Source: Escherichia phage vB_EcoM_PTE-Eco05. Taken from it: a stretch of DNA of 64,000 nucleotides. Positions 1 through 64,000 of the stretch are shown one piece after another. Position 1 is the first letter of the stretch. Every line of letters starts with the position of its first letter. The DNA lies in the sequence record PQ306573.1. One strand, written 5' to 3'. A program made the translations under genes and the position numbers. The notes under the pieces were generated by a model. That model worked only from the letters and a program-made list of their open reading frames with translations, searched no databases and was not told the DNA's origin.

Positions 1-31
1 CCAAGGTTCTTGGAATGCATTCAAAAATCAA

Positions 32-865
32 ATGATGGGTGTATATGTCCACCAAGATAACCCTGATGTCCAAATTTTCAAATGCTTCCATAATGGACGC
101 GAAACTCATTTTGAAGCATATATTGTTCCGGCAATCACTAATGTCCGTGAATTAGTCGGTGAACTCACTCCTGAAGATTTCACGTCTTCTTATGACCTTT
201 TAAAATACGCCAAGAAAAATTTGACTAAAGACCGTTTGAACGGGTTTTACTGGGCAACTCCTGAGATATGTCTTGCAATTAAGATGTCTCATCGTTTCAA
301 GAAAAATAATCCATTCTTTTTAAAGACTATGAACCATATTCAGTATCTTCGTGGTAAAGGTGTTACACTGAACGATGAACTTACTGAAATTATGCTGAAA
401 CGCCAGAAAGAAACCTTGAACTATGCTCACCCAGTTCTTGACACTTCTAAAAGTGCGTTCTTTAAAGATGACATCTATACATATGACCATGATACTATTC
501 ATGAAGCCATTGCACTAACAGACCGTCCAGCGTATACATTTTATATGAAAGATGGTTCTGAAGTCATGACCTCACGCGAGAAGTTCGAATCGTTACCGGA
601 AATGATTAAACTGGCCGGTGTATACGAAGAATCATGTGTACTAGCATTAGAACGTTCTCAGATTCCTAATGACTTTAAAATTAACCCTGAAGCCAGTTTC
701 ATGATGGCATTGGAAAAAGTCTGTACAAGCATCACCTCCGGTTGGTTCCGTGAGTATGCCTGGGAAAACTACAGCAAAGTAGTAAGTATGTACCAAAGCT
801 TAGGACATGATGATTACGTCAAACGTTTCAAACAAAATTTCCATATTGTAAAACCTTTCAAATAA
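32..865 (+). CDS. hypothetical protein; reading frame is open to the window edge, so possibly 5'-truncated
   Basis: 277-aa ORF in track; no stop between position 2 and the first ATG; sits upstream of nudE where T4 has e.x genes. Confidence 0.5.
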   Translation: MMGVYVHQDNPDVQIFKCFHNGRETHFEAYIVPAITNVRELVGELTPEDFTSSYDLLKYAKKNLTKDRLNGFYWATPEICLAIKMSHRFKKNNPFFLKTMNHIQYLRGKGVTLNDELTEIMLKRQKETLNYAHPVLDTSKSAFFKDDIYTYDHDTIHEAIALTDRPAYTFYMKDGSEVMTSREKFESLPEMIKLAGVYEESCVLALERSQIPNDFKINPEASFMMALEKVCTSITSGWFREYAWENYSKVVSMYQSLGHDDYVKRFKQNFHIVKPFK

Positions 866-936
866 TTTCGCAAAACTGTTTACACAATTATAGGATTATG
901 TTATAGTAAGTCCTATTAAAACATGAGGAGAATATT

Positions 937-1242
937 ATGAAATTAGGCGAAACCAACCGAATTGGTCTTTTAACAATATTTGCATCACCATTTTACGCAG
1001 CTCTTTCTGTTGCAGTATTACAAAAGGCTTACAGTATGGATGGTGTTCCTGGTTTTGTATTCTTATCACCGTTTTTATTATTCGTCGGAGCTTTGTTATT
1101 ATATGCCACGACTAGTTTCGACCATAATGTCTGGGTCAATTATAAATGTAAATTGACCGAAGAAGAACACGCAGAAGCTCGTAAAAAAGCTATTGAATCT
1201 ACCAATCTAGAAAATTTCATTAAAGAATGTCGAGGAAAATAA
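937..1242 (+). CDS. small membrane protein
   Basis: 101-aa ORF with two hydrophobic segments; GAGGAG RBS upstream. Confidence 0.55.
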   Translation: MKLGETNRIGLLTIFASPFYAALSVAVLQKAYSMDGVPGFVFLSPFLLFVGALLLYATTSFDHNVWVNYKCKLTEEEHAEARKKAIESTNLENFIKECRGK

Positions 1243-1243
1243 T

Positions 1244-1930
1244 ATGAATAGTTCTAAAGTGTTTAATAGTCAAGCTCGTGCAGTAGGTGGTTTTGCTCAT
1301 GCGATTAAAAACGACCAGATTAAAAACGAGCCTATGTTCTTTAACTGCGATTTAAATTTTGCTTTTGATAATGGCGGCCCAATTACTCGTAGCTTTATCC
1401 AAAATCTTCCTGACGATTGGAAAGACTCGGATGTAGTATTTGATTCACGAGTCCACATGCTGATGCCTGGTTGGTACCCTGCTATTCCTGGATATCACCA
1501 TGATGATATTCCTCGCCCTGATATTCCAGTTGGTCAACACTTTATTACTGCAGGACAACCTGACTATGACAATCCTCGCTATTTGTCTGAACATATTCTT
1601 GGTCTTGTTAACGCTGATGTGTGTCCTACTCATTTTGCAACAGGAACTGCAGAGTTCAGTCAGATTCCTGATGGCGAACTTATCTATCGTCAGTGGCACA
1701 AAGAAGTCCTCGAAAAAATTGAAAAAGGTGAACTAGAGAAATGGGAAGCTCCAGATCGTACTCTTCTTCAGTTTGATTGGCAAACATGGCACACTGGTTC
1801 TCGTGCAATTAGTAACGGATGGCGTTGGTTCGGACGTGTATCTCGTAGTACAGACCGAGTTAAAAAGATTACCAATGAAATTCGTGTCAACGCCCAAGTT
1901 TATCTGGAATTCCCTATGGAAGGCTGGTAA
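1244..1930 (+). CDS. hypothetical protein
   Basis: 228-aa ORF abutting the previous stop. Confidence 0.55.
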   Translation: MNSSKVFNSQARAVGGFAHAIKNDQIKNEPMFFNCDLNFAFDNGGPITRSFIQNLPDDWKDSDVVFDSRVHMLMPGWYPAIPGYHHDDIPRPDIPVGQHFITAGQPDYDNPRYLSEHILGLVNADVCPTHFATGTAEFSQIPDGELIYRQWHKEVLEKIEKGELEKWEAPDRTLLQFDWQTWHTGSRAISNGWRWFGRVSRSTDRVKKITNEIRVNAQVYLEFPMEGW

Positions 1931-2421
1931 TGATACAGAAAATTCACTGGTCAAACATGGACGATGGCGACGAAGGTATTTCATACTATTCAGTAGGATG
2001 GACAGGATGTCCATCCTACTTAGTGAAACACCATTGTCAAGCATTTAAAATCGACAAACCAGCAGGTATTATCGTGAACAGATACATTAATGGATATCAA
2101 CCTATCGATGAAGTAATACGAACAACTCAAGCTGAGCTTGAAAAGTTTTTCAATAAGTGCCAATGGATAACAGGATGGATTATATTTGTACCGTCGGTAT
2201 GGTTTTTCGGTACTAAGGTGAGTTCTTTCGGTTTTGTTGATATTATCGCTATCTTATTAGCATCTACTATCGTAAGTATTATTGGTGGTATTATTGGTGG
2301 AGGTACTGTAGGCATCATTATTAATCTTGTTAAAAGTAGTTTACAGGAACGTAAAGACAAGATAAAGGCCAAGAATAATGAAGTTGAACGTTTTATTACC
2401 GAATGCAGGAATTTGAGATGA
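1930..2421 (+). CDS. hypothetical protein with C-terminal Gly-rich hydrophobic segment
   Basis: 163-aa ORF; IIGGIIGGGTVGIII segment. Confidence 0.5.
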   Translation: MIQKIHWSNMDDGDEGISYYSVGWTGCPSYLVKHHCQAFKIDKPAGIIVNRYINGYQPIDEVIRTTQAELEKFFNKCQWITGWIIFVPSVWFFGTKVSSFGFVDIIAILLASTIVSIIGGIIGGGTVGIIINLVKSSLQERKDKIKAKNNEVERFITECRNLR

Positions 2422-2654
2422 GTATAGCAATTTACATTAAATCAGAATCATGTGATAGTTACCTGTACACATACGATAAAGATGTGTCAGAAGAAAAAAT
2501 CAAAGACGACCTTAATATGGACCTTGATATGTTCTGTCCTATTGCAGATTACAAACTTGCGGTCTCTAATAGTGAAAGTCCATCTAAAGAAACGCGCATT
2601 GAAGAATTTATGTCCGAATTAATGGCCAAATCATGGGACCGAGATGATGAGTAA
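2403..2654 (+). CDS. hypothetical acidic protein
   Basis: 83-aa ORF; start uncertain (alternative ATG at 2418). Confidence 0.45.
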   Translation: MQEFEMSIAIYIKSESCDSYLYTYDKDVSEEKIKDDLNMDLDMFCPIADYKLAVSNSESPSKETRIEEFMSELMAKSWDRDDE

Positions 2655-3102
2655 GAAAAATAAAGCGAAAGAACTATCAGCCGGTATTATTTTCCTTACC
2701 GAAGATAAAGAATTATTCATGGGGCGTGTAACTGGTTCTCGTCCTAAAGGTGCATTAGCTCATCGGTGGGATATTCCTAAAGGACGTGTCGAGCCCGGTG
2801 AATCTCCTATTGAAGCCGCTATTCGCGAATGCGAAGAAGAAACTGGGTTTACACAATATGACCCTGCCTTCCTGAAAGACCTAGGTGAACATCATTACTC
2901 AGACAATAAGAATATACATCTGTTCCTATATACCATCCCTGTAGAGCACGAGCAATTCAGAAACAGTATTTGTAATTCATATCATACATTCCCAGACGGA
3001 CGTCAGATTCCTGAATTTGATGCATTCGCTTTAATTAAACCTTCTCAATGGGAATATGTGATGGGCAAATCATTATATAAGGTGCTCACTACCCTACTAT
3101 AA
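2644..3102 (+). CDS. nudE: Nudix hydrolase
   Basis: 152 aa; Nudix box GRVEPGESPIEAAIRECEEETGF; directly upstream of lysozyme as in T4. Confidence 0.85.
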   Translation: MMSKKNKAKELSAGIIFLTEDKELFMGRVTGSRPKGALAHRWDIPKGRVEPGESPIEAAIRECEEETGFTQYDPAFLKDLGEHHYSDNKNIHLFLYTIPVEHEQFRNSICNSYHTFPDGRQIPEFDAFALIKPSQWEYVMGKSLYKVLTTLL

Positions 3103-3108
3103 GTAATA

Positions 3109-3136
3109 AATACCTCCTATAAACATGGGAGGTATT
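3109..3136 (+). promoter_or_regulatory. RBS-sequestering hairpin (9-bp inverted repeat AATACCTCC / GGAGGTATT) with late-promoter-like TATAAACA in the loop
   Basis: perfect inverted repeat read from sequence; SD GGAGG lies in the 3' arm; matches the known T4 gene e arrangement. Confidence 0.6.
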
Positions 3137-3625
3137 ATGAATATATTTGAAATGCTTCGTAATGACGAAGGTCTTAGACTGACTTTATACAAAGACACTG
3201 AAGGCTTTTGGACGATTGGCATAGGCCATTTGGTAACAAAGAACCCGTCTTTAGCCGTAGCTAAAGCTGAACTTGACAGAATGATCGGTCGTAAATGCAA
3301 CGGTACAATTACCCTTGATGAGGCTGAAAAGCTATTTAACGAAGACGTTGATAAAGCCGTTCGCGGAATCTTGGGTAATGCTAAACTTAAACCGGTATAT
3401 GATTCTTTAGATGCGGTTCGTCGATGTGCATTGGTCAATATGGTCTTCCAAATGGGTGTAGCAGGCGTCGCTGGTTTTACTAATTCTCTTCGTATGCTTC
3501 AACAGAAACGTTGGGATGAAGCGGCAGTAAATCTAGCCCAATCTAAATGGTATCGTCAGACACCTAATCGCGCGAAACGCGTAATCTCAACATTTAAAAC
3601 AGGAACTTGGAAAGCGTATATATGA
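3137..3625 (+). CDS. e: lysozyme (T4 endolysin)
   Basis: [23 protein letters not shown]... near-identical to T4 lysozyme over full length. Confidence 0.97.
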
Positions 3626-3903
3626 AAACATATAGTGAATTTTTATCAGAATCTATTCTTAGCGAAGCTACCGACACATTTGCAACTAAGCTAGGTGCAG
3701 CTTTGGTTGAAGCCGAAAGTCTATTAGCACGTATTTCTGAACTTGCTAGTAAGATAGATACTCGCAAATTTGAACGTACCAGCGATATCGCTAAGCTTGA
3801 AGCCTTGTTACGTATGTGCGATAAACCGGAAGAAATCGCTAAGAACGGCTCGCTGATGAAACAACGTCTTGAAAAATATATTTCAGGCGCTTCAGAAAAA
3901 TAG
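3622..3903 (+). CDS. internal-protein-like with capsid targeting sequence
   Basis: N-terminus [10 protein letters not shown] resembles T4 CTS MKTYQEFIAE; ATGA overlap with e stop. Confidence 0.55.
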
Positions 3904-3904
3904 T

Positions 3905-3934
3905 GTTTACTTCCTCCAAGGACTTTGATACTAT
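3905..3934 (+). promoter_or_regulatory. T4-type early promoter (GTTTAC, 18-nt spacer, TACTAT)
   Basis: GTTTAC at 3905-3910, TACTAT at 3929-3934; 10-bp inverted repeat TTCCTCCAAG / CTTGGAGGAA (3911-3920 / 3950-3959) pairs spacer with the denV SD. Confidence 0.5.
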
Positions 3935-3961
3935 ACATTCATCAACTACTTGGAGGAAATT

Positions 3962-4375
3962 ATGACTCGTATCAATTTAACACTTGTTTCTGAACTGACC
4001 GACCAACATCTTATGGCTGAGTATCGTGAATTACCACGCGTATTTGGTGCAGTCCGTAAACATGTTCAAAACGGTAAACGTGTAAAGGATTTTAAAATCT
4101 CTCCAACATTTATCTTAGGCGCAGGTCATGTAACATTCTTTTACGACAAACTCGAATTTTTACGTTTACGTCAAATCGAGCTAATCGCCGAATGTTTGAA
4201 ACGTGGTTTCAAAATCAAGGACACGACTGTCCAGGATATTTCCGACATCCCTGCCGAATTTCGTAATAATTATGTCCCGTCCGAAGCGTCCATTGCGATA
4301 AGTCAAGCACGCTTAGATGAAAAAATTGCTCAACGTCCGACTTGGTACAAATACTATGGTAAATCAATTTACTAA
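3962..4375 (+). CDS. denV: endonuclease V, pyrimidine-dimer DNA glycosylase
   Basis: [34 protein letters not shown]... near-identical to T4 endo V. Confidence 0.95.
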
Positions 4376-4381
4376 GGAAAA

Positions 4382-4642
4382 ATGAAAATGTATCAAGAAT
4401 TTATCATTGAAGCAGATGCCAAAGGTCCTAAATTTAAAGTTAAAGCTTTCATTGGTGATGCGGAAGATTTTGGCTCATTAAAACGTAATGGGTACTTTTT
4501 CTTAGGTGGCGATGGTAAAGAAATCAACACCTATGCAAAACGTAGTGAAATTGCTTATGTTGTAGCAAGTCCTAAAGTAGATGTTGACGATATTGGATAC
4601 GATTTTAACAACTTCGGAATTATTTCTGGCGGTAAAGCTTAA
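4382..4642 (+). CDS. internal protein with CTS
   Basis: N-terminus MKMYQEFIIEA. Confidence 0.65.
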   Translation: MKMYQEFIIEADAKGPKFKVKAFIGDAEDFGSLKRNGYFFLGGDGKEINTYAKRSEIAYVVASPKVDVDDIGYDFNNFGIISGGKA

Positions 4643-4705
4643 ATTGTTTACGCTTAAGTATTAATATGGTATAATTACTCTATCAAAACAAACAAGGAAA
4701 CAAAA

Positions 4706-5284
4706 ATGAAAACATATAAAGAATTTATCGCCGAGGCCTTTGCAGGAAAAGCTCAAGGCATTAATAAGGACGAGTGGACTTATCGTGGCGGAAACGGCTT
4801 TGACCCTAAAACAGCTCCTATTGAACGGTACTTAGCTACAAAGGCTTCCGACTTTAAAGCCTTCGCTTGGGAAGGACTTCGCTGGCGTAACGATCTAAAT
4901 ATTGAAGTTGACGGTCTTAAATTTGCTCATATTGAAGATGTTGTTGCTAGTAACTTAGACGCAGCTTTTGTTAAAGCCGACAGTGACCTTCGTCGTTGGA
5001 ATTTAAAACTGTTCTCTAAACAAAAAGGCCCGAAGTTTGTGCCTAAAGCCGGTAAATGGGTTATTGATAATAAATTAGCTAAGGCTGTCAACTACGCTGG
5101 TCTTGAATTCGCCAAACACAAATCATCATGGAGAAGTCTTGATGCAATGGCTTTCCGTAAAGAATTTGCCGATGTTATGACTAAAGGCGGCTTTAAGGCA
5201 GAAATAGATACCTCTAAAGGTACGTTTAAAGACGCTAATGTTCAGTACGCTTACGCCGTTGCCAATGCAGCCCGTAATTCCTAA
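4706..5284 (+). CDS. internal protein, IPIII-like
   Basis: N-terminus MKTYKEFIAEA; 192 aa, similar in size to T4 IPIII. Confidence 0.7.
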   Translation: MKTYKEFIAEAFAGKAQGINKDEWTYRGGNGFDPKTAPIERYLATKASDFKAFAWEGLRWRNDLNIEVDGLKFAHIEDVVASNLDAAFVKADSDLRRWNLKLFSKQKGPKFVPKAGKWVIDNKLAKAVNYAGLEFAKHKSSWRSLDAMAFRKEFADVMTKGGFKAEIDTSKGTFKDANVQYAYAVANAARNS

Positions 5285-5325
5285 TAAAGCTAATACTCAG
5301 ACCTATTTACATTTAAAGGAAACAT

Positions 5326-5628
5326 ATGAAAACATATCAAGAATTTATTACTGAAGCGCGAGTGAGTGCAGGTAAATTAGAAGCCGCTATAAATAAAAAG
5401 GCCCATTCATTTCATGATTTGTCCGATAAAGACCGTAAGAAACTTGTAAGCCTTTATATTGACAAAGAGCGTATTCTCGCTCTTCCTGGCGCTAATGAAG
5501 GTAAACAGGCCAAGCCTTTGAATGCTGTCGAAAAGAAAATTGATAACTTTGCTTCTAAATTCGGTATGTCTATGGATGACCTTCAGCAAGCGGCTATCGA
5601 AGCAGCTAAAGTAATTAAAGGTAAATAA
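5326..5628 (+). CDS. internal protein, IPII-like
   Basis: N-terminus MKTYQEFITEA; 100 aa, same size as T4 IPII. Confidence 0.7.
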   Translation: MKTYQEFITEARVSAGKLEAAINKKAHSFHDLSDKDRKKLVSLYIDKERILALPGANEGKQAKPLNAVEKKIDNFASKFGMSMDDLQQAAIEAAKVIKGK

Positions 5629-5741
5629 CAGTTTACTTTCTCCTAGAATTGTGATAGTATATTCATAATTACTTGGAGTGGTAAATACAGAAATGGACAA
5701 TTCATGCGCCACGGAATGGCCCAACCTAAAAGAGAAACTAA

Positions 5742-6281
5742 ATGAGAACATTTTTAACTGGACCTTATCTATCCCTGATGAATGCTTTTACACACCATTC
5801 TGATGCTAGAGTAGAAGAAATTTGTAAGAACGGTTATGTCCCACCATTTGAAGACGTACTCAAGCAGTACTGTACACTTCGACTAGACGGTGGACGTCAA
5901 TCAGGTAAATCGACCGCAGTAACTAATTTTGCTGTTAATTGGCTATATGATGGTGGAACAGTTATTGTTCTTTCTAATACTTCAGCTTATGCTAAAATTT
6001 CTGCTGGCAACATTAAAAAAGAATTTTCTCGTTATTCTAGCGATGATATTCGATTCCGTTTATTTACTGATTCTGTTCGTAGTTTTATTGGCAATGAAGG
6101 TTCTAAATTCCGTGGATTAACGCTTTCTCGTATTCTGTACATAATTGACGAGCCTATTAAAGCTCCTGATATGGATAAGATTTACAATGTCCATATTAAA
6201 ACAGTCCAACACTGTTGCAAAAGCAAATATTGCATCGGCGGTATTGCTCGTCCTCAATTTTTTGTGATTGGAATGCAATGA
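5742..6281 (+). CDS. hypothetical protein with P-loop-like GRQSGKST
   Basis: 179-aa ORF; Walker A-like motif. Confidence 0.5.
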   Translation: MRTFLTGPYLSLMNAFTHHSDARVEEICKNGYVPPFEDVLKQYCTLRLDGGRQSGKSTAVTNFAVNWLYDGGTVIVLSNTSAYAKISAGNIKKEFSRYSSDDIRFRLFTDSVRSFIGNEGSKFRGLTLSRILYIIDEPIKAPDMDKIYNVHIKTVQHCCKSKYCIGGIARPQFFVIGMQ

Positions 6282-6586
6282 TGACCACTATTGAAGTTTT
6301 TGAGTATTGTTATAACAGCCCAGTATGCAATAAAAGGGCTCTTGTAGAAAATTATGAGATTTACCATTTTAAACCTAAACGATATCGTTTGACTAAAGGT
6401 CCGTTCGCAGGGCAGCAGGTTCTTTGTACTGCTCCTAATGCACGGTTGATGACTAGTATTCCGCATTTCAAAATGGAATTTATTGATGGGCCATTTAAGG
6501 GATTAATCACTCAAAGTTTAATGGCGTTTAATTCCGTCCCATTTTTGATTAAAGAAAAAACTTGGATAAATTTATTTTCTAATTGA
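6278..6586 (+). CDS. hypothetical protein
   Basis: ATGA overlap with previous stop; 102 aa. Confidence 0.45.
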   Translation: MMTTIEVFEYCYNSPVCNKRALVENYEIYHFKPKRYRLTKGPFAGQQVLCTAPNARLMTSIPHFKMEFIDGPFKGLITQSLMAFNSVPFLIKEKTWINLFSN

Positions 6587-6592
6587 GGTTAT

Positions 6593-6955
6593 ATGAAAGC
6601 ATATCAAATTCTTGAAGGTGCACATAAAGGCACTATTTATTTTGAAGACGGTACTCAAGCCCGGATTATTGTCTCTAAGACTTTTAAAGAAGACGCTATT
6701 GTAGACCCGGAAATTTTCTACGGTTTGCATGCCCGTGAAATTGAAATTGAACATCAACCTAAAGTTAAAATTGAAGGTGGTCAACATCTGAACGTTAACG
6801 TTCTGCGTCGTGAAACTCTGGAAGATGCAGTTAAGCATCCGGAAAAATATCCGCAGCTGACCATTCGTGTATCCGGTTATGCAGTTCGCTTTAACTCTCT
6901 GACTCCGGAACAGCAGCGCGACGTTATCGCTCGTACCTTTACTGAGAGTCTATAA
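6593..6955 (+). CDS. autonomous glycyl-radical cofactor GrcA/YfiD-like protein
   Basis: C-terminal ~57 aa [59 protein letters not shown] matches E. coli GrcA including the RVSGY glycyl-radical motif. Confidence 0.85.
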
Positions 6956-7179
6956 TGGCTAAATTGATTATAGAAGGGTCTGAAGATGTTTTAAAATGTT
7001 TTGCCGCCTGGTTTAGTTGCTCAGGCGAGCAATCATTCATTGAAGCATTTAGAATGGGTGATATTACTGGAAACTATCCGACAACTGATATCACTGTACG
7101 TGGATATGGTATTAATGAGCCTATCCAATTGGTCGAATATGACCTTGCCACCGATGAGGAAATTCCTTATGTCGATTGA
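6955..7179 (+). CDS. hypothetical protein
   Basis: 74-aa ORF. Confidence 0.45.
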   Translation: MAKLIIEGSEDVLKCFAAWFSCSGEQSFIEAFRMGDITGNYPTTDITVRGYGINEPIQLVEYDLATDEEIPYVD

Positions 7180-7435
7180 AGACATCAAAGGCTACAAGCC
7201 GCATACCGATGATAAAATCGGTAAAGTGAACGCTATTAAAGATGCCGAAGTCCGTCTTGGATTGATGTTTGATGCTCTGATTGAAGAAGCATATATCTTG
7301 AAAGAAAATGAAACAGAGCAACAAACCAAAGAAGATATGGATGCAGTGCAGGCTCTTAAGTATGCTAAGCAACATCTAAAAGAAGCCAGCATGTGGGCAT
7401 GTCGTGCGGTATTTCGACCTGAGGAAAAATACTAA
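7170..7435 (+). CDS. hypothetical small helical protein
   Basis: 88 aa from ATG 7170; the track's longer ORF starts further upstream. Confidence 0.45.
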
Positions 7436-7650
7436 TGGCTTCTACTATTACTGGGTTATTGGACTTCCAAGAAAAGGTCAACAAAATTTGTAGTGAATAC
7501 TTAAAGTATCTTGAAGAAGACCTTGAAGACTGTAAGGAAGAAGGCGAAGAAGACTATGCTGACCAGCGTCGTCGCCAAATCGAAGAGATGAGGCATTTCG
7601 CCAATATAGTATCTAAAGAATCCTGGGCTTTAACTCCATTTTATCAATAA
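7435..7650 (+). CDS. hypothetical acidic protein
   Basis: 71-aa ORF. Confidence 0.5.
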   Translation: MASTITGLLDFQEKVNKICSEYLKYLEEDLEDCKEEGEEDYADQRRRQIEEMRHFANIVSKESWALTPFYQ

Positions 7651-7654
7651 AGTA

Positions 7655-7704
7655 GTTTACTTCTCCTCTAGTTGTGTTACTATAGACCTGTCAACTAGAG
7701 GAGA
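7655..7704 (+). promoter_or_regulatory. early promoter (GTTTAC, 17 nt, TG-extended TACTAT) inside a perfect 13-bp inverted repeat that contains the regB SD
   Basis: TCTCCTCTAGTTG (7662-7674) / CAACTAGAGGAGA (7692-7704); -10 lies in the 17-nt loop. Confidence 0.6.
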
Positions 7705-7711
7705 AATCAAA

Positions 7712-8170
7712 ATGACTATCAATTCGGATGTTTTTATCCGCCGTAATAAACTCCGTCGAATCTTTGAAACGGAGTTCCGCAAAATAAATGCCGGTATAAA
7801 AGATGCTGCAAAGTCTCTTGGACTACCAGGCTTTCATATCAAGTATTCTCAACATCTCTTAGATCGTGCCATCCAGAGAGAAATAGATGAGAATTACGTT
7901 TTTGAATTATTTCATAAAGTAAAAAATCACGTTAAAGAAGTTGCAGAATTTTTATCAATGCCGGCACGTCCGGATGTTGATGAAGATTTTGTCGAAGGTG
8001 TCGAATATCGCCCAGGCCGTTTAGAAATAACTGACGGAAATCTTTGGTTAGGACTTACAGTTTGTCGCGAAAATCCGGCATTCAAAATGAAGACTCTTCA
8101 ATGTAGAATGGCTATTATTAACAGTAAACGACTACCAGGAAAAGCTTCTAAAGCAGTGATTAAAATCTAG
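7712..8170 (+). CDS. regB: RegB endoribonuclease
   Basis: MTINSDVFIRRNKLRR...HLLDRAIQREIDE...LQCRMAIINSKRLPGKASKAVIK close to T4 RegB. Confidence 0.93.
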   Translation: MTINSDVFIRRNKLRRIFETEFRKINAGIKDAAKSLGLPGFHIKYSQHLLDRAIQREIDENYVFELFHKVKNHVKEVAEFLSMPARPDVDEDFVEGVEYRPGRLEITDGNLWLGLTVCRENPAFKMKTLQCRMAIINSKRLPGKASKAVIKI

Positions 8171-8178
8171 AGGTAAAC

Positions 8179-8721
8179 ATGAGAAAAGCACTACTCGCTG
8201 GTCTATTTGCTCTTTCGTTATCAGCACATAGCTCCGAGCATACTTTTAGTAATGTCCAACTCGATAACTTGAATTATGCTTATCAGTTTGGGGAACAGTT
8301 TTCTAAGGACGGAAAATTTAAAACGCATGAAAATATGCATAAGAAAGGACTTGGATACATAATGGCCGCAATACTATGGCAGGAATCATCTGCCGGTATT
8401 AATCTTAAAGATAAGAAAGGTCACCATGCGTATGGAATGTTCCAAAATTATCTACCAACAATGAGGGCAAGAATTAACCAGCTTGGTTATAATATGTCTG
8501 ATGCCCAAATTAAGAAAATGCTATCTAAGCGGTCTAATTCAGCCAGATGGGCTTATATCGAATTTTCTTATTGGTTAAATATACATAATGGGGATATAAG
8601 AAAAGCTATATCCTCATATAATGCAGGATGGAAGACAAGTGCTGGAAGTAAATATGCTTCTGAAGTCCTAGAAAAGGCTAATTACCTTAAATCAAATAAA
8701 CTACTGGAAATAAAAGAATGA
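8179..8721 (+). CDS. secreted lytic-transglycosylase-like protein
   Basis: signal peptide MRKALLAGLFALSLSAHS; WQESS...YGMFQ resembles SLT-domain motifs. Confidence 0.55.
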   Translation: MRKALLAGLFALSLSAHSSEHTFSNVQLDNLNYAYQFGEQFSKDGKFKTHENMHKKGLGYIMAAILWQESSAGINLKDKKGHHAYGMFQNYLPTMRARINQLGYNMSDAQIKKMLSKRSNSARWAYIEFSYWLNIHNGDIRKAISSYNAGWKTSAGSKYASEVLEKANYLKSNKLLEIKE

Positions 8722-9065
8722 CCAAAATGTTGGCTTTAATAGTTGGCTTGGTTTCATTTAACGCTCTTGCTAATACTACATATACTGATGTAACGGAGTA
8801 TACAAACAGAACGGCGTCTGATTATTGTGGTAAAAGTCGAGAGTGTAAAGTAGATTTTTCACAAAAATTGTTATATGCGTATAAAGACGGAGAAAAAGAT
8901 GGGGTGTCTAGTAGGTTCAAGGCGTCTACCTTAATTAAAAGATACTATAAAAAATGGCAAATATTAGAATGCTCGGTGGCGGAACCTAAAGATAAGGCAG
9001 CATGCAATTCTATGGTGGACCGTCTAGTTGACTCTTATACTAGAGGACTTGCAGCAAGTGATTAA
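8718..9065 (+). CDS. small secreted protein
   Basis: N-terminal signal-like MTKMLALIVGLVSFNALA; 115 aa. Confidence 0.5.
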   Translation: MTKMLALIVGLVSFNALANTTYTDVTEYTNRTASDYCGKSRECKVDFSQKLLYAYKDGEKDGVSSRFKASTLIKRYYKKWQILECSVAEPKDKAACNSMVDRLVDSYTRGLAASD

Positions 9066-9522
9066 AAACTATATCAAGGGCGATATTGTCGCCCTGTTTT
9101 CTAAAGGTAATAATATTGCTCACGGGTGTAATTGTTTTCATACAATGGGCGCTGGTGTGGCAGGACAATTAGCAAAGGCTTATCCAAAAATTCTGGAAGC
9201 CGATAAACTTCAAACCGAATTCGGAGACAAGTCTAAACTCGGGACTTATTCGGTTTATGAAAAATATTTTAAGACCCATAAAGCTTATTGCTTTAATCTT
9301 TATACACAGTTTGAGCCGGGACCTAATTTTGAGTACTCTGCTTTAATGAATTGTATAATAGAATTAAATGAATTCGGAAAGAATAAGATAACAAAGCCTG
9401 TAATTTATATGCCAAGAATTGGTGCAGGTATTGGTGGTGGAAACTGGGATGTCATCGAAGAGATTTTAGATACGTATTCCACTAAACTAGAAATTGTGAT
9501 TGTTGATTGGGAACCTAAATGA
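9028..9522 (+). CDS. macro-domain (ADP-ribose-binding/processing) protein
   Basis: GCNCFHTMGAGVAGQ and PRIGAGIGGGNW resemble macro-domain Gly-rich loops; track start is TTG and true start is uncertain. Confidence 0.7.
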   Translation: MTLILEDLQQVIKNYIKGDIVALFSKGNNIAHGCNCFHTMGAGVAGQLAKAYPKILEADKLQTEFGDKSKLGTYSVYEKYFKTHKAYCFNLYTQFEPGPNFEYSALMNCIIELNEFGKNKITKPVIYMPRIGAGIGGGNWDVIEEILDTYSTKLEIVIVDWEPK

Positions 9523-9701
9523 AATTAACTAAAGAAGAGAAAGCTAAACTGTTCGAACTTATCCATGACCTATTGGATGAACAAGCAGCCACCAATGCGT
9601 ACGATGAATATGCTCCTTTAACAGATGAAGAATATCACGCATTGATGGAATCATTTGACAGGAAAGAACAAGAACTCATTGACTACGTGAATTCACTATA
9701 A
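9519..9701 (+). CDS. hypothetical acidic protein
   Basis: 60-aa ORF. Confidence 0.45.
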   Translation: MKLTKEEKAKLFELIHDLLDEQAATNAYDEYAPLTDEEYHALMESFDRKEQELIDYVNSL

Positions 9702-9710
9702 GGGACTCTT

Positions 9711-10292
9711 ATGGCTAGTTTAATTTTTACATATGCCGCTATGAACGCTGGTAAGTCTGCTTCATTACTTACCGCCGCACATAACTATAAAGAACGTGGC
9801 ATGGGTGTATTAGTTCTTAAACCGGCTATTGATACTCGCGATTCAAAAGGTGAAATAGTCTCTCGTATTGGTATTCGTCAGGACGCCAATATAATTACAA
9901 AAGACATGGATATCTTTGAATTCTATAAATGGGCTGCAGCACAAAAGGATATTCACTGCGTATTTGTTGACGAAGCTCAGTTCTTAACTACTGAAAAGGT
10001 GTATCAACTTAGTCGTATTGTTGACGTATACAATGTGCCGGTAATGGCATACGGACTACGAACAGATTTTAAAGGTAATCTATTTGAAGGTTCTCAAGCA
10101 TTAATGGCTATTGCCGATAAGCTTGTTGAACTTAAAGGTGTCTGTCATTGTGGTAAAAAGGCCACAATGGTAGCTAGAGTCACGGAAGACGGACTTCCAA
10201 TTACGGATGGCAGTCAAATTGAAATTGGTGATACCGATAGATATGTGTCATTATGCCGGAAGCATTGGAATGATTTGACAGGGTTGTTATAA
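9711..10292 (+). CDS. tk: thymidine kinase
   Basis: 193 aa; P-loop NAGKSASLL, VDEAQF and Zn-ribbon CHCGKKAT...LCRKH. Confidence 0.95.
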   Translation: MASLIFTYAAMNAGKSASLLTAAHNYKERGMGVLVLKPAIDTRDSKGEIVSRIGIRQDANIITKDMDIFEFYKWAAAQKDIHCVFVDEAQFLTTEKVYQLSRIVDVYNVPVMAYGLRTDFKGNLFEGSQALMAIADKLVELKGVCHCGKKATMVARVTEDGLPITDGSQIEIGDTDRYVSLCRKHWNDLTGLL

Positions 10293-10319
10293 ATACTAAT
10301 ATCTAACCAAGAGGTATAT

Positions 10320-10532
10320 ATGCAGCAATTAAACGAAAGACAACTTCGTAATCTTACTGTAACCCAATTGGATGAAATCCGAAGAGAATTAGGACATTCT
10401 ATTTCTCATTTAAACGAGGATATCCGTCAAACTGGTTCTAAAGCTGATTATACACGCAAGCGCAAGCTGGAAAAATACCTCACAGATGTTAAGGCCGTCC
10501 AAAGGCGAAAAATAAATACTGGCCAAAATTAA
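10320..10532 (+). CDS. hypothetical basic protein
   Basis: 70-aa ORF. Confidence 0.45.
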
Positions 10533-10544
10533 CAGGAGGCCTAT

Positions 10545-10847
10545 ATGGCCTTAAGAGCGATAGCTGTCATGGCGATGCTGGGGTTTTTTGCAGCAACAAC
10601 TCCTATCGTTGGTACTGCATATATCGACCCATATTTTGATAACTTTATGGAATCAGGGATTAAAAACGTATATACTTTGTTTGAAATTCAAAATGTCGAG
10701 AATTCTGAAAAATTCTATAAGTATATGGCAAAGCATTACAAAAATAGCCCCTGTGATGATGCATTTGAATGTCATGAACAAGGCATAAAAACTGCCAGAC
10801 AATTTGCTGAGTTCATGAAAATAAAATTAGAGCCTACATCTATCTAA
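10545..10847 (+). CDS. small secreted Cys-containing protein
   Basis: signal-like N-terminus MALRAIAVMAMLGFFAA. Confidence 0.5.
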   Translation: MALRAIAVMAMLGFFAATTPIVGTAYIDPYFDNFMESGIKNVYTLFEIQNVENSEKFYKYMAKHYKNSPCDDAFECHEQGIKTARQFAEFMKIKLEPTSI

Positions 10848-10854
10848 TTTACTA

Positions 10855-10881
10855 GCCCCTTCCTTATGGTTGGGGCTTTTT
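10855..10881 (+). terminator. rho-independent terminator
   Basis: GCCCC...GGGGC stem followed by a T-run. Confidence 0.5.
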
Positions 10882-10882
10882 G

Positions 10883-10890
10883 TATAAATA
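10883..10890 (+). promoter_or_regulatory. T4 late promoter motif TATAAATA
   Basis: exact TATAAATA 25 nt upstream of the ATG at 10915. Confidence 0.4.
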
Positions 10891-10914
10891 TCCTTGTAAA
10901 CTAAGAGAGGATAT

Positions 10915-11472
10915 ATGAAATTTTTAAAATATGTAAGTTGGGTTGTTCTTGTTCCTATAGATTGGATCGCAGCGATTTTAGCAATTATTCTAGCACCATT
11001 TGTAGTTCCATTCCATAGTGAAAAAACCGGTAAACTACCTTATGGCTTTGACTGGATGATGACTTACGATAATCCTATCGATGGTGACCGCGGCCATGTT
11101 GAACGTTGGTCTAAAATACGTAAAATTCCTGTTATAGGTAAATATGCTCAACGCGTAGCTTGGCTATGGCGCAACAAAGCATATAATTTTTCGTATCATG
11201 TTTTAGGTCGCGAAGCTTCATCAGAATGGCACTATAAAGGCAACGCCGAAACTAAATCTGGATCTCCTGATCCGGCACATCATGGATATCTTTTAGTTTG
11301 GAACGAGTCGGCATGGGGATTATTCGCTGCTATACCTTATCTTAAGGTTGGTGGTATTACATTTTATCTGCGTGTTTACTGTGGTTGGAAACTTAAGAGT
11401 CTTTTGAGTCGTCCTATTCCACGCGCAATGCTTTCATTCCATATCAACCCTTTACGATATTACAAAAACTAA
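10915..11472 (+). CDS. membrane protein
   Basis: 185 aa; hydrophobic N-terminus. Confidence 0.55.
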   Translation: MKFLKYVSWVVLVPIDWIAAILAIILAPFVVPFHSEKTGKLPYGFDWMMTYDNPIDGDRGHVERWSKIRKIPVIGKYAQRVAWLWRNKAYNFSYHVLGREASSEWHYKGNAETKSGSPDPAHHGYLLVWNESAWGLFAAIPYLKVGGITFYLRVYCGWKLKSLLSRPIPRAMLSFHINPLRYYKN

Positions 11473-11474
11473 TC

Positions 11475-11507
11475 AAAGCCCCTTCCGAAAGGTTGGGGCT
11501 TTTTTGC
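11475..11507 (+). terminator. rho-independent terminator (GNRA-loop hairpin plus T-run)
   Basis: AAAGCCCCTTCCGAAAGGTTGGGGCTTTTTTG. Confidence 0.55.
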
Positions 11508-11571
11508 ATTTAGCAGTTTACTTCTCCTCAGGTTGTGTTATAGTAGACCTTACTTACTAGAGGAGAACGTT

Positions 11572-11751
11572 ATGTCACGTAAAGAAAAAATTTCTAAGTT
11601 AATGTTTTTGATTGAAGAGTACGCTAACGCTGTATCCGATTGGGAAAATGCTCATGGTTGCGAAGATGGAGACATCGACATTAACAGAGCTATGAAAAAG
11701 ATGGCTGATACGCACACCGAATTACAAATGTATGTTAACGAGATTATGTGA
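11572..11751 (+). CDS. hypothetical protein
   Basis: ATG 11572 with GAGGAG RBS; early-promoter-like GTTTAC at 11516. Confidence 0.45.
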   Translation: MSRKEKISKLMFLIEEYANAVSDWENAHGCEDGDIDINRAMKKMADTHTELQMYVNEIM

Positions 11752-11758
11752 GGATATT

Positions 11759-11965
11759 ATGCTTTACGATTATACTGGAAAATCCGAAGATGGTGTACTT
11801 GAACTTTTACCTGAAAGCGTTGAAGATGATGATACGGTGGTGATGTTTTGTAAAAATGGTCCTGGGGATAAGGGATGGATTTATCTTCGCCAAGAAAATG
11901 ACCTAATTGTTTTGGACCCTAAACAAGTTGAAGAACTTTATCAACATTTAAAACACAATCGGTAG
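11759..11965 (+). CDS. hypothetical protein
   Basis: ATG 11759 after GAGGA; the track's longer ORF starts at 11732. Confidence 0.45.
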   Translation: MLYDYTGKSEDGVLELLPESVEDDDTVVMFCKNGPGDKGWIYLRQENDLIVLDPKQVEELYQHLKHNR

Positions 11966-12244
11966 TTTACATCTTGATAGGACTATGGTATAGTAGTCCT
12001 ACCAAAACAAATGGAGAACAAAATGAAACTTTTGCTTATCGCTTATGTTGTAGTACAATATAATTATCCGATGTTTACTTATAACATGGTAAACGGCATA
12101 GTGAATCTTATTGAAACGAGTATGGTAAAATGACCTGTGAACAAGCTAATAAATTGATGGATATTATTTAATTTTATAGAAATCAGGTTGATGCGTGCCA
12201 GAATGCTTTGGTGAATTTTGTTGAAACTTTAATTGGTGAATAAT

Positions 12245-12778
12245 ATGAAAACTGTAATTGAAACAACCGAGTTGTTTGGTGATTTATGTATCGAAAAACG
12301 TGGTTATGTGTATGTTCTGACACAAGAAGATGATGCTGCTACTATTCTTCCTATGGAACTGGATAAGATTTTAAAACTCAATCCGTCTGGACGTCGTCGA
12401 GAGGTAATTAACATTGGTGAAGACCTCCAAGTTCGTTTTTATCCTGGTCTTTACAACGCGGCCAATATCGAAACTGAAGACGAATGTTTTTCTATTAATA
12501 ATTGGAAAACATTCGTCACTAAGGTGAAAGAATTAATGGAATCTGAAACAGCCAAAAAGGCCAAACTTCAATGGGCTAAATGCCGTAATGCTTTTATTAC
12601 AAATCAGGACCGCCCTGACTATACAACAGTCCTGGGAGTTAATCCTTCTTATGAAGACGGTGATGTCGTAGTTATTCGCCAAATTGATGACCTTCGTCAA
12701 CATATCATTACATTAGACAAAGATGAAGCAGTTGCTCTTAAAGCTTATCTCGATTCTATTATCCCAACTTTGAAATAA
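12245..12778 (+). CDS. hypothetical protein
   Basis: in-frame ATG 12245; track ORF begins at a TTG at 12233. Confidence 0.55.
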   Translation: MKTVIETTELFGDLCIEKRGYVYVLTQEDDAATILPMELDKILKLNPSGRRREVINIGEDLQVRFYPGLYNAANIETEDECFSINNWKTFVTKVKELMESETAKKAKLQWAKCRNAFITNQDRPDYTTVLGVNPSYEDGDVVVIRQIDDLRQHIITLDKDEAVALKAYLDSIIPTLK

Positions 12779-12787
12779 GGAATTATT

Positions 12788-13261
12788 ATGATTATCAATG
12801 AAAACTCTTGGCATTTTAAAATTTATGCCGCGTTCAATAGTACACGGAATCGCCCGAAAACGTTGTGTGCTTATTTTTGGAAAACGTTAATCCCGGTATT
12901 GTCTGTTTCAATTATTGGATTTGCGATTTTAGCAGCAGTCATAATCATTGGCCAGGAAATTTTAACTAAATTCTTTGTTTTTAGCAGTCTATGGACATTA
13001 GTTCCAGCCTCAATTGGTGTAGGCATTTTAATGGTAGCAGTCATGGCTTTTATTGCTGCTGGGTTGGTAATTGGTCCGTCTTGGTTGTTAGACAAATATA
13101 ACGACAGAAAATATTATAAAGAAATTGAGCTCATTGCACAAAACCAAGAACGAATTAAAAATGGACTGGAGCCTATTGAACGTAAGAAATCATTAATAGG
13201 CGAATACCTTAAAGCTCGTAAAGAAAAAGTCTGTCCTACTCTTGAATATAAGGCTAAATGA
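12788..13261 (+). CDS. membrane protein
   Basis: 157 aa with long hydrophobic segments. Confidence 0.55.
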   Translation: MIINENSWHFKIYAAFNSTRNRPKTLCAYFWKTLIPVLSVSIIGFAILAAVIIIGQEILTKFFVFSSLWTLVPASIGVGILMVAVMAFIAAGLVIGPSWLLDKYNDRKYYKEIELIAQNQERIKNGLEPIERKKSLIGEYLKARKEKVCPTLEYKAK

Positions 13262-14247
13262 TGAAAACGATTGTTAAGGCTTACTTTGGTAGCCACCTTT
13301 ATGGAACGTCTACTCCTGAATCTGACATCGATTTTAAAGAAATTTATGTCCCTCATGCTCGTGATATCTTGACCGGTAACGTTAAAGAACACATGAGCAA
13401 GAACACGAATAACACATCTTCTAAGAACACAAAAGACGACGTGGACCATGAGTTGTATAGTCTCAAATATTTCTTTAAACTATCTGCGGATGGTGAAACC
13501 GTCGCATTAGATATGCTTCACACTCCACAAAGTCTAGTAGTTAAATCTGATTTGCCTGATGTATGGAAGTATATTCAAGATAACAGGTCTCGTTTCTATA
13601 CCACTAACATGAAATCTTATTTAGGGTATGTCCGTAAACAAGCTTCTAAATACGGTGTCAAGGGTTCTCGACTGGCTGTTCTTCGTCAAGCCCTTAAACG
13701 TTCTAATGAATGGGGACAATACTTTGATAATGGTGCAGTAATTCGTTTATCACATATGAAGAATGTTCTGCCTGTAGGTGAATTTGCTTCGTGGGTTGAA
13801 ACCGAAAACGAGAAAACAGGTAAGCAAACATTCTATAATCTGTTAGACCGTAAATTCCAAGACACGTTAACCAATAAAGAGTTCAATGCCATCCTGGTTA
13901 AACTGGAAGAGAACTATGGTGAACGTGCTCGTAAGGCGGAAGCCAACGAAGGTATTGACTGGAAAGCATTGAGTCATGCATGTCGTGGTGGACTTCAACT
14001 ATTGGAAATTTACAAAACCGGCGACCTGGTTTACCCACTTCAGGATGCTCCATTTATTCTCGATGTTAAGCTTGGTAAACATACGTTTAAAACTGTACAA
14101 GAATTCCTAGAAGATATCGTTGAACAAGTTGAACAAGCATCAGAACAAGCCGCTAAGAACGGTATGCAACAAAAAGTAGATATGAGTTTCTGGGATGACT
14201 TCCTTGAACAAGTCTACTTAGAAAACCACAATTCGTACTATAAATGA
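13258..14247 (+). CDS. Pol-beta-superfamily nucleotidyltransferase-like protein
   Basis: GSHLYGTSTPESDIDF fits the G[SG]x9-13DxD nucleotidyltransferase signature. Confidence 0.6.
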   Translation: MMKTIVKAYFGSHLYGTSTPESDIDFKEIYVPHARDILTGNVKEHMSKNTNNTSSKNTKDDVDHELYSLKYFFKLSADGETVALDMLHTPQSLVVKSDLPDVWKYIQDNRSRFYTTNMKSYLGYVRKQASKYGVKGSRLAVLRQALKRSNEWGQYFDNGAVIRLSHMKNVLPVGEFASWVETENEKTGKQTFYNLLDRKFQDTLTNKEFNAILVKLEENYGERARKAEANEGIDWKALSHACRGGLQLLEIYKTGDLVYPLQDAPFILDVKLGKHTFKTVQEFLEDIVEQVEQASEQAAKNGMQQKVDMSFWDDFLEQVYLENHNSYYK

Positions 14248-14249
14248 TA

Positions 14250-14267
14250 AGGGCCTTCGGGCCCTTT
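14250..14267 (+). terminator. rho-independent terminator (UUCG tetraloop)
   Basis: GGGCCTTCGGGCCCTTT. Confidence 0.55.
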
Positions 14268-14353
14268 AGGGGGTGAAAATATTTTTAAAAAGTAGTGTAC
14301 ATGCTTTTAGGATATGTTATTATAGACCTATCAAAACAAGAGGAGAAAACAAA

Positions 14354-14572
14354 ATGAAAACCAAAATGTTAGAAATGATTCGTGAAGCTGGTGATAAAGG
14401 TCTTATGGTTAACACTCGTGATGCAGACCAACGTCAAGCATTCGGTGAACTGAAATCTAAAGGTCTTGTTAAAGCATCCTTGGGAATCGGTAATGCATTA
14501 CGAGTCACTTTGACTCCTGCTGGTAAAGCAGTGTTCTTTCAACCTCTTACCAAAAAATCTCGTCGCAAATAA
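14354..14572 (+). CDS. hypothetical small basic protein
   Basis: ATG 14354 after AGGAG; promoter-like GTGTAC-17nt-TATTAT at 14295-14323. Confidence 0.5.
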   Translation: MKTKMLEMIREAGDKGLMVNTRDADQRQAFGELKSKGLVKASLGIGNALRVTLTPAGKAVFFQPLTKKSRRK

Positions 14573-14642
14573 TTGTTTACTTTTGCTTTAAACATGTTAT
14601 TATAGACCTATCGAAACGAAATGAGTAAATTTGGAGAATAAA

Positions 14643-15623
14643 ATGTTCAACGTTCAAATCAAAAAAGGTATCTATCGTAATAACGAAATCTCTGGTTCTT
14701 ATGTCGCCACAAAGACATGGTTCCCGGCAAAGCTTAATCCTGAATGTTCCCACTTAGGTGACGGTAAAATTTTCGTTATGATTGATGGTTCTGAACGTGG
14801 AGTATGGGTCTTCAAATCAGACATCATAATGGAAGGAGTTGAGACATCACCAGTTGCAGTTGCTGAAAGCACTGAAGATATGAAAACTCGTATCAACAAA
14901 CGCTTTAAAGTAATGAACATGATGACGAATGGCATTATTGATGGCAAAATTCGTTCACTCATTATTTCAGGTGCAGCCGGTATTGGTAAGACGTATTCTC
15001 TGGATAAAGCACTTAATAGTGCTAATGATAACGGTTTCATCAAATACAAAAGCATTAATGGTAAAATCTCTGGTATTGGCCTTTACGAACAACTTTGGCT
15101 CAACCGTGATGCAGACAGCGTTCTCTTAATCGACGACGTTGATGTATTCTCAGATATGGACATCTTGAACCTTCTTAAAGCAGCATTAGATACCGGAGAT
15201 AAACGCAAAGTTTGTTGGAGCACTGCGTCATCTTATCTCGATGATAAGGGTATTGATAAAGAATTCGAGTTTGAAGGTACTATCGTTTTCATTACAAACG
15301 TTGATATCGATAAAGAGTTAGAACGCGGTTCTAAACTTGCTCCACACCTTCAAGCTTTAGTATCTCGTTCAGTGTATCTCGATCTTGGAGTACACTCTAA
15401 TGAAGAGATTATGGTTCGAGTTGAAGATGTAATATTATCTACTGACATGATGCAGAAACGTGGTCTGACGGATGCAGAAACGTATAAAGCATTGTCCTGG
15501 ATGAAGGCTAACGTATCTCGTCTTCGCAATGTATCATTACGTACGGCTCTTTATGTAGCAGATTTTATTTCAACTGATAAAGATGGTTGGGAGGAAATCT
15601 CTGAAGTAACTTTACTGAAATAA
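14643..15623 (+). CDS. AAA-type ATPase
   Basis: Walker A GAAGIGKT and Walker B VLLIDDVD. Confidence 0.65.
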   Translation: MFNVQIKKGIYRNNEISGSYVATKTWFPAKLNPECSHLGDGKIFVMIDGSERGVWVFKSDIIMEGVETSPVAVAESTEDMKTRINKRFKVMNMMTNGIIDGKIRSLIISGAAGIGKTYSLDKALNSANDNGFIKYKSINGKISGIGLYEQLWLNRDADSVLLIDDVDVFSDMDILNLLKAALDTGDKRKVCWSTASSYLDDKGIDKEFEFEGTIVFITNVDIDKELERGSKLAPHLQALVSRSVYLDLGVHSNEEIMVRVEDVILSTDMMQKRGLTDAETYKALSWMKANVSRLRNVSLRTALYVADFISTDKDGWEEISEVTLLK

Positions 15624-15761
15624 GCTTATAGGAAGTTCTGAGGTGACAAAAGCCATAAAGATGAATAATCATACGGCTTACCTCAAAGAAGGACACCAGG
15701 AACCTACTGAGGGCATAGGAATATTTAAAAATAATGATGTACAAATCAAAGAGGATATGTT

Positions 15762-16049
15762 ATGGATTTTATGCAAAAAATTAAAGCCGCAGTCGAACTC
15801 TATGCTCATCGTATGGTTAGTTCTACAATGCAATATAGCGAGGAGGTTCGCCAGGTCTCTTCCTTGAAAGGAAAAACTAAAGCCTTAATTACCTTAGATC
15901 GTTTGCAAAAGAATGCTATAGAGATGCTCCAGTACGACAAGGGTGTATATAAGAAAGAGCAGGAAGAGAAACTTAAATCTGAAAAATTACAAAAAATCCC
16001 GAAGTCTGTTTGGTTCAGTGGAAAAAATACCGAAAAAAGTTTCTTTTAG
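15762..16049 (+). CDS. hypothetical protein
   Basis: 95-aa ORF. Confidence 0.45.
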   Translation: MDFMQKIKAAVELYAHRMVSSTMQYSEEVRQVSSLKGKTKALITLDRLQKNAIEMLQYDKGVYKKEQEEKLKSEKLQKIPKSVWFSGKNTEKSFF

Positions 16050-16051
16050 TT

Positions 16052-16080
16052 GTTTACAAGGTCTATGGTTATGTTATTAT
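16052..16080 (+). promoter_or_regulatory. early promoter (GTTTAC, 17 nt, TG-extended TATTAT)
   Basis: flanked by inverted copies AGGTCTAT / ATAGACCT. Confidence 0.5.
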
Positions 16081-16107
16081 AGACCTATCAACTACTGGAG
16101 GTAAAAC

Positions 16108-16635
16108 ATGAACGCTAAAGATATTTTCAACCTGGTAAATTATAACGACGGTAAATTTAAATCTGAAGCACAAAGCAAGTTCTTTAATGACATTGCTTAT
16201 GGTAACGAGATTACCGTGGACGGAGGTCAGATTTTCAAATCTCGCTGGAATTGGATTGTTATCATCGATTCAGTTGGAATTGTGGAAGTCTACAAAAACA
16301 CTAACAAAAAACGTACATTATTCTGGTCTCGTGAAACTAACGAGCAGTACAAAAAGGATAAAGCATCTCGTTTATCCAAAGTAACCCAGGAAGATATCGA
16401 GTTTATCAAGAAAGATATCGAGATGTACGAAAATTTAATCGCTGAAGACCAGGCAGTACTCGATAAGTTTGATGAAATTAAAGCTTCTCGTGAAATCCCT
16501 GACTTCATGAAAGAAGCAGTAAACGAACGATACGCTCTCACTTCAGAACGTATTGCAAACTATACAAAACAGAAAGCAGAACGTATTAGTACTCTTCGGA
16601 AATTTGAAGAACGTTTAAAGACGGTTCACGCATAA
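16108..16635 (+). CDS. hypothetical protein
   Basis: 175-aa ORF. Confidence 0.55.
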   Translation: MNAKDIFNLVNYNDGKFKSEAQSKFFNDIAYGNEITVDGGQIFKSRWNWIVIIDSVGIVEVYKNTNKKRTLFWSRETNEQYKKDKASRLSKVTQEDIEFIKKDIEMYENLIAEDQAVLDKFDEIKASREIPDFMKEAVNERYALTSERIANYTKQKAERISTLRKFEERLKTVHA

Positions 16636-16697
16636 ACGCTTTACCCAAGGACGGGTTATAATGGTTTTGAGTTCCAATTCAATCTGAGGAAATAGTT

Positions 16698-17693
16698 ATG
16701 AGCATTACATCTGATGCGGTAAAACATGAAATTAACGGTTTATGTGCTTCACAGATTAAAGTATGGTTTAAAGACCATAACGATCGCAGAGCACTTAATT
16801 ATGAGCAAATTGCTATCCAAGTTCATCAATTACTGACTAGTAAATTTGATTTTCATATGCCGTCTGAAATCTATACTAATCTGCCGCGAGCACTTATTAA
16901 AGCGTGTAAAGGTTATGGAAAATCAATGGCTGATGGAATCTTCAGCGCGCTGAATAAACTTAACGTTCTGTCGATGATTAACTCTAACAACATCCTGCGT
17001 AATCTAGGACGTACTGATTTGTTCGGCCGTGAACAGGGTAAAATGCCTTTGAAATGGATTGTTGCTCATCTTAACGAGAACCAAACACGTTTTATGGCCG
17101 TAACAGCACGTTTACAAATGGGCCTAGATCGTCAGATGAACTTTAAAACTCATCAGCGTTATTCAGGTTCAACAGACTTTTATAAATGCGAGCTTCAAAA
17201 GGTTGCAGGTAAAACCGTTTTAGTGGTTCGTGTAACGTTTGAAGGACGACGTCAAGGATATTTTGACCTAATCGGCTCCGGTCTTAAACATTGTGGATTT
17301 ATCGACGAAGTTGATATCAAGCGAGACGGCGTTGGATACCGTATTGGGTATGTTTGTACTCTTAAAGAAGAGATTTCAGGACCAGCTCCAGGACTAAAAG
17401 ACGTTAGATATAAAGACGAGCTCGTTGAAGAAATAAAAGAAGTTGAATATGATATCAACCAAGAAGATGCTCTTAAAGACCTTATTGATGAACTGAACCA
17501 AGACGTTATTCCGGTTCAGAAATTTGAATCAAAACATGCTGAGCAAATCAAATACTTTGAAGCTTTGATTAACGAACTTAATGTAACTATTCAACAGACT
17601 GACGATGAAATCTCACGATTAGCAGGCTTAAACGGTAAAAATAAAACAGAACGAGCTAATCTTATTCAGGTAGTAAAACTTCTTAAGGAATGA
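16698..17693 (+). CDS. hypothetical protein with C-terminal coiled coil
   Basis: 331-aa ORF; middle-promoter-like CGCTTTA-13nt-TATAAT at 16634-16662. Confidence 0.55.
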   Translation: MSITSDAVKHEINGLCASQIKVWFKDHNDRRALNYEQIAIQVHQLLTSKFDFHMPSEIYTNLPRALIKACKGYGKSMADGIFSALNKLNVLSMINSNNILRNLGRTDLFGREQGKMPLKWIVAHLNENQTRFMAVTARLQMGLDRQMNFKTHQRYSGSTDFYKCELQKVAGKTVLVVRVTFEGRRQGYFDLIGSGLKHCGFIDEVDIKRDGVGYRIGYVCTLKEEISGPAPGLKDVRYKDELVEEIKEVEYDINQEDALKDLIDELNQDVIPVQKFESKHAEQIKYFEALINELNVTIQQTDDEISRLAGLNGKNKTERANLIQVVKLLKE

Positions 17694-17750
17694 TGTACAA
17701 CCAAGGATGGTTGGAGTATAATGAACCTATCTTAACGAGAGGAAAATATT

Positions 17751-18701
17751 ATGACACGTTCACATTACATTGAATACTTTGCCGGTCTTATCGCTAACGT
17801 TCATGCTCAGCGCGCTTCTGGTGCACTAGGATTTGATGTTCCACACCGAGATGTAGTAAGTGGTATTCTTCGCGATTTTGGTACATACACAGGCCAAGAA
17901 AATCATATCTGTAAAGATACTCAAAATGCATATTCTCATTCATTAGGGACACTGCTTCAATGGTTCAAACGTTCTCGTTTATTATCTTCTACTGTAGCTC
18001 GTGATAACATCAAAAACTTTATGAAGCCGAGCTTTATTAAATCTGTGACATCTAAAACCGATTTGGTTGAATTCACTATTGTTAATGATGTTAAAAAGAC
18101 TCATTTGGCTGATTGGTTATCTACCATTCCTGAAACTAAATTTGCTGATAAATTTGCTTGTGAATTCAATAACCAAGTGAATATGCTTTTTAAACATTCT
18201 CGTAAATTATTCACAGGTGGCGATGGTCGTACAAATAAAGTTCATGTTAAAGATTGGGTTACTGCAGTATTCAAACCAACTGGTAATGGTAACGCATCAT
18301 TGTCAATTGATATCCAGGTTCCTTATTACTACTCACGTAATCTCGGTACCATGAAAGCTGAAGAAATTAATAAGCATAACAAAACCGTTCGTTCGTTGTC
18401 TTATAAACTTATTACATTGTTAGAGACTATGGATGTTGTTGAAACGTTCGACGAATCCGAAGATAACGGTTCAATGTTATACAGTTCTCGTACCCGAATT
18501 AAGCTGAAGTCCCCTAACGAGTATAAGCCTAAGCCTATTAAAGAGCCTAAAGCAGAAAAAGTTGATAACTTAAGAGAAGAACGCGAATATCTCAAATCTC
18601 GTCTGAAAGAAGTCGAAGCCCAGATTGCAGAACAAACTAAATCGTTAAAAGCTCTGAATGCGAAAGCGGATGGTTTACGAAATGCCATTGAGGTTTTATA
18701 A
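17751..18701 (+). CDS. hypothetical protein with C-terminal coiled coil
   Basis: 316-aa ORF. Confidence 0.55.
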   Translation: MTRSHYIEYFAGLIANVHAQRASGALGFDVPHRDVVSGILRDFGTYTGQENHICKDTQNAYSHSLGTLLQWFKRSRLLSSTVARDNIKNFMKPSFIKSVTSKTDLVEFTIVNDVKKTHLADWLSTIPETKFADKFACEFNNQVNMLFKHSRKLFTGGDGRTNKVHVKDWVTAVFKPTGNGNASLSIDIQVPYYYSRNLGTMKAEEINKHNKTVRSLSYKLITLLETMDVVETFDESEDNGSMLYSSRTRIKLKSPNEYKPKPIKEPKAEKVDNLREEREYLKSRLKEVEAQIAEQTKSLKALNAKADGLRNAIEVL

Positions 18702-19006
18702 TGAAACTACGTCTTTTAGAGGATATTGATATGAACACTAATCACAGCTTGGTTAAGTTTATTGACGATAGTTCAAAGATTGAATTTGTTCAGCGAGATA
18801 AAATCCACGGTGAAGAGGAGTTCGTTCCTCCAGCATGGAACGAAATCATGAAAATGGTTGAACGACGTGAAAATGCTGCCAAATCGGCAGCAAAACATCC
18901 ATGTCCGGAATGTGGAACTATCCAAGTCCAACTGGTTAACTGGACCACTGATAACTTGAAATTGAAATGCCGTAAATGCTTCCACAAATTTGAGAGAACA
19001 TTATAA
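18701..19006 (+). CDS. small zinc-ribbon protein
   Basis: CPECG...CRKC. Confidence 0.5.
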   Translation: MKLRLLEDIDMNTNHSLVKFIDDSSKIEFVQRDKIHGEEEFVPPAWNEIMKMVERRENAAKSAAKHPCPECGTIQVQLVNWTTDNLKLKCRKCFHKFERTL

Positions 19007-19419
19007 TGAGATATAGCCTTCGTTGTTTTATTGCAGCTTTAGTTTTTGCCATCATTCCATTTATTTGGAACAACCAGAATACTTACATGGAAACTAAAGT
19101 AATTCCTGTGGAGGTAGTGGAATTAATTTCAGGTCAATCTACAGGAAAATATTCTAAATTAGAATTTATTGCCGTCTATAAAGATGAGCAAGGACGAGTT
19201 TTTGACAGGCGTGTATCACCTTCGTTTTATACGCTTCTGAATAAAGGTGATACGATAGCTATAGAAATTCGTGAGATGGATATCAAACAAACTACTAAAG
19301 ATAACCTGATTTGGTTCTTTGGTACGGTGTTGATGTTCTCTATCTGTATCACAGGTTTTATTACATGTATTGTATTTGGTGTTGCATATTTAATCGATGA
19401 AAGGAAAAATAATGTTTAA
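19006..19419 (+). CDS. membrane protein
   Basis: hydrophobic N- and C-terminal segments. Confidence 0.5.
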   Translation: MRYSLRCFIAALVFAIIPFIWNNQNTYMETKVIPVEVVELISGQSTGKYSKLEFIAVYKDEQGRVFDRRVSPSFYTLLNKGDTIAIEIREMDIKQTTKDNLIWFFGTVLMFSICITGFITCIVFGVAYLIDERKNNV

Positions 19420-19675
19420 AGTGTACGGGTATGACTCTACTATTCATAAATGCATTTATTGTGATAATGCGAAACGATTGCTGACTGTTAAGAAACAGCC
19501 ATTCGAATTCATTAATGTTATGCCAGAAAAAGGTGTGTTCGATGATGAGAAAATTGCTGAGCTTCTGGTTAAGCTTGGACGTGAATCACAAGTCGGATTG
19601 ACTATGCCTCAAGTGTTTGCTCCTGACGGAAGTCATATTGGTGGTTTTAATGAATTGCGAGAATATTTTAAATGA
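19412..19675 (+). CDS. nrdC: thioredoxin/glutaredoxin
   Basis: MFKVYGYDSTIHKCIYCDNAKRLL... near-identical to T4 NrdC; CxxC. Confidence 0.93.
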   Translation: MFKVYGYDSTIHKCIYCDNAKRLLTVKKQPFEFINVMPEKGVFDDEKIAELLVKLGRESQVGLTMPQVFAPDGSHIGGFNELREYFK

Positions 19676-20007
19676 ACGATATTGATTTCGCCAAAGCATA
19701 TAAATTTGTAGCAACTCTTCTCGGCCCTGACGCTCCTACTAAGCTTGAAGTTTTAAATTCTATTCCGACTTCATTGGTTCGAGATGCTGAAATATGGACA
19801 TGGGACGACCCGGCTGTTTGTGAAGACCTGTACATTCTGATGAATGACATGATGGTTAAAAAGCCTGAAACAATGGTTACCATTACCGTTGAAGAATATA
19901 ATCGCCTGCAAGCCATTGAAGAGCTTCTGTGGAACATTGAATCGGCTTTGCCATCCGGACTAGAATCCTGGATTGATTATGAAGAGCTCAATAAGCTCCG
20001 CGGTTAA
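19672..20007 (+). CDS. hypothetical acidic protein
   Basis: 111-aa ORF. Confidence 0.5.
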   Translation: MNDIDFAKAYKFVATLLGPDAPTKLEVLNSIPTSLVRDAEIWTWDDPAVCEDLYILMNDMMVKKPETMVTITVEEYNRLQAIEELLWNIESALPSGLESWIDYEELNKLRG

Positions 20008-20308
20008 ACCGTGGTATTCGGCTCGATGGGAGACTGTCGAGCCAGACGTCGAAACGGTTTACAACGACGAAGAACCATGTTATGATGAACCTTCAATAAA
20101 TGAATTAATTGATATGGAAATGGGAAGAGATTATTATGCAAGTTAAATTACTGTACCGTTTATTAAAAAATGGCAAACATGATTGGTATTTGCTTATTAA
20201 AACCGATCCGAATTTTTTCTCTGGACAACCATTTACAGTTCGTCCTACTAAACGTCAGCTTCGCAAAGCTAAACGTTCTCATCGTAACTTTTATAACGTT
20301 TACTAAAT

Positions 20309-20340
20309 TATAAATACCCTTATCTATTTAAGGTAAGGGT
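20309..20340 (+). promoter_or_regulatory. late promoter TATAAATA plus 7-bp hairpin occluding the gene 49 RBS
   Basis: TATAAATA at 20309-20316; ACCCTTA (20316-20322) pairs TAAGGGT (20334-20340). Confidence 0.55.
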
Positions 20341-20345
20341 TTATC

Positions 20346-20819
20346 ATGCTATTATCAGGCGCAAAATATAAAGAAGAAAAACAAAAATTTTATGATGCAC
20401 AGAATGGTAAGTGTCCTATTTGCCGCCGTGAATTAGACCCTGATGTTCAAGGTAACCATCTTGACCACGACCACGAATTAAACGGGCCAAAAGCCGGTAG
20501 AGTTCGTGGATTACTCTGTAATCTGTGCAATGCAGCAGAAGGCCAAATGAAGCATAAGTTTAATCGTTCCGGACTTAAAGGACGTGATGTCGACTACCTC
20601 GAATGGCTTGAAGCTCTTCTTGCTTATTTGAAACAAGATTATTCTGATAATAATATCCATCCTAATTTTGTTCCAGACAAAACTAAAGAGTTCTCAAGAC
20701 TAGGTAAAGAGGAAATGATGGCTGAGATGCTTCAAAGAGGATTTGAATATAATGAATCTGATACTAAAACACAATTAATAGCTTCATTCAAAAAGCAGCT
20801 TAGAAAGAGTTTAAAATGA
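20346..20819 (+). CDS. 49: endonuclease VII (Holliday junction resolvase)
   Basis: 157 aa near-identical to T4 gp49 (CPICRRELDP...HDHELNGPKAG). Confidence 0.95.
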   Translation: MLLSGAKYKEEKQKFYDAQNGKCPICRRELDPDVQGNHLDHDHELNGPKAGRVRGLLCNLCNAAEGQMKHKFNRSGLKGRDVDYLEWLEALLAYLKQDYSDNNIHPNFVPDKTKEFSRLGKEEMMAEMLQRGFEYNESDTKTQLIASFKKQLRKSLK

Positions 20820-22633
20820 AAATTGAAAAAGAAATTGAAGGACTGATTCATAAAACTAATAAAGACCTTTTAAACGAGAATGCTAATAAAGATTCTCGTG
20901 TTTTTCCAACTCAACGGGACCTTATGGCTGGTATTGTGTCTAAGCACATTGCCAAAAATATGGTCCCGTCTTTTATTATGAATGCGCATGAAAGCGGAAT
21001 CATTCACATGCATGATATTGATTATTCTCCTGCTCTTCCATTTACTAATTGTTGTTTAGTAGATTTAAAAGGAATGCTTGAGAATGGATTTAAATTAGGC
21101 AATGCTCAAATTGAAACGCCTAAATCGATTGGTGTTGCTACTGCAATTATGGCACAAATTACTGCACAAGTTGCTTCACACCAGTATGGCGGAACTACAT
21201 TTGCGAATGTAGATAAAGTACTTTCTCCTTATGTTAAACGCACCTATGCAAAACATATTGAGGATGCAGAAAAATGGCAAATCGCTGATGCGTTGAATTA
21301 TGCTCAATCTAAAACAGAAAAAGACGTATACGATGCATTCCAAGCTTACGAATATGAAGTAAATACTCTCTTTAGTTCAAACGGGCAAACACCTTTTGTA
21401 ACAATTACATTTGGTACAGGAACTGACTGGACTGAACGAATGATTCAGAAAGCAATTCTGAAAAATCGTATTAAAGGTCTTGGTCGTGATGGGATAACTC
21501 CTATTTTTCCTAAACTTGTTATGTTTGTTGAAGAAGGTGTTAATCTTTATAAAGATGATCCGAACTATGATATTAAACAACTTGCGTTAGAATGTGCAAG
21601 CAAAAGAATGTATCCTGACATTATTTCGGTTAAGAATAATAAAGCTATTACCGGTTCTTCAGTTCCTGTTTCTCCGATGGGTTGTCGTAGTTTCTTGAGC
21701 GTATGGAAAGATTCGACTGGTAATGAAATTCTTGATGGACGTAATAATCTTGGTGTTGTAACACTGAATCTTCCTCGCATCGCGTTAGATTCTTATATTG
21801 GAACACAGTTCAATGAACAGAAATTTGTTGAGCTATTTAACGAACGAATGGACCTGTGTTTTGAAGCCTTGATGTGTAGAATTAGTTCTTTAAAGGGTGT
21901 TAAAGCTACTGTTGCTCCTATTCTTTACCAAGAAGGTGCATTCGGTGTTCGTCTTAAACCCGATGACGATATAATTGAGTTATTTAAAAACGGTAGAAGT
22001 TCAGTTTCCCTAGGATACATTGGTATTCACGAATTGAATATTCTTGTCGGTCGTGATATTGGACGAGAAATTTTGACTAAAATGAATGCTCATCTTAAAC
22101 AGTGGACTGAAAGAACTGGATTTGCTTTTAGTTTATATTCTACTCCTGCTGAAAACCTTTGTTATCGCTTCTGTAAACTTGATACAGAAAAATATGGAAG
22201 CGTAAAAGATGTTACCGATAAAGGTTGGTACACTAATAGTTTCCATGTTTCAGTAGAAGAAAATATTACTCCGTTTGAAAAGATTTCTCGTGAAGCACCA
22301 TATCATTTCATTGCGACCGGCGGTCACATTTCTTATGTTGAACTTCCTGATATGAAAAATAACTTAAAGGGCCTTGAGGCTGTATGGGATTATGCTGCAC
22401 AACATTTAGATTATTTTGGTGTTAACATGCCGGTAGATAAATGTTTTACATGTGGAAGTACCCATGAAATGTCTCCTACCGAAAACGGATTTGTTTGTTC
22501 AGTTTGTGGAGAAAGTGATCCTAAAAAGATGAACACAATAAGAAGAACATGCGGATATCTTGGAACTCCTAGCGTTGTTCCATGGAATTTAGGTAAAATG
22601 AAAGAAATGGTAAAACGAGTAAAACATGCATAG
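20816..22633 (+). CDS. nrdD: anaerobic ribonucleoside-triphosphate reductase
   Basis: 605 aa; C-terminal Zn-ribbon and glycyl-radical motif RRTCGYLG; contiguous ORF, no intron. Confidence 0.95.
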   Translation: MKIEKEIEGLIHKTNKDLLNENANKDSRVFPTQRDLMAGIVSKHIAKNMVPSFIMNAHESGIIHMHDIDYSPALPFTNCCLVDLKGMLENGFKLGNAQIETPKSIGVATAIMAQITAQVASHQYGGTTFANVDKVLSPYVKRTYAKHIEDAEKWQIADALNYAQSKTEKDVYDAFQAYEYEVNTLFSSNGQTPFVTITFGTGTDWTERMIQKAILKNRIKGLGRDGITPIFPKLVMFVEEGVNLYKDDPNYDIKQLALECASKRMYPDIISVKNNKAITGSSVPVSPMGCRSFLSVWKDSTGNEILDGRNNLGVVTLNLPRIALDSYIGTQFNEQKFVELFNERMDLCFEALMCRISSLKGVKATVAPILYQEGAFGVRLKPDDDIIELFKNGRSSVSLGYIGIHELNILVGRDIGREILTKMNAHLKQWTERTGFAFSLYSTPAENLCYRFCKLDTEKYGSVKDVTDKGWYTNSFHVSVEENITPFEKISREAPYHFIATGGHISYVELPDMKNNLKGLEAVWDYAAQHLDYFGVNMPVDKCFTCGSTHEMSPTENGFVCSVCGESDPKKMNTIRRTCGYLGTPSVVPWNLGKMKEMVKRVKHA

Positions 22634-23456
22634 GTATTATATAATTTATAAAATAACAAATATAATTAATTCAAAGGAATATATCGGTGCTATGCGCACC
22701 GATAACATAAATGATGGTTATATGGGGTCAGGAACATTGATTCGTGCCGCTTTATTAAAATATGGTAGAAAAAATTTTAATAAAGAAATTTTACATGTTT
22801 TTGATAATGAAAAACAAATGTATGATAAAGAAGCTGAACTTGTAACCGAAGAGTATTGTCTAAAAGAAAATACATATAATATTAAACCTGGTGGAAAAGG
22901 TGGAACTGCCTATGAACAGACACTTGAACATCGCCGTAAAAATAGTTTAGCAAATAAAGGTAAAAAGAGAACAGAAGAAACTAAAATAGCTATTTCACGT
23001 GCTTTAAAGAAATATAAACGTACGCCAGAGCATCAAGCAAATTTAAATAAAGCCGTAAGCATAGCTATGAAGCGAAAAGATGTTAGAAGTAAATTAGCTG
23101 GAGAGCGGTCTGAGAAAGATAAATTATCTATATCAAACGGTGTTAAAAAATATTACAATTCTTTGAGTGAAGAAGAACGCGAACTTCATCGCAAGCGAAT
23201 TATTGAAGGTAAAAAGAATTCTCCCATGTCATTGGAATCTAGACAAAAGCTTTCAAAAGCTTTAAAAGGGCTTCAAGTTGGTTCAAAAAATCCAATGTAT
23301 GGAAAAATTTCTCCAACTAGCAAAACCGTTTCAGTTGACGGTATTAAATATGATTCAATTAAAAAGTGCTCAAATGCCATAAAAGTTTCTAGACATCTTA
23401 TACTAAAACGCTGTAATTCTACTGATGAAGCTTGGAAAAATTGGATATTATTATGA
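22626..23456 (+). mobile_element. free-standing GIY-YIG homing endonuclease gene (seg/mob-like)
   Basis: YIIYKITNIINSKEYIG GIY-YIG motif; basic C-terminal repeats; overlaps nrdD stop and nrdG start. Confidence 0.85.
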
Positions 23457-23923
23457 ATTATGACAGAATATACCCGTGCTGCTTTGTTAATGGTCCTGGA
23501 TGCAGGACAGTTCTTTTCGTTACAGGTTGTTTGCATAAATGCGAAGGGTGTTATAATAAATCAACATGGAATGCTAGAAATGGTGTTCCATTCACTAGTG
23601 AAACACTAGAACAATTGATTGAATGTTTGAATAATGATTATATAGAAGGATTAACTATAACCGGAGGAGACCCTCTCTATCCTGATAACCGAGATGTTAT
23701 TCATCGCATTGCTCAAACAGTAAAAAATCTTTATCCCAATAAAAGCATTTGGATGTGGACAGGATATAAGTTTGAAGATATTAAACAACTAGAAATGCTT
23801 AAATATGTTGATGTTATTATTGATGGGAAGTATGAGAAAAATCTTCCGACTAAAAAGCTGTGGCGAGGATCAGATAATCAGCGACTTTGGTCAAATACCG
23901 ATGGGGTGTGGAAACATGATTAA
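23453..23923 (+). CDS. nrdG: anaerobic RNR activating enzyme (radical SAM)
   Basis: MNYDRIYP...GCLHKCEGCYN close to T4 NrdG. Confidence 0.92.
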   Translation: MNYDRIYPCCFVNGPGCRTVLFVTGCLHKCEGCYNKSTWNARNGVPFTSETLEQLIECLNNDYIEGLTITGGDPLYPDNRDVIHRIAQTVKNLYPNKSIWMWTGYKFEDIKQLEMLKYVDVIIDGKYEKNLPTKKLWRGSDNQRLWSNTDGVWKHD

Positions 23924-24033
23924 ATTGAATTACATTATGGATACTATAAATGATATGATTTTTCGTTTTGGTCCAGAATTTTATTCGCAATATAGTTTAG
24001 TGCTTATCAATGCTTAGTTAATTAAGGGCAAAT

Positions 24034-24246
24034 ATGTATAAATTTCGTAAAGGTTTAGCTGATTTTCTTACAACTGTAACGTTCTTTTTGTTTATGGCAG
24101 TTGGAGCTATTTTTCTTATTCCTTTTACTGGTGTATTTTTCGTGATTAGTTTAATTTCTCCGGAAAAGGGTTTATCCTCCAGCGAATTCAATGAACGTTT
24201 GGACAAAATTACTAATAAACTGAATTCTGTTCTTGGCAAGGAATAA
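24034..24246 (+). CDS. small membrane protein
   Basis: 70 aa, two hydrophobic helices. Confidence 0.45.
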   Translation: MYKFRKGLADFLTTVTFFLFMAVGAIFLIPFTGVFFVISLISPEKGLSSSEFNERLDKITNKLNSVLGKE

Positions 24247-24248
24247 TT

Positions 24249-24557
24249 GTGGAACACAACAAGATTGAAATTTATGGCATCCCTGAAGAAGTTGGACGTT
24301 GTCCAGGATGTTATACTGTTACAAAACTTTTAAAGGAGCTCAATGCTCCTTATACATTTTATAAAGTCCTCACTAATAATGGTAAGATTGAATACGACCG
24401 TCCTTTAATCGTATCTCTTGCTAAACGTGCAGGATTCACTTCACTTAATATTCGTTATCCTGTCATATTTTTAAATGATAAGAAACAAAAGAATATTGCA
24501 GAGTTTAAAAAGTCCTTGATTTCATTAGGATATGACTCTGATATCATAGAAGATTGA
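24249..24557 (+). CDS. nrdH: glutaredoxin-like protein (NrdH-like)
   Basis: GTG start; CPGC redox motif near N-terminus; position downstream of nrdG as in T4. Confidence 0.55.
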   Translation: MEHNKIEIYGIPEEVGRCPGCYTVTKLLKELNAPYTFYKVLTNNGKIEYDRPLIVSLAKRAGFTSLNIRYPVIFLNDKKQKNIAEFKKSLISLGYDSDIIED

Positions 24558-24580
24558 CCAGGTGCCGCCTGGTCTTCTTT
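24556..24580 (+). terminator. rho-independent terminator
   Basis: GACCAGG-TGCCG-CCTGGTC followed by TTCTTT. Confidence 0.5.
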
Positions 24581-24724
24581 ATCTCATTTCTAATATAATC
24601 CATTGGAATCTTCACTTCACTATCTCCTTGGGCCCCTCTCAAATAAAAAATATTTTCATAAAACAGTTTTACATCCTCAATAGATGTGTTAAGATTAACA
24701 CCATCTACCGCAGAGGAAAACAAA

Positions 24725-24973
24725 ATGATTAGTCTGAATTCGAAGAAAGTTGTTCTATCTCTTAATGTAAATAACGAACGTCCGATATTCATTACCATTT
24801 CCGATTTGAACGTTGAAATTGCTAATGGCATCCGTACTTATCAAACGTCTAAAACACATTGGGACTATATCCCGATGTTGACGCTTACTCAGCGTTTAGA
24901 AGCAATTGGCCTTAAAGACCTTTCAGTAAGTGAAGTGAATTTTATCAAACGCGTTGTATCAATCAACCTCTGA
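24725..24973 (+). CDS. hypothetical protein
   Basis: 82 aa from ATG 24725. Confidence 0.4.
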   Translation: MISLNSKKVVLSLNVNNERPIFITISDLNVEIANGIRTYQTSKTHWDYIPMLTLTQRLEAIGLKDLSVSEVNFIKRVVSINL

Positions 24974-24980
24974 GGTAGCT

Positions 24981-25274
24981 ATGGGTAAAACATATCGTCG
25001 TAAAGATTTGAAAGTTCGCGATTATGACTATTTTGGTAAGCGTAAAGCTCCTGACGGTGTTAGCCACAAAGACATGGTTGAAAACATTTTCCGCTCAGAT
25101 AAATGGAAACGTATGAAAGGCGTTGATTCTGAAGTCAAGAATGAAATGAATCGACAACTCCGCAAAGAAGTTCGTAAGTTGAAAAAAGATGTTTACAGTA
25201 AAGAAGAGTATGATTATAATACTTCTCATACTGAAGCCAAACGTAAAGCTAACGAATGTTATCGTTACAGTTGA
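24981..25274 (+). CDS. hypothetical basic protein
   Basis: ATG 24981 after GAGG. Confidence 0.45.
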   Translation: MGKTYRRKDLKVRDYDYFGKRKAPDGVSHKDMVENIFRSDKWKRMKGVDSEVKNEMNRQLRKEVRKLKKDVYSKEEYDYNTSHTEAKRKANECYRYS

Positions 25275-25412
25275 GGAAATTATGAATATCAAACGAATGC
25301 TTTTTAAGAAGGGATTATACACTTTAAATGTTAATCCAAAGGGTGATACAACTAAATGGTCTGTAAATGACTGAATTAAGTTCATCGATGAAAATGGGGC
25401 CTGGGACACAAA

Positions 25413-25613
25413 ATGAATCCTGAATCTATGTTATCGCAAAAGCTTCGTGAAGAACGTGCCGAATTCTTTGCCAATATGAAACTCAACGGCGTTGAGGATG
25501 AAGACTTCTTACGCTGGTTCTGGATTTACAAATACAAAGAATGCCAGCACGCTGTACTACTGACTTGTGCAGTTATGTACGAAGGCTGGAAAGGCGCTAA
25601 AAAGTTCGGATAA
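25413..25613 (+). CDS. hypothetical protein
   Basis: 66-aa ORF. Confidence 0.45.
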   Translation: MNPESMLSQKLREERAEFFANMKLNGVEDEDFLRWFWIYKYKECQHAVLLTCAVMYEGWKGAKKFG

Positions 25614-25682
25614 CGATTTACAAACTCTTGAGAGCAGAGTATAATGCTCTCATTGGATAATAAAATAACCGAGGAAAATAAT

Positions 25683-26015
25683 ATGTCTACTAAAATCAAA
25701 AACGTAGTTAATTCTTTCGCTTTCGATAAAGTTGTTGCTCTTCTGGAATCCGGCAATATTGTTACTCCTCAAGTTCTTGACGCATGGGAATTCCGTCTTT
25801 ATGAAATCATGCAAAAACACGACCAGAAAATTGGACGTAATTCTATTCGCGAAATTCTAGTACAATATATTCTTTCTGAATTTGACGTTGCTGCATTTGG
25901 TGTTGAATCTAAAGCTTATCAGAAACATGAAATCTCTGAAAAGACTATCCGTCGTATGAAAAATCAGCGTAAGAAAAAATTCGTTGACCTGAAAATTGTT
26001 AAGGCGGCAAAATGA
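25683..26015 (+). CDS. hypothetical protein
   Basis: ATG 25683 after GAGGA. Confidence 0.5.
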   Translation: MSTKIKNVVNSFAFDKVVALLESGNIVTPQVLDAWEFRLYEIMQKHDQKIGRNSIREILVQYILSEFDVAAFGVESKAYQKHEISEKTIRRMKNQRKKKFVDLKIVKAAK

Positions 26016-26239
26016 GCGTATTAACAGAAACTTTGATTAATGACCTGCGTCTAGCTGGTTACGAAGTTGGTACAAATAGCCTAGGTCTTCCTCAGATTGA
26101 AGGTCCTGGATTTATTCTTGAATATGAATTCAAACAATGGTGGTTATATGCTACGGTTGACGATGCGTTAAATATTGATTTTGTTGACCAATTTGATTCG
26201 TTGGATGCTGCCTTATTTGCAGCAAAGGAAATAGAATGA
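26012..26239 (+). CDS. hypothetical acidic protein
   Basis: 75-aa ORF. Confidence 0.5.
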   Translation: MSVLTETLINDLRLAGYEVGTNSLGLPQIEGPGFILEYEFKQWWLYATVDDALNIDFVDQFDSLDAALFAAKEIE

Positions 26240-26394
26240 AACTATCTTGAATCGCTATAACCGAAGAAAAGTTTGGTGAATTTTAAGTCGACAACTTTAT
26301 GAAAGTTACGTATCTTTGATAGTATCTCGTGCTTTAAGATAGGTCTCTAAATATTATGATATAATAGACCTATGAATTGAGCCAAGAGGTACTT

Positions 26395-26952
26395 ATGACT
26401 GAACAAAAACCTAAAAATAACTATGTGAATAATAAAGAGCTTCTCGCCGCTATAATCGAGTGGAAAAAGGAGCTCTTAAATAATAAAGACCCAAACAAAA
26501 TTATTCGTCAGAATGATACCATCGGTTTAGCAATTATGCTTATCGCCGAAGGCCTGTCCAAACGTTTCAACTTTTCAGGATATACCCAGTCTTGGAAGCA
26601 GGAGATGATTGCAGATGGGATTGAAGCCTCTATTAAGGGACTTCATAATTTCGACGAAACTAAGTATAATAACCCACATGCATACATAACTCGAGCTTGT
26701 TTTAATGCTTTTGTCCAACGTATCAAAAAAGAACGTAAGGAAGTTGCAAAGAAATATAGTTACTTCGTTCATAATGTCTACGACAGTCATGACGATGATA
26801 TGGTAGCGTTAGTAGATGAAACGTTTATTCAAGACATCTACGATAAAATGACGCATTATGAAGAATCCGCTTATAAAGCTCCTGGGGCTGAAAAGAAGGA
26901 AGTTGTTAGCGATTCGCCTAGTTTGGATTTTTTATATGAGGATGACAATTGA
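26395..26952 (+). CDS. 55: late-transcription sigma factor gp55
   Basis: [29 protein letters not shown]...[28 protein letters not shown] close to T4 gp55. Confidence 0.93.
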
Positions 26953-27151
26953 CATCTCTAACTACTTAGAAGAACCTTTTGACGAAGCAATCCCTTATTT
27001 GGTAAAACTGTTGGGTCGTGAATTTAAAATTAATTTTGACATCGACCCTTTGAACCCACATGACGTGTCATTTTCGATAAATGGGACTCCGGTTGAGTAT
27101 GAGTTCTGTATTGAAGAGGATGGACGTTTTTATTTTAATTTAATGAGATAA
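26942..27151 (+). CDS. hypothetical protein
   Basis: 69 aa; start uncertain. Confidence 0.4.
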
Positions 27152-27152
27152 T

Positions 27153-27476
27153 ATGACTACCGAGATTATTGAAAATAAAGAAGCAGAAGATGCAGTAGCT
27201 AAAATGCTACAAGAAATCCAAAAGAAAAATGAAGCTGAAGCACGTAAAAAATCCGAAAAGATTCTTAAAAAGAATCGTTTTGAACTAAACCGTCTTTATG
27301 CTCATGCTCAAGAAGCAGCAATTCAAAACAACTTCGAAGCTTACGAATATGCTATTAAGAAATCTCGGGATATTCTACGACAACCATACAATGACAAGTT
27401 AATTAAAATCCAATGGGTTACTACTCGTCAGGCTATTGAGGACATCATTAATGGCGCTAGTTCAAACAAAGTTTAA
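27153..27476 (+). CDS. hypothetical protein
   Basis: 107-aa ORF between 55 and 47. Confidence 0.5.
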   Translation: MTTEIIENKEAEDAVAKMLQEIQKKNEAEARKKSEKILKKNRFELNRLYAHAQEAAIQNNFEAYEYAIKKSRDILRQPYNDKLIKIQWVTTRQAIEDIINGASSNKV

Positions 27477-27696
27477 ACGTCTGAAGCTGAACGCAGGGTT
27501 CACCCTTAAATTGGGAGGTCCTCTTTGTGTTAAAATTTCTGAAAAGGAATATCACGACGGTTCTATTACAGAAATTTGTCCGCCTATTGTAAAGGCAGAC
27601 CCAAAACAACTCGTGTGGGTCGATTCATTTCAAGTTAAGAAATGGTGGAAACGATGAGAGAAATTGATTTAGGCATTTTCTGAGAGGTGCTTATGC

Positions 27697-27869
27697 ATGA
27701 CGAACATCCCGACTTCTGAAAATTTCGATAAAATCCGTAAAGGCAAAGCAGAAAGAATGAGACGTTTTAAAGAGTCTTATGATAAAGCTAAAGCCGAAGG
27801 AACTATTACATACAAGCCCATTCGATTTAAAAGTTCAAATGAGCCTCTGTACGGTGTACTATGTGGATA
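27697..27869 (+). CDS. small basic protein (57 aa, below ORF-track cutoff)
   Basis: ATG 27697, stop 27867-27869, immediately followed by a terminator hairpin. Confidence 0.35.
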
Positions 27870-27893
27870 GGAACTCTTCGGAGTTCCTTTTTT
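27870..27893 (+). terminator. rho-independent terminator (UUCG tetraloop)
   Basis: GGAACTC-TTCG-GAGTTCC-TTTTTT. Confidence 0.6.
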
Positions 27894-27916
27894 GCTTTAT
27901 AAACGGATGATAGAAT
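27890..27916 (+). promoter_or_regulatory. MotA-box middle promoter
   Basis: TTTGCTTTA, 11 nt, TAGAAT. Confidence 0.5.
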
Positions 27917-27939
27917 GAATTAACTAATGAGGAAATAAT

Positions 27940-28959
27940 ATGAAAATTTTGCACTTAGGCGACTTCCATATCGGAGTCAAACAAGACGACCCATGGGTTC
28001 AAGATATTCAACGTGATGGTATTCGTCAAGCAATTGAATACTCTAAGAAACACGGGATTAAAACTTGGATTCAGTATGGTGATTGGTTTGACGTCCGTAA
28101 AGCAATAACACATCGTACAATGGAATTCAATCGTGAAATCGTTGATATGATTTCTAAAGCAGGCATTCACGTTCATGTCACGATAGGAAACCATGACATG
28201 GCGTTTAAGAATACAATAACACCTAACACTGTTTCTGAATTGTTAACTCAATTTGAAAACTTTACTATTTACGAGCATCCGACTACTGTAGATTTTGACG
28301 GATGTCTGATTGATATCGTTCCATGGATGTGTGAAGAAAATACAGGTGAAATCTTAGAGCACATCAAGACTTCTTCCGCAGCGTATTGTGTTGGGCACTG
28401 GGAACTGAATGGCTTTTATTTCTATAAAGGAATGAAGTCTCATGGGCTTGAACCTGATTTCTTAAAGACCTATAAACAAGTCTGGTCCGGCCACTTCCAC
28501 ACAATCTCTGAAGCTGCTAACGTCAAATATATTGGGACACCATGGACCCTTACTGCAGGCGATGAGAACGACCCGCGCGGATTCTGGGTATTTGACACTG
28601 ATGTTGAACGTATGGAATTTATTCCTAATGAAACAACATGGCATCGACGAATCACTTATCCGTTTAAAGGCAAAATCAATTATTCTGATTATACTAATCT
28701 AGCCGTACGTGTTATAGTATCAGAAATTGATTCAGAGTTGACTAAGTTTGAATCTGAACTTGAAAAAGTAGTTCACTCTCTTCGTATGGTTTCTAAAGTT
28801 GATAACAGTGTTGAATCTGATGATGACCAGGAAATCGAGATTAAATCACTTAAAGATATCATTAAAGAATATATTGACGCGATTCCAGATATCTCAGACG
28901 AAGACAGAGAAGCGCTGGTCAAATATTCCAACGAACTTTATATTGAGGCAACACAATGA
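27940..28959 (+). CDS. 47: recombination endonuclease subunit (Mre11-like)
   Basis: 339 aa; phosphoesterase motifs LGDFHIG, GNHD. Confidence 0.93.
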   Translation: MKILHLGDFHIGVKQDDPWVQDIQRDGIRQAIEYSKKHGIKTWIQYGDWFDVRKAITHRTMEFNREIVDMISKAGIHVHVTIGNHDMAFKNTITPNTVSELLTQFENFTIYEHPTTVDFDGCLIDIVPWMCEENTGEILEHIKTSSAAYCVGHWELNGFYFYKGMKSHGLEPDFLKTYKQVWSGHFHTISEAANVKYIGTPWTLTAGDENDPRGFWVFDTDVERMEFIPNETTWHRRITYPFKGKINYSDYTNLAVRVIVSEIDSELTKFESELEKVVHSLRMVSKVDNSVESDDDQEIEIKSLKDIIKEYIDAIPDISDEDREALVKYSNELYIEATQ

Positions 28960-29213
28960 CTTTAGATGAATTTAACAATGCTGGGCTCGGGCTTGAAGTT
29001 GAAATAGACGTTAAAGATGATGATGGATTCGAGAACACCATCAAGTATTGGATTGAGCCATTACGCGTTGAAGGCAATGAAGTTAAAGCAGTTCATGTCT
29101 GCACCGACTGGGCTATTGAATTTAGCTTTAATATAATGGACAACGATACTCCCGGCTCTATTCTTAAAATGGCTGAAGCGTGTATTGAGGATGCGTATAA
29201 TGACGAAGACTGA
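28956..29213 (+). CDS. hypothetical acidic protein
   Basis: 85-aa ORF. Confidence 0.5.
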   Translation: MTLDEFNNAGLGLEVEIDVKDDDGFENTIKYWIEPLRVEGNEVKAVHVCTDWAIEFSFNIMDNDTPGSILKMAEACIEDAYNDED

Positions 29214-29439
29214 TTATGAAATCCATCGTCATGAATTTAGTATTGGTGACGGTTATATTGGTATCGTTGAATGGACTGAGAATTACGAGGAGACAACTCC
29301 TCGTTTCTTTGGAACAATGTATGTTACCTGTGAGTATGCACCAGGTGTTGTTATGTATGCAGAACTAGATGAATATTTTGCTGATAGAGATGACATGTTA
29401 AAATATGTAGAGGACTTCATTCGAAGAGAATACATATGA
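29200..29439 (+). CDS. hypothetical protein
   Basis: in-frame ATG 29200. Confidence 0.45.
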   Translation: MTKTDYEIHRHEFSIGDGYIGIVEWTENYEETTPRFFGTMYVTCEYAPGVVMYAELDEYFADRDDMLKYVEDFIRREYI

Positions 29440-31124
29440 AATCATTTAAATTAAATCGTGTTCGTTATAAAAATATAATGTCTGTTGGGCAAAATTTTAT
29501 CGATATCCAATTAGATAAAGTCCAAAAGACCTTAATCACAGGTAAAAATGGCGGTGGTAAATCTACGATGTTAGAAGCCATTACTTTCGGACTTTTCGGT
29601 AAACCATTTCGTGATGTTAAGAAAGGACAAATCATTAATAGCACGAACAAGAAAGAGCTCTTAGTTGAGCTTTGGATGGAATTCGATGATAAAAAATACT
29701 TCATTAGACGTGGCCAAAAGCCCAATATTTTCGAAATCTCCGTTGACGGTGTTCGTCTCGATGAATCTGCCAGCAGTCGTGACTTCCAAGAAGAATTTGA
29801 ACGTAGCATCGGAATGTCATATGCGTCTTTTAAACAAATCGTTGTGCTTGGGACGGCAGGGTATACCCCTTTCATGGCTCTTAGCACCCCTGCTCGTAGA
29901 AAACTTGTCGAAGACCTTTTAGAAGTCGGCACACTCGCTGAAATGGATAAAATCAATAAGTCTCAAGTTCGCGAACTTAATTCTCAGGGACAAGTTCTTG
30001 ATGCCAAGAAAGATGGTATTATCCAACAAATTAAGATTTATAACGAGAATATCGAACGTCAAAAGAAATTATCTGGTGATAATGTAGCGCGTCTACAGAA
30101 TATGTATGACGACCTAGCCAAAGAAGCTCGTTCATTAAAAGCAGAAATCGAAGAAGCTAATGAGCGACTACTTAATATCGTTCTTGATGAAGACCCTACT
30201 GAGGCATTCAACAAGATAGGACAAGAAGCATTCTTGATTAAATCTAAAATTGACTCATATAACAAAGTTATTAAGATGTATCATGATGGCGGTACATGTC
30301 CTACTTGTGCATCACAGTTGCACCAGGGTGATCCTATTGTCTCTAAGATTACCGATAAGCTTCATGAATGTAATCACTCATTCGAGCAACTTACATGTCA
30401 CAGAGATAATCTGAGTGTCCTAGTGGACGAATATAGAGCTAATGTTAAGACTAAACAGGACCTTGCATCTGATATTCGTACCAAGAAACAAGCAATGATT
30501 GCCACTATTGATAAAGCTAAGAAAGTTAAAGCTGCAATAGAACAAGCCTCGGCGGAATTTATCGACCATGCCGATGAGATAGCTTTGCTTCAAAAAGAAC
30601 TTGATAAAATCATTAAAACAAAATCGGATATCGTTCTTGAAAAATACCATCGTGGTATTATCACAGATATGTTAAAAGATTCTGGTATTAAAGGTGCTAT
30701 CATTAAAAAATATGTGCCTCTGTTCAACAAGCAGATTAACCATTATCTTAAAATCATGGAAGCTGATTACGTGTTTTCTATTGACGAAGAATTCAATGAA
30801 TCTATAAAATCACGTGGTCGTGAAGAGTTCAGTTATGCTTCATTTAGTCAAGGCGAAAAAGCACGCATTGATATCGCGTTGTTGTTTACATGGCGAGATA
30901 TTGCTGAAAAGGTCTCTGGTGTTAAAATCAACACTCTGATTCTTGATGAGGTTTTTGATGGGGCAGTTGATTCTGAAGCTGTTAAGGCTATAGATACCAT
31001 TCTTGGAAGTTTACAAAATACTAACGTGTTCATTATTTCTCATAGGGACCATGACCCTCAACGTTATGGACAACATTTGCAAATGAGCAAAGTTGGACGA
31101 TTTACTGTAATGACTGTTTCATAA
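29436..31124 (+). CDS. 46: recombination ATPase (Rad50/SbcC-like)
   Basis: 562 aa; Walker A GKNGGGKST; coiled-coil middle with CxxC hook; C-terminal LILDEVFDG. Confidence 0.93.
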   Translation: MKSFKLNRVRYKNIMSVGQNFIDIQLDKVQKTLITGKNGGGKSTMLEAITFGLFGKPFRDVKKGQIINSTNKKELLVELWMEFDDKKYFIRRGQKPNIFEISVDGVRLDESASSRDFQEEFERSIGMSYASFKQIVVLGTAGYTPFMALSTPARRKLVEDLLEVGTLAEMDKINKSQVRELNSQGQVLDAKKDGIIQQIKIYNENIERQKKLSGDNVARLQNMYDDLAKEARSLKAEIEEANERLLNIVLDEDPTEAFNKIGQEAFLIKSKIDSYNKVIKMYHDGGTCPTCASQLHQGDPIVSKITDKLHECNHSFEQLTCHRDNLSVLVDEYRANVKTKQDLASDIRTKKQAMIATIDKAKKVKAAIEQASAEFIDHADEIALLQKELDKIIKTKSDIVLEKYHRGIITDMLKDSGIKGAIIKKYVPLFNKQINHYLKIMEADYVFSIDEEFNESIKSRGREEFSYASFSQGEKARIDIALLFTWRDIAEKVSGVKINTLILDEVFDGAVDSEAVKAIDTILGSLQNTNVFIISHRDHDPQRYGQHLQMSKVGRFTVMTVS

Positions 31125-31159
31125 ACGCTTTAACACGATGTGGTTATAATGACCACATC
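31124..31159 (+). promoter_or_regulatory. MotA-box-like middle promoter with a perfect 8-bp palindrome flanking the -10
   Basis: AACGCTTTA, 12 nt, TATAAT; GATGTGGT / ACCACATC (31137-31144 / 31152-31159). Confidence 0.45.
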
Positions 31160-31178
31160 AAATTAAATGGAGAACAAC

Positions 31179-31367
31179 ATGGAGTATTCAACTGGACAAC
31201 ATCTTCTCGTTGTCCCTGAAATTAAAAAATATGTTTTGACCAATACGTTTTCAGGTGAAGAACATATTGTCACTGAACAAATGCTCAAATCTGCTTTTAA
31301 AGATGAGTATAATAAAATAATGTCTAATCGCAATTCCGCATGGACAGTTACCGACTTCTACGAATAA
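31179..31367 (+). CDS. hypothetical protein
   Basis: ATG 31179 after GGAG. Confidence 0.45.
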   Translation: MEYSTGQHLLVVPEIKKYVLTNTFSGEEHIVTEQMLKSAFKDEYNKIMSNRNSAWTVTDFYE

Positions 31368-31379
31368 GAGAGAAATAAT

Positions 31380-31796
31380 ATGTTTACTACTGCTAAAGGT
31401 TTTACCGCTGCTGATCTGAAAGTTACTTCTATCCGTACTGACGCTAACCCGCATAACCATAATCGTGTTCGTAAAGCATGGGTCCTGCATTGTGATGACG
31501 CAAGTGCTAAAAAACTCCAATCTTTGCCACAAGAAACTCGTTTTATGATTTATGGTTTTATTGATAACGATGTGTCGGATATGTGGATTCATTTGATGCG
31601 TAAGCACTATAAAGATTCTATTGAAGCTGGCGGAAAAATCGTTCTTGATAAAGACGGTTCTGAACGCCTTGAAGATTTTTACTGTGTTGATGCCGACGAA
31701 CAACTAATTGCAGCTGGCGAAATTGTTGCTTCTAAAATTCCAGAATATATTGAATCACTGCCTGAAGCTATTAAAAAGCAGATGGTTGCTGCATAA
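31380..31796 (+). CDS. rpbA: RNA-polymerase-binding protein RpbA-like (call by position)
   Basis: 138-aa ORF between 46 and 45, where T4 has rpbA. Confidence 0.45.
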   Translation: MFTTAKGFTAADLKVTSIRTDANPHNHNRVRKAWVLHCDDASAKKLQSLPQETRFMIYGFIDNDVSDMWIHLMRKHYKDSIEAGGKIVLDKDGSERLEDFYCVDADEQLIAAGEIVASKIPEYIESLPEAIKKQMVAA

Positions 31797-31838
31797 TAAA
31801 TTTGTTATAAACTTTGAATTGTCTTGAAAGGAAATAAA

Positions 31839-32525
31839 ATGAAACTGTCTAAAGATACTATCGCTATTCTGAAAAACTTCGCTTCTATTAACTCTGGCAT
31901 TCTGCTGAGTCAAGGTAAATTTATTATGACTCGTGCAGTTAATGGCACCACTTATGCGGAAGCAAATATCTCTGATGAAATTGATTTTGACGTAGCACTT
32001 TATGATTTGAATAGCTTCTTAAGCATTTTGAGTCTAGTGTCTGATGATGCCGAAATTTCAATGCATACTGATGGCAATATTAAAATTGCAGATACACGTT
32101 CCACAGTTTATTGGCCTGCCGCTGACAAGAGCACCATTGTTTTTCCTAATAAGCCAATTCAATTCCCAGTGGCTTCTGTGATTACTGAAATTAAAGCTGA
32201 AGACCTTCAACAATTGCTTCGAGTTTCACGTGGTCTTCAGATTGATACAATTGCTATTACAAATAAAGATGGTAAAATTGTTATCAATGGCTACAATAAA
32301 GTTGAAGATTCTGGACTAACTCGTCCTAAGTATTCTTTGACTCTTACCGATTATGATGGTTCTAACAACTTTAACTTCGTAATCAATATGGCTAATATGA
32401 AAATCCAGCCAGGTAACTATAAAGTAATGTTGTGGGGAGCTGGTGATAAAGTTGCAGCCAAGTTTGAAAGCTCTCAAGTAAGTTATGTTATTGCGATGGA
32501 AGCCGATTCTACTCACGACTTCTAA
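31839..32525 (+). CDS. 45: sliding clamp
   Basis: MKLSKDTIAILKNFASINSG... near-identical to T4 gp45. Confidence 0.95.
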   Translation: MKLSKDTIAILKNFASINSGILLSQGKFIMTRAVNGTTYAEANISDEIDFDVALYDLNSFLSILSLVSDDAEISMHTDGNIKIADTRSTVYWPAADKSTIVFPNKPIQFPVASVITEIKAEDLQQLLRVSRGLQIDTIAITNKDGKIVINGYNKVEDSGLTRPKYSLTLTDYDGSNNFNFVINMANMKIQPGNYKVMLWGAGDKVAAKFESSQVSYVIAMEADSTHDF

Positions 32526-32600
32526 GTCAAAGCTTTACGTTTATTGTGATACGATTATGGAGGAGAAATCCTCCAGTTTAATGATAATGAGGAAAATTAC

Positions 32601-33563
32601 ATGATTACTATCAATTCCAAAGAACACATTCTAGAACAGAAATATCGTCCTTCTTCCATTGACGAATGTATTCTGCCTGCGTATGACCATGAAACATTCA
32701 AGTCTTTAGTATCTAAAGGAAAACTTCCTCATATTATTTTGCACTCTCCATCTCCTGGTACTGGTAAAACAACCGTGGCAAAAGCATTATGTAACGATAT
32801 CAACGCTGAAATGATGTTCGTCAACGGTTCTGATTGTAAAATTGATTTTGTACGTGGTCCGTTAACTGCATTCGCTCGTTCAGTCTCAATGGAAGGCAAG
32901 CCGAAAGTTATCGTTATCGATGAATTTGACCGTAGTGGCCTCGCCGAATCACAACGTCACCTTCGTACGTTTATGGAAGAATTCTCTAGTAACTGTTCTA
33001 TTATTATTACTGCTAACAACATCGATGGAATTATCGAACCGTTACGTAGTCGTTGTCGAGTTATCGAATTCGGACGTCCAACCGAAGAAGATAAAATCTC
33101 GATGATGAAGAAAATGATTCATCGTATGGTTGAAATCTGTAAGAATGAAAATATCGAAATCGCTGATATGAAAGTTGTTGCAGCTCTGGTTAAAAAGAAC
33201 TTCCCGGACTTTCGTCGTACAATTGGACAATTAGATCAGTACTCGTCTAAAGGTGTTCTTGATGCAGGTATTCTGTCTATCGTAACTAATGACCGTGGCA
33301 CAGTCTCTGATGTTATTGAAGCAATGAAGAACAAAGATATCAAACAACTTCGTGCATTAGCTCCAAAATATGCTGCAGATTATTCATGGTTCATCGATAA
33401 ATTAGTTTCAGAATGTTATGACCAAGTTGCACCTGGTAAAAGTATTATTTCGCTTTACGAAATTGCAGGCGAAAATAATAAGTTTCATGGATTAGCTAGT
33501 AATATTGAATTACATGTTATGTATATGCTTCTTCAATTGACTTGTGAATTGACTTGGAAATAA
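32601..33563 (+). CDS. 44: clamp loader large subunit
   Basis: [17 protein letters not shown]...[10 protein letters not shown]...VIVIDEFDR close to T4 gp44. Confidence 0.95.
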
Positions 33564-33564
33564 T

Positions 33565-34128
33565 ATGAACTTATTCGATGATGACGTCCGGCTTAACGAG
33601 CACCAAATTGCATGGAAGTCTAATGACGCTGATGCGATTCAAAAATGTGCTGATATGTTTAAAGAAAAACCTGAGAATGAATTCTTTAAAATCATTAATG
33701 CTATTAATGAAAAGAAATCTATGTCAATTGCTCAGGTCGACTACTCAAAATTTATGGTTGAGAACTCATTATCCCAGTTCCCAGAATGTATGCCAGCTGT
33801 TTACATGATGAACTTAGTCGGTTCTGAATTAAGTGATGAAGCGCACTTCAACTATATGATGGCGGCAATTCCGCGTGGTCGTCGATTCTCTAAATGGGCT
33901 AAACTAGTCGAAGACACTTCAGAGTTACTAGTTATCAAACTGTTGATGAAACGTTACACAATCAACATGAATGATGCTACCGAGTATAAGCGGCTCCTTG
34001 AAAAAAATAACAAGTTGCCAATAGTCCTTAAAGAACTGAAGGCCATGGTCACTGATGAGTTTCTCAAAGAAGTTACAAAAAATGTGAAAGAACAAAAACA
34101 ATTTAAAAAATTAGCATTGGAATGGTAA
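33565..34128 (+). CDS. 62: clamp loader small subunit
   Basis: 187 aa directly downstream of 44. Confidence 0.85.
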
Positions 34129-34130
34129 AA

Positions 34131-34499
34131 ATGATTGAAATTAAATTGAAGAACCCTGAAGATTTTCTGAAAGTCAAAGAGACTTTGACCCGTATGGGCA
34201 TCGCTAATAACAAGGATAAAGTTCTTTATCAGTCCTGTCATATCCTCCAAAAGCAAGGTAAATACTACATCGTCCACTTTAAAGAAATGTTGCGTATGGA
34301 CGGACGTCAAGTTGATATCGATGGTGAAGACTATCAGCGACGTGATTCGATTGCCCAGTTGCTTGAAGACTGGGGATTGATTGTTATTGAAGACTCTGCT
34401 CGTGAAGATCTGTTTGGCCTTACTAATAACTTCCGTGTTATCTCTTTTAAACAGAAAGATGACTGGACTTTGAAAGCAAAATATACAATTGGTAATTAA
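34131..34499 (+). CDS. regA: translational repressor RegA
   Basis: MIEIKLKNPEDFLKVKETLTRMGIANNKDKVLYQSCHILQK... close to T4 RegA. Confidence 0.93.
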   Translation: MIEIKLKNPEDFLKVKETLTRMGIANNKDKVLYQSCHILQKQGKYYIVHFKEMLRMDGRQVDIDGEDYQRRDSIAQLLEDWGLIVIEDSAREDLFGLTNNFRVISFKQKDDWTLKAKYTIGN

Positions 34500-34504
34500 A
34501 GCAA

Positions 34505-34523
34505 TGGGACTTCGGTCCCATTT
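34505..34523 (+). terminator. rho-independent terminator (UUCG tetraloop)
   Basis: TGGGAC-TTCG-GTCCCA-TTT. Confidence 0.6.
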
Positions 34524-34580
34524 GGAGTATAATAAGTTCATCAACAAACAAAAGACAATAACTCGTCTAAAGGAAATTAA

Positions 34581-37292
34581 ATGAAAGAATTTTACTTAAC
34601 GGTTGAACAGATTGGTGATTCAATTTTTGAACGTTACATCGATTCTAATGGCCGTGAACGTACTCGTGAAGTAGAATATAAACCATCACTGTTTGCTCAT
34701 TGTCCAGAAAGTCAGGCTACGAAATATTTCGATATCTACGGTAAGCCGTGTACTCGTAAGTTGTTCGCTAATATGCGTGCTGCCTCCCAATGGATTAAAC
34801 GCATGGAAGATATCGGACTTGAAGCACTTGGCATGGACGATTTCAAATTGGCGTATTTGACTGACACTTATAACTATGAAATCAAATACGACCATACAAA
34901 AATTCGTGTGGCTAACTTCGACATCGAAGTAACATCTCCGGACGGGTTCCCTGAGCCGTCACAAGCAAAACATCCGATTGATGCTATCACCCATTATGAC
35001 TCAATTGACGACAGGTTCTACGTATTTGATCTATTGAATTCTCCATATGGTAATGTAGAAGAATGGTCTATTGAAATCGCTGCTAAGCTTCAAGAACAAG
35101 GCGGTGATGAAGTTCCATCCGAAATTATCGATAAAATCATTTATATGCCGTTCGATAACGAAAAAGAATTGTTGATGGAATATCTCAACTTCTGGCAACA
35201 GAAAACTCCTGTCATTTTGACTGGATGGAACGTTGAGTCATTTGATATTCCATATGTGTATAACCGAATCAAGAATATTTTTGGCGAATCTACTGCGAAA
35301 CGTTTATCACCACATCGTAAAACTCGTGTTAAAGTTATCGAAAACATGTATGGTTCTCGTGAAATCATTACATTGTTCGGTATCTCTGTTCTTGATTACA
35401 TTGACCTTTACAAAAAATTCTCTTTTACCAATCAACCGTCGTATTCTCTGGATTACATTTCAGAATTTGAATTGAACGTCGGTAAACTGAAATACGACGG
35501 CCCTATTTCTAAGCTTCGTGAAAGCAATCACCAACGATATATTTCTTATAACATTATCGACGTGTATCGTGTATTGCAAATTGATGCTAAGCGTCAGTTC
35601 ATCAACTTGAGTTTGGACATGGGTTATTATGCTAAGATACAGATTCAATCTGTGTTTAGCCCAATTAAAACATGGGATGCTATTATCTTTAATAGCCTTA
35701 AAGAGCAGAACAAGGTGATTCCACAAGGTCGTTCTCACCCGGTTCAACCTTATCCTGGCGCTTTTGTTAAGGAACCTATTCCAAATCGATACAAATATGT
35801 AATGAGTTTCGACCTTACATCTCTGTATCCAAGTATTATTCGCCAAGTGAATATTAGCCCGGAAACAATAGCAGGAACGTTTAAAGTAGCTCCACTGCAT
35901 GATTATATTAACGCAATCGCTGAACGTCCTTCAGATGTGTACAGTTGTTCTCCTAACGGCATGATGTATTATAAAGACCGTGATGGTGTAGTTCCAACTG
36001 AAATCACTAAGGTCTTTAATCAACGTAAAGAACATAAAGGTTACATGCTTGCAGCTCAACGTAATGGTGAAATAATTAAAGAGGCCTTACATAATCCTAA
36101 TCTTTCTGTTGACGAACCATTAGATGTTGATTATCGTTTCGACTTCAGTGATGAGATTAAAGAAAAGATTAAAAAGTTGTCTGCTAAATCTCTTAATGAA
36201 ATGTTGTTTAGAGCTCAACGTACTGAAGTTGCAGGTATGACTGCACAGATTAACCGTAAATTGCTCATCAACTCACTTTATGGTGCACTCGGCAACGTTT
36301 GGTTCCGTTATTACGATTTGCGTAATGCTACTGCAATCACAACATTTGGTCAAATGGCTTTACAGTGGATTGAACGTAAAGTTAATGAATATCTGAATGA
36401 AGTTTGTGGTACAGAAGGTGAAGCTTTCGTTCTTTATGGTGATACAGACTCTATTTACGTATCTGCTGATAAAATTATCGATAAGGTTGGTGAATCTAAA
36501 TTCCGTGATACCAACCATTGGGTAGACTTCTTAGATAAGTTTGCACGTGAACGTATGGAACCAGCTATTGATAGAGGTTTCCGTGAAATGTGTGAATACA
36601 TGAACAATAAACAACACTTAATGTTCATGGACCGAGAAGCTATCGCTGGGCCTCCGCTTGGTTCTAAAGGTATTGGCGGATTTTGGACTGGTAAGAAACG
36701 TTATGCATTAAACGTGTGGGATATGGAAGGTACTCGTTACGCTGAGCCTAAACTCAAAATCATGGGTCTAGAGACTCAGAAATCTTCGACTCCTAAAGCA
36801 GTACAGAAAGCTCTTAAAGAATGTATTCGTCGTATGCTTCAAGAAGGTGAAGAATCATTACAAGAATATTTTAAAGAGTTTGAAAAAGAATTCCGTCAAT
36901 TGAATTATATTAGCATCGCGTCGGTATCTTCTGCGAATAACATTGCTAAATACGACGTAGGTGGATTCCCGGGTCCTAAATGCCCGTTCCATATTCGTGG
37001 AATTCTGACGTATAACCGAGCTATCAAAGGTAATATTGATGCACCACAAGTTGTAGAAGGTGAAAAAGTATATGTTCTGCCTTTACGTGAAGGAAACCCA
37101 TTCGGTGATAAATGTATCGCATGGCCTTCTGGTACTGAAATCACAGATTTAATTAAAGACGATGTACTTCATTGGATGGACTACACTGTTCTCCTTGAGA
37201 AGACATTTATTAAACCGCTTGAAGGATTCACATCAGCAGCTAAACTCGATTACGAGAAGAAAGCATCTCTGTTCGATATGTTTGATTTTTGA
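34581..37292 (+). CDS. 43: DNA polymerase (family B)
   Basis: 903 aa; exonuclease and polymerase motifs (FDIE, YGDTDS, KILINSLYG) close to T4 gp43. Confidence 0.97.
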   Translation: MKEFYLTVEQIGDSIFERYIDSNGRERTREVEYKPSLFAHCPESQATKYFDIYGKPCTRKLFANMRAASQWIKRMEDIGLEALGMDDFKLAYLTDTYNYEIKYDHTKIRVANFDIEVTSPDGFPEPSQAKHPIDAITHYDSIDDRFYVFDLLNSPYGNVEEWSIEIAAKLQEQGGDEVPSEIIDKIIYMPFDNEKELLMEYLNFWQQKTPVILTGWNVESFDIPYVYNRIKNIFGESTAKRLSPHRKTRVKVIENMYGSREIITLFGISVLDYIDLYKKFSFTNQPSYSLDYISEFELNVGKLKYDGPISKLRESNHQRYISYNIIDVYRVLQIDAKRQFINLSLDMGYYAKIQIQSVFSPIKTWDAIIFNSLKEQNKVIPQGRSHPVQPYPGAFVKEPIPNRYKYVMSFDLTSLYPSIIRQVNISPETIAGTFKVAPLHDYINAIAERPSDVYSCSPNGMMYYKDRDGVVPTEITKVFNQRKEHKGYMLAAQRNGEIIKEALHNPNLSVDEPLDVDYRFDFSDEIKEKIKKLSAKSLNEMLFRAQRTEVAGMTAQINRKLLINSLYGALGNVWFRYYDLRNATAITTFGQMALQWIERKVNEYLNEVCGTEGEAFVLYGDTDSIYVSADKIIDKVGESKFRDTNHWVDFLDKFARERMEPAIDRGFREMCEYMNNKQHLMFMDREAIAGPPLGSKGIGGFWTGKKRYALNVWDMEGTRYAEPKLKIMGLETQKSSTPKAVQKALKECIRRMLQEGEESLQEYFKEFEKEFRQLNYISIASVSSANNIAKYDVGGFPGPKCPFHIRGILTYNRAIKGNIDAPQVVEGEKVYVLPLREGNPFGDKCIAWPSGTEITDLIKDDVLHWMDYTVLLEKTFIKPLEGFTSAAKLDYEKKASLFDMFDF

Positions 37293-37332
37293 TATAATGC
37301 CAAGGACGGCCAACTAATTAAATGAGAGAAAT

Positions 37333-37968
37333 ATGAAAACTACACCAATCACTATCGCTATTGACGCAATCGTAAAACAAGCTTCATCTCTTGCCACTAT
37401 GGCTAAAGTAATTAGTCAAAACCCTGCTCGGTATAATGCTATTCTTGAAACTCTTCGTCGCCCTGGACTGAGTAATTATGAAAGTCGTGTAATTATTACA
37501 GGTGTTGGTAAGAACGCTAATATCGCAACTAAAGCTTCCGAGACTTTTGCTTCACTAGGTATTCCTAGCATGTATTTGAACACTGGGCATTATTCTCATG
37601 GTGACGCAGGATTTATTGCACCTAATGATGTATTAGTTCACATCAGCCGTTCTGGTAAGACTGAAGAAATGATAGGTGTTGCTAAACATCTTCGTATGAT
37701 TCGTCCTCAGGTTAAACAGATTCTGTTACATTGTAACCCTGACATTCCACAAGAATACGAAGCTCTTTTTGATTATACGTTCTGTACTGGTATCGCGGTA
37801 GAAGTTGACGAGAACTCTTTAGCTCCGACAATGTCTACTACATTGTTGTTAGCGCTTATCGATACGTTCGCTATCAACCTTTCGTCTGAACGTGGATTTA
37901 CCTCTAATGATTTCCTTAAGTTCCATCCAGGCGGTGCACTAGGTGCCATGTTACGAGGCGAACAATGA
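37333..37968 (+). CDS. SIS-domain sugar-phosphate isomerase, KdsD/GutQ-like arabinose-5-phosphate isomerase
   Basis: ITGVGKNANIATKASETFASLGIPS...HGDAGFIAPNDVLVHISRSGKTEE...LAPTMSTTLLLALID...HPGGALG matches API SIS motifs; no CBS domains. Confidence 0.8.
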   Translation: MKTTPITIAIDAIVKQASSLATMAKVISQNPARYNAILETLRRPGLSNYESRVIITGVGKNANIATKASETFASLGIPSMYLNTGHYSHGDAGFIAPNDVLVHISRSGKTEEMIGVAKHLRMIRPQVKQILLHCNPDIPQEYEALFDYTFCTGIAVEVDENSLAPTMSTTLLLALIDTFAINLSSERGFTSNDFLKFHPGGALGAMLRGEQ

Positions 37969-38107
37969 AAGCAATATCAATAGGACTTTTACTATTGATG
38001 CTTGTCATGACTATCTACTGGAGCTTAACGGCTCCAGTAATGATTCCAACACTTGTAATTGGATGGATTATGATTGGACTACAAGCAAAGTATGAATGCT
38101 TTAACTA
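37965..38107 (+). CDS. small hydrophobic membrane peptide (47 aa)
   Basis: ATGA overlap with upstream stop; MKAISIGLLLLMLVMTIYW... Confidence 0.35.
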
Positions 38108-38149
38108 GAATAGTGTACAATACTCCTACTTACCAATGAGGACTTCAAC

Positions 38150-39835
38150 ATGAAAAAAGCTGTTATTCTTGGTGCTGGACTGGCAACTCGTTTGTATCCA
38201 ATAACGCATCATATTCCTAAGGTGCTTGTTAACTATAAACAAGACACTATTCTGAGCAATTTGTATACAATTTATTCTGACCTTGGCGCAGATGAAATTA
38301 TTGTAGTAGTTCATTCAAAATTTGCTGAAACTGTTCGAGCTTATTGTGAGCAAGAAGGGTTCAATGTGACTATTCGTACAGTTGATGAAGCGTATGGTTC
38401 TGCTTATGCTCTTGCTAAATTACACAAAGATTTAGACGGCCATAATGTAATTGTTAACTGGTGTGATATTATTCCCGATTTTGGTTCATGGTCTTGGAAT
38501 GTTAACGCAATCTATGTTAAGGGTGATGAATGTCGGTATAATTTCGATGGTGAAAATATCACTAATGTAGGTGAAACAGGCGGTAATGTTGTAGGAATTT
38601 ATCAGTTCAAAGACTGGGAATTCTATATGGGTTCTACCGATGAGGAAATTCATGAATACTGCAAAGGACGTGATTTCGTAGAATTCCTTTACGGCAGCAC
38701 ATTCAATAAATCAGAGCTTATGAATCTAATTGATTTAGGTGATATGCCTAAACTTGAAAAGGCCCATGAAGTTCGTGAACTGAACCGTAGTTTTAATGCA
38801 GTTGAAATTGGCGAAGAAACTGTAACTAAATTCGCATTAACCGAACAGGGTCGAGCTCTTCAGAAAGATGAGATTTCGTGGTATTTGAAAGTGAAATCAG
38901 ATTCAGTTCCTCAGTTAGTTTCTGTTAATGAAAATAACTTTGAAATGGAACGCATTAAAGGTAAGCCGGCATTTGAATATATTAAATCAAAATCAAGTCT
39001 TGCTCGTCCACAAATTATTGATGCAATTTTAGATGCACTGAAATTCAGCACAGACACTTATTTTGTAAGTCCTGAAACTGTTCGTCGTGATTTCACTAAA
39101 GAATTCTATACGAAAGTTATTGATCGTTGTGAAAGCATTCAACCATTGATTGATTCATTTGGTAAAATCACACATGTGAACTACACTAAGATTGGACGTC
39201 TGAAGCCAATGCTGAAACAAGCTTTAGAACACCTTATTCGTTATCATAACCGTTCTCAGGGACAGTACTCTGTTATTCATGGTGACCCGAACTTCAGTAA
39301 TACTATGATTACTGATAACGGCGAAGTCAAGTTTATCGACCCTCGTGGATATTTTGGCGAAACCAAGATTTACGGGCCAAAATTGTATGATGAAGCTAAA
39401 GTGCTTTACGCTGTTTCAGGTTATGATGAATTCAATGCTAATCCGACCTGGGGACAGTTTACTATTGATGAAACAACTTGTAATGTGACTATTAACATCA
39501 ATCCATTAGTTTACAAATATGGAAAGATGAGTTCGTTTAACGAGTATCATCATTTGGCAGTGGCAATTATCTGGATTGCATTAGGTGGTTATTTCAAGAA
39601 TAATCCACTTAAAGCGGTAGCCGCATATTATAAAGGTATGGAACTTCTGACTAAGCAATTACGTAATATGGGCCGTGTACTTCAAGACGGCTCTATTAGT
39701 TATGACGTAGCAGAACCTGTAACGGCTACTCTGATTACAAAAAATCCTGGTAAATGGGTACTAACTGATAAAGAAACTGGTGTTTCCTATCGTCCAATCG
39801 GTGGCGATATCACTCATCAATGGGAACGAATCTAA
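38150..39835 (+). CDS. bifunctional NDP-sugar pyrophosphorylase / sugar kinase fusion
   Basis: N-terminal AVILGAGLATRLYPITHHIPKVLV nucleotidyltransferase motif; C-terminal IHGDPNFSNTMI and FIDPRGYFG resemble APH/choline-kinase-fold motifs. Confidence 0.75.
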   Translation: MKKAVILGAGLATRLYPITHHIPKVLVNYKQDTILSNLYTIYSDLGADEIIVVVHSKFAETVRAYCEQEGFNVTIRTVDEAYGSAYALAKLHKDLDGHNVIVNWCDIIPDFGSWSWNVNAIYVKGDECRYNFDGENITNVGETGGNVVGIYQFKDWEFYMGSTDEEIHEYCKGRDFVEFLYGSTFNKSELMNLIDLGDMPKLEKAHEVRELNRSFNAVEIGEETVTKFALTEQGRALQKDEISWYLKVKSDSVPQLVSVNENNFEMERIKGKPAFEYIKSKSSLARPQIIDAILDALKFSTDTYFVSPETVRRDFTKEFYTKVIDRCESIQPLIDSFGKITHVNYTKIGRLKPMLKQALEHLIRYHNRSQGQYSVIHGDPNFSNTMITDNGEVKFIDPRGYFGETKIYGPKLYDEAKVLYAVSGYDEFNANPTWGQFTIDETTCNVTININPLVYKYGKMSSFNEYHHLAVAIIWIALGGYFKNNPLKAVAAYYKGMELLTKQLRNMGRVLQDGSISYDVAEPVTATLITKNPGKWVLTDKETGVSYRPIGGDITHQWERI

Positions 39836-40221
39836 TGCACCGTGTAGAAAACATGCTTAATCTTTGTTTTGATGTCGATGATTGTATAACAGAGTGGAAT
39901 AACAATCGTGATTACGTGAACTTCAAACCAGACGTCGAAATGGTGTCTGCCATTAATGCTCTGTATGATGCAGGGCATACCATAACGCTTTACACTGCTC
40001 GCGGTATGAAGTCAGTAGGTCCTGGTCGTATAGCAATTGACATTCTCCCAAGTCTGATTCAGAACTTGGCAAACATTGGCTTGAAGTACCATAATTTGCT
40101 AACACATAAACCAGTATATGATTGGATTATCGACGACAAAGCTATGCGTCCTGACGAATTCAAAGCTCTTATGAATAAAGGCGAATTCGAAACATTTAAA
40201 TCGTATAAACCGAATCTATAA
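39835..40221 (+). CDS. HAD-superfamily phosphatase-like protein
   Basis: FDVDDCIT near N-terminus (HAD motif I-like), later TARG and WIIDD. Confidence 0.55.
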   Translation: MHRVENMLNLCFDVDDCITEWNNNRDYVNFKPDVEMVSAINALYDAGHTITLYTARGMKSVGPGRIAIDILPSLIQNLANIGLKYHNLLTHKPVYDWIIDDKAMRPDEFKALMNKGEFETFKSYKPNL

Positions 40222-40269
40222 TAATTTAAGTAAGACCTGCAAAAAAACCATCGCATCAATTAACGCGAG

Positions 40270-41439
40270 ATGCAAAAAATGAATACTTTTAAAATCGGAA
40301 CGAATTTTGATTTAGCTCTTCTTGATAAAATCGTAGAGCTCAATAAAACTTATCCTAATAGCTTGATAAATGAAGTATACGGCTCTACAAGAGAAATGGC
40401 TTTTGTAGCAGCCAGACCTGATTTTAGGCTTCCTGACGTTGACAAAAAGATGTTAGAAGATTACGTTAAACGTTGTAACGAATTAGGTATTTGCTTTAAC
40501 TATACACTCAACACGATAAATCCTGGTTCAAAAAGAGAACTAGTTGAGTGGAAGAAGAAAGCTATTCAGGATTATGTTCAGTATCTTTGGTCAATAGGCG
40601 TATGGCGTATTACTATCGCTAACCCTGTTGTTATGGAAATTGTTCGTGAAGTCAATAAAGACATTGAGATTGAAGTTTCAACAATTCTACATGTCGATGC
40701 TGTAACTCAAATCAAATACTTGCATGACCAGTATAATATCAAAAAGGTCTGCTGTGGAATTCATAAGAACCGTTCAGTTTCTTTCCTGAAGCGTGCAGCA
40801 GAGTTTTGCAATAAGAACAATATAATATTTGAAGTTCTTGTAAATGAGTTCTGTTCTAATGCTGGTAAAGGGTATACAACACATTGTAGCTATCGTGACT
40901 CTTGCTATATTTTCCATAGTACTGATGTTACAGCTGATGATGCTAAATCCTTAAACGGATATCCTATGCAGCACTGTATTAAAGCTCGTGATACAGACCC
41001 ATTTAACTGGTTGAGAACTCGTTTTGTTCGTCCTCAAGATTTGAAACTTTATAATGATATTGGTATCACTCAATTCAAAGTTTCAGGACGTACAGGTAGC
41101 ACAGACTACATTTTGAAAGTTCTTGAAGCATACGCTTCTGAAAAGTTTGAAGGTAATTTGTTAGAACTGTGGAAGCCTTTAGAGACTATTTTCACTCTTG
41201 AAAACGAAACTGAGTTTTCACATACAGTAAATATTGAAACCTCTTTGTTAGATGGCTTTTTAGAAAAAAGGTGGTTCAGACATCCAGATTTCGATTGTGC
41301 TAATGAAATCTGCGGGACGACGTGTACATATTGTGAAAGATATTATAAACGTCAATTATCTAAAAACGGGTTAGCAGAAAACTCTATATCTATTATTGAT
41401 ATAACTAACTCTGATGACGCTTTGAGGTACCCGGAATGA
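40270..41439 (+). CDS. Cys-rich hypothetical protein of the sugar/modification cluster
   Basis: 389 aa; NEFCSNAGKGYTTHCSYRDSCY and C-terminal CANEICGTTCTYCERYY. Confidence 0.55.
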   Translation: MQKMNTFKIGTNFDLALLDKIVELNKTYPNSLINEVYGSTREMAFVAARPDFRLPDVDKKMLEDYVKRCNELGICFNYTLNTINPGSKRELVEWKKKAIQDYVQYLWSIGVWRITIANPVVMEIVREVNKDIEIEVSTILHVDAVTQIKYLHDQYNIKKVCCGIHKNRSVSFLKRAAEFCNKNNIIFEVLVNEFCSNAGKGYTTHCSYRDSCYIFHSTDVTADDAKSLNGYPMQHCIKARDTDPFNWLRTRFVRPQDLKLYNDIGITQFKVSGRTGSTDYILKVLEAYASEKFEGNLLELWKPLETIFTLENETEFSHTVNIETSLLDGFLEKRWFRHPDFDCANEICGTTCTYCERYYKRQLSKNGLAENSISIIDITNSDDALRYPE

Positions 41440-41675
41440 TTTCTAGAAAAACTTTTAACCACCAACTTAATGAAGAGATTTTGACTATGAAACTGAACAC
41501 TAACGAACAAATTCTTAAAAGGGCCCTGATGGGCCTGTTTGAAACTAAAGCGGCTAAAGTGATTAAAGAACCTGTTCAATTGGAATACTACGCTGATGCA
41601 TTTCTTCATAGTGTTCTTGGAAGTATCGGTGCTGAAGCTTTACGTTATATCAACATTGTCAAGAAATTCAAATAA
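41436..41675 (+). CDS. hypothetical protein
   Basis: 79-aa ORF. Confidence 0.45.
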   Translation: MISRKTFNHQLNEEILTMKLNTNEQILKRALMGLFETKAAKVIKEPVQLEYYADAFLHSVLGSIGAEALRYINIVKKFK

Positions 41676-41717
41676 GCTTTACGAATTGAGTATATAATAA
41701 ATTGTATTGAGGTAAAC

Positions 41718-42434
41718 ATGGGAAAACATAACACAATGAAATATATCAAAGCCGCAGATTTTCAAGCCGCATTTAAAGCAGTCAATCGTGAAATTTTAGA
41801 AAACCCGGAATTCGTAACTGATTCTCGTATTGGACGTTGTAATGAAATTGGGTCTATGACAGTAGTTGTTGACACTCCATCATCATTCAAAATGACCGAC
41901 CCACGTATTAACCGCATCTCTTATGAATATGCCGAAGACTTCTGGAAGTTTATGATTTCTGGTGGTACCAACGCAGAAGAAGCGTTTAAGGCATATCCTA
42001 ATGTCGCTAAATTTATTTCTAAACCAAAATCAGATGTTTTGCCGGCGAACTTCAACACTTTCTATGGTCCTCGCATTGCGGCCCAATTACCAGCTCTTCT
42101 AAAAGAACTTAAAGAGAAGCCTAACTCTCGAAGAGTTGTGTTCCAAATTCTAGAAAGTTCTGATCAGGCTTTGCTTGATTCAGACGAAACGCTTGAATAT
42201 CCATGTACTGACTCAGTGACTTATTATATCCGTGATGGTAAGCTTTATACCCACTGTCATATGCGTTCTCAGAACTGCGCTGTTGTTATGCAGTTGGATT
42301 TTTATCTCCAAGGAAAATTACTTCATTATATCGCTAACGAATGCGGTGTAGAAGTTGGTGATTATACTCATACCATGGTAAGTGCCCATGTGTTTGAACG
42401 TGATTTTGATTATGTTAAAGGATTCCTTGACTAA
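41718..42434 (+). CDS. thymidylate-synthase-fold pyrimidine hydroxymethylase (divergent dCMP hydroxymethylase-like)
   Basis: NSRRVVFQIL and YPCTDSVTYYIRDGKL...MRSQNCAVVMQLDFY align with TS/CH core motifs incl. catalytic Cys; same position as T4 gene 42. Confidence 0.65.
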   Translation: MGKHNTMKYIKAADFQAAFKAVNREILENPEFVTDSRIGRCNEIGSMTVVVDTPSSFKMTDPRINRISYEYAEDFWKFMISGGTNAEEAFKAYPNVAKFISKPKSDVLPANFNTFYGPRIAAQLPALLKELKEKPNSRRVVFQILESSDQALLDSDETLEYPCTDSVTYYIRDGKLYTHCHMRSQNCAVVMQLDFYLQGKLLHYIANECGVEVGDYTHTMVSAHVFERDFDYVKGFLD

Positions 42435-43333
42435 TGGCTATTTTCCGCGTACCAATCTTGAGTATGCGGTCTTATGAAACTGGACAGTATGCTATCCTTA
42501 AGGATGGCAACTTCCAACTTCATTTGCACCGTGCTAATCCGGGTGATGTGATTACATATCCACGTAATGCATCTGATATTAAAGAATGCGAACGTCTTTT
42601 TCCAGAATTTAAGTTTGTTCCATTATGGTATAAAGATAACGCGTATAACACTCGTAAATATTTCTGGTCTGAAAATGAATTTGTGGTTGATTCATTAATT
42701 GCTTATTATGATTGTGATTTTCTAATCACAGATATCACTGGATATGACGGCGCTTTTGATGTGGAATTCAATTTCAATATCACTGCAGACCCTAATAAAC
42801 CACGTTTTTATATTGACGAATTCTTAAAAACTGATATGTTGTCGGTTAATCGTTCACTTCAAACTACTGTGTTGAATGAACGTCAAAAAGAAGTGCTGGT
42901 TAACGCAGGTGCAGATGGTAATAAGATTATCGTAACGCAGAAAGTTATACGTCCTTCCATCATGCAGCGTCTTGTAGGTGATTTGGCTCCTATTTATCTA
43001 GATGGTATTTTTCATCCATTTCGAATTAGTGACCCGTGCTATCGTTTTGAACAAGTGGTTGAATGTGCAATTCAATTAGGCCAACCGCTTTATATAACCG
43101 ATCCAAATAATAGCTTCGACAGAAATAAGTATCCTGAAGAAGCGCTGATTCGAATTTTTAAACCAACTAAAACAGAGTACTATCAAATTCTTAAAGGGCG
43201 TCCTAAAATTCAATATTTCGAAAATCCTGAAGAAGTATTCCATCCAGGTCTTGGTGAGTTCATCTACTTTAATGCTTTAATTTCTTCGCCGTATAATATA
43301 CCTAAATATGAAGATGTCGTAATCGAGGAATAA
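42434..43333 (+). CDS. hypothetical protein (candidate DNA sugar transferase by context only)
   Basis: 299-aa ORF between hydroxymethylase and kinase; no motif recognised. Confidence 0.5.
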   Translation: MAIFRVPILSMRSYETGQYAILKDGNFQLHLHRANPGDVITYPRNASDIKECERLFPEFKFVPLWYKDNAYNTRKYFWSENEFVVDSLIAYYDCDFLITDITGYDGAFDVEFNFNITADPNKPRFYIDEFLKTDMLSVNRSLQTTVLNERQKEVLVNAGADGNKIIVTQKVIRPSIMQRLVGDLAPIYLDGIFHPFRISDPCYRFEQVVECAIQLGQPLYITDPNNSFDRNKYPEEALIRIFKPTKTEYYQILKGRPKIQYFENPEEVFHPGLGEFIYFNALISSPYNIPKYEDVVIEE

Positions 43334-43334
43334 A

Positions 43335-43883
43335 ATGGCTAAAATTATTTTAGTAGATGGCCCAGATAATGCTGGTAAAACAACTTTCATTAATGACATA
43401 ATGGAAATTAGTGAAAGATATGTAAAGATTGATTTCCCTAAACGAACAGTTGATGGGCGTTTCGATGTTAAGTCTCGAAATGAAGTTGGCTGCTTCGAAA
43501 CGATGTTGAATTATTTAGACCCTACTAAGATTTATCTGTTAGACCGTGGATATATTAGTAACTGGGTTTATGGACGTATTCGACAAGATGCGGACTCGGT
43601 TCTTGACGTTTATGAACAGGATTATGTTCGTCTTTGCCAAAACCATGATGTGTTCACAATTATTTTAACACGTAACGAAATGACTGAAAGTTTTGAAGAC
43701 GACCTTATTACTTTGTCCTCATTCGGTTTTAATACAGTCATTTCACATTTTGAAGAGTTTGCAATTCATAACAAAATCCAAACGTATCAATTACTTAATC
43801 ATGATGGTGCTAACAAAGTTATAGGATTTAATGCAAGCGAACGTAATTATTTGATTACAGAAATTATCAAATGGGCTCGTTAA
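43335..43883 (+). CDS. P-loop nucleoside-monophosphate kinase-like protein
   Basis: ILVDGPDNAGKTT Walker A and LLDRGYIS (thymidylate-kinase DR-like). Confidence 0.6.
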   Translation: MAKIILVDGPDNAGKTTFINDIMEISERYVKIDFPKRTVDGRFDVKSRNEVGCFETMLNYLDPTKIYLLDRGYISNWVYGRIRQDADSVLDVYEQDYVRLCQNHDVFTIILTRNEMTESFEDDLITLSSFGFNTVISHFEEFAIHNKIQTYQLLNHDGANKVIGFNASERNYLITEIIKWAR

Positions 43884-43981
43884 GAGCCATTTAAAGTTTT
43901 AAATGCTGTATAACCCTTAGTATATAATCATCTTATCTTTTAAACATGAGTAAAATATAATGATGCCTATGGAAAAATACA

Positions 43982-45154
43982 ATGTCTGATTTAAAATCTC
44001 GTCTGATTAAAGCTTCTACTTCTAAAATGACTGCAGACTTGACTAAGTCTAAGCTGTTTAATAATCGTGATGAAGTCCCTACTCGTATTCCGATGTTGAA
44101 TATTGCACTAGGTGGTGCACTGAATGCCGGGTTGCAATCAGGCTTAACTATTTTTGCTGCTCCTTCTAAACACTTTAAAACATTGTTTGGGCTGACCATG
44201 GTTGCAGCATATATGAAGAAATATAAAGATGCAATCTGTTTGTTTTATGACTCAGAATTCGGTGCTTCAGAATCTTATTTTCGTTCAATGGGTGTTGATT
44301 TAGACCGTGTAGTTCATACTCCGATTCAATCTGTCGAACAACTTAAAGTTGATATGACTAATCAGCTTGACGCGATTGAACGCGGTGATAAAGTTATTAT
44401 CTTTATCGATTCAATCGGTAATACTGCATCTAAGAAAGAAACCGAAGATGCGTTGAACGAGAAAGTTGTAGGTGATATGTCTCGTGCTAAGGCACTTAAA
44501 TCTCTGTTCCGCATTGTGACTCCTTATCTGACTATTAAAGATATTCCATGTGTTGCAATCAACCATACAGCAATGGAAATCGGCGGATTGTATCCTAAAG
44601 AGATTATGGGCGGTGGTACCGGTATTCTTTATTCTGCCAACACGGTATTTTTTATCTCTAAACGTCAGGTTAAAGAAGGTACAGAATTGACCGGTTATGA
44701 CTTCACGTTGAAAGCAGAAAAATCTCGTACAGTTAAAGAGAAATCTACTTTCCCAATCACGGTTAATTTTGATGGCGGTATTGACCCATTCAGTGGCTTG
44801 TTAGAAATGGCAACTGAAATTGGATTTGTTGTTAAGCCTAAAGCCGGTTGGTATGCTCGCGAATTCCTTGACGAAGAAACAGGTGAAATGATTCGTGAAG
44901 AAAAATCATGGCGTGCTAAAGCTACTGATTGTGTAGAATTCTGGGGACCTTTGTTTAAACACAAACCTTTCCGAGATGCAATTGAAACTAAATATAAACT
45001 AGGTGCTATCTCTTCTATTAAAGAAGTTGATGACGCTGTTAACGACCTTATTAATTGCAAAGCAACAACTAAAGTTCCGGTTAAAACTTCTGATGCTCCG
45101 TCTGCAGCAGATATAGAAAACGACCTTGACGAAATGGAAGATTTCGATGAATAA
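43982..45154 (+). CDS. uvsX: RecA-like recombinase
   Basis: 390 aa close to T4 UvsX (Walker A region, acidic C-terminus). Confidence 0.95.
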   Translation: MSDLKSRLIKASTSKMTADLTKSKLFNNRDEVPTRIPMLNIALGGALNAGLQSGLTIFAAPSKHFKTLFGLTMVAAYMKKYKDAICLFYDSEFGASESYFRSMGVDLDRVVHTPIQSVEQLKVDMTNQLDAIERGDKVIIFIDSIGNTASKKETEDALNEKVVGDMSRAKALKSLFRIVTPYLTIKDIPCVAINHTAMEIGGLYPKEIMGGGTGILYSANTVFFISKRQVKEGTELTGYDFTLKAEKSRTVKEKSTFPITVNFDGGIDPFSGLLEMATEIGFVVKPKAGWYAREFLDEETGEMIREEKSWRAKATDCVEFWGPLFKHKPFRDAIETKYKLGAISSIKEVDDAVNDLINCKATTKVPVKTSDAPSAADIENDLDEMEDFDE

Positions 45155-45488
45155 TCTCGATGATTTGAATCTAGAAATCGTTGATGAATCCCCTTCTTCG
45201 GAAGGGGAGGACATTCGCAAAGAACGAGTGTTTAATGAATCTCTTAAAATTATCCGTTCAGCAATGGAAAATGTCATTCAAGAGATTCTGATTACACTTG
45301 AAGACGGTTCCCATCATATAGTCTATATTACAAAACTAGACTGGGTCGATGGTAAAATCGTAATGGACTTTGCAGTTCTTGACCAGGACAGAAAAGCAGA
45401 ACTTGCACCACATGTTGAAAAATGTGTTACAATGCAAGTACAACAAGCTTTTAATGAACGAACCAAGAAAAAATTTAAATTCTTTTAA
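45147..45488 (+). CDS. hypothetical protein at the T4 gene 40 position
   Basis: ORF between uvsX and 41; sequence not independently recognised. Confidence 0.45.
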   Translation: MNNLDDLNLEIVDESPSSEGEDIRKERVFNESLKIIRSAMENVIQEILITLEDGSHHIVYITKLDWVDGKIVMDFAVLDQDRKAELAPHVEKCVTMQVQQAFNERTKKKFKFF

Positions 45489-45497
45489 GGAGTTATC

Positions 45498-46940
45498 GTG
45501 GTAGAAATTATTTTGTCTCATCTAGTATACGACCAGGCTTATTTTTCTAAGGTCTGGCCTTATATGGATTCTGAGTATTTTGAGCGTGGACCGGCAAAAA
45601 ACGTCTTTAAAATTATAAAGAGCCACGTTAACGAATATAATGCAATGCCATCTATCAATGCATTAAAGGTGGCTTTAGATAACAGTTCTTTAACTGAAGC
45701 CGAATATAAAGGAACTTCAGACCTAATTGAAAAATTGGCTGATACTCCTGAAGACCACGAATGGTTGGTTAAAGAAACTGAGAAATATGTCCAGCAAAAA
45801 GCGATGTATAATGCTACGTCCAAAATCATTGAGATTCAGTCTAATGCTGAACTACCTCCAGAACAACGTAACAAGAAAATGCCTGACGTAGGAGCTATTC
45901 CTGATATTATGCGTCAAGCACTTTCAATTTCGTTTGATAGTTATGTTGGACATGACTGGATGGAAGACTACGAAGCACGCTGGCTTTCTTATCTAAATAA
46001 AGCACGTAAGGTCCCGTTCAAATTAAACATTCTGAATAAAATCACTAAAGGTGGTGCTGAAACCGGTACACTAAACGTTTTAATGGCAGGTGTTAACGTC
46101 GGTAAATCTTTAGGCCTTTGTTCACTTGCTGCAGATTATCTTCAAACAGGTCATAATGTTCTTTATATTTCCATGGAAATGGCTGAAGAAGTTTGTGCTA
46201 AGCGTATAGATGCAAACATGCTTGACGTATCACTCGATGATATCGATGATGGTAACGTATCTTATGCTGAATATAAAGCCAAGATGGAAAAATGGCGTTC
46301 AAAATCCACATTAGGACGTTTAGTAGTTAAACAGTATCCTACTGGTGGAGCTAATGCTAATACATTTCGTGCATTGCTTAATGAGTTAAAACTTAAGAAG
46401 AACTTTGTGCCATCTGTAATCATGGTTGATTACTTAGGTATTTGTGGGTCTTGTCGTATCAGAGTTTACACTGAAAATAGCTACACATTAGTTAAAGCTA
46501 TCGCAGAAGAACTTCGTGCATTAGCAGTAGAATCTGAAACAGTTCTATGGACTGCAGCTCAAGTAGGACGTGCAGCATGGGATGCTTCAGACATGAACAT
46601 GAGTGATATTGCAGAATCAGCAGGTTTACCAGCAACGGCAGATTTCATGTTGGCCGTAATTGAAACCGAAGAACTTGCACAAGCTGAACAACAACTTATC
46701 AAACAAATCAAATCACGATACGGTGATAAGAATAAGTGGAATAAATTCCTGATGGGTGTACGTAAAGGCAACCAGAAATGGATTGAGATTGAGCAAGAAG
46801 GCATGAACACACCTAACACAGTAAATGAAAACGCAGGTGCTCAGATGCGTCAGGCAGAGGTGAATCGTACGGAACGCGTAGGTAAAGCCAAAGCAACACG
46901 TGCTGACCTAGATAGCTTAGCCAATGAGTTAAAATTTTAA
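45498..46940 (+). CDS. 41: replicative DNA helicase
   Basis: GTG start; MVEIILSHLVYDQAYFSKVWPYMDSEYFE...GVNVGKS close to T4 gp41. Confidence 0.95.
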   Translation: MVEIILSHLVYDQAYFSKVWPYMDSEYFERGPAKNVFKIIKSHVNEYNAMPSINALKVALDNSSLTEAEYKGTSDLIEKLADTPEDHEWLVKETEKYVQQKAMYNATSKIIEIQSNAELPPEQRNKKMPDVGAIPDIMRQALSISFDSYVGHDWMEDYEARWLSYLNKARKVPFKLNILNKITKGGAETGTLNVLMAGVNVGKSLGLCSLAADYLQTGHNVLYISMEMAEEVCAKRIDANMLDVSLDDIDDGNVSYAEYKAKMEKWRSKSTLGRLVVKQYPTGGANANTFRALLNELKLKKNFVPSVIMVDYLGICGSCRIRVYTENSYTLVKAIAEELRALAVESETVLWTAAQVGRAAWDASDMNMSDIAESAGLPATADFMLAVIETEELAQAEQQLIKQIKSRYGDKNKWNKFLMGVRKGNQKWIEIEQEGMNTPNTVNENAGAQMRQAEVNRTERVGKAKATRADLDSLANELKF

Positions 46941-46946
46941 TAAAAA

Positions 46947-46966
46947 GGAGACTTCGGTCTCCTTTC
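46947..46966 (+). terminator. rho-independent terminator (UUCG tetraloop)
   Basis: GGAGAC-TTCG-GTCTCC-TTTC. Confidence 0.6.
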
Positions 46967-47028
46967 GGGGTTTACATCTTCCTCTAGGCATGATATGATG
47001 TACTTACACCAACCAAGAGGAAAACATT

Positions 47029-47403
47029 ATGAATATGTCTCAAGCAATTTTTACTGCAATCACCGAAAACACAACTGTTGAAGTAGTTTCTCCGCTGGCA
47101 ACCTACGTTATTCTTGCTCCTAAAACTATTGTATCTCGTATGGAAAACATGGGCAAACGTATCGTACAAATTGTTGGAGCCGGAAATCAAAAACTTGATT
47201 ATCTGCGAACCATCAAAGCTTATGAACATTTCCAGCTCGAAAAAGGTTCTCCTATCCAGGTAGAACTCGTAAATGGTGATATCGTTCGAGCAATGTTCCA
47301 TCATTTCTATGCATTGAATGACCCATCTAAAGCGGTTCGTTTGATTGCATATGACGCAAACCAAAACGAAATCAACGCAGATATATCTAAATTACGTTTT
47401 TAA
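47029..47403 (+). CDS. hypothetical protein
   Basis: 124-aa ORF. Confidence 0.5.
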   Translation: MNMSQAIFTAITENTTVEVVSPLATYVILAPKTIVSRMENMGKRIVQIVGAGNQKLDYLRTIKAYEHFQLEKGSPIQVELVNGDIVRAMFHHFYALNDPSKAVRLIAYDANQNEINADISKLRF

Positions 47404-47453
47404 GTTTACTTCTCCAGTAGTTGTGTTATTATAGACCTATCAACTACTGGAGA
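47404..47453 (+). promoter_or_regulatory. early promoter (GTTTAC, 17 nt, TG-extended TATTAT) inside a perfect 13-bp inverted repeat containing the downstream SD
   Basis: TCTCCAGTAGTTG (47411-47423) / CAACTACTGGAGA (47441-47453). Confidence 0.6.
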
Positions 47454-47458
47454 ACAAA

Positions 47459-47776
47459 ATGAAAACCATCGATTGTAAAGCAGAATTTAAGATTTTTTAT
47501 CACGGTTCAAGTAGTTCAGCTAACATCGAAAACATGCTTTGTCCTCCTGAAGAAACAGGAGTTCTGTCTGAAACTGGACGTAAGAAAAACTTGGATCGTG
47601 TATTCTTTACTGAAGATATCGGTTTAGCAAAGATTTATGCAGGACGAGCAGCACGCTCTTATGGAGGTGAACCACGTCTCTATCGAGTAATTTCTCCGGT
47701 AGATGTAGTTCAAATGAATGATACTAAAGGTGCTACAGTTTATCACGCTGAATGGGCATTTTGCGAGGAAATATGA
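47459..47776 (+). CDS. hypothetical protein
   Basis: 105-aa ORF. Confidence 0.5.
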   Translation: MKTIDCKAEFKIFYHGSSSSANIENMLCPPEETGVLSETGRKKNLDRVFFTEDIGLAKIYAGRAARSYGGEPRLYRVISPVDVVQMNDTKGATVYHAEWAFCEEI

Positions 47777-47961
47777 GCAAATTAACTAAAGTTACTTTTA
47801 TTGGCTGGTTTAAAAGCGGTGAGATGTTCACTAAAGATATCATGTTATCAGGTGATCGTGAAGAAATCGAGTGGGTTGCGGTACAACTTGCTGAAGTGAA
47901 CAACGCATTAGTTAAAGCATTTGTTAATGACGAGAAAGTTTTCGAAGCAGATTTTCGATAA
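47773..47961 (+). CDS. small protein, possible Dmd-like antitoxin
   Basis: 62 aa; FIGWFKSGEMFTKDI...AEVNNALVKAF resembles my recollection of T4 Dmd; lies between 41 and 61. Confidence 0.4.
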   Translation: MSKLTKVTFIGWFKSGEMFTKDIMLSGDREEIEWVAVQLAEVNNALVKAFVNDEKVFEADFR

Positions 47962-48032
47962 TTTTAAAATAACTGTTTACAAGCCCCACATACTGTGTTA
48001 CTATCTTTCTATCAACTACAGAGGAAATTGAA

Positions 48033-48401
48033 ATGAAAAAATTAATCGCTTTAGCAATGGTATTTGGATTAACCGGATGTGGTGCTCATGGCTTTATCCC
48101 TAATAACGTTGGCCAACTGATTTACAATCCGAATGTTAAACAATATGAACAACCTAAAGTTGAAGTGGAAGACCCGGTTACTGTAGGTAATCGAATGATT
48201 CAAGCTGATGCTCATGCTCAACGTTATCGTGATTCTGATACTGTAGCATTGTCAAAAGAACAACGCGTTAAAGAACATTGTCTACAGGCTACTGAAATCG
48301 CATTCATTCGCTATGTTGAAACAACTGGTAAAGAGCCTACCCAGAAACAAATCGCGAATAACTACGTCCAGTGTATTGAACGTTTAAACAAATTTAATTA
48401 A
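48033..48401 (+). CDS. lipoprotein
   Basis: signal peptide with lipobox LTGC. Confidence 0.6.
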   Translation: MKKLIALAMVFGLTGCGAHGFIPNNVGQLIYNPNVKQYEQPKVEVEDPVTVGNRMIQADAHAQRYRDSDTVALSKEQRVKEHCLQATEIAFIRYVETTGKEPTQKQIANNYVQCIERLNKFN

Positions 48402-48462
48402 TTGGTTTACACCAAAGTTAAAATAAGATACTATAAACATAACAAATCAAGAGGAAATTAAC

Positions 48463-48711
48463 ATGGAATTATTCGTAGCTAGTTCAGTAGCAGTTTTAAT
48501 CGCAGGTATTGGTTCAATCATCATTTACATGTTGCCTTGGGTAATCGCACTTATTCGTGGCACAAAAAGCACAACAGCAATCTTCTTTGTATCTTTGCTC
48601 TTTAACTGGACGATGATTGGTTGGATTGGAACTTTAATTTGGTCTATCGTTGCCGAAAAGAAATCTGCTCAGCAGCCTCAACAAGTAATTATTATTCGCG
48701 AAAAAGAATAA
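48463..48711 (+). CDS. small two-helix membrane protein
   Basis: 82 aa, two hydrophobic segments. Confidence 0.5.
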   Translation: MELFVASSVAVLIAGIGSIIIYMLPWVIALIRGTKSTTAIFFVSLLFNWTMIGWIGTLIWSIVAEKKSAQQPQQVIIIREKE

Positions 48712-48774
48712 ACTTGTTTACATTATAGATGGACTATAGTATAGTAGTCCTATCAAATCAACTAAGGAGTTAAA

Positions 48775-49068
48775 ATGAAAAAGTTATCATTGGCAGCAAT
48801 CTTACTTGCAGTATCATGTGCACCGGCTCCAGTTACGGCAGGTTATGATAAAGACCTCTGTGAGTGGTCAATGACTGCAAATCAAGAAGATGTTGAACAA
48901 CAAATCTTCTCTGATATCATGAACATCACTAAACGAGACCGTCCTAATATGGTTAATAAAGTTGTTGAACAACTTAAGTCTGGCGGTATCATGCAGTACA
49001 ACTATGTTTTGTATTGTGACCCTAATTTCGATAACAAAGATATCGTAACCGAAATCACAGGTGAATAA
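48775..49068 (+). CDS. periplasmic small protein, Spackle-like (by size and position)
   Basis: 97 aa with signal peptide MKKLSLAAILLAVSCAPA; T4 sp is in the 41-61 interval. Confidence 0.4.
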   Translation: MKKLSLAAILLAVSCAPAPVTAGYDKDLCEWSMTANQEDVEQQIFSDIMNITKRDRPNMVNKVVEQLKSGGIMQYNYVLYCDPNFDNKDIVTEITGE

Positions 49069-49069
49069 T

Positions 49070-49720
49070 ATGATTTATTACATGCACAAAAACGCACCAT
49101 TTAAATATGGTAAATTTCCTAATGCACAATGTTATAATATAACGCCGAATGAAAATAATAACGGATACCATATTGGTGTAATTTTTGTAATTGTTAAAGA
49201 TAACGAAATTGTTGCCTGGGCAGATTTTAAAGGTACAACATATGATGTTAATCCTGTGCCTTTCACATATTACAATATAATGGATTTGGCATATGATTAT
49301 AATTGGTTTAATCATGACACGTTGGCTCATATTGAAGGTGTAGGATTTGACATCTCTTATTCTAGCTATTCATTATGTCCTATGAGCCGAGCTCACGGTA
49401 AAGATGTATCATATCTTTCAATTCGGAAACGTGTAAACTTCAAACGCAGTACAGAGTATGTTGGTGGACTCTTTGTTAAAGATAATAAAATAACCCGTAT
49501 TAGTTATCCTTTAAGTGTAGGTCAAAAAGATGTTGATGTTGATTTAGACTTAACTGAAAGTAACATTAATCGTATTGCTTCTGTATATTTTGATATCGAT
49601 GAAAAAATTGTAGTGTGTGGATACGAATTACCACCTGAAGAAAAGGCTGAAACAATTGAAGTCGAATTAGAAATTTCTGTTGATGACCAAATATTTAATG
49701 CATTTATGAATCGAGGTTAA
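49070..49720 (+). CDS. hypothetical protein
   Basis: ATG 49070. Confidence 0.5.
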   Translation: MIYYMHKNAPFKYGKFPNAQCYNITPNENNNGYHIGVIFVIVKDNEIVAWADFKGTTYDVNPVPFTYYNIMDLAYDYNWFNHDTLAHIEGVGFDISYSSYSLCPMSRAHGKDVSYLSIRKRVNFKRSTEYVGGLFVKDNKITRISYPLSVGQKDVDVDLDLTESNINRIASVYFDIDEKIVVCGYELPPEEKAETIEVELEISVDDQIFNAFMNRG

Positions 49721-49721
49721 A

Positions 49722-49919
49722 ATGACTACTGCAATTTGCACTGGTTCTAAAATTAGTGTTTTTACAAGTTTTGAAGATTATGAAGTTGTTTCAAAACACC
49801 AATGCCATATTAGCGTAAAAGCTAATGATGGTGTAATTTGGAATATTCCACATTATGAAGACACTACATATGAAGTCACAGATGCGAACGGTGATAAAGC
49901 GATCTTTGTGATTGATTAA
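49722..49919 (+). CDS. hypothetical protein
   Basis: 65-aa ORF. Confidence 0.45.
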   Translation: MTTAICTGSKISVFTSFEDYEVVSKHQCHISVKANDGVIWNIPHYEDTTYEVTDANGDKAIFVID

Positions 49920-49938
49920 ATATACTCAGGAGGTACCT

Positions 49939-50406
49939 ATGGGTATTATTAACACTGCAATAGATTCAGTTTATGCATATAAGTTTATTCGACTAATGCA
50001 AAAACCTTTTACAGAATGGAAAGCGTACGAAGCCAAAATAATCGACGAACGTGGAAGTGTTCTTAAACGTCCTTCTACTCCTGAAGAGAAAGCGGCTTAT
50101 ACACCTTTTCATGCTTCAGTTCGTTCAATGAAGCGAATGATGAGCACTGTTCCGGGTCTTAATGGAATGGCCTCAATGATGTCTGCTTGGAGTGCTGTAG
50201 CTTCACGCTATAACATTACTGAAGAACAACAGAAAGAAATATTTAAAGAACTCCCTTTATTTGAGGATATGGTTGCTGGTGATTCAGGCGGCAGTCCTCA
50301 AGTTATTGCATCAGGAACAACTACAGGTGCAGTCGTAAATAAAGGTCCAGAACAAATTCCTTCCAAGAAAAGAAAGCGAATTAAAGTAAATATTAATAAG
50401 TTGTGA
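49939..50406 (+). CDS. hypothetical protein
   Basis: ATG 49939 after AGGAGG. Confidence 0.5.
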   Translation: MGIINTAIDSVYAYKFIRLMQKPFTEWKAYEAKIIDERGSVLKRPSTPEEKAAYTPFHASVRSMKRMMSTVPGLNGMASMMSAWSAVASRYNITEEQQKEIFKELPLFEDMVAGDSGGSPQVIASGTTTGAVVNKGPEQIPSKKRKRIKVNINKL

Positions 50407-50445
50407 TAAGATGGCCTTATTAATTTAAGGCCTCTGGAGAATACT

Positions 50446-51468
50446 ATGGCTGAATGGATAGATAATGAATTTGCTTATCGTGCGTTTTCTCACCTACCTC
50501 GTTTTAGACAAATCAATAATTCAAGCACATTTAAATTAACATTTCGTTGTCCAGTTTGTGGCGACTCCCAGACAGATGCAATGAAAGCTCGCGGTTGGTA
50601 TTATGGCGGTACTCCTGGTAATGTACATTGCTATAACTGTCAATACCACAATACAATTTCCGGATACTTAAAGGAGTATGATGAAGAGCTTTATCGCGAA
50701 TATCTAATGGAAGTTCGTAAAGAAAAAGCTAGAATGGAACCAAAGATTGAAAAGGTTCCTGAACATAAACCAGAACCGGAGAAAAAGACTATAAATTCTT
50801 TGCCGTCTTGTTCTCGTCTGGACAAGTTGCCTGAAGAGCATCCTATTGTGAAATATGTTAAGTCTCGGTGTATTCCTAAAGAATCATGGAACAGATTATG
50901 GTTCACATTAGAATGGCCTAAATTGGTCAACAAGATTCAACCTGGTACGTATAAGAAAGAGATTCCCGAACCACGTTTAGTGATTCCTATTTTTAATAAA
51001 GATGGGAAGGCCGAGTCATTCCAAGGACGTGCACTTCGTAAAGATGCTCCTCAGAAATATATCACTATTAAAGCGTTTGAGTCTGCAACAAAAATTTATG
51101 GTGTTGAACGTGTTAAGGAAGGGGACGTCTGGGTAATGGAAGGCCCTATTGATAGTTTATTCATACCAAATGCAATCGCTATTACAGGCGGCTCGATAGA
51201 TTTAGATGTGGTACCATTTAAAGAACGTCGGGTATGGGTAATGGATAACGAACCTAGGCATCCGGATACTATAGCTCGCATGAAGCGATTAGTTGATGCA
51301 GGCGAACGTGTCATGTTCTGGGACCGAGCTCCATGGAGATCAAAGGATGTGAACGATATGGTAATGAAAGAAAATGCAACACCACAAGAAATTTTAGAAT
51401 ATATGAAACAGAATATTTCAAGTGGGTTGCATGCTAAAATGAGATTATCTCGTTATTCGAAGATTTAA
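50446..51468 (+). CDS. 61: DNA primase
   Basis: Zn-ribbon CPVCGDS...CYNCQYH and TOPRIM region close to T4 gp61. Confidence 0.93.
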   Translation: MAEWIDNEFAYRAFSHLPRFRQINNSSTFKLTFRCPVCGDSQTDAMKARGWYYGGTPGNVHCYNCQYHNTISGYLKEYDEELYREYLMEVRKEKARMEPKIEKVPEHKPEPEKKTINSLPSCSRLDKLPEEHPIVKYVKSRCIPKESWNRLWFTLEWPKLVNKIQPGTYKKEIPEPRLVIPIFNKDGKAESFQGRALRKDAPQKYITIKAFESATKIYGVERVKEGDVWVMEGPIDSLFIPNAIAITGGSIDLDVVPFKERRVWVMDNEPRHPDTIARMKRLVDAGERVMFWDRAPWRSKDVNDMVMKENATPQEILEYMKQNISSGLHAKMRLSRYSKI

Positions 51469-51662
51469 ACAAGCCCTATAATAGCAAAGGCTAAATCAAC
51501 TACAGTATCCAATGGAACAGAAGGAACTATAATACCATGGGCAACTAACAATGGTGCAATCCCGAAGTTCCATGAAATAATGCCACCTACAACTATTGCA
51601 GCGATAGCAGTTTTCTTTTTATTGCCTTTAATAGCGTTGATTAACGATGGAAGTTTAAACAT
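51465..51662 (-). CDS. small membrane protein (only minus-strand gene called)
   Basis: 65 aa, two hydrophobic helices; AAGGAG RBS 7 nt upstream of the minus-strand ATG. Confidence 0.5.
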   Translation of the reverse strand: MFKLPSLINAIKGNKKKTAIAAIVVGGIISWNFGIAPLLVAHGIIVPSVPLDTVVDLAFAIIGLV

Positions 51663-51751
51663 AATATCTCCTTAGTTACCTATTATTTATTACGCTTTAT
51701 AAAATTAATGTTAGAATTAAACTCTCTTATACTGAATTGAAAGGAAAAATA

Positions 51752-52273
51752 ATGGCGCACTTTAACGAATGTTCACAACTTATTTCTGGTGTTGATAAAG
51801 CAGAAGAAGCTTATTTTAATGCTCTGATTCACGAAGATAAAGACCCACTGCAGGTAATGCTTGATATGCAGAAATCTTTACAGGTTCGTCTGGCAAATGA
51901 CAAGCCTGAACATAACAAACATCCTGATGAATTAGCTACCGCCGGTGATGTTGTTGATTGGCTGCGTAATCAGAAAGATTATATTGATGATGAATTCCGT
52001 GAACTGCTGACTTCACTTGGCGGTATGAGCAATGGTGAAAAAGCTGCCAGCAGTGTATGGAAGCCATGGAAAGCACAACATGCTGAATATCGTAATCGTC
52101 GTATCGATGAACTGTCTCCTGAAGACCAGCTCGAAATTAAATTCGAAATGATTGATATTCTGCACTTCGTTCTGAACATGTTCCAAGGTCTGGGTCTTTC
52201 TGCTGAAGAAATCTTTAAACTGTATTACCTGAAAAACCAACACAACTTTGAACGCCAGGATAATGGTTACTGA
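51752..52273 (+). CDS. 56: dCTP pyrophosphatase (MazG-like)
   Basis: MAHFNEC...LQVMLDMQ...LEIKFEMIDILHFVLNMF close to T4 gp56. Confidence 0.9.
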   Translation: MAHFNECSQLISGVDKAEEAYFNALIHEDKDPLQVMLDMQKSLQVRLANDKPEHNKHPDELATAGDVVDWLRNQKDYIDDEFRELLTSLGGMSNGEKAASSVWKPWKAQHAEYRNRRIDELSPEDQLEIKFEMIDILHFVLNMFQGLGLSAEEIFKLYYLKNQHNFERQDNGY

Positions 52274-52279
52274 TTAAGT

Positions 52280-52287
52280 TATAAATA
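52280..52287 (+). promoter_or_regulatory. late promoter TATAAATA upstream of soc
   Basis: exact TATAAATA about 32 nt upstream of the soc ATG. Confidence 0.5.
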
Positions 52288-52318
52288 CACCTGTAATTAA
52301 ACAACAAAGGAGTTAATT

Positions 52319-52555
52319 ATGGGTGGTTATGTAAACATCAAAACCTTTACGCGTCCTGCTGGTGAAGGTAAAGAAGTTAAAGGTATGGAAGTTTCTGTGC
52401 CGTTTGAGATTTATTCAAACGAACATCGGATTGCAGATTCTCATTACCAAATCTTTCCGTCAGAAAAGGCAGCTTATTCTGATGTCGTTTCTGATGCAGC
52501 AACTTGGAAAACTAAGAACGCTGCAATGTTTACCCCTACGCCAGTAAGTGGTTAA
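52319..52555 (+). CDS. soc: small outer capsid protein
   Basis: GYVNIKTF...HYQIFPSEKAAYS matches T4 Soc. Confidence 0.85.
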   Translation: MGGYVNIKTFTRPAGEGKEVKGMEVSVPFEIYSNEHRIADSHYQIFPSEKAAYSDVVSDAATWKTKNAAMFTPTPVSG

Positions 52556-52570
52556 ATAATTTAAGGAATC

Positions 52571-52598
52571 CTTCGGGATTCCTTTTTTTTTGTTTCCA
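52571..52598 (+). terminator. rho-independent terminator (UUCG tetraloop, 8-bp stem, T9)
   Basis: AGGAATCC-TTCG-GGATTCCT-TTTTTTTT. Confidence 0.65.
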
Positions 52599-52659
52599 CA
52601 GTTTACAACCACTAAAAACTGTGTTAAGATATTTTTACTTACTCAAGAGGAGAACAATA

Positions 52660-52886
52660 TGTTAAATCGTTGGATTAAACCTAATAACACATTAGGTGCT
52701 TTGATTGCTCAAGAAGTTTCATTAAAGTACGGTCTTGGATACTATGATGATGTAGTCGTACACTCATTCATGATGGATGGTGAAGACGTCAAATTTAATG
52801 CCGAAATCCGTTGGGATGATGGTGGTGTTCGTTTTGTTCGAGGAACAATTAATGCTTACGATGCTGAAGAAATTGTTTGCTGTTAA
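52660..52886 (+). CDS. hypothetical protein
   Basis: ATG 52660 after GAGGAG. Confidence 0.5.
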
Positions 52887-53100
52887 ACCAGGCGAAGGTA
52901 TGATGCCTATTCCTGATACACACGAAAAAAGTTGGGAATATATCGGTGACGGAATGATGGAAGAAGTTATTCGTCCAAAAACAAAACAGGTTAACGCTTC
53001 AAGCTCTTCAAGTTATAATCATTCATACGTATCGTCTTGGCCTGGTGATTCTGGGTCAAGTTATTCTGATTGTGGTTCAAGCTCAGGGAGCTGCGAATGA
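52851..53100 (+). CDS. hypothetical protein with Ser-rich low-complexity C-terminus
   Basis: NASSSSSYNHSYVSSWPGDSGSSYSDCGSSSGSCE; start uncertain. Confidence 0.4.
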
Positions 53101-53276
53101 ACAAGATAGTTAAATGGTTTAAAAGCTGGAATGATGGAGTCGGACCAGAAGATTGGTTAGATGTTCTTGAAGAGAATATGGCTAAAGAATTCCAGAAACA
53201 TGAAGAAAAACTCGTCGAAGATGAAGGCGAACGTATTGTAAAACTTTATATGGGTGAACCATCGAGGAAATTATAA
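53097..53276 (+). CDS. hypothetical acidic protein
   Basis: ATGA overlap. Confidence 0.4.
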   Translation: MNKIVKWFKSWNDGVGPEDWLDVLEENMAKEFQKHEEKLVEDEGERIVKLYMGEPSRKL

Positions 53277-53740
53277 TGGATGCTATGTTATTTAAAATGT
53301 ATTTGCTTGAAGCCAAGTCGTTTAAACATATACCAGTAGAAGATAAGACTCCACTAGAAATAGCTATTCTCATTAACAAAAGTCTAAATAATCCGCAATA
53401 TATCGTAGAAGAATTCTGCAAATTGCAGATTCCTAAAGGTTACAAAATTCGTGTAGAGCGAGTTGGAGCTATTACTCGTTCTAAAAATTCTCCGTTTAGT
53501 CTTGAAGAAGGCATAAAGGACTTAGGTTATGAATCTACGGAAAATGCCGTTTATGTGAATCCTGAAAAGCGTTTAGACTTGTTTGAAAAGCGAGACCACA
53601 AGTATTTTGCCAAAAAATACTTTATTACATCATTAGCAGATTTAATCCATTTGCAACGAGCTATTTGGAAATTTTTTAAGACAAAAGGTGTAGCGATAGA
53701 AACATTCTCCGAGCAGCCTAGTTTTTATTTAGGTGAATAA
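53276..53740 (+). CDS. hypothetical protein
   Basis: 154-aa ORF. Confidence 0.5.
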   Translation: MDAMLFKMYLLEAKSFKHIPVEDKTPLEIAILINKSLNNPQYIVEEFCKLQIPKGYKIRVERVGAITRSKNSPFSLEEGIKDLGYESTENAVYVNPEKRLDLFEKRDHKYFAKKYFITSLADLIHLQRAIWKFFKTKGVAIETFSEQPSFYLGE

Positions 53741-53921
53741 TATGGACCTTATGAGTATGTTTGACGAGCCTGAAGTTGAGGCTCCTAAAGTTCATCGTAG
53801 TGAACTTGTTGATGAACTAGATAGTATTATACAACGACACGGCTTTAGTTTACCTGTTGAAGCCCTGAAAGACCTTGCCTCTTATTATGACGACCCTCCA
53901 CCATGGAGTCCTTGGAAATGA
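53733..53921 (+). CDS. hypothetical acidic protein
   Basis: 62-aa ORF. Confidence 0.4.
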   Translation: MNNMDLMSMFDEPEVEAPKVHRSELVDELDSIIQRHGFSLPVEALKDLASYYDDPPPWSPWK

Positions 53922-54137
53922 AAGAGAAATTTAAAGAGAAATTCTTACTAGAAATCAAGGAAAAAGACTTTGAGACATGGTATCGAATGGTGAAAGGGTT
54001 GACATTGCTTTTTAAAGCATCGTTATTCATGTTAGAACAACCTGGCCCTGATGGTCCTTTAGTAGGAAAGCTTAAAAAGTAGTTTACATTCCCTCCTCTC
54101 GTGTTATGATAGGCTTATCTTTAAATGGAGGTCTATC

Positions 54138-54719
54138 ATGATATGTCAATCTGAACTTCAAGAACGCGAATATCTCGCAGCACTAATTGATGATAAATTC
54201 ACTAAACAAGAACAAAACATTCTCTGGGCTTGCACCGATTCTAAGGAAGACCCGGATTTCCACTATGAATTAGACCATCTTGTTCGTAAGCATATGACTT
54301 CTACAGTACCAGTAGAACTCTACCGCGGTGTAACTCCAGAAGAAGTAGAACGTCTTTCACTTCTTTCTGTTGGATGCCATTGGTCTCCTGGACGAGTAAC
54401 ATCGTTCACAACTGATTTCAGTACAGCTCGTCAATTCTCTGGGAGTTGGGAATATCAGACGTATACTATTCTTAGTCTCAGGAATGCTCCATTCATTTTT
54501 GATTACTACCAAAACATGGTTAACATTGTACTCGCCGGAAAGAACCCTAAGCATGTTATAGAAGAAAAGCGTGTTGACGTCCTAGATATGATTGAATCTG
54601 AACAAGAGTACATGGTCTCAGGTATCTCTAGATTTGAGATTGTGGAAATTGAAGACTTAGAATATGACCCTTTATCTCGATTATACAAAATCATTCATTT
54701 GAAAATGTTGAATTTTTAG
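54138..54719 (+). CDS. ADP-ribosyltransferase, ModA/ModB family (paralogue 1)
   Basis: R-S-E type motifs: LYRG, SFTTDFSTA, EQEYMV; tandem paralogue follows. Confidence 0.75.
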   Translation: MICQSELQEREYLAALIDDKFTKQEQNILWACTDSKEDPDFHYELDHLVRKHMTSTVPVELYRGVTPEEVERLSLLSVGCHWSPGRVTSFTTDFSTARQFSGSWEYQTYTILSLRNAPFIFDYYQNMVNIVLAGKNPKHVIEEKRVDVLDMIESEQEYMVSGISRFEIVEIEDLEYDPLSRLYKIIHLKMLNF

Positions 54720-54776
54720 TGTACAAACTCTTCCGATGATGATACTATAGACCTATCAACCAGAGGAGAAACCAAA

Positions 54777-55385
54777 ATGTTTATGCCGTATAACGAGTGT
54801 GAAATTGAAGAAATGGTTCGTCGTGCTCAAAACCCCGAATATCAAGATGTATTGCAGTACGAAATTGATAGTCAATTCAACGATAATGAACAAAGCATCC
54901 TTTGGCAGTGTATGGAAAACAAGCCAGACTGTATTCAACAGGAGTTAAGTTCAATCGTTCGTAGAAATTGGACGTCTTCTGTTCCTGAGACAATGTATCG
55001 TGGAATCTCTAAGAAAACTATGGCCACACTCGATGATAAAGGCATTGGTAGTATTATTAAATTTGACAGAGTAATGAGCTTCAGCCCAGTGTTCGGTGTA
55101 GCACGTAACTTTGCTTCATATAATTTTTACGGAACATTTAATATGTTCTGCATCAAAGATGCGCCATTTGCTTTCAACTTCCGTGAACATATGCTTAACA
55201 TGATTCTGGCTGCGCCATCTTGTGAGTTCAATGGAGCTTTCCCTGAAGCGACAAGACGGTCTAATGCTAGACTTATATCTGACGAATGTGAATTTATGCT
55301 CCCTATAGGGACTACACTGCGTGTAGATTCTATTATTCAAGATGGACGTTATACAATCTGGAATCTGTCTATTGTCAGTTACTGA
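54777..55385 (+). CDS. ADP-ribosyltransferase, ModA/ModB family (paralogue 2)
   Basis: MYRG, SFSPVFGVA, ECEFM. Confidence 0.75.
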   Translation: MFMPYNECEIEEMVRRAQNPEYQDVLQYEIDSQFNDNEQSILWQCMENKPDCIQQELSSIVRRNWTSSVPETMYRGISKKTMATLDDKGIGSIIKFDRVMSFSPVFGVARNFASYNFYGTFNMFCIKDAPFAFNFREHMLNMILAAPSCEFNGAFPEATRRSNARLISDECEFMLPIGTTLRVDSIIQDGRYTIWNLSIVSY

Positions 55386-55537
55386 CTGAATTGGAATAAC
55401 CGGATGGAACTCAGAACCATTATAACACATAAAAAATTAAAGCATTTTACGAAAAAAGAGTGTACACTACCTGAGGGCATGATATTATAAGCTTATCAAC
55501 TAAATGACCTAACGTCCGTAAGACAGAGGAAAATATT

Positions 55538-56284
55538 ATGTTATCAAATAATAAAATTAACAAAATCAATCGTCGTCTTGACCACACCAGAGCTTCTGCG
55601 AAGAGACGCTCTAAGGATTTTAACTTAGACTTTAATTACCTTAAAAACATTCTTGATCAAAAGGTCTGCGCTTACTCAGGTGAATCTTTTAATAACTCTG
55701 TTGAAGGTGAGAAATTATCCTTAGAACGTTTTAATAATGATATAGGCTACATTAAAGGTAATGTTATCCCGGTTAAGAAAAAATATAACACGGCTCGTTC
55801 TGATTTAACATTAGAAGAACTTATTGAGAAACGTGATGCCATTGCAAGACGTATCGCTAATCCTTCTGCCCGTAAAGTAGAGAAACTTAATCTCGATGAG
55901 AAGAAATGGGCCCAAATTAAAAAGGTTTATGGTACTATTTTAAAAATCCGAGCAAAACGTGAAAATCGTGTTAAGCATATGGCGAACATGATGAAAAATC
56001 AACCTTTATCTAACGAATCTAAACTTAGAATTGTTGCTTTGAAAGCACGCATTAATGGCTCGCATCAAGCAGAAGGCCATGAACTTACTAAACTCAACGT
56101 TCTTCTTAAAGGTTCTGACTGGAAAACTAAAACTAAATTAACTGACGCTGAATCGCTTTTCGATACATATGATAAAGTTATCCAAGGTCTGCAACGTTTT
56201 GAAAAGATTGGTTTCATTGGTAAATTAAAATTGAAACGCGGCTTACCACTTAGCGCATCATTATTCCAACTGATTAAAGGTTAA
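55538..56284 (+). CDS. hypothetical basic protein (T4 srd position)
   Basis: 248-aa ORF between mod genes and dda. Confidence 0.4.
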   Translation: MLSNNKINKINRRLDHTRASAKRRSKDFNLDFNYLKNILDQKVCAYSGESFNNSVEGEKLSLERFNNDIGYIKGNVIPVKKKYNTARSDLTLEELIEKRDAIARRIANPSARKVEKLNLDEKKWAQIKKVYGTILKIRAKRENRVKHMANMMKNQPLSNESKLRIVALKARINGSHQAEGHELTKLNVLLKGSDWKTKTKLTDAESLFDTYDKVIQGLQRFEKIGFIGKLKLKRGLPLSASLFQLIKG

Positions 56285-56286
56285 TT

Positions 56287-56598
56287 ATGGTTTATGTATA
56301 TGCAATAGTTTATCGAGATATGGAAGGATTTACTGTCCCGGTTCCACTTGATGAGCATCGTCCTGCAGTATTTTTTAGAAAGGATATTGCAGATAAAGTT
56401 TTCGATACTTTGAAAACACAGTATAAAACAGATTTAAAAATGGGAGTTCTAAGAATGGTCGAAACTCCGCGTAAGTTCTGGTTTAATAAGCTTGAAATGA
56501 AACACGTTAAACTAGATGCGGAGACGCAAAGATTGTATCAACGAATCCTGGACACAGGCCGTATTGTTAGTATTCCAATTGCAGGGACTTTACGATGA
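56287..56598 (+). CDS. hypothetical protein
   Basis: 103-aa ORF. Confidence 0.45.
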   Translation: MVYVYAIVYRDMEGFTVPVPLDEHRPAVFFRKDIADKVFDTLKTQYKTDLKMGVLRMVETPRKFWFNKLEMKHVKLDAETQRLYQRILDTGRIVSIPIAGTLR

Positions 56599-57908
56599 CA
56601 TTTGATGATTTGACTGAAGGCCAGAAAAACGCCTTCAACGTTGTTATGAACGCTATTAAAGAAAAGAAACATCATGTAACTATTAACGGGCCCGCTGGTA
56701 CAGGTAAAACAACCCTTACTAGATTCATCGTTGAAGCCCTTATTTCTTCTGGAGAATCAGGTATTATTTTAGCAGCCCCTACACATGCTGCTAAAAAGGT
56801 TCTAAGCAAACTTGCAGGTCAAGAAGCATCGACTATTCATAGCATTCTTAAAATCAACCCAACTACATACGAAGAAAACGTATTGTTTGAACAGAAAAAG
56901 GTTCCCGACTTAGCCTTGTGTCGTGTACTGTTATTTGATGAAGCGTCAATGTGCGACCGTCCTCTGTTTAAAATAATGTTAGCTAGTATCCCTAAATGGT
57001 GCACAGTAATTGGAATTGGTGACCGATGCCAGATTCGACCGGTAGACCCAGGCGAATCAACTGCGTATCTAAGTCCTTTCTTCACTCACAAAGACTTCGT
57101 GCAATGCAACCTTACAGATGTTAAACGTAGCAATGCACCAATTATTGATGTTGCGACTGATATTCGTAATGGCAAATGGATTTACGATAAAGTAGTTGAC
57201 GGCCACGGTGTTCATGGATATACAGACCTTAAATCGTATATGACGAACTATTTTAATGTCGTTAAAACTCCTGAAGACCTTTTCGAAAATCGAATGATGG
57301 CATTCACAAATAAGTCAGTGGACAAGTTAAATTCAATTATTCGCCGAAAACTTCTTGAAACAGAAAAACCATTTATTAAAGACGAAGTCATTGTTCTACA
57401 AGAGCCATTTACTAAGACATATAAGCTAGACGGTAAAAATATGACCGAAATGCTTTTCAATAATGGGCAATTCGTTCGTATTAGAGATGCTGTAGAAACG
57501 TCTACATTCGTTAAAGCACGTGGTGTTTCAGGCGAATATATGATACGATACTGGAATCTTACAGTAGAAACATATGGGGATGATGAAGAATACATCCGCG
57601 AAGATATAAAGGTTATTTCTTCTGAAGAAGAGCTTTATAAATTCAATTTGTTTTTGGCTAAGACCGCAGAAACATACAAATTCTGGAATAAAGGTGGTAA
57701 AGCTCCATGGAGCGAATTCTGGGATGCTAAACGTATGTTCACTAAGGTGAAGGCACTACCAGTATCAACCTTCCATAAGGCCCAGGGTATGTCTGTTGAC
57801 ACGGCCTTTGTTTATACACCGTGTATCCATTATGCCGATTCAGAACTAGCTAAACAGCTATTGTATGTCGGCACAACTCGTGGTCGTTTTGACGTCCATT
57901 TTATTTGA
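56595..57908 (+). CDS. dda: SF1 DNA helicase Dda
   Basis: MTFDDLTEGQKNAF...GPAGTGKTT close to T4 Dda. Confidence 0.93.
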   Translation: MTFDDLTEGQKNAFNVVMNAIKEKKHHVTINGPAGTGKTTLTRFIVEALISSGESGIILAAPTHAAKKVLSKLAGQEASTIHSILKINPTTYEENVLFEQKKVPDLALCRVLLFDEASMCDRPLFKIMLASIPKWCTVIGIGDRCQIRPVDPGESTAYLSPFFTHKDFVQCNLTDVKRSNAPIIDVATDIRNGKWIYDKVVDGHGVHGYTDLKSYMTNYFNVVKTPEDLFENRMMAFTNKSVDKLNSIIRRKLLETEKPFIKDEVIVLQEPFTKTYKLDGKNMTEMLFNNGQFVRIRDAVETSTFVKARGVSGEYMIRYWNLTVETYGDDEEYIREDIKVISSEEELYKFNLFLAKTAETYKFWNKGGKAPWSEFWDAKRMFTKVKALPVSTFHKAQGMSVDTAFVYTPCIHYADSELAKQLLYVGTTRGRFDVHFI

Positions 57909-57917
57909 GAGAAAATT

Positions 57918-58595
57918 ATGAGCACTGATGTTATTATAGATTTTGAAACATTCGGCAATACATCAAAAGCGGCTGTTATTGACCTTGCGGTTATTGCATA
58001 TAATTCCGACCCTGAAGTTGTTGAATCATTTGAAGAACTTGTTCAACGAGGTAAGCGAATTAAATTTAATTTAGCTTCTCAAAAAGGGAAGCGAGTTTTC
58101 GCTAAATCCACTATGAAATGGTGGAAAGAACAATCGGCTGAAGCGCGTAAAAACTTGGCTCCGTCTGAAGACGATGTCACTACGCTTGAAGGCATTAAAA
58201 TCTTTTTAGATTATTGTCGAGCTAATAAAGTTGACCAATGGAAATCACAGATGTGGTGCCGTGGTATGAGCTTTGACTTCCCAATCTTGGTCGATTTGAT
58301 TCGTGACCTCTATCGTGATGAAGGTGTTCTTGAACCAGAGATTGATACTGATAAATTAGAACCGGTTAAATTCTGGGCTCAACGCGATATTCGTACGGCA
58401 ATCGAAGCTTACTCGTTGACACGAGGATTAAGTATGTGTCCATTACCAATGGGTACGCTAAAAGGATTCGTTGCCCATGATAGTATTCACGATTGTGCTA
58501 AAGATATTTTGATGTTAAAATATGCTCAGCGTTATGCGCTTGGCCTTGAAGATGTCCCTGAGAATCCTGACCCGTTAAGTGTAAAACAGCGATAA
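57918..58595 (+). CDS. dexA: exonuclease A (DEDD 3'-5' exonuclease)
   Basis: IIDFETFG...WCRGMSFDFPILVDLIRD...GFVAHDSIHDCAKD close to T4 DexA. Confidence 0.93.
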   Translation: MSTDVIIDFETFGNTSKAAVIDLAVIAYNSDPEVVESFEELVQRGKRIKFNLASQKGKRVFAKSTMKWWKEQSAEARKNLAPSEDDVTTLEGIKIFLDYCRANKVDQWKSQMWCRGMSFDFPILVDLIRDLYRDEGVLEPEIDTDKLEPVKFWAQRDIRTAIEAYSLTRGLSMCPLPMGTLKGFVAHDSIHDCAKDILMLKYAQRYALGLEDVPENPDPLSVKQR

Positions 58596-58660
58596 AATCA
58601 GTTTACAACCAAGGATGGTTGGAGTATAATGAATTCAACTTAAACAAAGAGAGAAAAAAT

Positions 58661-59125
58661 ATGATTAATATTGGTGAAATTAAACGTGTATCGACAGCGT
58701 CTCGTTCTAAAGCTGCAGGAAAGCTGGTTGAAGTAGTAGGACTTCGTACTAATGGCATGGGCCGTATTAAAGAAGTTAAAGTTCGAATCATTCCTAGTTC
58801 TGGAAAAACTGAAACTCAGTTCGCCTATGTAAGTCCTAAATTCTTTGAAACTCGTGTAAGTGCCCACTTTGCTTCAAGCGATATCGTTGAGCCTACTACA
58901 CAGTTCAAATGGGCCCTTTGCAAAGGCGTTGAATTTATAACCGATAAAGAATTTGATTACATCGACGAATACGGCTATCCAAGCACAACTGATACCATGT
59001 GTGGCTTCATTAGTGACCAATGGGTTGAAGATGGTGAAAAGTTATACAATATCGTATTCTTAGGTGACTTCCGAGTTGTTAAAGAATCTGAAATCACTCG
59101 CTATGTGTCTCCTCGTAAAGCTTAA
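58661..59125 (+). CDS. hypothetical protein, tandem paralogue A
   Basis: shares VASRSK(A/V)AGKLVEV and GFISDQWVEDG(E/V)KLYNIVF with the next ORF. Confidence 0.55.
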   Translation: MINIGEIKRVSTASRSKAAGKLVEVVGLRTNGMGRIKEVKVRIIPSSGKTETQFAYVSPKFFETRVSAHFASSDIVEPTTQFKWALCKGVEFITDKEFDYIDEYGYPSTTDTMCGFISDQWVEDGEKLYNIVFLGDFRVVKESEITRYVSPRKA

Positions 59126-59134
59126 GGAATTATT

Positions 59135-59554
59135 ATGAATATTGTAAATCTCTCTACAGGTAATTACGTATATGTATCTGTTGCTTCTCGCTCTAAAGTT
59201 GCCGGGAAGTTGGTTGAAGTTCTTTCTGTGAGTGATCCGGTTTTTGGACGTAACGAAGTTAAAGTTCGTGATGCTAATGGTAATATTGGCTACGTCTCAA
59301 GCCAGTTCATTGAGCCAGAAGAACGTGCGTTCAAATGGAAACTGTGCAGGTCTGTTTTAGTTGTAAAAGACCATGAATTTACTATTGCTGCTGCAACTGA
59401 CGGGTCTCCATGGACAACGAATCAAGTTGCTGGTTTTATTTCGGACCAATGGGTAGAAGATGGTGTTAAGCTTTATAACATCGTTTTCGCTGGACAGTTC
59501 ATGGTAGTTCCTGAGTTCCAAATCAAAAAATATTGTCCAGCATCTTTTGCATAA
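59135..59554 (+). CDS. hypothetical protein, tandem paralogue B
   Basis: see paralogue A. Confidence 0.55.
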   Translation: MNIVNLSTGNYVYVSVASRSKVAGKLVEVLSVSDPVFGRNEVKVRDANGNIGYVSSQFIEPEERAFKWKLCRSVLVVKDHEFTIAAATDGSPWTTNQVAGFISDQWVEDGVKLYNIVFAGQFMVVPEFQIKKYCPASFA

Positions 59555-59613
59555 AGTTGTTTACTTCTCCTCCGGTTTTGATATTATAACCATATCAACC
59601 AGAGGAGAATAAT

Positions 59614-60081
59614 ATGTTAGTTTACCGCGTAGAACGTAGTTTTTGTACTCAACGTGAATCATTACCAGGAATTGCTATCGAAGATGGTAAAGCCGTCAGA
59701 ATTTGGGAAACCTCTTGGAATAAAGAACCTCGTTCGCCATACGGTTGGTCGGGCACCGACAACTCTGAAGAAACATGGGAGTTCCTTGATAAGCATGGAA
59801 TACTCTCAGGTAACTTCTACCATCACGGCGACAACTATAATGTCCCTAATCGTCCTACAGTAAATGAAGACAAACTCCTTGAACAAAATATCTTAAGATA
59901 CTATAGAATTGAGCACACATTTGAATTGAGTGAAGATTGGGCTCAAGGGTTCTATTTTGGATTTGAAAGTGTTGACGCGGTTTATGCATGGTTTGATGAC
60001 CAGGTGGATGTTGAACTCTTGAAAGCTAAAGGATACTACATCGCGGTCTATGAAGCACCTGATTTCATCCTCGGAAGTTGA
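59614..60081 (+). CDS. hypothetical protein
   Basis: 155-aa ORF; early promoter/hairpin at 59558-59609. Confidence 0.5.
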   Translation: MLVYRVERSFCTQRESLPGIAIEDGKAVRIWETSWNKEPRSPYGWSGTDNSEETWEFLDKHGILSGNFYHHGDNYNVPNRPTVNEDKLLEQNILRYYRIEHTFELSEDWAQGFYFGFESVDAVYAWFDDQVDVELLKAKGYYIAVYEAPDFILGS

Positions 60082-60195
60082 CAATTAATGTTTAGACGTT
60101 CATTGGCAGAACAAGTTGATTTTATTTTGCTAAAATGATGTACAACAACTATGGTCTATGATACTATAGACCTATCAAAACAAGAGGAGAATATT

Positions 60196-60423
60196 ATGAA
60201 ACGTCAAATCATTAAAAACGTAACTACTGATTCAAACATCGATGAGTTTGAAGATGTTCTGTTTAATCCTGATTTAGTTGTTGTACAGAAAAACTGGACT
60301 GAATTTTTATGCTACACTGAAGTGGTTTACGTTTACGAAAAACTCGGCGATGAAATGCCTATCTATGGTATCTTCCGTGAAATCACTGAAAACGGTACAA
60401 CTTATTGGAAGGAAACTTACTAA
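60196..60423 (+). CDS. hypothetical protein
   Basis: ATG 60196 after AGGAG. Confidence 0.5.
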
Positions 60424-60833
60424 TGGCTAATAAATTCCGCGTTAACTCATGGTACCAATTTAAAGATAAACGTGCCCAAGAAGAGTTTATTAAAGACCAC
60501 ACTGATAATGGGATTTATGCACGACGTCTTGGCATGGAACCATTTAAAGTATTAGATGTTGACCATCTTGGTCGTCCTACTAAAATTGTGACATCTACTG
60601 GCATGGTTGGATACGCAACAGGCGGTGATATCCTTGATGAAAACTTTATCTGGCTCTCCACGAATGAAGCAGAGTTCTTTGACGAAGTTGGAAATCCATA
60701 TCAAGAGTCTGAAGAGCAAGATTCTAGTGAACTTGACGAATTGTCTGAATTTCCGGTGATGACGATTACTATCGAAAATAACGTCCAGGCATGGTCTTTG
60801 TATCAAATGTTGAAAGCACATTTTAAGGAATAA
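60423..60833 (+). CDS. hypothetical acidic protein
   Basis: TAATG overlap; 136 aa. Confidence 0.5.
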
Positions 60834-60836
60834 TAA

Positions 60837-61016
60837 TGCCGTTATACGACTATAAATGTCAATCTGAAGATTGTGGCCATGAATATGAAAAAATTAAAAG
60901 GATTTCTGAACGAGAAAACGATGTTTGCCCTGAATGTCATCGTCTGTCTACTCGTCGGGTTTCTGCTCCTAAACATGTGAACGGTGGTTTTTACGACTTA
61001 CTTAAGAAGGGTTAAT
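60837..61016 (+). CDS. small zinc-ribbon protein (59 aa)
   Basis: CQSEDC...CPEC four-Cys ribbon. Confidence 0.4.
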
Positions 61017-61017
61017 T

Positions 61018-61443
61018 ATGGCTTTTAAAGGTTTTGAAGTTGGTAAGAAATATCGTATTATCAAAGGTCAAGAAGATAATTTCTTGAGAATTCTTAATAC
61101 GACTGGTAAACGTCTTAATACTAATCTGCATACTACTTTATTGTCCAAAGATTTTATTGTGGAAGAGATGATTGGTTACGGTGTTTCGGTTATTGCTGTA
61201 GAAGCCGTAGGCGATTATGGCCGAACTATTCATAGTATGCAAGGTGATATTCTGCTTTATGGTGCAGAATTTAAATTCTTTGAAGAAGTTCAGGAACCAG
61301 ATACAGCTGTCGATTTCAAAAAAGGCTCTATAGAATTTGTTGATGGTTCGGTGATCGTATCAGGCGATGTGGTCATTACAGTTAAAAGTGAACAAGGGCG
61401 TTTGGCTGCAATTGATGCACTTCAGAAAATTAAATTTAAATAA
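61018..61443 (+). CDS. hypothetical protein
   Basis: 141-aa ORF. Confidence 0.5.
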   Translation: MAFKGFEVGKKYRIIKGQEDNFLRILNTTGKRLNTNLHTTLLSKDFIVEEMIGYGVSVIAVEAVGDYGRTIHSMQGDILLYGAEFKFFEEVQEPDTAVDFKKGSIEFVDGSVIVSGDVVITVKSEQGRLAAIDALQKIKFK

Positions 61444-61460
61444 GGGCTTCGGCCCTTTTT
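61443..61460 (+). terminator. rho-independent terminator (UUCG tetraloop)
   Basis: AGGGC-TTCG-GCCCT-TTTT. Confidence 0.6.
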
Positions 61461-61484
61461 GCTTTAGATTTCGGATGATAGAAT
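61457..61484 (+). promoter_or_regulatory. MotA-box middle promoter
   Basis: TTTTGCTTTA, 12 nt, TAGAAT. Confidence 0.5.
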
Positions 61485-61506
61485 ACCTTCATAACGAGGA
61501 GACAAC

Positions 61507-63324
61507 ATGATTAAAAATGAAATTAAGGTATTGTCAGATGTAGAACATATTAAGAAACGTAGTGGTATGTATATTGGTTCTTCTGCTAAAGAAGCACATG
61601 AGCGTTTTTTGTTTGGTAAATATCAACAAGTTGAATATGTTCCTGGTCTGGTTAAATTAATCGATGAGATTATTGACAACTCGGTTGATGAAGCTATTCG
61701 TACATCATTTAAGTTTGCAAATAAAATTGATGTGCAAATTAAAAATAATCAAGTTTCGGTGGAAGATAACGGACGTGGTATTCCTCAAGGTTTAGTTACC
61801 GACCAAACAGGTGAACAAATTCCTGGGCCTGTAGCAGCCTGGACTATTCCAAAGGCTGGTGGTAACTTTGGTGATGATTCTGAACGCAAGACTGGTGGTA
61901 TGAACGGCGTCGGGAGTAGTTTAACTAATATCTTCTCTACGTTGTTTACAGGCATCACGTCAGATGGCGAAAATGAAATCACTGTTAACTGTTCAAACGG
62001 AATGGAAAACAAATCATGGTCTTCTAAGAAATCTAAAGGTAAAGGCACTAAAGTAATCTTCACTCCTGATTTCACTTCATTTGAAGAGCATAATTTATCT
62101 CAAATTTATTTAGATATTACTTTAGACCGACTTCAAACATTGGCAGTCGTTTATCCTGATATCAAGTTCACATTTAATGGTAAAAAGGTTGATGGTAATT
62201 TTAAACGATTTGCTAAACAATTTGGTGAAGATAACATCATTCAAGAAAATGATAAAGTCTCTATAGCATTCACAACATCACCCGATGGCTTCCGTCATTT
62301 AACTTATGTGAATAACATCCATACTAAAAATGGTGGTCATCATGTTGAATGTGTAATGGATGATATCTGCGAACATCTTTTACCGGGTATTAAAAAGAAA
62401 TATAAGGGTATTGAAGTCACTAAAGCTCGTGTTAAAGAATGCCTCACAATGTTGATGTTTATTAGAGACATGAGCAACATGCGTTTTGATTCTCAGACTA
62501 AAGAACGTTTAACGTCAACGTATGGTGATATTCGTAATCATATCCAATTAGATGCTAAAAAAATTGCTCAGGCACTTCTTAAAAACGAAGCCTTGATTAT
62601 GCCTATTGTTGAAGCAGCATTAGCTCGTAAATTGGCAGCAGAAAAGGCTGCAGAAACTAAAGCAGCTAAAAAGGCAACTAAAGCTAAGGTTCATAAGCAT
62701 ATTAAAGCTAACCAATGTGGTAAAGATGCAGATACGACATTGTTCTTAACAGAAGGTGATTCTGCAATTGGTTATCTCATTGATGTTCGTGACCGTGAAC
62801 TACACGGTGGATTCCCATTACGTGGTAAGGTGATGAATAGCTGGGGTATGTCATATGCTGATATGATGAAGAACAAAGAGCTCTTCGATATCTGTGCTAT
62901 CACAGGTCTTATTCTTGGTGAAAAGGCAGAGAATACGAACTATCGTAATATTGCAATTATGACCGATGCCGATCACGACGGTCTTGGAAGTATTTATCCT
63001 GCTTTGCTTGCTTTCTTTAGTAATTGGCCCGAATTGTTTGAACAAGGACGTATTCGCTTTGTTAAAACACCTGTAATTATTGCACAAATTGGCAAAACTC
63101 AAAAATGGTTTTATACTGTAGCTGAGTATGAAGAAGTTAAAGATACACTGCCTAAGCATAGTATTCGATACATCAAGGGATTAGGCTCCCTTGAAAAGTC
63201 AGAGTATCGTGAAATGATTCAGAACCCTGTGTACGACGTAGTTAAACTTCCTGAAAATTGGAAAGAACTCTTTGAAATGTTGTTGGGTGATGATTCAGAA
63301 CTTCGTAAAGAATGGATGTCCTAA
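61507..63324 (+). CDS. 39: DNA topoisomerase II large (ATPase) subunit, uninterrupted
   Basis: 605 aa colinear with T4 gp39 plus gp60 region. Confidence 0.93.
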   Translation: MIKNEIKVLSDVEHIKKRSGMYIGSSAKEAHERFLFGKYQQVEYVPGLVKLIDEIIDNSVDEAIRTSFKFANKIDVQIKNNQVSVEDNGRGIPQGLVTDQTGEQIPGPVAAWTIPKAGGNFGDDSERKTGGMNGVGSSLTNIFSTLFTGITSDGENEITVNCSNGMENKSWSSKKSKGKGTKVIFTPDFTSFEEHNLSQIYLDITLDRLQTLAVVYPDIKFTFNGKKVDGNFKRFAKQFGEDNIIQENDKVSIAFTTSPDGFRHLTYVNNIHTKNGGHHVECVMDDICEHLLPGIKKKYKGIEVTKARVKECLTMLMFIRDMSNMRFDSQTKERLTSTYGDIRNHIQLDAKKIAQALLKNEALIMPIVEAALARKLAAEKAAETKAAKKATKAKVHKHIKANQCGKDADTTLFLTEGDSAIGYLIDVRDRELHGGFPLRGKVMNSWGMSYADMMKNKELFDICAITGLILGEKAENTNYRNIAIMTDADHDGLGSIYPALLAFFSNWPELFEQGRIRFVKTPVIIAQIGKTQKWFYTVAEYEEVKDTLPKHSIRYIKGLGSLEKSEYREMIQNPVYDVVKLPENWKELFEMLLGDDSELRKEWMS

Positions 63325-63345
63325 GCTCCTTCGGGAGCTTCATTT
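63323..63345 (+). terminator. rho-independent terminator (UUCG tetraloop)
   Basis: AAGCTCC-TTCG-GGAGCTT then T-rich. Confidence 0.55.
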
Positions 63346-63366
63346 TAATTTTAATAAGGCTTAATT

Positions 63367-64000
63367 ATGAAAGTTATGTTTATCCCATCTCGCGCAGTCC
63401 CATTTAACCCAGAACGTGTACAAGGTGGTCTTGAAGCAGTACATTTAAATGTGTTGAAATATTTAGTTTCTATCGGTGCCGATATTGATTATATTGGTTT
63501 TGATAATGACACGTTTGGTGACTGGAAAGTTAATCATCATCCTGTTGGTCATCTGACTAAATTCAGTCTAGGTATGAGTTATACTATGGCTCGTAAGATT
63601 GTTGAACTAGCCGGCATTAATGAGTACGATTTCGTTGTTACAATGGAACCGACCAAACTAACCGTTCAGGCAATTAAAGACGCAGGTCTCTCTAAAGTTC
63701 ATAAGAATTTTATGGCAACACCATTTGAACCAGTATCTCGTGGCATTGTTCAAATTTGGGACCAGACTATTCAAATTCGTAAGAACGGTGGTAAGAGTTA
63801 TGCTCCTACTAAAGCCTTCCGTGAATTTGAACGCAAATATTGTTATATGACTTCAGGTCTGACTGACAAAATTGATTATGATTATTGGCGAGCAAATCCG
63901 TTGTTTGAAACCGAAGATTATCCGGTTATTTGTTTGAATGAGAAACCTGAAGTTCTTCCGGCGACTGATCTGATTATTAGTGCACAACGTTATGACACTA
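63367..64000 (+). CDS. 3'-truncated ORF, possibly glycosyltransferase-like (tentative)
   Basis: open frame to window end; N-terminus MKVMFIPSRAVPFNPERVQGGLEAVHLNVLKYL loosely resembles GT-B N-terminal domain; not rIIA-like. Confidence 0.4.
   Translation, partial: MKVMFIPSRAVPFNPERVQGGLEAVHLNVLKYLVSIGADIDYIGFDNDTFGDWKVNHHPVGHLTKFSLGMSYTMARKIVELAGINEYDFVVTMEPTKLTVQAIKDAGLSKVHKNFMATPFEPVSRGIVQIWDQTIQIRKNGGKSYAPTKAFREFERKYCYMTSGLTDKIDYDYWRANPLFETEDYPVICLNEKPEVLPATDLIISAQRYDT

Follow-up and report, generated by a model that had tools for sequence, protein, structure and literature searches.

What is made by the genes lying between gene 43 and uvsX in the 64,000-nucleotide stretch of Escherichia phage vB_EcoM_PTE-Eco05 DNA analysed here (PQ306573.1; hereafter the window), where T4 has the order 43 - imm.1 - imm - 42 - beta-gt - segA - uvsX? 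The original prediction read this interval as seven contiguous + strand genes of a candidate DNA hypermodification system in place of T4 imm, 42 and beta-gt. The position relative to T4 was confirmed and all seven genes were recovered where they had been placed, but the block consists of nine ORFs, all on the + strand, two small ones having been missed. The features considered are:

34581-37292, gene 43, flanking the block
37333-37968, + strand, predicted arabinose-5-phosphate isomerase, SIS domain only (RB69 gp55), Ru5P to Ara5P
37965-38108, + strand, hydrophobic ORF of 47 aa (RB69 gp54 equivalent), overlapping the isomerase stop codon; missed previously
38150-39835, + strand, predicted bifunctional AfhE-like nucleotidyltransferase/kinase (RB69 gp52:53)
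39820-40221, + strand, predicted AfhF-like HAD phosphatase (RB69 gp51), removing the 5-phosphate from Ara-1,5-P2
40270-41439, + strand, U32-family (Peptidase_U32) Fe-S protein of 389 aa (RB69 gp50)
41436-41675, + strand, ORF of 79 aa (RB69 gp49), in the slot occupied by chorismate mutase in other genera; missed previously
41718-42434, + strand, predicted 5-hydroxy-dCMP (5hodCMP) synthase of thymidylate-synthase (TS) fold, flavin- and O2-dependent (RB69 gp48)
42434-43333, + strand, proposed arabinosyltransferase 1 (GT1; RB69 gp46:47), GT-B fold, 299 aa
43335-43883, + strand, thymidylate-kinase-like (TMK-like) P-loop kinase (RB69 gp45)
43982-45154, uvsX, flanking the block
51737-52273, + strand, dCTPase-like NTP pyrophosphohydrolase (gp56/RB69p028 equivalent), outside the block
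63367-64000, + strand, predicted arabinosyltransferase 2 (GT2; RB69 ORF003c/gp3 equivalent), N-terminal 211 aa, continuing past the window end

The window phage is a Mosigvirus (RB69-like) with 99.2% identity to Shigella phage JK45, and its block proteins are 96–100% identical to their HY126 and RB69 counterparts. Coverage of the block was at least 80% in 151 phage records and identity was 95% or more in 153, which amounts to about 150 Mosigvirus genomes, so the block is not present by chance, and the junctions between its genes (-16, -4, -1 and +1 nt) suggest co-expression. From these sequence comparisons, we consider the block very probably an arabinosyl-5-hydroxycytosine (ara-5hoC) DNA hypermodification cluster, the system also represented by RB69 gp45-gp55 and HY126 Afh. 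The cluster has already been published, RB69-like phages replacing the cytosine of their DNA by arabinose-decorated 5-hydroxycytosine (5hoC). It has reportedly been characterised by Mahler 2025 and He 2026. A UDP-arabinose module was proposed for the block by Thomas 2018 (PMC6024577), and the ara-5hoC structure, the activity of gp48 with 18O2 labelling and the pathway were given by Lee 2026 (PMC13326640), which leaves the earlier view that no complete phage-borne donor pathway was established out of date; the Durham collection paper found ara-5hoC chemistry in another Mosigvirus. Thus 5hodCMP synthesis, the reactions of AfhE and AfhF and the chemistry of the DNA have been demonstrated elsewhere, on proteins 96–100% identical to those of the window, while it is our inference in which order the transferases act and what the TMK-like kinase phosphorylates. 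The TS homologue (9IQC), the phosphatase (9IQW) and GT2 (9IQZ) each have a matching structure solved in the HY126 study.

The Mosigvirus clusters (RB69 gp45-gp55 plus gp3, HY126 Afh, Bas46/Bas47; Thomas 2018; Mahler 2025; He 2026; Lee 2026) have an identical gene set and order from gene 43 to uvsX, and likewise the D169N signature discussed below and both transferases. The nucleotidyltransferase/kinase and GT1 genes are intact in the window, whereas sequencing errors split both in the RB69 reference record, and the 79-aa ORF, split in HY126, is also intact; there is no other substantive difference.

The domain calls made previously for the sugar genes (SIS/KpsF-GutQ isomerase, NTP_transferase plus APH-like kinase, HAD-IIIA/EcbF-type phosphatase) were upheld. 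The isomerase (97.6% identical to HY126, 96.7% to RB69) matched Pfam SIS (39 bits) and phrog_5670 ‘arabinose 5-phosphate isomerase’ (E 2e-116), while its NCBIfam KpsF/GutQ (110.7 bits) and KdsD (105 bits) scores fell under the full-length cut-offs because CBS domains are absent. The bifunctional protein (96.4% identical to that of HY126) carries an NTP_transferase domain at residues 3-99, weak APH, fructosamine-kinase and EcKL matches at 308-409, and NCBIfam matches to sugar-1-P nucleotidyltransferases; the phosphatase, 100% identical to HY126, matched the NCBIfam EcbF-BcbF capsule phosphatase (49 bits), HAD-IIIA and PDB 9IQW (E 8e-88). The Ru5P-derived NDP-arabinose donor and the transfer of arabinose to a modified cytosine, both anticipated in the original prediction, agree with Thomas 2018 (PMC6024577) and Lee 2026 (PMC13326640). 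However, the proposed passage through free arabinose, with the phosphatase acting before the anomeric kinase, does not: in the HY126 biochemistry, as summarised in Lee 2026 (PMC13326640), AfhE adds a phosphate to Ara5P and AfhF takes one off the bisphosphate, giving Ara5P to Ara-1,5-P2 to Ara-1-P to UDP-Araf. Table 1 of the same paper, unlike its text, still gives the free-arabinose order (‘dephosphorylates Araf5P to Ara’, ‘phosphorylates Ara to Araf1P’). In the window, the isomerase would convert Ru5P to Ara5P, the C-terminal kinase domain of 38150-39835 would form Ara-1,5-P2, the HAD phosphatase would take off the 5-phosphate, and the N-terminal nucleotidyltransferase domain would produce UDP-arabinofuranose from Ara-1-P.

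The same alternative held that the base beneath the sugar is hydroxymethylcytosine, and the base was indeed first named ara-hmC by Thomas 2018 (PMC6024577). Profile searches assigned the putative ‘divergent hydroxymethylase’ to Thymidylat_synt, and over its full length it is ~98% identical to PDB 9IQC/9IR2/9IQU. Alignment with E. coli ThyA and T4 gp42 placed E160 at L143 (L143E), C163 at C146, N186 at D169 (D169N) and D194 at N177 (N177D); D169N is the published signature of 5hodCMP synthases, whereas T4 gp42 retains D169. Moreover, RB69 gp48, 98.7% identical to the window enzyme, makes 5hodC with 18O from O2 (Lee 2026, PMC13326640), NMR and MS place the arabinose directly on O5, as an ether of 5-hydroxycytosine, and the Durham collection paper calls the hmC assignment erroneous. 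An arabinosyl-hydroxymethylcytosine product made via free arabinose, already refuted for RB69, is therefore highly improbable here.

For the ara-5hoC cluster, the precursor branch would begin outside the block with the dCTPase-like ORF, which matched phrog_173 ‘nucleoside triphosphate pyrophosphohydrolase’ (E 2e-45) and follows the primase gene, a position at which Thanatos-1 has an annotated dCTP pyrophosphatase; Table 1 of Lee 2026 (PMC13326640) lists a dCTPase among the pathway enzymes. This enzyme would supply dCMP and remove dCTP, the TS-fold enzyme would hydroxylate dCMP at C5 with flavin and O2, and phage kinases would raise 5hodCMP to the triphosphate, which the DNA polymerase would incorporate in place of dC. 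The kinase of the block, also upheld as thymidylate-kinase-like by profile searches, matched phrog_761 ‘thymidylate kinase’ (E 2e-45) and, weakly, a dTMP-kinase P-loop model. TMK-like kinases accompany GT1 and a hydroxylase in the sampled phage lineages, homologues of the window kinase adjoining GT1 in DLP3, L020, L021, L023 and L024 and more distant genes lying beside it in L015, L016, L018, L019, L025 and L026.

The earlier statement that the window holds no glucosyltransferase homologue stands by plain sequence comparison, but the 299-aa protein then called an orphan has a GT-B fold and is identified as the first arabinosyltransferase, proposed to put an alpha-linked arabinose on 5-hydroxycytosine, and an ORF that starts with an ATG at 63367 and is still open at the window end shows ~96% identity (E 7e-140) to the ‘phage HY126 glycosyltransferase’ of PDB 9IQZ/9IR0 and matches phrog_8302. 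GT1 would glycosylate the 5-hydroxyl with one arabinose, at the mononucleotide stage or in DNA (Lee 2026 leaves this undecided), and GT2 would add a second, yielding mono- and di-arabinosylated cytosine that would block restriction enzymes; single transferases were inactive on 5hoC DNA (Lee 2026, PMC13326640).

The T4 glucosyl-hydroxymethylcytosine system (gp42, alpha-gt, beta-gt, gp56, gp1) occupies the same genomic slot and has a similar logic, with a dCTPase, a TS-fold enzyme modifying C5 of dCMP and GT-B glycosylation of the new hydroxyl. The two differ in base chemistry (flavin- and O2-dependent hydroxylation in the window, folate-dependent hydroxymethylation in T4) and in the sugar, which is arabinofuranose in the window, where alpha-gt and beta-gt have no sequence-level homologue; the host makes no arabinofuranose, which would explain why donor synthesis is encoded by the phage itself. 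The tri-arabinosyl-5hoC cluster of Acinetobacter phage DLP3 (gp76-gp83) shares six genes in the same order at 46–69% identity (isomerase, kinase/nucleotidyltransferase, HAD phosphatase, TS with D169N, GT1 and TMK-like kinase). However, its phosphatase gene is followed directly by the TS homologue, with neither a U32 gene nor a 79-aa/chorismate-mutase slot, and two extra glycosyltransferases adjoin the cluster.

An established role for the U32 protein was not found in the literature on the cluster (Thomas 2018; Lee 2026). Noted previously as a Cys-rich protein of 389 aa, it matched Peptidase_U32 in profile searches (42 bits, cut-off 22.4), and nine of its cysteines never vary among 67 homologues. 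Its annotation in GenBank and PHROGs is ‘peptidase’, a family name that is historical; with these cysteines and 79–83% identity between E. coli, Erwinia and Shewanella phages, the highest of all block proteins and above that of DNA polymerase in the single available comparison (the Erwinia phage), a collagenase-like protease or a functionless passenger gene is extremely unlikely. Its model (pLDDT 93.8) is a TIM barrel with 5D88 as best solved match, and E188, C195, C212 and C236 align with the catalytic and cluster residues of RlhA and UbiU. In the E. coli U32 hydroxylases RlhA (ho5C2501, 23S rRNA), TrhP (ho5U34, tRNA) and UbiU/UbiV, which share the U32 domain and the conserved Glu and three Cys, the aligned residues are essential for activity or cluster binding, and the chemistry of RlhA and TrhP is pyrimidine C5 hydroxylation. 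RlhA, TrhP and UbiU depend on prephenate and not on O2. The phage proteins form a distant subfamily (about 500-1,200 clusters at 50% identity) with a 10-residue Cys-containing insertion in the motif and their own C-terminal CX4CX3CX2C. Their profile scored 7-15 bits on TrhP, RlhA and UbiU, the window protein reached 18 bits with the NCBIfam UbiU model (cut-off 440), and the fourth Fe-S ligand has no aligned counterpart.

We arrive at a tentative reading, to which we give somewhat under an even chance, that the U32 protein is a second, O2-independent and prephenate-dependent pyrimidine C5 hydroxylase, that is, an anaerobic 5-hydroxy-pyrimidine synthase, whose putative substrate, unlike those of RlhA and TrhP, would be a deoxynucleotide or DNA. 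If so, the phage could make 5hoC during anaerobic host growth, with a precedent in TrhP and TrhO, where prephenate-dependent and O2-dependent enzymes operate side by side as proposed for U32 and TS. Prephenate is suggested as co-substrate by the linkage of U32 to chorismate mutase: 54 phage records have a CM_2 gene with intact catalytic residues adjoining U32, among them that of Thanatos-1, whose cluster is rearranged. When 10 kb to either side was inspected on each metagenomic contig, U32 lay within dNTP and replication modules in all eight sampled contexts and overlapped or abutted a GT1 homologue in six. In six of eight contexts, unrelated phage contigs carry the TMK-like kinase, GT1 and U32 without a TS homologue, while distant GT1 genes elsewhere occur with TS(D169N) and Flavodoxin_2 and without U32 (4/4), so that U32 replaces the TS-type hydroxylase beside the same transferase and kinase. 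This alternation, the shared E/C/C/C motif, the chorismate mutase neighbour, the top conservation in the block and the failure to find U32 in TS-bearing Acinetobacter and Rhizobium phages were taken in support, the finds of U32 being confined to phages that infect Enterobacterales or Shewanella. Counted against it were the great distance from characterised U32 hydroxylases and the unaligned ligand, some 40 Escherichia phages with the TS enzyme and no U32, the window Mosigvirus, in which Pfam/NCBIfam and hhalign searches found no chorismate mutase, and one context beside sugar genes.

In that context, on a metagenomic contig, a gene of the DAHP_synth_1/KDO8PS family and one for an NAD-dependent epimerase come after U32, an arrangement that fits a reductase or other tailoring enzyme acting on the sugar or heterocycle, as do the ‘sugar or heterocycle reductase’ label in Table 1 of Lee 2026 (PMC13326640) and a TIM barrel fold common to many sugar enzymes. 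This is unlikely, since arabinosylated 5hoC is likewise made from UDP-Araf by DLP3, which has no U32 gene, L016, L019, L025 and L026 have U32, GT1 and a kinase and no homologue of the window isomerase or nucleotidyltransferase/kinase, and the characterised U32 enzymes are all tied to hydroxylation, the chorismate mutase linkage pointing to prephenate. Hydroxylation of host or phage tRNA or rRNA, unrelated to DNA modification, would follow the two characterised nucleic-acid U32 enzymes, both of which act on RNA, but the C-terminal extensions of RlhA and TrhP are missing from the phage protein and its contexts are those of DNA precursors, replication and GT1, which makes this very unlikely.

The 79-aa ORF gave no Pfam or NCBIfam match, and an identity as chorismate mutase was rejected (hhalign probability 0.1% against phage chorismate mutases). 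Its homologues are all from Mosigvirus (80–96% identity), many of them truncated, and it is probably dispensable. The 47-aa ORF is matched from end to end by phrog_3610 (E 1e-26) and is also present in HY126, RB69, Bas46 and, at 60% identity, Erwinia phage Virsaitis27.

An ORF check placed the block on the + strand at 37333-43883, with gene 43 (34581-37292) on one side and uvsX (43982-45154) on the other. The seven contiguous + strand genes of the original prediction were all present, but the block comprises nine ORFs in total. Protein identities were referred to HY126 and RB69, the two phages studied experimentally.

ORFs of the block, with protein identities to HY126 and RB69
37333-37968, + strand, isomerase: 97.6% to HY126, 96.7% to RB69
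37965-38108, + strand, 47-aa hydrophobic ORF overlapping the isomerase stop codon
38150-39835, + strand, kinase/nucleotidyltransferase (AfhE-like): 96.4% to HY126, about 99% to RB69
39820-40221, + strand, HAD phosphatase (AfhF-like): 100% to HY126, 99.2% to RB69
40270-41439, + strand, 389-aa U32 protein (RB69 gp50): 99.7% to HY126, 99.5% to RB69
41436-41675, + strand, 79-aa ORF between the U32 gene and the TS homologue
41718-42434, + strand, TS homologue (RB69 gp48): 97.9% to HY126, 98.7% to RB69
42434-43333, + strand, first transferase, GT1 (RB69 gp46:47): 99.0% to HY126, about 99% to RB69
43335-43883, + strand, TMK-like kinase (RB69 gp45): 98.4% to HY126, 98.9% to RB69

The position between gene 43 and uvsX is that expected of an ara-5hoC cluster of the RB69/HY126 type, and the same interval of T4 carries 43 - imm.1 - imm - 42 - beta-gt - segA - uvsX, in agreement with the original prediction. 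Shigella phage JK45 matches the 6.5-kb block at 99.2% identity. The block was covered to at least 80% in 151 phage records and matched at an identity of at least 95% in 153; the top matches listed for it were Mosigviruses (RB69-like phages), and the record of BASEL phage Bas46 labels the block genes "involved in UDP-arabinose biosynthesis". Base composition is the same in the block as in its flanks, and the gene junctions are tight (-16, -4, -1 and +1 nt), as would fit co-expression of the genes. Simple scans of 37000-44200 revealed no enrichment of promoters (20 sites against 27.2 in shuffled sequence) or terminators (5 against 4.0). The 47-aa, strongly hydrophobic ORF (37965-38108, phrog_3610) is kept from Mosigviruses to Erwinia phage Virsaitis27; a small membrane protein would be unexpected within a cytosolic nucleotide-sugar cluster.

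The block represents a system that is already known and published. Thomas 2018 (PMC6024577) detected arabinose in RB69 DNA, singled out RB69 ORF003c as a transferase candidate and saw the likely source of UDP-arabinose in the eight-gene module between the polymerase gene and uvsX. In the RB69 base described by Lee 2026 (NAR, PMC13326640), arabinose is joined directly to O5 of 5-hydroxycytosine; gp48, the TS homologue, converts dCMP to 5hodCMP with oxygen from O2 and a bound flavin, and the GT-B transferases are gp46:47 and gp3. The biochemistry of HY126 (He 2026, as relayed in the text of Lee 2026) runs from Ara5P to Ara-1,5-bisphosphate by the AfhE kinase domain, to Ara-1-P by the AfhF phosphatase and to UDP-Araf by the AfhE nucleotidyltransferase. 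That text thus contradicts the originally proposed order of phosphatase then kinase, an order that Table 1 of Lee 2026 (PMC13326640) retains. An independent paper on the Durham collection reported mono- and di-arabinosyl-dC in another Mosigvirus, NP, and called the earlier hydroxymethyl assignment erroneous; replacement of dC by mono- or di-arabinosyl-5-hydroxy-dC has been shown for the virion DNA of RB69 and NP. The theme of the original prediction, a phage-borne NDP-arabinose pathway feeding DNA hypermodification, was right; its view that such a donor pathway is not established was out of date (Thomas 2018, Lee 2026), and the acceptor predicted from the sequence is 5-hydroxycytosine, not hydroxymethylcytosine.

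The acceptor assignment turns on the TS homologue, which has Asn at position 169, matches PDB 9IQC, 9IR2 and 9IQU along its whole length at about 98% identity and carries the TS-superfamily dCMP hydroxylase signature of the RB69/HY126-type cluster. In an alignment with E. coli ThyA and T4 gp42, its residues E160, C163, N186 and D194 correspond to L143E, Cys146, D169N and N177D, and T4 gp42 keeps Asp169. D169N is the diagnostic change of 5hodCMP synthases (Lee 2026), and because the TS homologue has it we assign the protein, from its sequence, as a hydroxylase and not a hydroxymethylase. A T4-type glucosyl-hmC system, in contrast, has Asp at ThyA position 169 and folate chemistry, and no homologue of its alpha- or beta-glucosyltransferase was found at sequence level. 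The UDP-Araf donor set (SIS isomerase, bifunctional kinase/nucleotidyltransferase and HAD phosphatase) was identified by domain matches and by 96-100% identity to HY126, with the phosphatase matching PDB 9IQW at E 8e-88. Where no transferase had been recognised in the window, two are present: the 299-aa "orphan" is GT1, a GT-B arabinosyltransferase directly downstream of the hydroxylase, and a second transferase lies beyond a 605-aa ORF (61507-63324) that is probably the topoisomerase gene, where the literature places the second arabinosyltransferase. A Flavodoxin_2-type flavin reductase was looked for across the window and not found.

Further ORFs of the window
51737-52273, dCTPase-like pyrophosphohydrolase
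63367 to past the window end, second transferase ORF: 211 residues visible, about 96% identical to 9IQZ/9IR0

The main value of the block finding as originally stated is correct annotation, as database annotation of the cluster is widely wrong or empty. In many GenBank records and in PHROGs the hydroxylase is labelled "dCMP hydroxymethylase" or "thymidylate synthase"; public records and PHROGs also label the phosphatase "phosphoheptose isomerase", the kinase/nucleotidyltransferase "bifunctional protein GlmU", the U32 protein 'peptidase/collagenase' and both transferases 'hypothetical'.

What may be new in the block is confined to the U32 gene and the association of this gene with chorismate mutase. 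RB69 gp50 is listed, without discussion, as "sugar or heterocycle reductase" in Table 1 of Lee 2026 (PMC13326640); the phage papers on this chemistry that we examined (e.g. Lee 2026, the Durham collection) make no mention of U32, peptidase, chorismate or prephenate, and a literature search for links of U32, prephenate, RlhA, TrhP or UbiU to phages, with He 2026 and Mahler 2025 outside its scope, found none. The 389-aa protein contains a Peptidase_U32 domain (42.2 bits, Pfam gathering cut-off 22.4), and its structural model (pLDDT 93.8) has the U32 TIM barrel 5D88 as best solved fold match. Characterised U32 proteins are not proteases but Fe-S-linked, O2-independent and prephenate-requiring: 5-hydroxycytidine in 23S rRNA requires RlhA, 5-hydroxyuridine in tRNA requires TrhP, and the anaerobic hydroxylation of ubiquinone requires UbiU/UbiV, for which prephenate was shown to be the oxygen donor. 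Residues E188, C195 and C212 of the window protein align with E161, C169 and C176 of RlhA, the two cysteines also with C169 and C176 of UbiU; all nine aligned sequences share E188 and C212, and in the phage subfamily 10 additional residues are inserted between C195 and C212. Mutation of C169 or C176 in RlhA abolishes ho5C formation and E161A nearly does so. In UbiU, the C176A change impairs binding of the cluster, and growth that depends on UbiU-V is lost. At the position of C236 all four E. coli proteins also have a Cys. The position of UbiU C232, reportedly the fourth cluster ligand (Pelosi 2019), falls in a segment missing from the phage protein; the invariant C161 or C206 could act as a replacement. 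Across 67 homologues nine cysteines are invariant, including a C-terminal CX4CX3CX2C.

Filing the protein as RlhA, TrhP or UbiU was rejected on its weak HMM scores: the NCBIfam UbiU model gave 18.4 bits against a cut-off of 440, and a phage-subfamily profile scored TrhP, RlhA and UbiU at 15, 9 and 7 bits. By these comparisons the phage proteins form a separate subfamily, remote from the characterised U32 enzymes. Among the block proteins U32 is the best conserved across genera: the U32 protein of Thanatos-1 is 79% identical (other block proteins 44-72%) and that of Virsaitis27 83% (DNA polymerase 79%, other block proteins 60-79%).

In Erwinia, Klebsiella, Proteus and Shewanella phages the slot next to U32 is occupied by a type II chorismate mutase (CM_2, 34.7-46.8 bits, Pfam cut-off 27), the enzyme whose product is prephenate. 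These proteins keep residues spaced like the catalytic Arg/Arg/Lys/Glu/Ser/Gln of AroQ. By tblastn the gene was present in 54 phage records, all of genera that also carry U32, and in Thanatos-1, where the cluster is rearranged, U32 and chorismate mutase still overlap as a pair, apart from the TS gene. In Mosigviruses, including the phage studied here, the slot instead holds the 79-aa ORF (41436-41675), which was rejected as a chorismate mutase (no CM_2 match, BLASTP E 0.18, hhalign probability 0.1%). Its homologues were confined to Mosigviruses at 80-96% identity, less conserved than its neighbours. Copies shortened to 47-58 aa are frequent, and that of HY126 (L017:5661-5899) is split; the ORF has the look of a decaying gene or of a replacement. 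Prephenate is made in E. coli by PheA and TyrA. A tblastn search for a chorismate mutase in the rest of the window gave a single borderline match (minus strand, 9327-9494, E 0.006), which was judged spurious, with no ORF there and another gene on the plus strand.

Phage records with the TS-type hydroxylase numbered 404, among them 63 of Acinetobacter and 22 of Rhizobium phages. The U32 protein was found in 221, every one at an identity of at least 80%, with listed hosts in Escherichia, Klebsiella, Shigella, Serratia, Proteus, Yersinia, Enterobacter, Providencia, Edwardsiella, Erwinia, Pectobacterium and Shewanella, all facultative anaerobes; the list contained no Acinetobacter or Rhizobium phage, and in the cluster of Acinetobacter phage DLP3 the phosphatase is followed directly by the TS homologue. 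About 40 Escherichia phages are without U32, which is therefore an accessory gene.

At larger distance the U32 subfamily comprises approximately 490 clusters (50% identity) at E <= 1e-30 and 1,160 at E <= 1e-10. Eight distant members (48-58% identity, phage contigs of 14-466 kb) were inspected with 4-10 kb of flank, a part of each contig, and all eight lie within replication/nucleotide-metabolism modules (e.g. Pol III alpha, dUTPase, UDG, dCMP deaminase, TMK-like kinases). Six (L015, L016, L018, L019, L025, L026) have a GT1 homologue upstream of U32, directly abutting or overlapping it in five, and a TMK-like kinase farther upstream; a ThyA-type TS homologue, chorismate mutase or HAD phosphatase occurred in none of the eight flanks. 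Conversely, each of four distant GT1 homologues from jumbo-phage contigs of 122-356 kb (L020, L021, L023, L024) has a D169N-bearing TS homologue, a TMK-like kinase and a Flavodoxin_2-type protein as neighbours, and U32 was near GT1 in none. GT1 and the kinase therefore travel with either hydroxylase candidate, and both candidates occur together only in Enterobacterales and Shewanella phages. For the Flavodoxin_2-type protein, a role as the dedicated flavin reductase of the flavin-dependent 5hodCMP synthase is plausible.

Flavodoxin_2 genes in the four GT1 contexts
L020:1978-2523, with the TS(D169N) gene
L021:8739-9293, directly upstream of the TS gene
L023:2605-3123, with the TS(D169N) gene
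L024:8715-9275, directly upstream of the TS gene

One U32 context, L015 (an 80-kb contig), has homologues of the isomerase (E 1e-20) and the kinase/nucleotidyltransferase (E 2e-49) between GT1 and U32. In the same contig (L015:11145-12804) the genes after U32 are one of the DAHP_synth_1 family and one for an NAD-dependent sugar epimerase. Such adjacency to sugar genes would suit a U32 protein acting as a reductase on a sugar or heterocycle, as in the table entry of Lee 2026, a reading that we consider unlikely. The DAHP_synth_1-family gene could encode the entry enzyme of the shikimate pathway or a KDO8P synthase using arabinose-5-P, and its identity bears on the proposal for U32 that follows.

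We tentatively propose, at a little under even confidence, that the U32 protein is an O2-independent, prephenate-dependent pyrimidine C5 hydroxylase acting on a deoxynucleotide or DNA, with dCMP, dUMP, a triphosphate or DNA as candidate substrates. A second hydroxylase would be the simplest reading of the motif, the chorismate mutase, the hosts, the conservation and the displacement taken together, with the adjoining chorismate mutase as indirect support for prephenate dependence. Against the proposal weigh the remoteness from characterised U32 enzymes, the lack of an aligned fourth cluster ligand and the sugar genes beside U32 in L015. The U32 protein would then provide a second, anaerobic route to 5-hydroxycytosine beside the O2/flavin-dependent TS-fold enzyme, and in many uncultivated phages no other hydroxylase would supply the GT1-type DNA glycosyltransferase; the chorismate mutase adjoining it in most genera would secure the supply of prephenate. 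The prephenate-dependent and O2-dependent C5 hydroxylations of tRNA by TrhP and TrhO of E. coli, to which we liken the U32 protein and the TS homologue, are a direct precedent for dual C5 hydroxylation. An oxygen-free hydroxylase would be useful because these phages remove dCTP and have to multiply in anoxic hosts; if correct, the proposal would reconcile dCTP destruction and an O2-needing hydroxylase with replication of E. coli phages in the anoxic gut. It would also give U32 enzymes their first link to DNA modification, be the first viral use of prephenate as oxygen donor, extend prephenate-dependent hydroxylation beyond RNA and quinones to DNA precursors, and let roughly 500-1,200 phage protein clusters mark 5-hydroxy-pyrimidine DNA modifications, with consequences for phage therapy, restriction/CRISPR resistance and the sequencing of such DNA.

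Seg-like/GIY-YIG homing endonuclease genes were observed in or beside the clusters of relatives (cf. segA in the T4 interval), and the block region is a hotspot of mobile endonucleases. Elsewhere in the window, a 164-aa ORF at 9028-9522 matches phrog_335 ('phosphatase') and has a GAGVAG-type motif resembling that of a macrodomain; orphan antitoxin-like enzymes against DarTG have been reported from RB69-like phages.

Homing endonuclease genes in or beside modification clusters
L002:4352-4990, Erwinia phage Virsaitis27
L013:4932-5615, Proteus phage PM2
L012:8239-8892, Thanatos-1

Several distant U32 modules carry additional genes. In L019 (7980-9011) and L025 (7972-9000), a radical-SAM/SPASM gene upstream of U32 separates the TMK-like kinase from GT1; its products in the two contigs are 80% identical, and its presence suggests an extra tailoring step in these phages. 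The L018 module adds Gly_transf_sug, a weak TAGT-like glycosyltransferase and UDP-galactopyranose mutase (GLF) genes (7777-8520, 11098-12000 and 15073-16179), which hints, by analogy with Rhizobium phage RL38J1, at a galactofuranose-containing 5-hydroxy-pyrimidine modification. In the related megaphage-like contigs L004 and L005, GT1 is absent, a dCMP deaminase precedes U32 and a conserved protein of approximately 250 aa without family match follows it (L004:9175-9939, L005:9080-9826); their modification may be a different one, e.g. a 5-hydroxyuracil derivative.

What the first reader, a model, noticed from the sequence alone, without database searches (positions are those of the whole stretch)
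38150..39835. Single-polypeptide fusion of a sugar-1-phosphate nucleotidyltransferase with an APH/choline-kinase-fold kinase
The N-terminal ~230 aa carry the GxGTRL-type motif of RmlA/GalU/MurU-like pyrophosphorylases (AVILGAGLATRLYP...PKVLV). The C-terminal ~300 aa carry HGDxxxxN and IDxxG kinase-like motifs (IHGDPNFSN, FIDPRGYFG). This resembles the AmgK/MurU anomeric-kinase plus uridylyltransferase salvage logic, fused into one protein, which would make an NDP-sugar directly from free sugar. I do not recall such an enzyme in T4.
Basis: partly seen in the sequence, partly recalled or inferred. Interest (0 to 1): 0.8.

Follow-up and report, generated by a model that had tools for sequence, protein, structure and literature searches.

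The report
Phage UDP-arabinose kinase–nucleotidyltransferase fusion (AfhE)
This gene is a real two-domain enzyme (sugar-phosphate nucleotidyltransferase plus choline-kinase-fold kinase), but it is the already described RB69-type enzyme that helps make UDP-arabinose for decorating phage DNA, and it starts from arabinose-5-phosphate with a partner phosphatase, not from free sugar.

Summary
ORF 38150..39835 (+, 561 aa) has an N-terminal RmlA/MurU/LicC/HddC-fold sugar-1-phosphate nucleotidyltransferase (aa 1-205) and a C-terminal choline-kinase/APH-fold small-molecule kinase (aa ~211-517). Every catalytic residue is invariant across homologues down to 28% identity.

The window is not T4. It is an RB69-like Mosigvirus. 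The protein is 556/561 identical to RB69 ORF53_52c (gp52:53), proposed in 2018 as a UDP-arabinose synthesis gene. In 2026 it was equated with HY126 AfhE, reported as a bifunctional D-arabinose-5-phosphate 1-kinase and UDP-D-arabinofuranose pyrophosphorylase.

The flanking genes support a four-step route, not free-sugar salvage: Ru5P -> Ara5P -> Ara-1,5-P2 -> Ara-1-P -> UDP-Araf. These genes are a SIS arabinose-5-phosphate isomerase and a HAD phosphatase that is 100% identical to PDB 9IQW. Natural HAD-SIS-NT-kinase single-chain fusions point the same way. This is the logic of the ADP/GDP-heptose pathways.

Verdict: real, correctly read at domain level, mechanistically only partly right, and already known. 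Interest is low. Side observations: an unexplained U32-family gene inside the cluster, and four-domain fusions in a giant-virus-like contig.

The parts
38150..39835 (+). Target gene: 561-aa bifunctional enzyme, orthologue of RB69 ORF53_52c (gp52:53) and analogue or orthologue of HY126 AfhE
   Evidence: ORF. After removing the erroneous extra C of the RB69 record, 556/561 aa are identical to RB69. Its 90%-identity cluster contains RB69ORF053c NP_861743.1.
38150..38764 (+). N-terminal domain (aa 1-205): minimal sugar-1-phosphate nucleotidyltransferase (predicted UDP-arabinofuranose pyrophosphorylase)
   Evidence: Pfam PF00483 E 8.8e-10, above its cut-off. PDB profile hits: HddC 2.3e-13, LicC 1.5e-11. 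Foldseek target TM: MurU 0.72, LicC 0.66, HddC 0.64. G10, R14, K24, D106, D195, D198 and K201 are invariant.
38780..39700 (+). Kinase domain (aa ~211-517): choline-kinase/APH (eukaryotic-like kinase) fold, predicted arabinose-5-phosphate 1-kinase
39701..39832 (+). C-terminal beta-rich tail (aa 518-561), function unassigned
   Evidence: Lower pLDDT of 71-86 with short strands. Weakly conserved T..P.KW.L.D.E...Y...W pattern in the consensus. No family hit.
37333..37968 (+). SIS-domain sugar-phosphate isomerase (RB69 gp55): predicted ribulose-5-P to arabinose-5-P isomerase, supplies the kinase substrate
   Evidence: Pfam SIS. Best NCBIfam matches are KpsF/GutQ 8.8e-32 and KdsD 3.8e-30, both below their curated cut-offs. 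PDB arabinose-5-phosphate isomerases 3etn 1e-24 and 2xhz 2e-18. 96.7% identical to RB69 gp55.
37965..38108 (+). 47-aa hydrophobic small ORF between the isomerase and the target, function unknown
   Evidence: Read from the sequence. ATGA overlap with the SIS stop codon. Annotated as hypothetical in Bas46.
39820..40221 (+). HAD-type phosphatase (RB69 gp51; AfhF-type): predicted to remove the 5-phosphate from arabinose-1,5-bisphosphate
   Evidence: TIGR01689 capsule-biosynthesis phosphatase, E 4e-13, below the family cut-off. 100% identical over aa 5-133 to PDB 9IQW. Motifs FDVDD, LYTAR and IIDDK are visible in the sequence. Role as given in PMC13326640.
40270..41439 (+). U32-family protein (RB69 gp50), role in the cluster not explained
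   Evidence: Pfam Peptidase_U32 E 7e-11. 99.5% identical to RB69 gp50. Never mentioned in PMC13326640.
41436..41675 (+). 79-aa ORF (RB69 gp49), unknown function
   Evidence: phrog_8601, unknown function. 92% identical to RB69 gp49.
41718..42434 (+). Thymidylate-synthase homologue: 5-hydroxy-dCMP synthase (RB69 gp48), makes the base that receives the arabinose
   Evidence: Pfam Thymidylat_synt. 98.7% identical to RB69 gp48, whose activity was shown experimentally in PMC13326640. 233/238 identical to PDB 9IQC.
42434..43333 (+). Putative first DNA arabinosyltransferase (RB69 gp46:47), consumer of the NDP-arabinose
   Evidence: 99% identical to RB69 p047 and p046 read as one ORF. Assignment from PMC13326640. 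No Pfam or PDB sequence hit.
63367..64000 (+). Second putative arabinosyltransferase (RB69 ORF003c/gp3 homologue), cut off by the window end
   Evidence: tblastn: aa 1-211 of 366 at 98% identity, window 63367-63999. Candidate arabinosyltransferase in PMC6024577 and PMC13326640.

Best explanation
The gene encodes the Mosigvirus (RB69-type) version of the bifunctional enzyme that He et al. named AfhE in phage HY126. It works inside a four-step, phage-encoded route that diverts a pentose-phosphate-pathway intermediate into an activated arabinose donor for DNA decoration.

Steps:
1. The upstream SIS isomerase converts D-ribulose-5-phosphate to D-arabinose-5-phosphate.
2. The C-terminal choline-kinase-fold domain of the target uses ATP to phosphorylate the anomeric C1-OH. 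K227/E241 would hold the ATP phosphates, D379 of the HGD...N motif would be the catalytic base, and N384 and D397 would hold Mg2+. The product is arabinofuranose-1,5-bisphosphate.
3. The downstream HAD phosphatase removes the 5-phosphate.
4. The N-terminal nucleotidyltransferase domain (G10-x-x-x-R14, K24, D106, D195/D198) condenses arabinofuranose-1-phosphate with UTP to give UDP-D-arabinofuranose and pyrophosphate.

The arabinosyltransferases at 42434-43333 and 63367-end then transfer arabinose onto 5-hydroxycytosine in phage DNA. The ThyA-like 5-hydroxy-dCMP synthase at 41718-42434 provides that base.

Shown here: the ORF, both folds, the invariant catalytic residues, the gene context, the Rosetta-stone fusions and near-identity to RB69. 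Taken from the literature: the substrate order and UDP as carrier. Inferred by me: the residue roles, and the idea that starting from the 5-phosphate locks the sugar in the furanose ring, because a blocked O5 cannot close a pyranose.
For: Fold and residues:
- Pfam NTP_transferase is above its cut-off.
- The AF2 model has pLDDT 92.
- The N-terminal domain matches MurU/LicC/HddC/RmlA structures.
- Catalytic residues are invariant in 41 fusion homologues and in 17 multi-domain fusions.

Context:
- SIS isomerase with arabinose-5-phosphate isomerases as closest relatives.
- A HAD phosphatase whose start overlaps the target's stop codon.
- A ThyA-like 5-hydroxy-dCMP synthase and transferases in the same co-directional block.

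Rosetta stone: proteins of 890-955 aa with the order HAD-SIS-NT-kinase.

Identity:
- 556/561 aa identical to corrected RB69 ORF53_52c.
- The HAD neighbour is 100% identical to PDB 9IQW, and the ThyA-like neighbour is 98% identical to PDB 9IQC. These are probably the HY126 deposits, so HY126 is probably a near-identical phage.

Literature:
- PMC6024577 showed that RB69 ORF53_52c is a single 561-aa protein that is expressed from a clone, and proposed it for UDP-arabinose synthesis.
- The Thanatos orthologue TH1_060 (54% identical) is essential for phage propagation (PMC12838424).
Against: - The primary biochemical paper (He et al., Nat Chem Biol 2026) and Mahler et al. 2025 are not held. The substrate order is therefore second-hand.
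- I could not obtain the HY126 AfhE sequence, so orthology to the assayed enzyme is indirect.
- The RB69 assignment in PMC13326640 is computational.
- The window protein itself gets only sub-threshold Pfam kinase hits (E 0.002-0.009). The kinase call rests on fold, motifs and homologues.
- Purified TH1_060 showed no pyrophosphorylase activity in vitro, but it was tested only with xylose-1-phosphate.
- Gene content alone cannot distinguish 'kinase then phosphatase' from 'phosphatase then kinase'.
- NTP specificity cannot be read from the sequence.
Confidence: 0.85

Rival explanations
1. The kinase domain phosphorylates free D-arabinose (or another pentose) at C1 and the transferase domain activates it directly. 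This would be a self-sufficient salvage enzyme like AmgK+MurU, or like the fucokinase/GDP-fucose pyrophosphorylase FKP. A variant has the HAD phosphatase acting first (Ara5P to free arabinose) and the kinase then acting on the free sugar.
For: Several structural neighbours of the kinase domain act on free sugars at C1, namely NahK, maltokinase and MTR kinase. MurU is among the best matches for the N-terminal domain. Gene content alone is compatible with the phosphatase-first variant.
Against: A pure salvage enzyme would not need an isomerase and a phosphatase. Yet both flank the gene, the phosphatase gene overlaps its stop codon, and both are fused to it in nature. PMC13326640 reports AfhE as an arabinose-5-phosphate kinase and AfhF as acting on the 1,5-bisphosphate. 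Free D-arabinose is not a normal abundant E. coli metabolite, and it would be mostly pyranose whereas the product is a furanoside (established chemistry; inference). Three basic residues in the kinase domain (R213, R326, R399) are invariant, as expected if a phosphate on the substrate is bound (inference).
Confidence: 0.07
2. Same architecture, different small molecule or nucleotide. For example, a LicA/LicC-like kinase plus cytidylyltransferase making a CDP-alcohol, or a GDP/CDP/ADP-pentose in place of UDP-arabinose.
Against: Mosigvirus DNA carries arabinose (PMC6024577, PMC13390438). The cluster contains an arabinose-5-phosphate isomerase. HY126 AfhE is described as a UDP-D-arabinose pyrophosphorylase. 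The transferases' structural relatives use UDP-sugars. Identities to LicA and LicC are only 13-19%.
Confidence: 0.05
3. The database labels are right: it is a GlmU-type bifunctional enzyme, a GT-A glycosyltransferase, or a mannose-1-phosphate guanylyltransferase, as various deposited records annotate it.
For: Deposited annotations read 'bifunctional protein GlmU', 'nucleotidyltransferase', 'mannose-1-phosphate guanyltransferase' and 'capsular polysaccharide biosynthesis protein'. There are weak NCBIfam hits to GlmU models over aa 3-106 only.
Against: The GlmU similarity is confined to the shared pyrophosphorylase fold and lies far below equivalog cut-offs (22 bits against 367). The C-terminal half is a kinase fold, not GlmU's left-handed beta-helix acetyltransferase. 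Thomas et al. scored it poorly against glucosyltransferase HMMs.
Confidence: 0.01

Closest known systems
[quoted passage not shown]
   Same: Same length (561 aa), same domain order and same gene neighbourhood. 99% identical to RB69 gp52:53. The neighbouring phosphatase is 100% identical to PDB 9IQW and the ThyA homologue is 98% identical to PDB 9IQC.
   Different: Nothing substantive was found. The window is simply another Mosigvirus isolate (closest is Shigella phage JK45, 99.2% DNA identity). Direct identity to the HY126 AfhE sequence could not be measured.
ADP-heptose pathway GmhA / HldE / GmhB, and GDP-heptose pathway GmhA / HddA / GmhB / HddC (established knowledge)
   Same: Identical pathway logic: SIS isomerase, then anomeric kinase giving a bisphosphate, then a HAD phosphatase removing the distal phosphate, then a nucleotidyltransferase. 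In HldE the kinase and transferase are also fused in one chain. HddC is the best PDB profile hit of the N-terminal domain (2.3e-13).
   Different: HldE's kinase is of the ribokinase/PfkB fold and its transferase is of the cytidylyltransferase fold. HddA is a GHMP kinase. Here the kinase has the choline-kinase/APH fold. The substrate is a pentose, not a heptose. This is analogy, not membership.
AmgK / MurU MurNAc recycling pair
   Same: An anomeric sugar kinase from the APH-like superfamily is followed by a minimal uridylyltransferase. MurU structures are among the best matches (4y7v, target TM 0.72).
   Different: AmgK and MurU are separate proteins. They act on a free amino sugar and need neither an isomerase nor a phosphatase. 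Here the substrate is a sugar 5-phosphate and a phosphatase step intervenes.
LicA choline kinase + LicC CTP:phosphocholine cytidylyltransferase (reported fused as LicCA in some bacteria; own knowledge)
   Different: The substrate is choline, the nucleotide is CTP, and identity is only 13-19%. There is no isomerase or phosphatase partner.
FKP, the bifunctional L-fucokinase / GDP-L-fucose pyrophosphorylase of Bacteroides and plants (own knowledge)
   Same: A single chain with a pyrophosphorylase domain and an anomeric kinase domain. It is the true precedent for 'NDP-sugar from free sugar in one protein'.
   Different: FKP's kinase is of the GHMP fold and it acts on free fucose. The enzyme here starts from a phosphorylated pentose and depends on a separate phosphatase.
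5-Methylthioribose kinase (MtnK)
   Different: The 5-substituent is methylthio, not phosphate. It is a stand-alone enzyme of methionine salvage.

Membership tests
AfhE-type bifunctional Ara5P kinase / UDP-Araf pyrophosphorylase (He et al. 2026, as described in PMC13326640) | One chain with an N-terminal nucleotidyltransferase domain and a C-terminal kinase domain | tested here: met
AfhE-type bifunctional Ara5P kinase / UDP-Araf pyrophosphorylase | Encoded next to an arabinose-5-phosphate isomerase, a HAD phosphatase (AfhF), a ThyA-like 5-hydroxy-dCMP synthase and DNA arabinosyltransferases | tested here: met
AfhE-type bifunctional Ara5P kinase / UDP-Araf pyrophosphorylase | Sequence orthology to RB69 gp52:53, the protein that PMC13326640 equates with AfhE | tested here: met
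   556/561 aa identical after removing the erroneous C. Same 90%-identity cluster as NP_861743.1.
AfhE-type bifunctional Ara5P kinase / UDP-Araf pyrophosphorylase | Sequence identity to the assayed HY126 AfhE itself | not testable with these tools
   The primary paper is not held and no AfhE chain is in the PDB. Indirect support: neighbouring proteins are 98-100% identical to PDB 9IQC and 9IQW.
AfhE-type bifunctional Ara5P kinase / UDP-Araf pyrophosphorylase | Ara5P 1-kinase and UTP:Ara-1-P uridylyltransferase activities | not testable with these tools
   Requires enzyme assays.
Sugar-1-phosphate nucleotidyltransferase (Pfam PF00483; RmlA/GalU/MurU/HddC/LicC fold) | Profile score above the curated cut-off | tested here: met
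   39 bits against 21.2, aa 3-99. PDB profile hits reach 2.3e-13.
Sugar-1-phosphate nucleotidyltransferase | G-x-G-x-R-L signature loop with a downstream Lys, plus acidic metal and phosphate ligands | tested here: met
   G10, R14, L15, K24, D106, D195, D198 and K201 are invariant in 41 sequences. All but L15 (>=90%) are also invariant in the 17 multi-domain fusions.
Sugar-1-phosphate nucleotidyltransferase | Complete fold, not only the N-terminal motif | tested here: met
   220-250 aligned columns with whole MurU, LicC and HddC chains, target TM 0.64-0.72.
APH / choline-kinase family (Pfam PF01636; eukaryotic-like small-molecule kinases) | Profile score above the curated cut-off for this protein | tested here: not met
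   There is no APH hit for the window protein, only sub-threshold Fructosamin_kin, EcKL and RIO1 hits. Homologues P0056 (25.6 bits) and P0094 (26.7 bits) do pass the 23.2-bit cut-off.
APH / choline-kinase family | Bilobal kinase fold closest to small-molecule kinases rather than protein kinases | tested here: met
APH / choline-kinase family | Brenner motif H-x-D-x4-N, Mg-binding Asp (DFG-equivalent), ATP-binding Lys and its Glu partner | tested here: met
   H377-G-D379-PNFS-N384, D397, K227 and E241. All are invariant or at least 90% conserved.
AmgK/MurU-type free-sugar salvage | The kinase acts on an unphosphorylated sugar and the pathway needs no isomerase or phosphatase | tested here: inconclusive
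   Context and fusions argue against it, as does the literature.
HldE (ADP-heptose) bifunctional kinase/adenylyltransferase | Ribokinase/PfkB-fold kinase plus cytidylyltransferase-fold transferase | tested here: not met
   The folds found are ELK kinase and RmlA-like transferase. Only the pathway logic is shared.
GlmU | C-terminal left-handed beta-helix acetyltransferase domain | tested here: not met
   The C-terminal half has a kinase fold. GlmU equivalog scores are about 22 bits against cut-offs above 360.

The most novel reading that the evidence does not exclude
The most novel reading still open concerns the module, not the enzyme's basic function. The isomerase, kinase-transferase and phosphatase may work as a physical complex that channels the bisphosphate intermediate. 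The unassigned, conserved C-terminal tail (aa 518-561) could be the docking element. Natural HAD-SIS-NT-kinase single-chain fusions hint at this. The same module may also supply NDP-arabinofuranose (or a related pentofuranose) well beyond T4-like phages, including giant eukaryotic viruses, as the MutS-HNH / RNA-polymerase context of P0085 suggests. That would be a widespread D-arabinofuranose activation route independent of the mycobacterial decaprenyl-phosphate pathway. He et al. 2026 may already cover part of this; I could not read that paper.
Probability: 0.25. Interest if true: 0.4.

Novelty: already known. Interest (0 to 1): 0.15.

Why it matters
The enzyme matters biologically. It is the committed sugar-activation step for arabinosylated 5-hydroxycytosine, a DNA hypermodification that shapes how RB69-like phages evade or trigger bacterial defences. 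The Thanatos orthologue is essential for phage propagation. But this is established work: the gene was proposed in 2018 and reportedly characterised biochemically in 2026. The value of this check is to correct the reading. The phage is not T4, the enzyme is not a free-sugar salvage enzyme, and the pathway follows heptose-nucleotide logic. It also shows that many deposited annotations ('GlmU', 'hypothetical protein', 'phosphoheptose isomerase' for the phosphatase, 'dCMP hydroxymethylase' for the 5-hydroxy-dCMP synthase) are outdated.

Tried and rejected
- I tried to read the primary papers (He et al. 2026 Nat Chem Biol; Mahler et al. 2025 Cell Host Microbe). Neither is held. Searches for 'AfhE/HY126' and 'arabinofuranosylation' found only citing papers, and no supplements are held for the NAR paper.
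- I looked for a solved structure of the target. None exists, and sequence searches reach only the N-terminal domain.
- The context of the four-domain fusion P0092 was uninformative.
- The sigma-70 promoter and terminator scans gave no more sites than shuffled sequence, so I did not use them.
- I rejected the GlmU, glycosyltransferase and guanylyltransferase labels of deposited records.
- I considered membership in HldE and rejected it because the folds differ.
- A literature search linking U32 proteins to this cluster found nothing relevant.
- I did not use the remaining large-database searches because the answer did not depend on them.
Full report
**What is there.** The ORF is exactly as reported: window 38150..39835, + strand, 561 aa. 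A GAGGA ribosome-binding site lies about 7 nt upstream of the ATG. The TAA stop at 39833-39835 overlaps the start of the next gene, either the ATG at 39820 or an in-frame TAATG at 39835. The three quoted motifs are present at aa 4-27, 376-384 and 395-403.

**Which genome.** The window is not T4. The 6.1-kb stretch around the gene is 99.2% identical to Shigella phage JK45 and 98-99% identical to about 150 other Mosigvirus genomes of the RB69 group. Upstream lies the gp43 DNA polymerase.

Compared with the RB69 reference record, the gene has 40 mismatches in 1687 nt and one indel, an extra C in the RB69 record. That is the base that Thomas et al. 2018 showed to be a sequencing error. It had split one gene into ORF053c and ORF052c (PMC6024577). 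With that base removed, 556 of 561 residues are identical. The protein's 90%-identity cluster contains RB69ORF053c NP_861743.1.

**Domain 1, nucleotidyltransferase.**
- Pfam NTP_transferase matches aa 3-99 above its curated cut-off (39 bits against 21.2).
- A profile of 41 homologues hits solved sugar-1-phosphate nucleotidyltransferases. The best is HddC of the GDP-heptose pathway at 2.3e-13, then LicC at 1.5e-11.
- The AlphaFold model built from that alignment is confident (pLDDT 92.2, pTM 0.89).
- Foldseek aligns 220-250 columns with complete MurU, LicC, HddC and RmlA chains, with target TM-scores of 0.72, 0.66 and 0.64 for the first three.
- The signature residues G10, R14, L15 and K24 and the acidic residues D106, D195 and D198 are invariant.
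- The domain ends near aa 205, not 230.

**Domain 2, kinase.** At the sequence level the window protein gives only sub-threshold Pfam hits to Fructosamin_kin, EcKL and RIO1 (E 0.002-0.009), so I tested the fold directly.
- I modelled aa 205-561 alone (pLDDT 91.4).
- More distant homologues pass the Pfam APH cut-off (P0056, P0094).
- The catalytic set is invariant or nearly so across homologues down to 28% identity: K227, E241, H377-G378-D379, N384 and D397.
- A stand-alone phage kinase family, phrog_21938, matches aa 211-517, which fixes the domain boundaries.
- Residues 518-561 form a less confident, beta-rich tail with no assignment.

**What the surroundings say.**
- The gene upstream (37333-37968) is a SIS protein. 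Its closest family and structural relatives are arabinose-5-phosphate isomerases: KpsF/GutQ 8.8e-32 and KdsD 3.8e-30, both below their curated family cut-offs, plus PDB 3etn 1e-24 and 2xhz 2e-18.
- The gene downstream (39820-40221) is a small HAD-type phosphatase. It matches TIGR01689 at 4e-13, below that family's cut-off, and the HAD motifs are visible in the sequence.
- It is 100% identical over aa 5-133 to PDB entry 9IQW.
- Further downstream come a U32-family protein, a 79-aa ORF, a thymidylate-synthase homologue that is 233/238 identical to PDB 9IQC, and a 299-aa ORF equal to RB69 gp46:47.
- A homologue of RB69 ORF003c begins at 63367 and is cut by the window end.
- All cluster genes are 92-99.5% identical to their RB69 counterparts.

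**Rosetta-stone evidence.** The homologue search found 315 relatives. Among them are proteins of 890-955 aa that carry HAD, SIS, nucleotidyltransferase and kinase in one chain, in that order. Both catalytic sets are intact in them. This ties the target functionally to both of its window neighbours. It argues that isomerase and phosphatase steps belong to the same pathway.

**What the literature says.**
- Thomas et al. 2018 found arabinose in RB69 DNA, showed that ORF53_52c is one 561-aa protein that is expressed from a clone, and proposed it and ORF055c as UDP-arabinose synthesis genes (PMC6024577).
- The Bas46 GenBank record annotates the orthologue as 'putative enzyme involved in UDP-arabinose biosynthesis'.
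- A 2026 NAR paper shows that the modified base is arabinosylated 5-hydroxycytosine, not hydroxymethylcytosine, and that RB69 gp48 is a flavin-containing 5-hydroxy-dCMP synthase (PMC13326640).
- The same paper models RB69 gp52:53 as the counterpart of HY126 AfhE. Citing He et al. [quoted passage not shown] It describes AfhF as the Mg2+-dependent phosphatase that converts the 1,5-bisphosphate to the 1-phosphate.
- I could not read He et al. or Mahler et al. 2025, so this part is second-hand.
- PDB entries 9IQW, 9IQC, 9IQU and 9IR2 are near-identical to the window's neighbouring proteins. They are most simply explained as the HY126 deposits. That would make HY126 a very close relative of this phage. 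This is an inference, because the tool shows no source organism.
- In Shewanella phage Thanatos, the 54%-identical orthologue TH1_060 is essential for propagation. It showed no activity on xylose-1-phosphate with any NTP (PMC12838424).

**Mechanism.** The best-supported model is Ru5P -> Ara5P (SIS isomerase) -> arabinofuranose-1,5-bisphosphate (kinase domain, ATP) -> arabinofuranose-1-phosphate (HAD phosphatase) -> UDP-arabinofuranose (nucleotidyltransferase domain, UTP). The transferases then put arabinose onto 5-hydroxycytosine in DNA.
- Shown here: the folds, residues, context and fusions.
- From the literature: the substrate order and the carrier nucleotide.
- Inferred by me: the residue roles. 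I also infer that starting from the 5-phosphate keeps the pentose in the furanose form, because O5 is blocked. The invariant basic residues R213, R326 and R399 may bind that phosphate.

**Comparison with known systems.** The pathway logic is that of the ADP-heptose route (GmhA, HldE, GmhB) and the GDP-heptose route (GmhA, HddA, GmhB, HddC). Both run isomerase, anomeric kinase, distal-phosphate phosphatase, nucleotidyltransferase, and HldE also fuses kinase and transferase. The folds differ, though. HldE has a PfkB kinase and a cytidylyltransferase-fold transferase, so this is analogy and not membership.

It is wrong about starting from free sugar. LicA/LicC combines the same two folds on choline. 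FKP is the real precedent for a one-protein free-sugar route, but it uses a GHMP kinase. 5-Methylthioribose kinase is the closest chemical analogue of the kinase step.

**Verdict.** Novelty: already known. Interest is low (0.15) because a specialist in phage DNA modification would recognise the gene at once.

**Residual open points.**
- The unassigned C-terminal tail.
- Possible channelling between the three enzymes.
- The unexplained U32 gene.
- The module's presence in what looks like a giant-virus contig.

Noticed in passing
window 40270-41439 (+): A U32-family protein (Pfam Peptidase_U32 E 7e-11; weak UbiU hit) sits in the middle of the arabinosyl-5-hydroxycytosine cluster. The 2026 NAR paper never mentions it (0 hits for U32 or gp50). 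It has cysteines at 195, 206 and 212 and a C-terminal C343-x4-C348-x3-C352-x2-C355 cluster. From my own knowledge, U32 members RlhA (5-hydroxycytidine in 23S rRNA), TrhP and UbiU/UbiV are O2-independent hydroxylases. It might therefore provide an anaerobic route to 5-hydroxy-dCMP alongside the O2-dependent flavin ThyA homologue. This is speculative.
   Followed up: partly
P0085 / locus L003 8001-10781 (also P0088, P0089, P0091, P0092, P0095, P0108): Single-chain HAD-SIS-nucleotidyltransferase-kinase proteins of 890-955 aa. P0085 is flanked by a MutS gene with an HNH domain, RNA polymerase Rpb2 and RpoN subunits and an autophagy-domain gene. That looks like a giant eukaryotic virus, not a bacterium. 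P0091 comes from a eukaryotic transcriptome. The whole NDP-pentofuranose module may exist outside phages.
   Followed up: partly
P0105, P0107, P0109, P0111, P0118 (777-790 aa): Another fusion variant: the nucleotidyltransferase-kinase module followed by a cupin/mannose-6-phosphate-isomerase-like C-terminal region. This suggests a different isomerase feeding the same kinase-transferase pair, possibly for another sugar.
   Followed up: no
window 37965-38108 (+): A 47-aa strongly hydrophobic ORF (MKAISIGLLLLMLVMTIYWSLTAPVMIPTLVIGWIMIGLQAKYECFN) lies between the isomerase and the target. Its ATG overlaps the isomerase stop codon (ATGA). It is conserved in RB69 DNA (98%) and annotated as hypothetical in Bas46. 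It may be a small membrane protein inside a cytoplasmic sugar-nucleotide operon.
   Followed up: no
window 38803 and 42434-43333, compared with RB69 record NC_004928.1: The RB69 reference record still carries two frameshift errors in this cluster. They split the target into p053/p052 and the arabinosyltransferase into p047/p046. The window has both genes intact. Many deposited Mosigvirus records also mislabel the HAD phosphatase as 'phosphoheptose isomerase' and the 5-hydroxy-dCMP synthase as 'dCMP hydroxymethylase' or 'thymidylate synthase'.
   Followed up: yes
window 39820-40221 and 41718-42434: PDB entries 9IQW ('Capsule biosynthesis protein') and 9IQC/9IR2/9IQU ('Thymidylate synthase') are 100% and 98% identical to these two window proteins. 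Their generic molecule names hide that they belong to the phage DNA-arabinosylation pathway.
   Followed up: partly
window 63367-64000 (+): The homologue of RB69 ORF003c, the second putative DNA arabinosyltransferase, starts just after the topoisomerase gp39 gene (61507-63321) and is truncated by the window end (211 of 366 aa present).
   Followed up: yes

Follow-up and report, generated by a model that had tools for sequence, protein, structure and literature searches.

In the DNA of phage RB69 the modified base is arabosylated 5-hydroxycytosine rather than hydroxymethylcytosine (Lee et al., NAR 2026, PMC13326640). Its ThyA homologue, gp48, was shown experimentally to make 5-hydroxy-dCMP, and 18O2 labelling, a bound flavin and cited work on HY126 identify molecular oxygen as the oxygen source (PMC13326640). 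According to the same study, an isomerase, a bifunctional kinase/nucleotidyltransferase and a phosphatase supply UDP-arabinofuranose, and the GT-B protein gp46:47 is put forward as the transferase that acts first (PMC13326640). RB69p050, another gene of this cluster, appears there only in Table 1, as a 'Sugar or heterocycle reductase' with fold matches to 5d88 and no discussion, and the tRNA and rRNA hydroxylation pathways are treated in the Discussion without connection to gp50 (PMC13326640). In a 2021 survey the entry for RB69p050 reads 'Homologs among peptidases'; neither the 2018 RB69 paper nor the Thanatos paper takes up the U32 gene, and the HY126 record annotates the U32 protein as hypothetical. 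Our full-text literature search, of incomplete coverage, found no paper tying U32 to phages together with chorismate mutase (CM) or DNA hydroxylation.

The U32 family includes O2-independent Fe-S hydroxylases, as the initial annotation of this locus correctly noted. E. coli RlhA (YdcP), a U32 protein like the phage gene product, is the factor required for 5-hydroxycytidine at C2501 of 23S rRNA; the 5-hydroxycytosine made by the phage cluster is the product of the same C5 hydroxylation. Prephenate is a genetically established requirement of RlhA and TrhP and the oxygen donor for UbiU/V, and direct hydroxylase activity has been reconstituted in vitro for no U32 protein yet. The TrhP/TrhO and UbiU-UbiV/UbiI,H,F systems of E. 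coli follow the logic that we propose for the phage, in which an O2-using enzyme and a prephenate-using U32 enzyme yield one product and the pathway operates over the whole oxygen range. Whereas the E. coli genes are scattered and serve tRNA or ubiquinone, both phage candidates belong to a single cluster, two genes from each other, and would act on DNA precursors. From these relatives and from the genes linked to U32, we propose, with a probability of roughly 0.6, that the phage U32 protein is an O2-independent, prephenate-dependent source of 5-hydroxycytosine.

A U32-family gene in the modification cluster

The DNA analysed is a 64,000-nucleotide stretch of Escherichia phage vB_EcoM_PTE-Eco05 (hereafter the window), which contains a T4-like phage replication module (gp46, gp45, gp44/62, regA, gp43, then uvsX and gp41) with a modification gene cluster inserted between DNA polymerase and uvsX. 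The 6.6-kb cluster shares 99.2% identity with Shigella phage JK45 and 98-99% with about 150 RB69-like (Mosigvirus-type) phages. Its features are as follows.

37333..40221, + strand: UDP-arabinose supply genes (Pfam SIS and NTP_transferase matches; JK45 annotation; roles per PMC13326640)
37333-37968, + strand: arabinose-5-phosphate isomerase, UDP-arabinose supply
38150-39835, + strand: bifunctional kinase/nucleotidyltransferase, AfhE-like, UDP-arabinose supply
39820-40221, + strand: HAD phosphatase, AfhF-like, UDP-arabinose supply
40270..41439, + strand: U32-family protein, RB69 gp50 homologue, 389 aa from the first ATG or 386 aa from the ATG at 40279
41436..41675, + strand: 79-aa ORF, RB69 gp49 homologue, phrog_8601 (PHROG match)
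41718..42434, + strand: ThyA-family 5-hydroxy-dCMP synthase, O2- and flavin-dependent (98.7% identity to RB69 gp48)
42434..43333, + strand: GT-B glycosyltransferase, RB69 gp46:47 homologue, proposed first arabinosyltransferase (proposal in PMC13326640)
43335..43883, + strand: thymidylate-kinase-like nucleotide kinase, RB69 gp45 homologue, 182 aa (Table 1 of PMC13326640)

The 389-aa ORF at 40270-41439 (+) is present as initially described. Its true start is likely the second ATG, at 40279, because the JK45 protein is annotated from there (386 aa) and the family alignments begin at that methionine. Promoter-like sites such as the one at 40195-40222, 5' of the gene, are no commoner than in shuffled sequence. 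The initial annotation had placed the ORF between sugar-activation genes and a hydroxymethylase. The position next to the sugar-activation genes holds, but the downstream neighbour is a ThyA homologue that carries the RSQN...LDF signature and is 98.7% identical to RB69 gp48, which makes it a 5-hydroxy-dCMP synthase by the published experiment on gp48.

The same annotation called the protein an orphan whose resemblance to U32 was faint and whose family assignment was weak. The family was right; the rest gives way to the search results. Pfam Peptidase_U32 (PF01136) matches residues 97-289 at 42.2 bits against a gathering cut-off of 22.4 (E 7.4e-11), and PHROG 5757, 'peptidase', matches end to end (E 3e-267). 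The protein occurs in 221 phage records (tblastn), and an exhaustive HMMER search returned 1,185 representatives of 50%-identity clusters at E<=1e-3, with 720 at <=1e-10 and 114 at <=1e-30. The only NCBIfam U32 model to match was the UbiU equivalog NF047963, at a sub-threshold 18.4 bits against a curated cut-off of 440; the phage protein is therefore not UbiU and forms a subfamily of its own. The gene is under strong purifying selection, with a dN/dS of 0.011 versus HY126 and a dN of only 0.09-0.17 where dS is saturated.

Fold comparison of the predicted model gave the U32 TIM barrel, as in Mk0906 of Methanopyrus kandleri (PDB 5d88); a sequence search of the PDB with the U32 protein returned nothing, and 5d88 was recovered by fold comparison only. 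Mk0906 is 14% identical and 247 residues long, and hence cannot cover the region of the phage protein's C-terminal Cys cluster. A confident match to an unrelated fold, which had been set as the finding that would overturn the initial proposal, was looked for, and the U32 TIM barrel was what emerged. The suggestion that the ORF might encode the sugar transferase finds no support, given this barrel and the separate GT-B gene at 42434-43333; a glycosyltransferase identity with GT-A or GT-B fold was accordingly rejected.

As annotated in databases, the protein would be a collagenase-like U32 peptidase that processes a phage or host protein. Database names favour this function, and Kimura et al. 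were unable to exclude a peptidase role formally even for RlhA. We nevertheless consider it highly improbable: U32 'peptidases' are without any established catalytic mechanism, the conserved residues are predicted metal ligands, and the neighbourhood is one of nucleotide and sugar metabolism in every lineage examined.

The ATG of the 79-aa ORF overlaps the U32 stop codon (ATGA), so that the two are translationally coupled. The small protein is cysteine-free, is predicted by modelling to form a two-helix hairpin, and shows conservation in certain T4-like genera (45% identity with phiR1-RT g049), while in HY126 the ORF is split by a frameshift. A Pfam search with it gave no match at E<=10. The idea that it is a diverged chorismate mutase was rejected on negative results with BLASTP, Pfam (E<=10) and a custom CM HMM (E 2.2), and is also ruled out by the two-helix model and by its coexistence with a separate, real CM in phiR1-RT and other phages.

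Conserved cysteines and candidate metal sites

Three segments of the U32 protein are mapped as follows.

40831..40977, + strand: U32 motif region with the proposed Fe-S ligands E188, C195, C206, C212 and C236 (translation, hhalign)
41074..41091, + strand: FKVSGR, counterpart of the canonical U32 'KIEGR' (aligned to KIEGR of TrhP, RlhA and UbiU)
41296..41334, + strand: C-terminal Cys cluster C343-x4-C348-x3-C352-x-Y-C355, outside the canonical U32 core (translation)

Both Cys clusters reported initially were confirmed, CSNAGKGYTTHCSYRDSC at aa 195-212 and CANEICGTTCTYC at aa 343-355. Nine cysteines (C161, C195, C206, C212, C236, C343, C348, C352 and C355) are invariant among 121 homologues down to ~48% identity, a conservation far above chance. 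In 125 more remote representatives C206 and C236 are retained in 100% and C195 in 99%, and position 212 is Cys in 62% or His in 37%. K270 and R274 of FKVSGR are 100% conserved in the remote representatives.

By hhalign, E188 corresponds to E161, C206 to C169, C212 to C176 and C236 to the second Cys of the CX3/4C pair. The U32 motif E...C-x6-C, whose cysteines are essential in RlhA and UbiU, is thus present, but with x5 spacing instead of x6. Relative to the canonical [4Fe-4S] motif CX6CX15CX3/4C, C206, C212 and C236 have counterparts and the third Cys position is missing. C195 sits in a 10-residue insertion after E188 and, judged from the alignment, could be the fourth ligand, giving C-x10-C-x5-C-x23-C. 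The four C-terminal cysteines, invariant in the 121 homologues, conserved at 92-94% in the remote representatives and modelled with confidence of 94-95, form a candidate second metal or Fe-S site. The last three cysteines of this cluster (C-x4-C-G-T-T-C-T-Y-C) have the CX3CX(aromatic)C spacing typical of radical-SAM proteins. A radical-SAM reading of the C-terminal CX3CX2C was rejected on finding no PF04055 match and no other radical-SAM feature; separate radical-SAM genes lie near U32 in loci L010, L015/L016 and L050.

Comparison with RlhA sharpens these points. The two proteins share the hydroxylation of cytosine at C5 (proposed for the phage protein) and the dependence on prephenate and Fe-S, which is genetic for RlhA and suggested for the phage protein by gene linkage; the essential RlhA residues C169 and C176 align with phage C206 and C212. 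Direct HMM scores between the two are very weak. RlhA has 653 aa, a DUF3656 region, essential C-terminal C580 and C611 and a ribosomal RNA substrate, whereas the phage protein has 386-389 aa, the 10-residue insertion with C195, its own CX4CX3CX2C tail and a place in a DNA-modification cluster. It also differs from UbiU/UbiV, a heterodimer with one cluster in each subunit, in offering two candidate sites on a single chain. The early guess of a metal-dependent enzyme in the modification pathway is strengthened by these data, its activity still being a prediction.

Prephenate-supply genes and distant relatives

The gene neighbours of U32 in other phages provide a clue to its cofactor. In Erwinia phage Virsaitis27, an annotated chorismate mutase gene overlaps the U32 stop codon (Pfam CM_2 44.6 bits, cut-off 27), and the U32-CM arrangement recurs in Serratia X20, Yersinia phiR1-RT, Proteus Pm5461 and Shewanella Thanatos-2, the last of which has a rearranged cluster where U32 and CM nonetheless remain neighbours. 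Across the T4-like loci of a viral contig collection, CM adjoins U32 in 13/15, the two exceptions being the Mosigvirus type, to which the window belongs, and Klebsiella phage Marfa. A six-frame search of the whole window found no CM. Conversely, tblastn with one CM found 51 phage records, and all matches listed come from U32-positive genera. The phage CMs all retain residues R11, R28, K39, S84 and Q88 of EcCM, which we take to be its catalytic residues.

The linkage extends to 39 distant loci, whose U32 proteins share 40-56% identity and some of which are duplicated or short. A CM domain stands beside U32 in 11 of the 39 (custom HMM), DAHP-synthase-family genes in 7/39, and one or both in 13/39. 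Two of the distant DAHP-synthase genes, checked in detail, are DAHP synthase-CM fusions (CM_2 65-86 bits), and in L056 a free CM overlaps the U32 end (53.7 bits). The possibility that the DAHP_synth_1 neighbours are KDO8P synthases acting together with the arabinose-5-phosphate isomerase was rejected, as NCBIfam favours DAHP synthase: the synthase halves of the fusions reach 125-163 bits with DAHP-synthase models and 30-53 with those for KDO8P synthase, and the free-standing gene of L011 scores 237 against DAHP synthase and 63 against KDO8P synthase. DAHP synthase genes, alone or fused to CM, adjoin U32 at L048 7302-8357, L050 8332-9387, L059 ~11082-12200 and L011 9145-9891. Because the arrangements vary (upstream fusion, downstream fusion, free downstream gene), the association appears to have arisen repeatedly and not as one inherited accident. 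The shikimate genes beside U32 in phages seem to serve cofactor supply, not amino-acid synthesis, and the gene linkage points to a prephenate-dependent phage U32 protein.

As regards DISPLACEMENT of the O2-dependent enzyme, the ThyA-type synthase lies 1.1-1.6 kb downstream of U32 in 15/15 T4-like loci and, by tblastn and a 5hodCMP-synthase HMM, within 10 kb on either side in 0/39 distant loci, several of them short. One marginal ThyA-HMM match, in L036, was rejected: this protein retains D169 and N177 and is an ordinary dUMP-type thymidylate synthase. Other cluster genes are found in the distant loci: 27/39 contain a homologue of the window's GT299 transferase (42434-43333), and many also have AfhE-like, isomerase or 182-aa kinase homologues. 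A dCMP deaminase is encoded immediately upstream in L010, L012 and L013. The kinase-GT-U32 triad is conserved in L014, L015, L041, L042, L047, L049 and L063, which suggests that the 182-aa kinase may phosphorylate the hydroxylated nucleotide. Many of the distant contigs are long, the largest reaching 466 kb, and carry genes for DnaE-type polymerases.

In L014 (9098-10000) and L042, the gene immediately after U32 encodes a TET-associated glycosyltransferase (TAGT; 33.9 bits, cut-off 27.5), so that U32 occupies the place normally held by the O2-dependent TET enzyme. At both loci dUTPase/DCD and UDP-galactopyranose mutase genes are close by, and no TET gene was found within 8-10 kb. Phage TET/JBP dioxygenase-TAGT cassettes likewise set a hydroxylating enzyme beside a DNA glycosyltransferase that uses the new hydroxyl. 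TET enzymes, however, require O2, Fe(II) and 2-oxoglutarate for their oxidation of 5-methylcytosine in DNA, whereas U32 is unrelated and would need no O2. A third conserved U32 context is seen at L075 3044-7137 (a Phocaeicola faecalis isolate) and L073 4929-9086 (a BRC1 MAG), in the order GP88-family protein, guanylate-kinase/SAM-methyltransferase fusion, 267-282-aa protein, then U32. This gene order resembles the B. subtilis yrrMNO operon, which comprises an O-methyltransferase and two U32 proteins, and by that analogy might yield a 5-methoxy-pyrimidine nucleotide.

These contexts bear on two further explanations. The U32 protein might instead tailor the sugar or the finished base (arabinose, UDP-arabinose, arabinosyl-5hoC), for example as a 'sugar or heterocycle reductase'. 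It always lies inside sugar-activation and glycosyltransferase clusters, Lee et al. so label it in Table 1 (PMC13326640), and the U32-less phages DLP3 and Maestro make the arabinosylated base, as expected were U32 an optional extra. But the label draws only on the 5d88 fold match, with no argument in the text (PMC13326640), and U32 proteins are not known to act as reductases. Moreover, U32 is kept across different sugar genes (SIS and AfhE; TAGT and UDP-galactopyranose mutase), which ties it to the base and not to one sugar, and sugar tailoring leaves unexplained both the linkage to chorismate mutase and DAHP synthase and the lack of another hydroxylase in the distant clusters. We judge it unlikely.

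Less likely still is an RNA hydroxylase acting on tRNA (ho5U34) or rRNA (ho5C2501) of host or phage during infection, its location among DNA-modification genes being incidental. RNAs are the only nucleic-acid substrates established for U32 proteins, and the prephenate linkage would fit equally. Yet U32 stands beside a 5hodCMP-synthase gene in 15/15 sampled T4-like loci, and unrelated phages keep with it the same glycosyltransferase family and nucleotide kinases (27/39) and dCMP deaminase. Furthermore, the extra domains of RlhA are missing (389 aa versus 653), and E. coli hosts already possess RlhA and TrhP.

The distribution of U32 is narrower than that of the synthase, with 221 phage records against 373 for the ThyA-type enzyme. 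The ten most frequent organism names among the U32 matches are all Enterobacterales, and Pectobacterium, Erwinia and Shewanella are also among the matches listed; Acinetobacter (57 synthase records) and Rhizobium (20) are absent among the U32 matches listed, where up to two records of each would be possible. Direct inspection found U32 missing from both Acinetobacter phage Maestro and Pseudomonas phage PspYZU05, where the ThyA homologue adjoins a phosphatase gene. Dhakavirus JS10, a phage of E. coli, has the ThyA-type enzyme without U32, and name counts suggest ~40 such Escherichia records. At all three loci (L017, JS10; L018, PspYZU05; L019, Maestro) the ThyA homologue comes directly after the phosphatase gene or a following kinase. 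This U32-free junction argues that the U32 block was inserted or deleted at one fixed junction of a syntenic cluster, where U32, with or without CM and p79, is an optional cassette. A Seg-type homing endonuclease gene is found just upstream of U32 in several genera (L002, L003, L004).

Among 100,044 species genomes scanned, only 8 loci contain this U32 subfamily: Erysipelotrichales, Bacillota, Lachnospiraceae, Romboutsia (two), Tannerella, the isolate Phocaeicola faecalis and a BRC1 MAG, host assignment being partly via MAG binning, which proves no host. The first seven, all but the BRC1 MAG, are strict anaerobes. The Romboutsia loci read U32-CM-GT-AfhE.

A proposed oxygen-free route to 5-hydroxycytosine

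From the observed family membership, fold, conserved ligands and gene linkage we infer the chemistry, substrate, cofactors and oxygen independence of the phage U32 protein; for Fe-S binding and work without O2, the conserved cysteines and the host distribution are the pertinent observations. It would work like RlhA, TrhP and UbiU/UbiV, taking a hydroxyl group from prephenate. The prephenate would originate from the phage CM, in some phages together with DAHP synthase, and in the window's phage from host PheA/TyrA. At the U32 active site, prephenate would give its hydroxyl to C5 of a cytosine nucleotide, and electrons would leave through a [4Fe-4S] cluster on C195/C206/C212/C236 and the second site, on the four cysteines of the C-terminal cluster. 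A dedicated kinase would then phosphorylate the product, the polymerase incorporate it and glycosyltransferases decorate it. A 5-hydroxypyrimidine deoxynucleotide is the likely product, most probably 5-hydroxy-dCMP and less probably 5-hydroxycytosine formed in DNA. We prefer a mononucleotide substrate because nucleotide kinases and dCMP deaminase are recurrent partners whichever of the three contexts is considered; the pairing with TAGT, and the fact that RlhA and TrhP act on RNA polymers, leave room for a reaction on DNA itself. That this would be the first U32/prephenate hydroxylase on a DNA precursor, a single-chain, two-cluster enzyme converting dCMP to 5-hydroxy-dCMP without oxygen, is a more tentative proposal, to which we give slightly less than even odds.

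In RB69-like and other T4-like phages of facultative anaerobes, U32 would provide a second, oxygen-free route, parallel to the O2/flavin-dependent ThyA-type 5hodCMP synthase encoded two genes downstream. The ThyA-type enzymes (RB69 gp48, DLP3 gp80 and the HY126 enzyme) have the product and pathway that we propose for U32, but differ in their thymidylate-synthase fold, flavin and use of O2, and in having an experimentally proven role where that of U32 is a prediction. In the distant relatives with no ThyA-type enzyme nearby, U32 would be the only hydroxylase. Since JS10-type phages have the synthase without U32, U32 is not needed for modification as such, and since they infect E. coli, it is not obviously needed for life with this host. 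Counting against the oxygen-free route are the lack of a chorismate mutase in the Mosigvirus type and Marfa, the departure of the Fe-S motif from the canonical CX6CX15CX3/4C, and the label 'sugar or heterocycle reductase' given to RB69 gp50 (PMC13326640).

The 5-hydroxycytosine pathway published so far depends on molecular oxygen, although many of these phages grow on gut bacteria. An oxygen-free route, if true, would account for DNA modification by such phages in anoxic habitats, the gut among them. It would serve as a reserve in gut coliphages and as the only route in phages of strict anaerobes, some of which bring in DAHP synthase and chorismate mutase to supply it. The proposed function is absent from the literature that we searched, whose coverage is incomplete. 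Shikimate-pathway genes would also be carried by phages for a purpose distinct from supplying amino acids. That U32 proteins hydroxylate with the help of prephenate is accepted on genetic grounds, and the known substrates, ribosomes, tRNAs and greasy quinone precursors, hamper reconstitution; a small, soluble mononucleotide substrate would, if the proposal is true, furnish the in vitro assay hitherto missing for the whole U32 hydroxylase family. Finally, the distant relatives indicate that anaerobe-linked phages harbour many DNA hypermodification clusters still to be explored, clusters that matter for restriction evasion, phage therapy and the sequencing of modified DNA.
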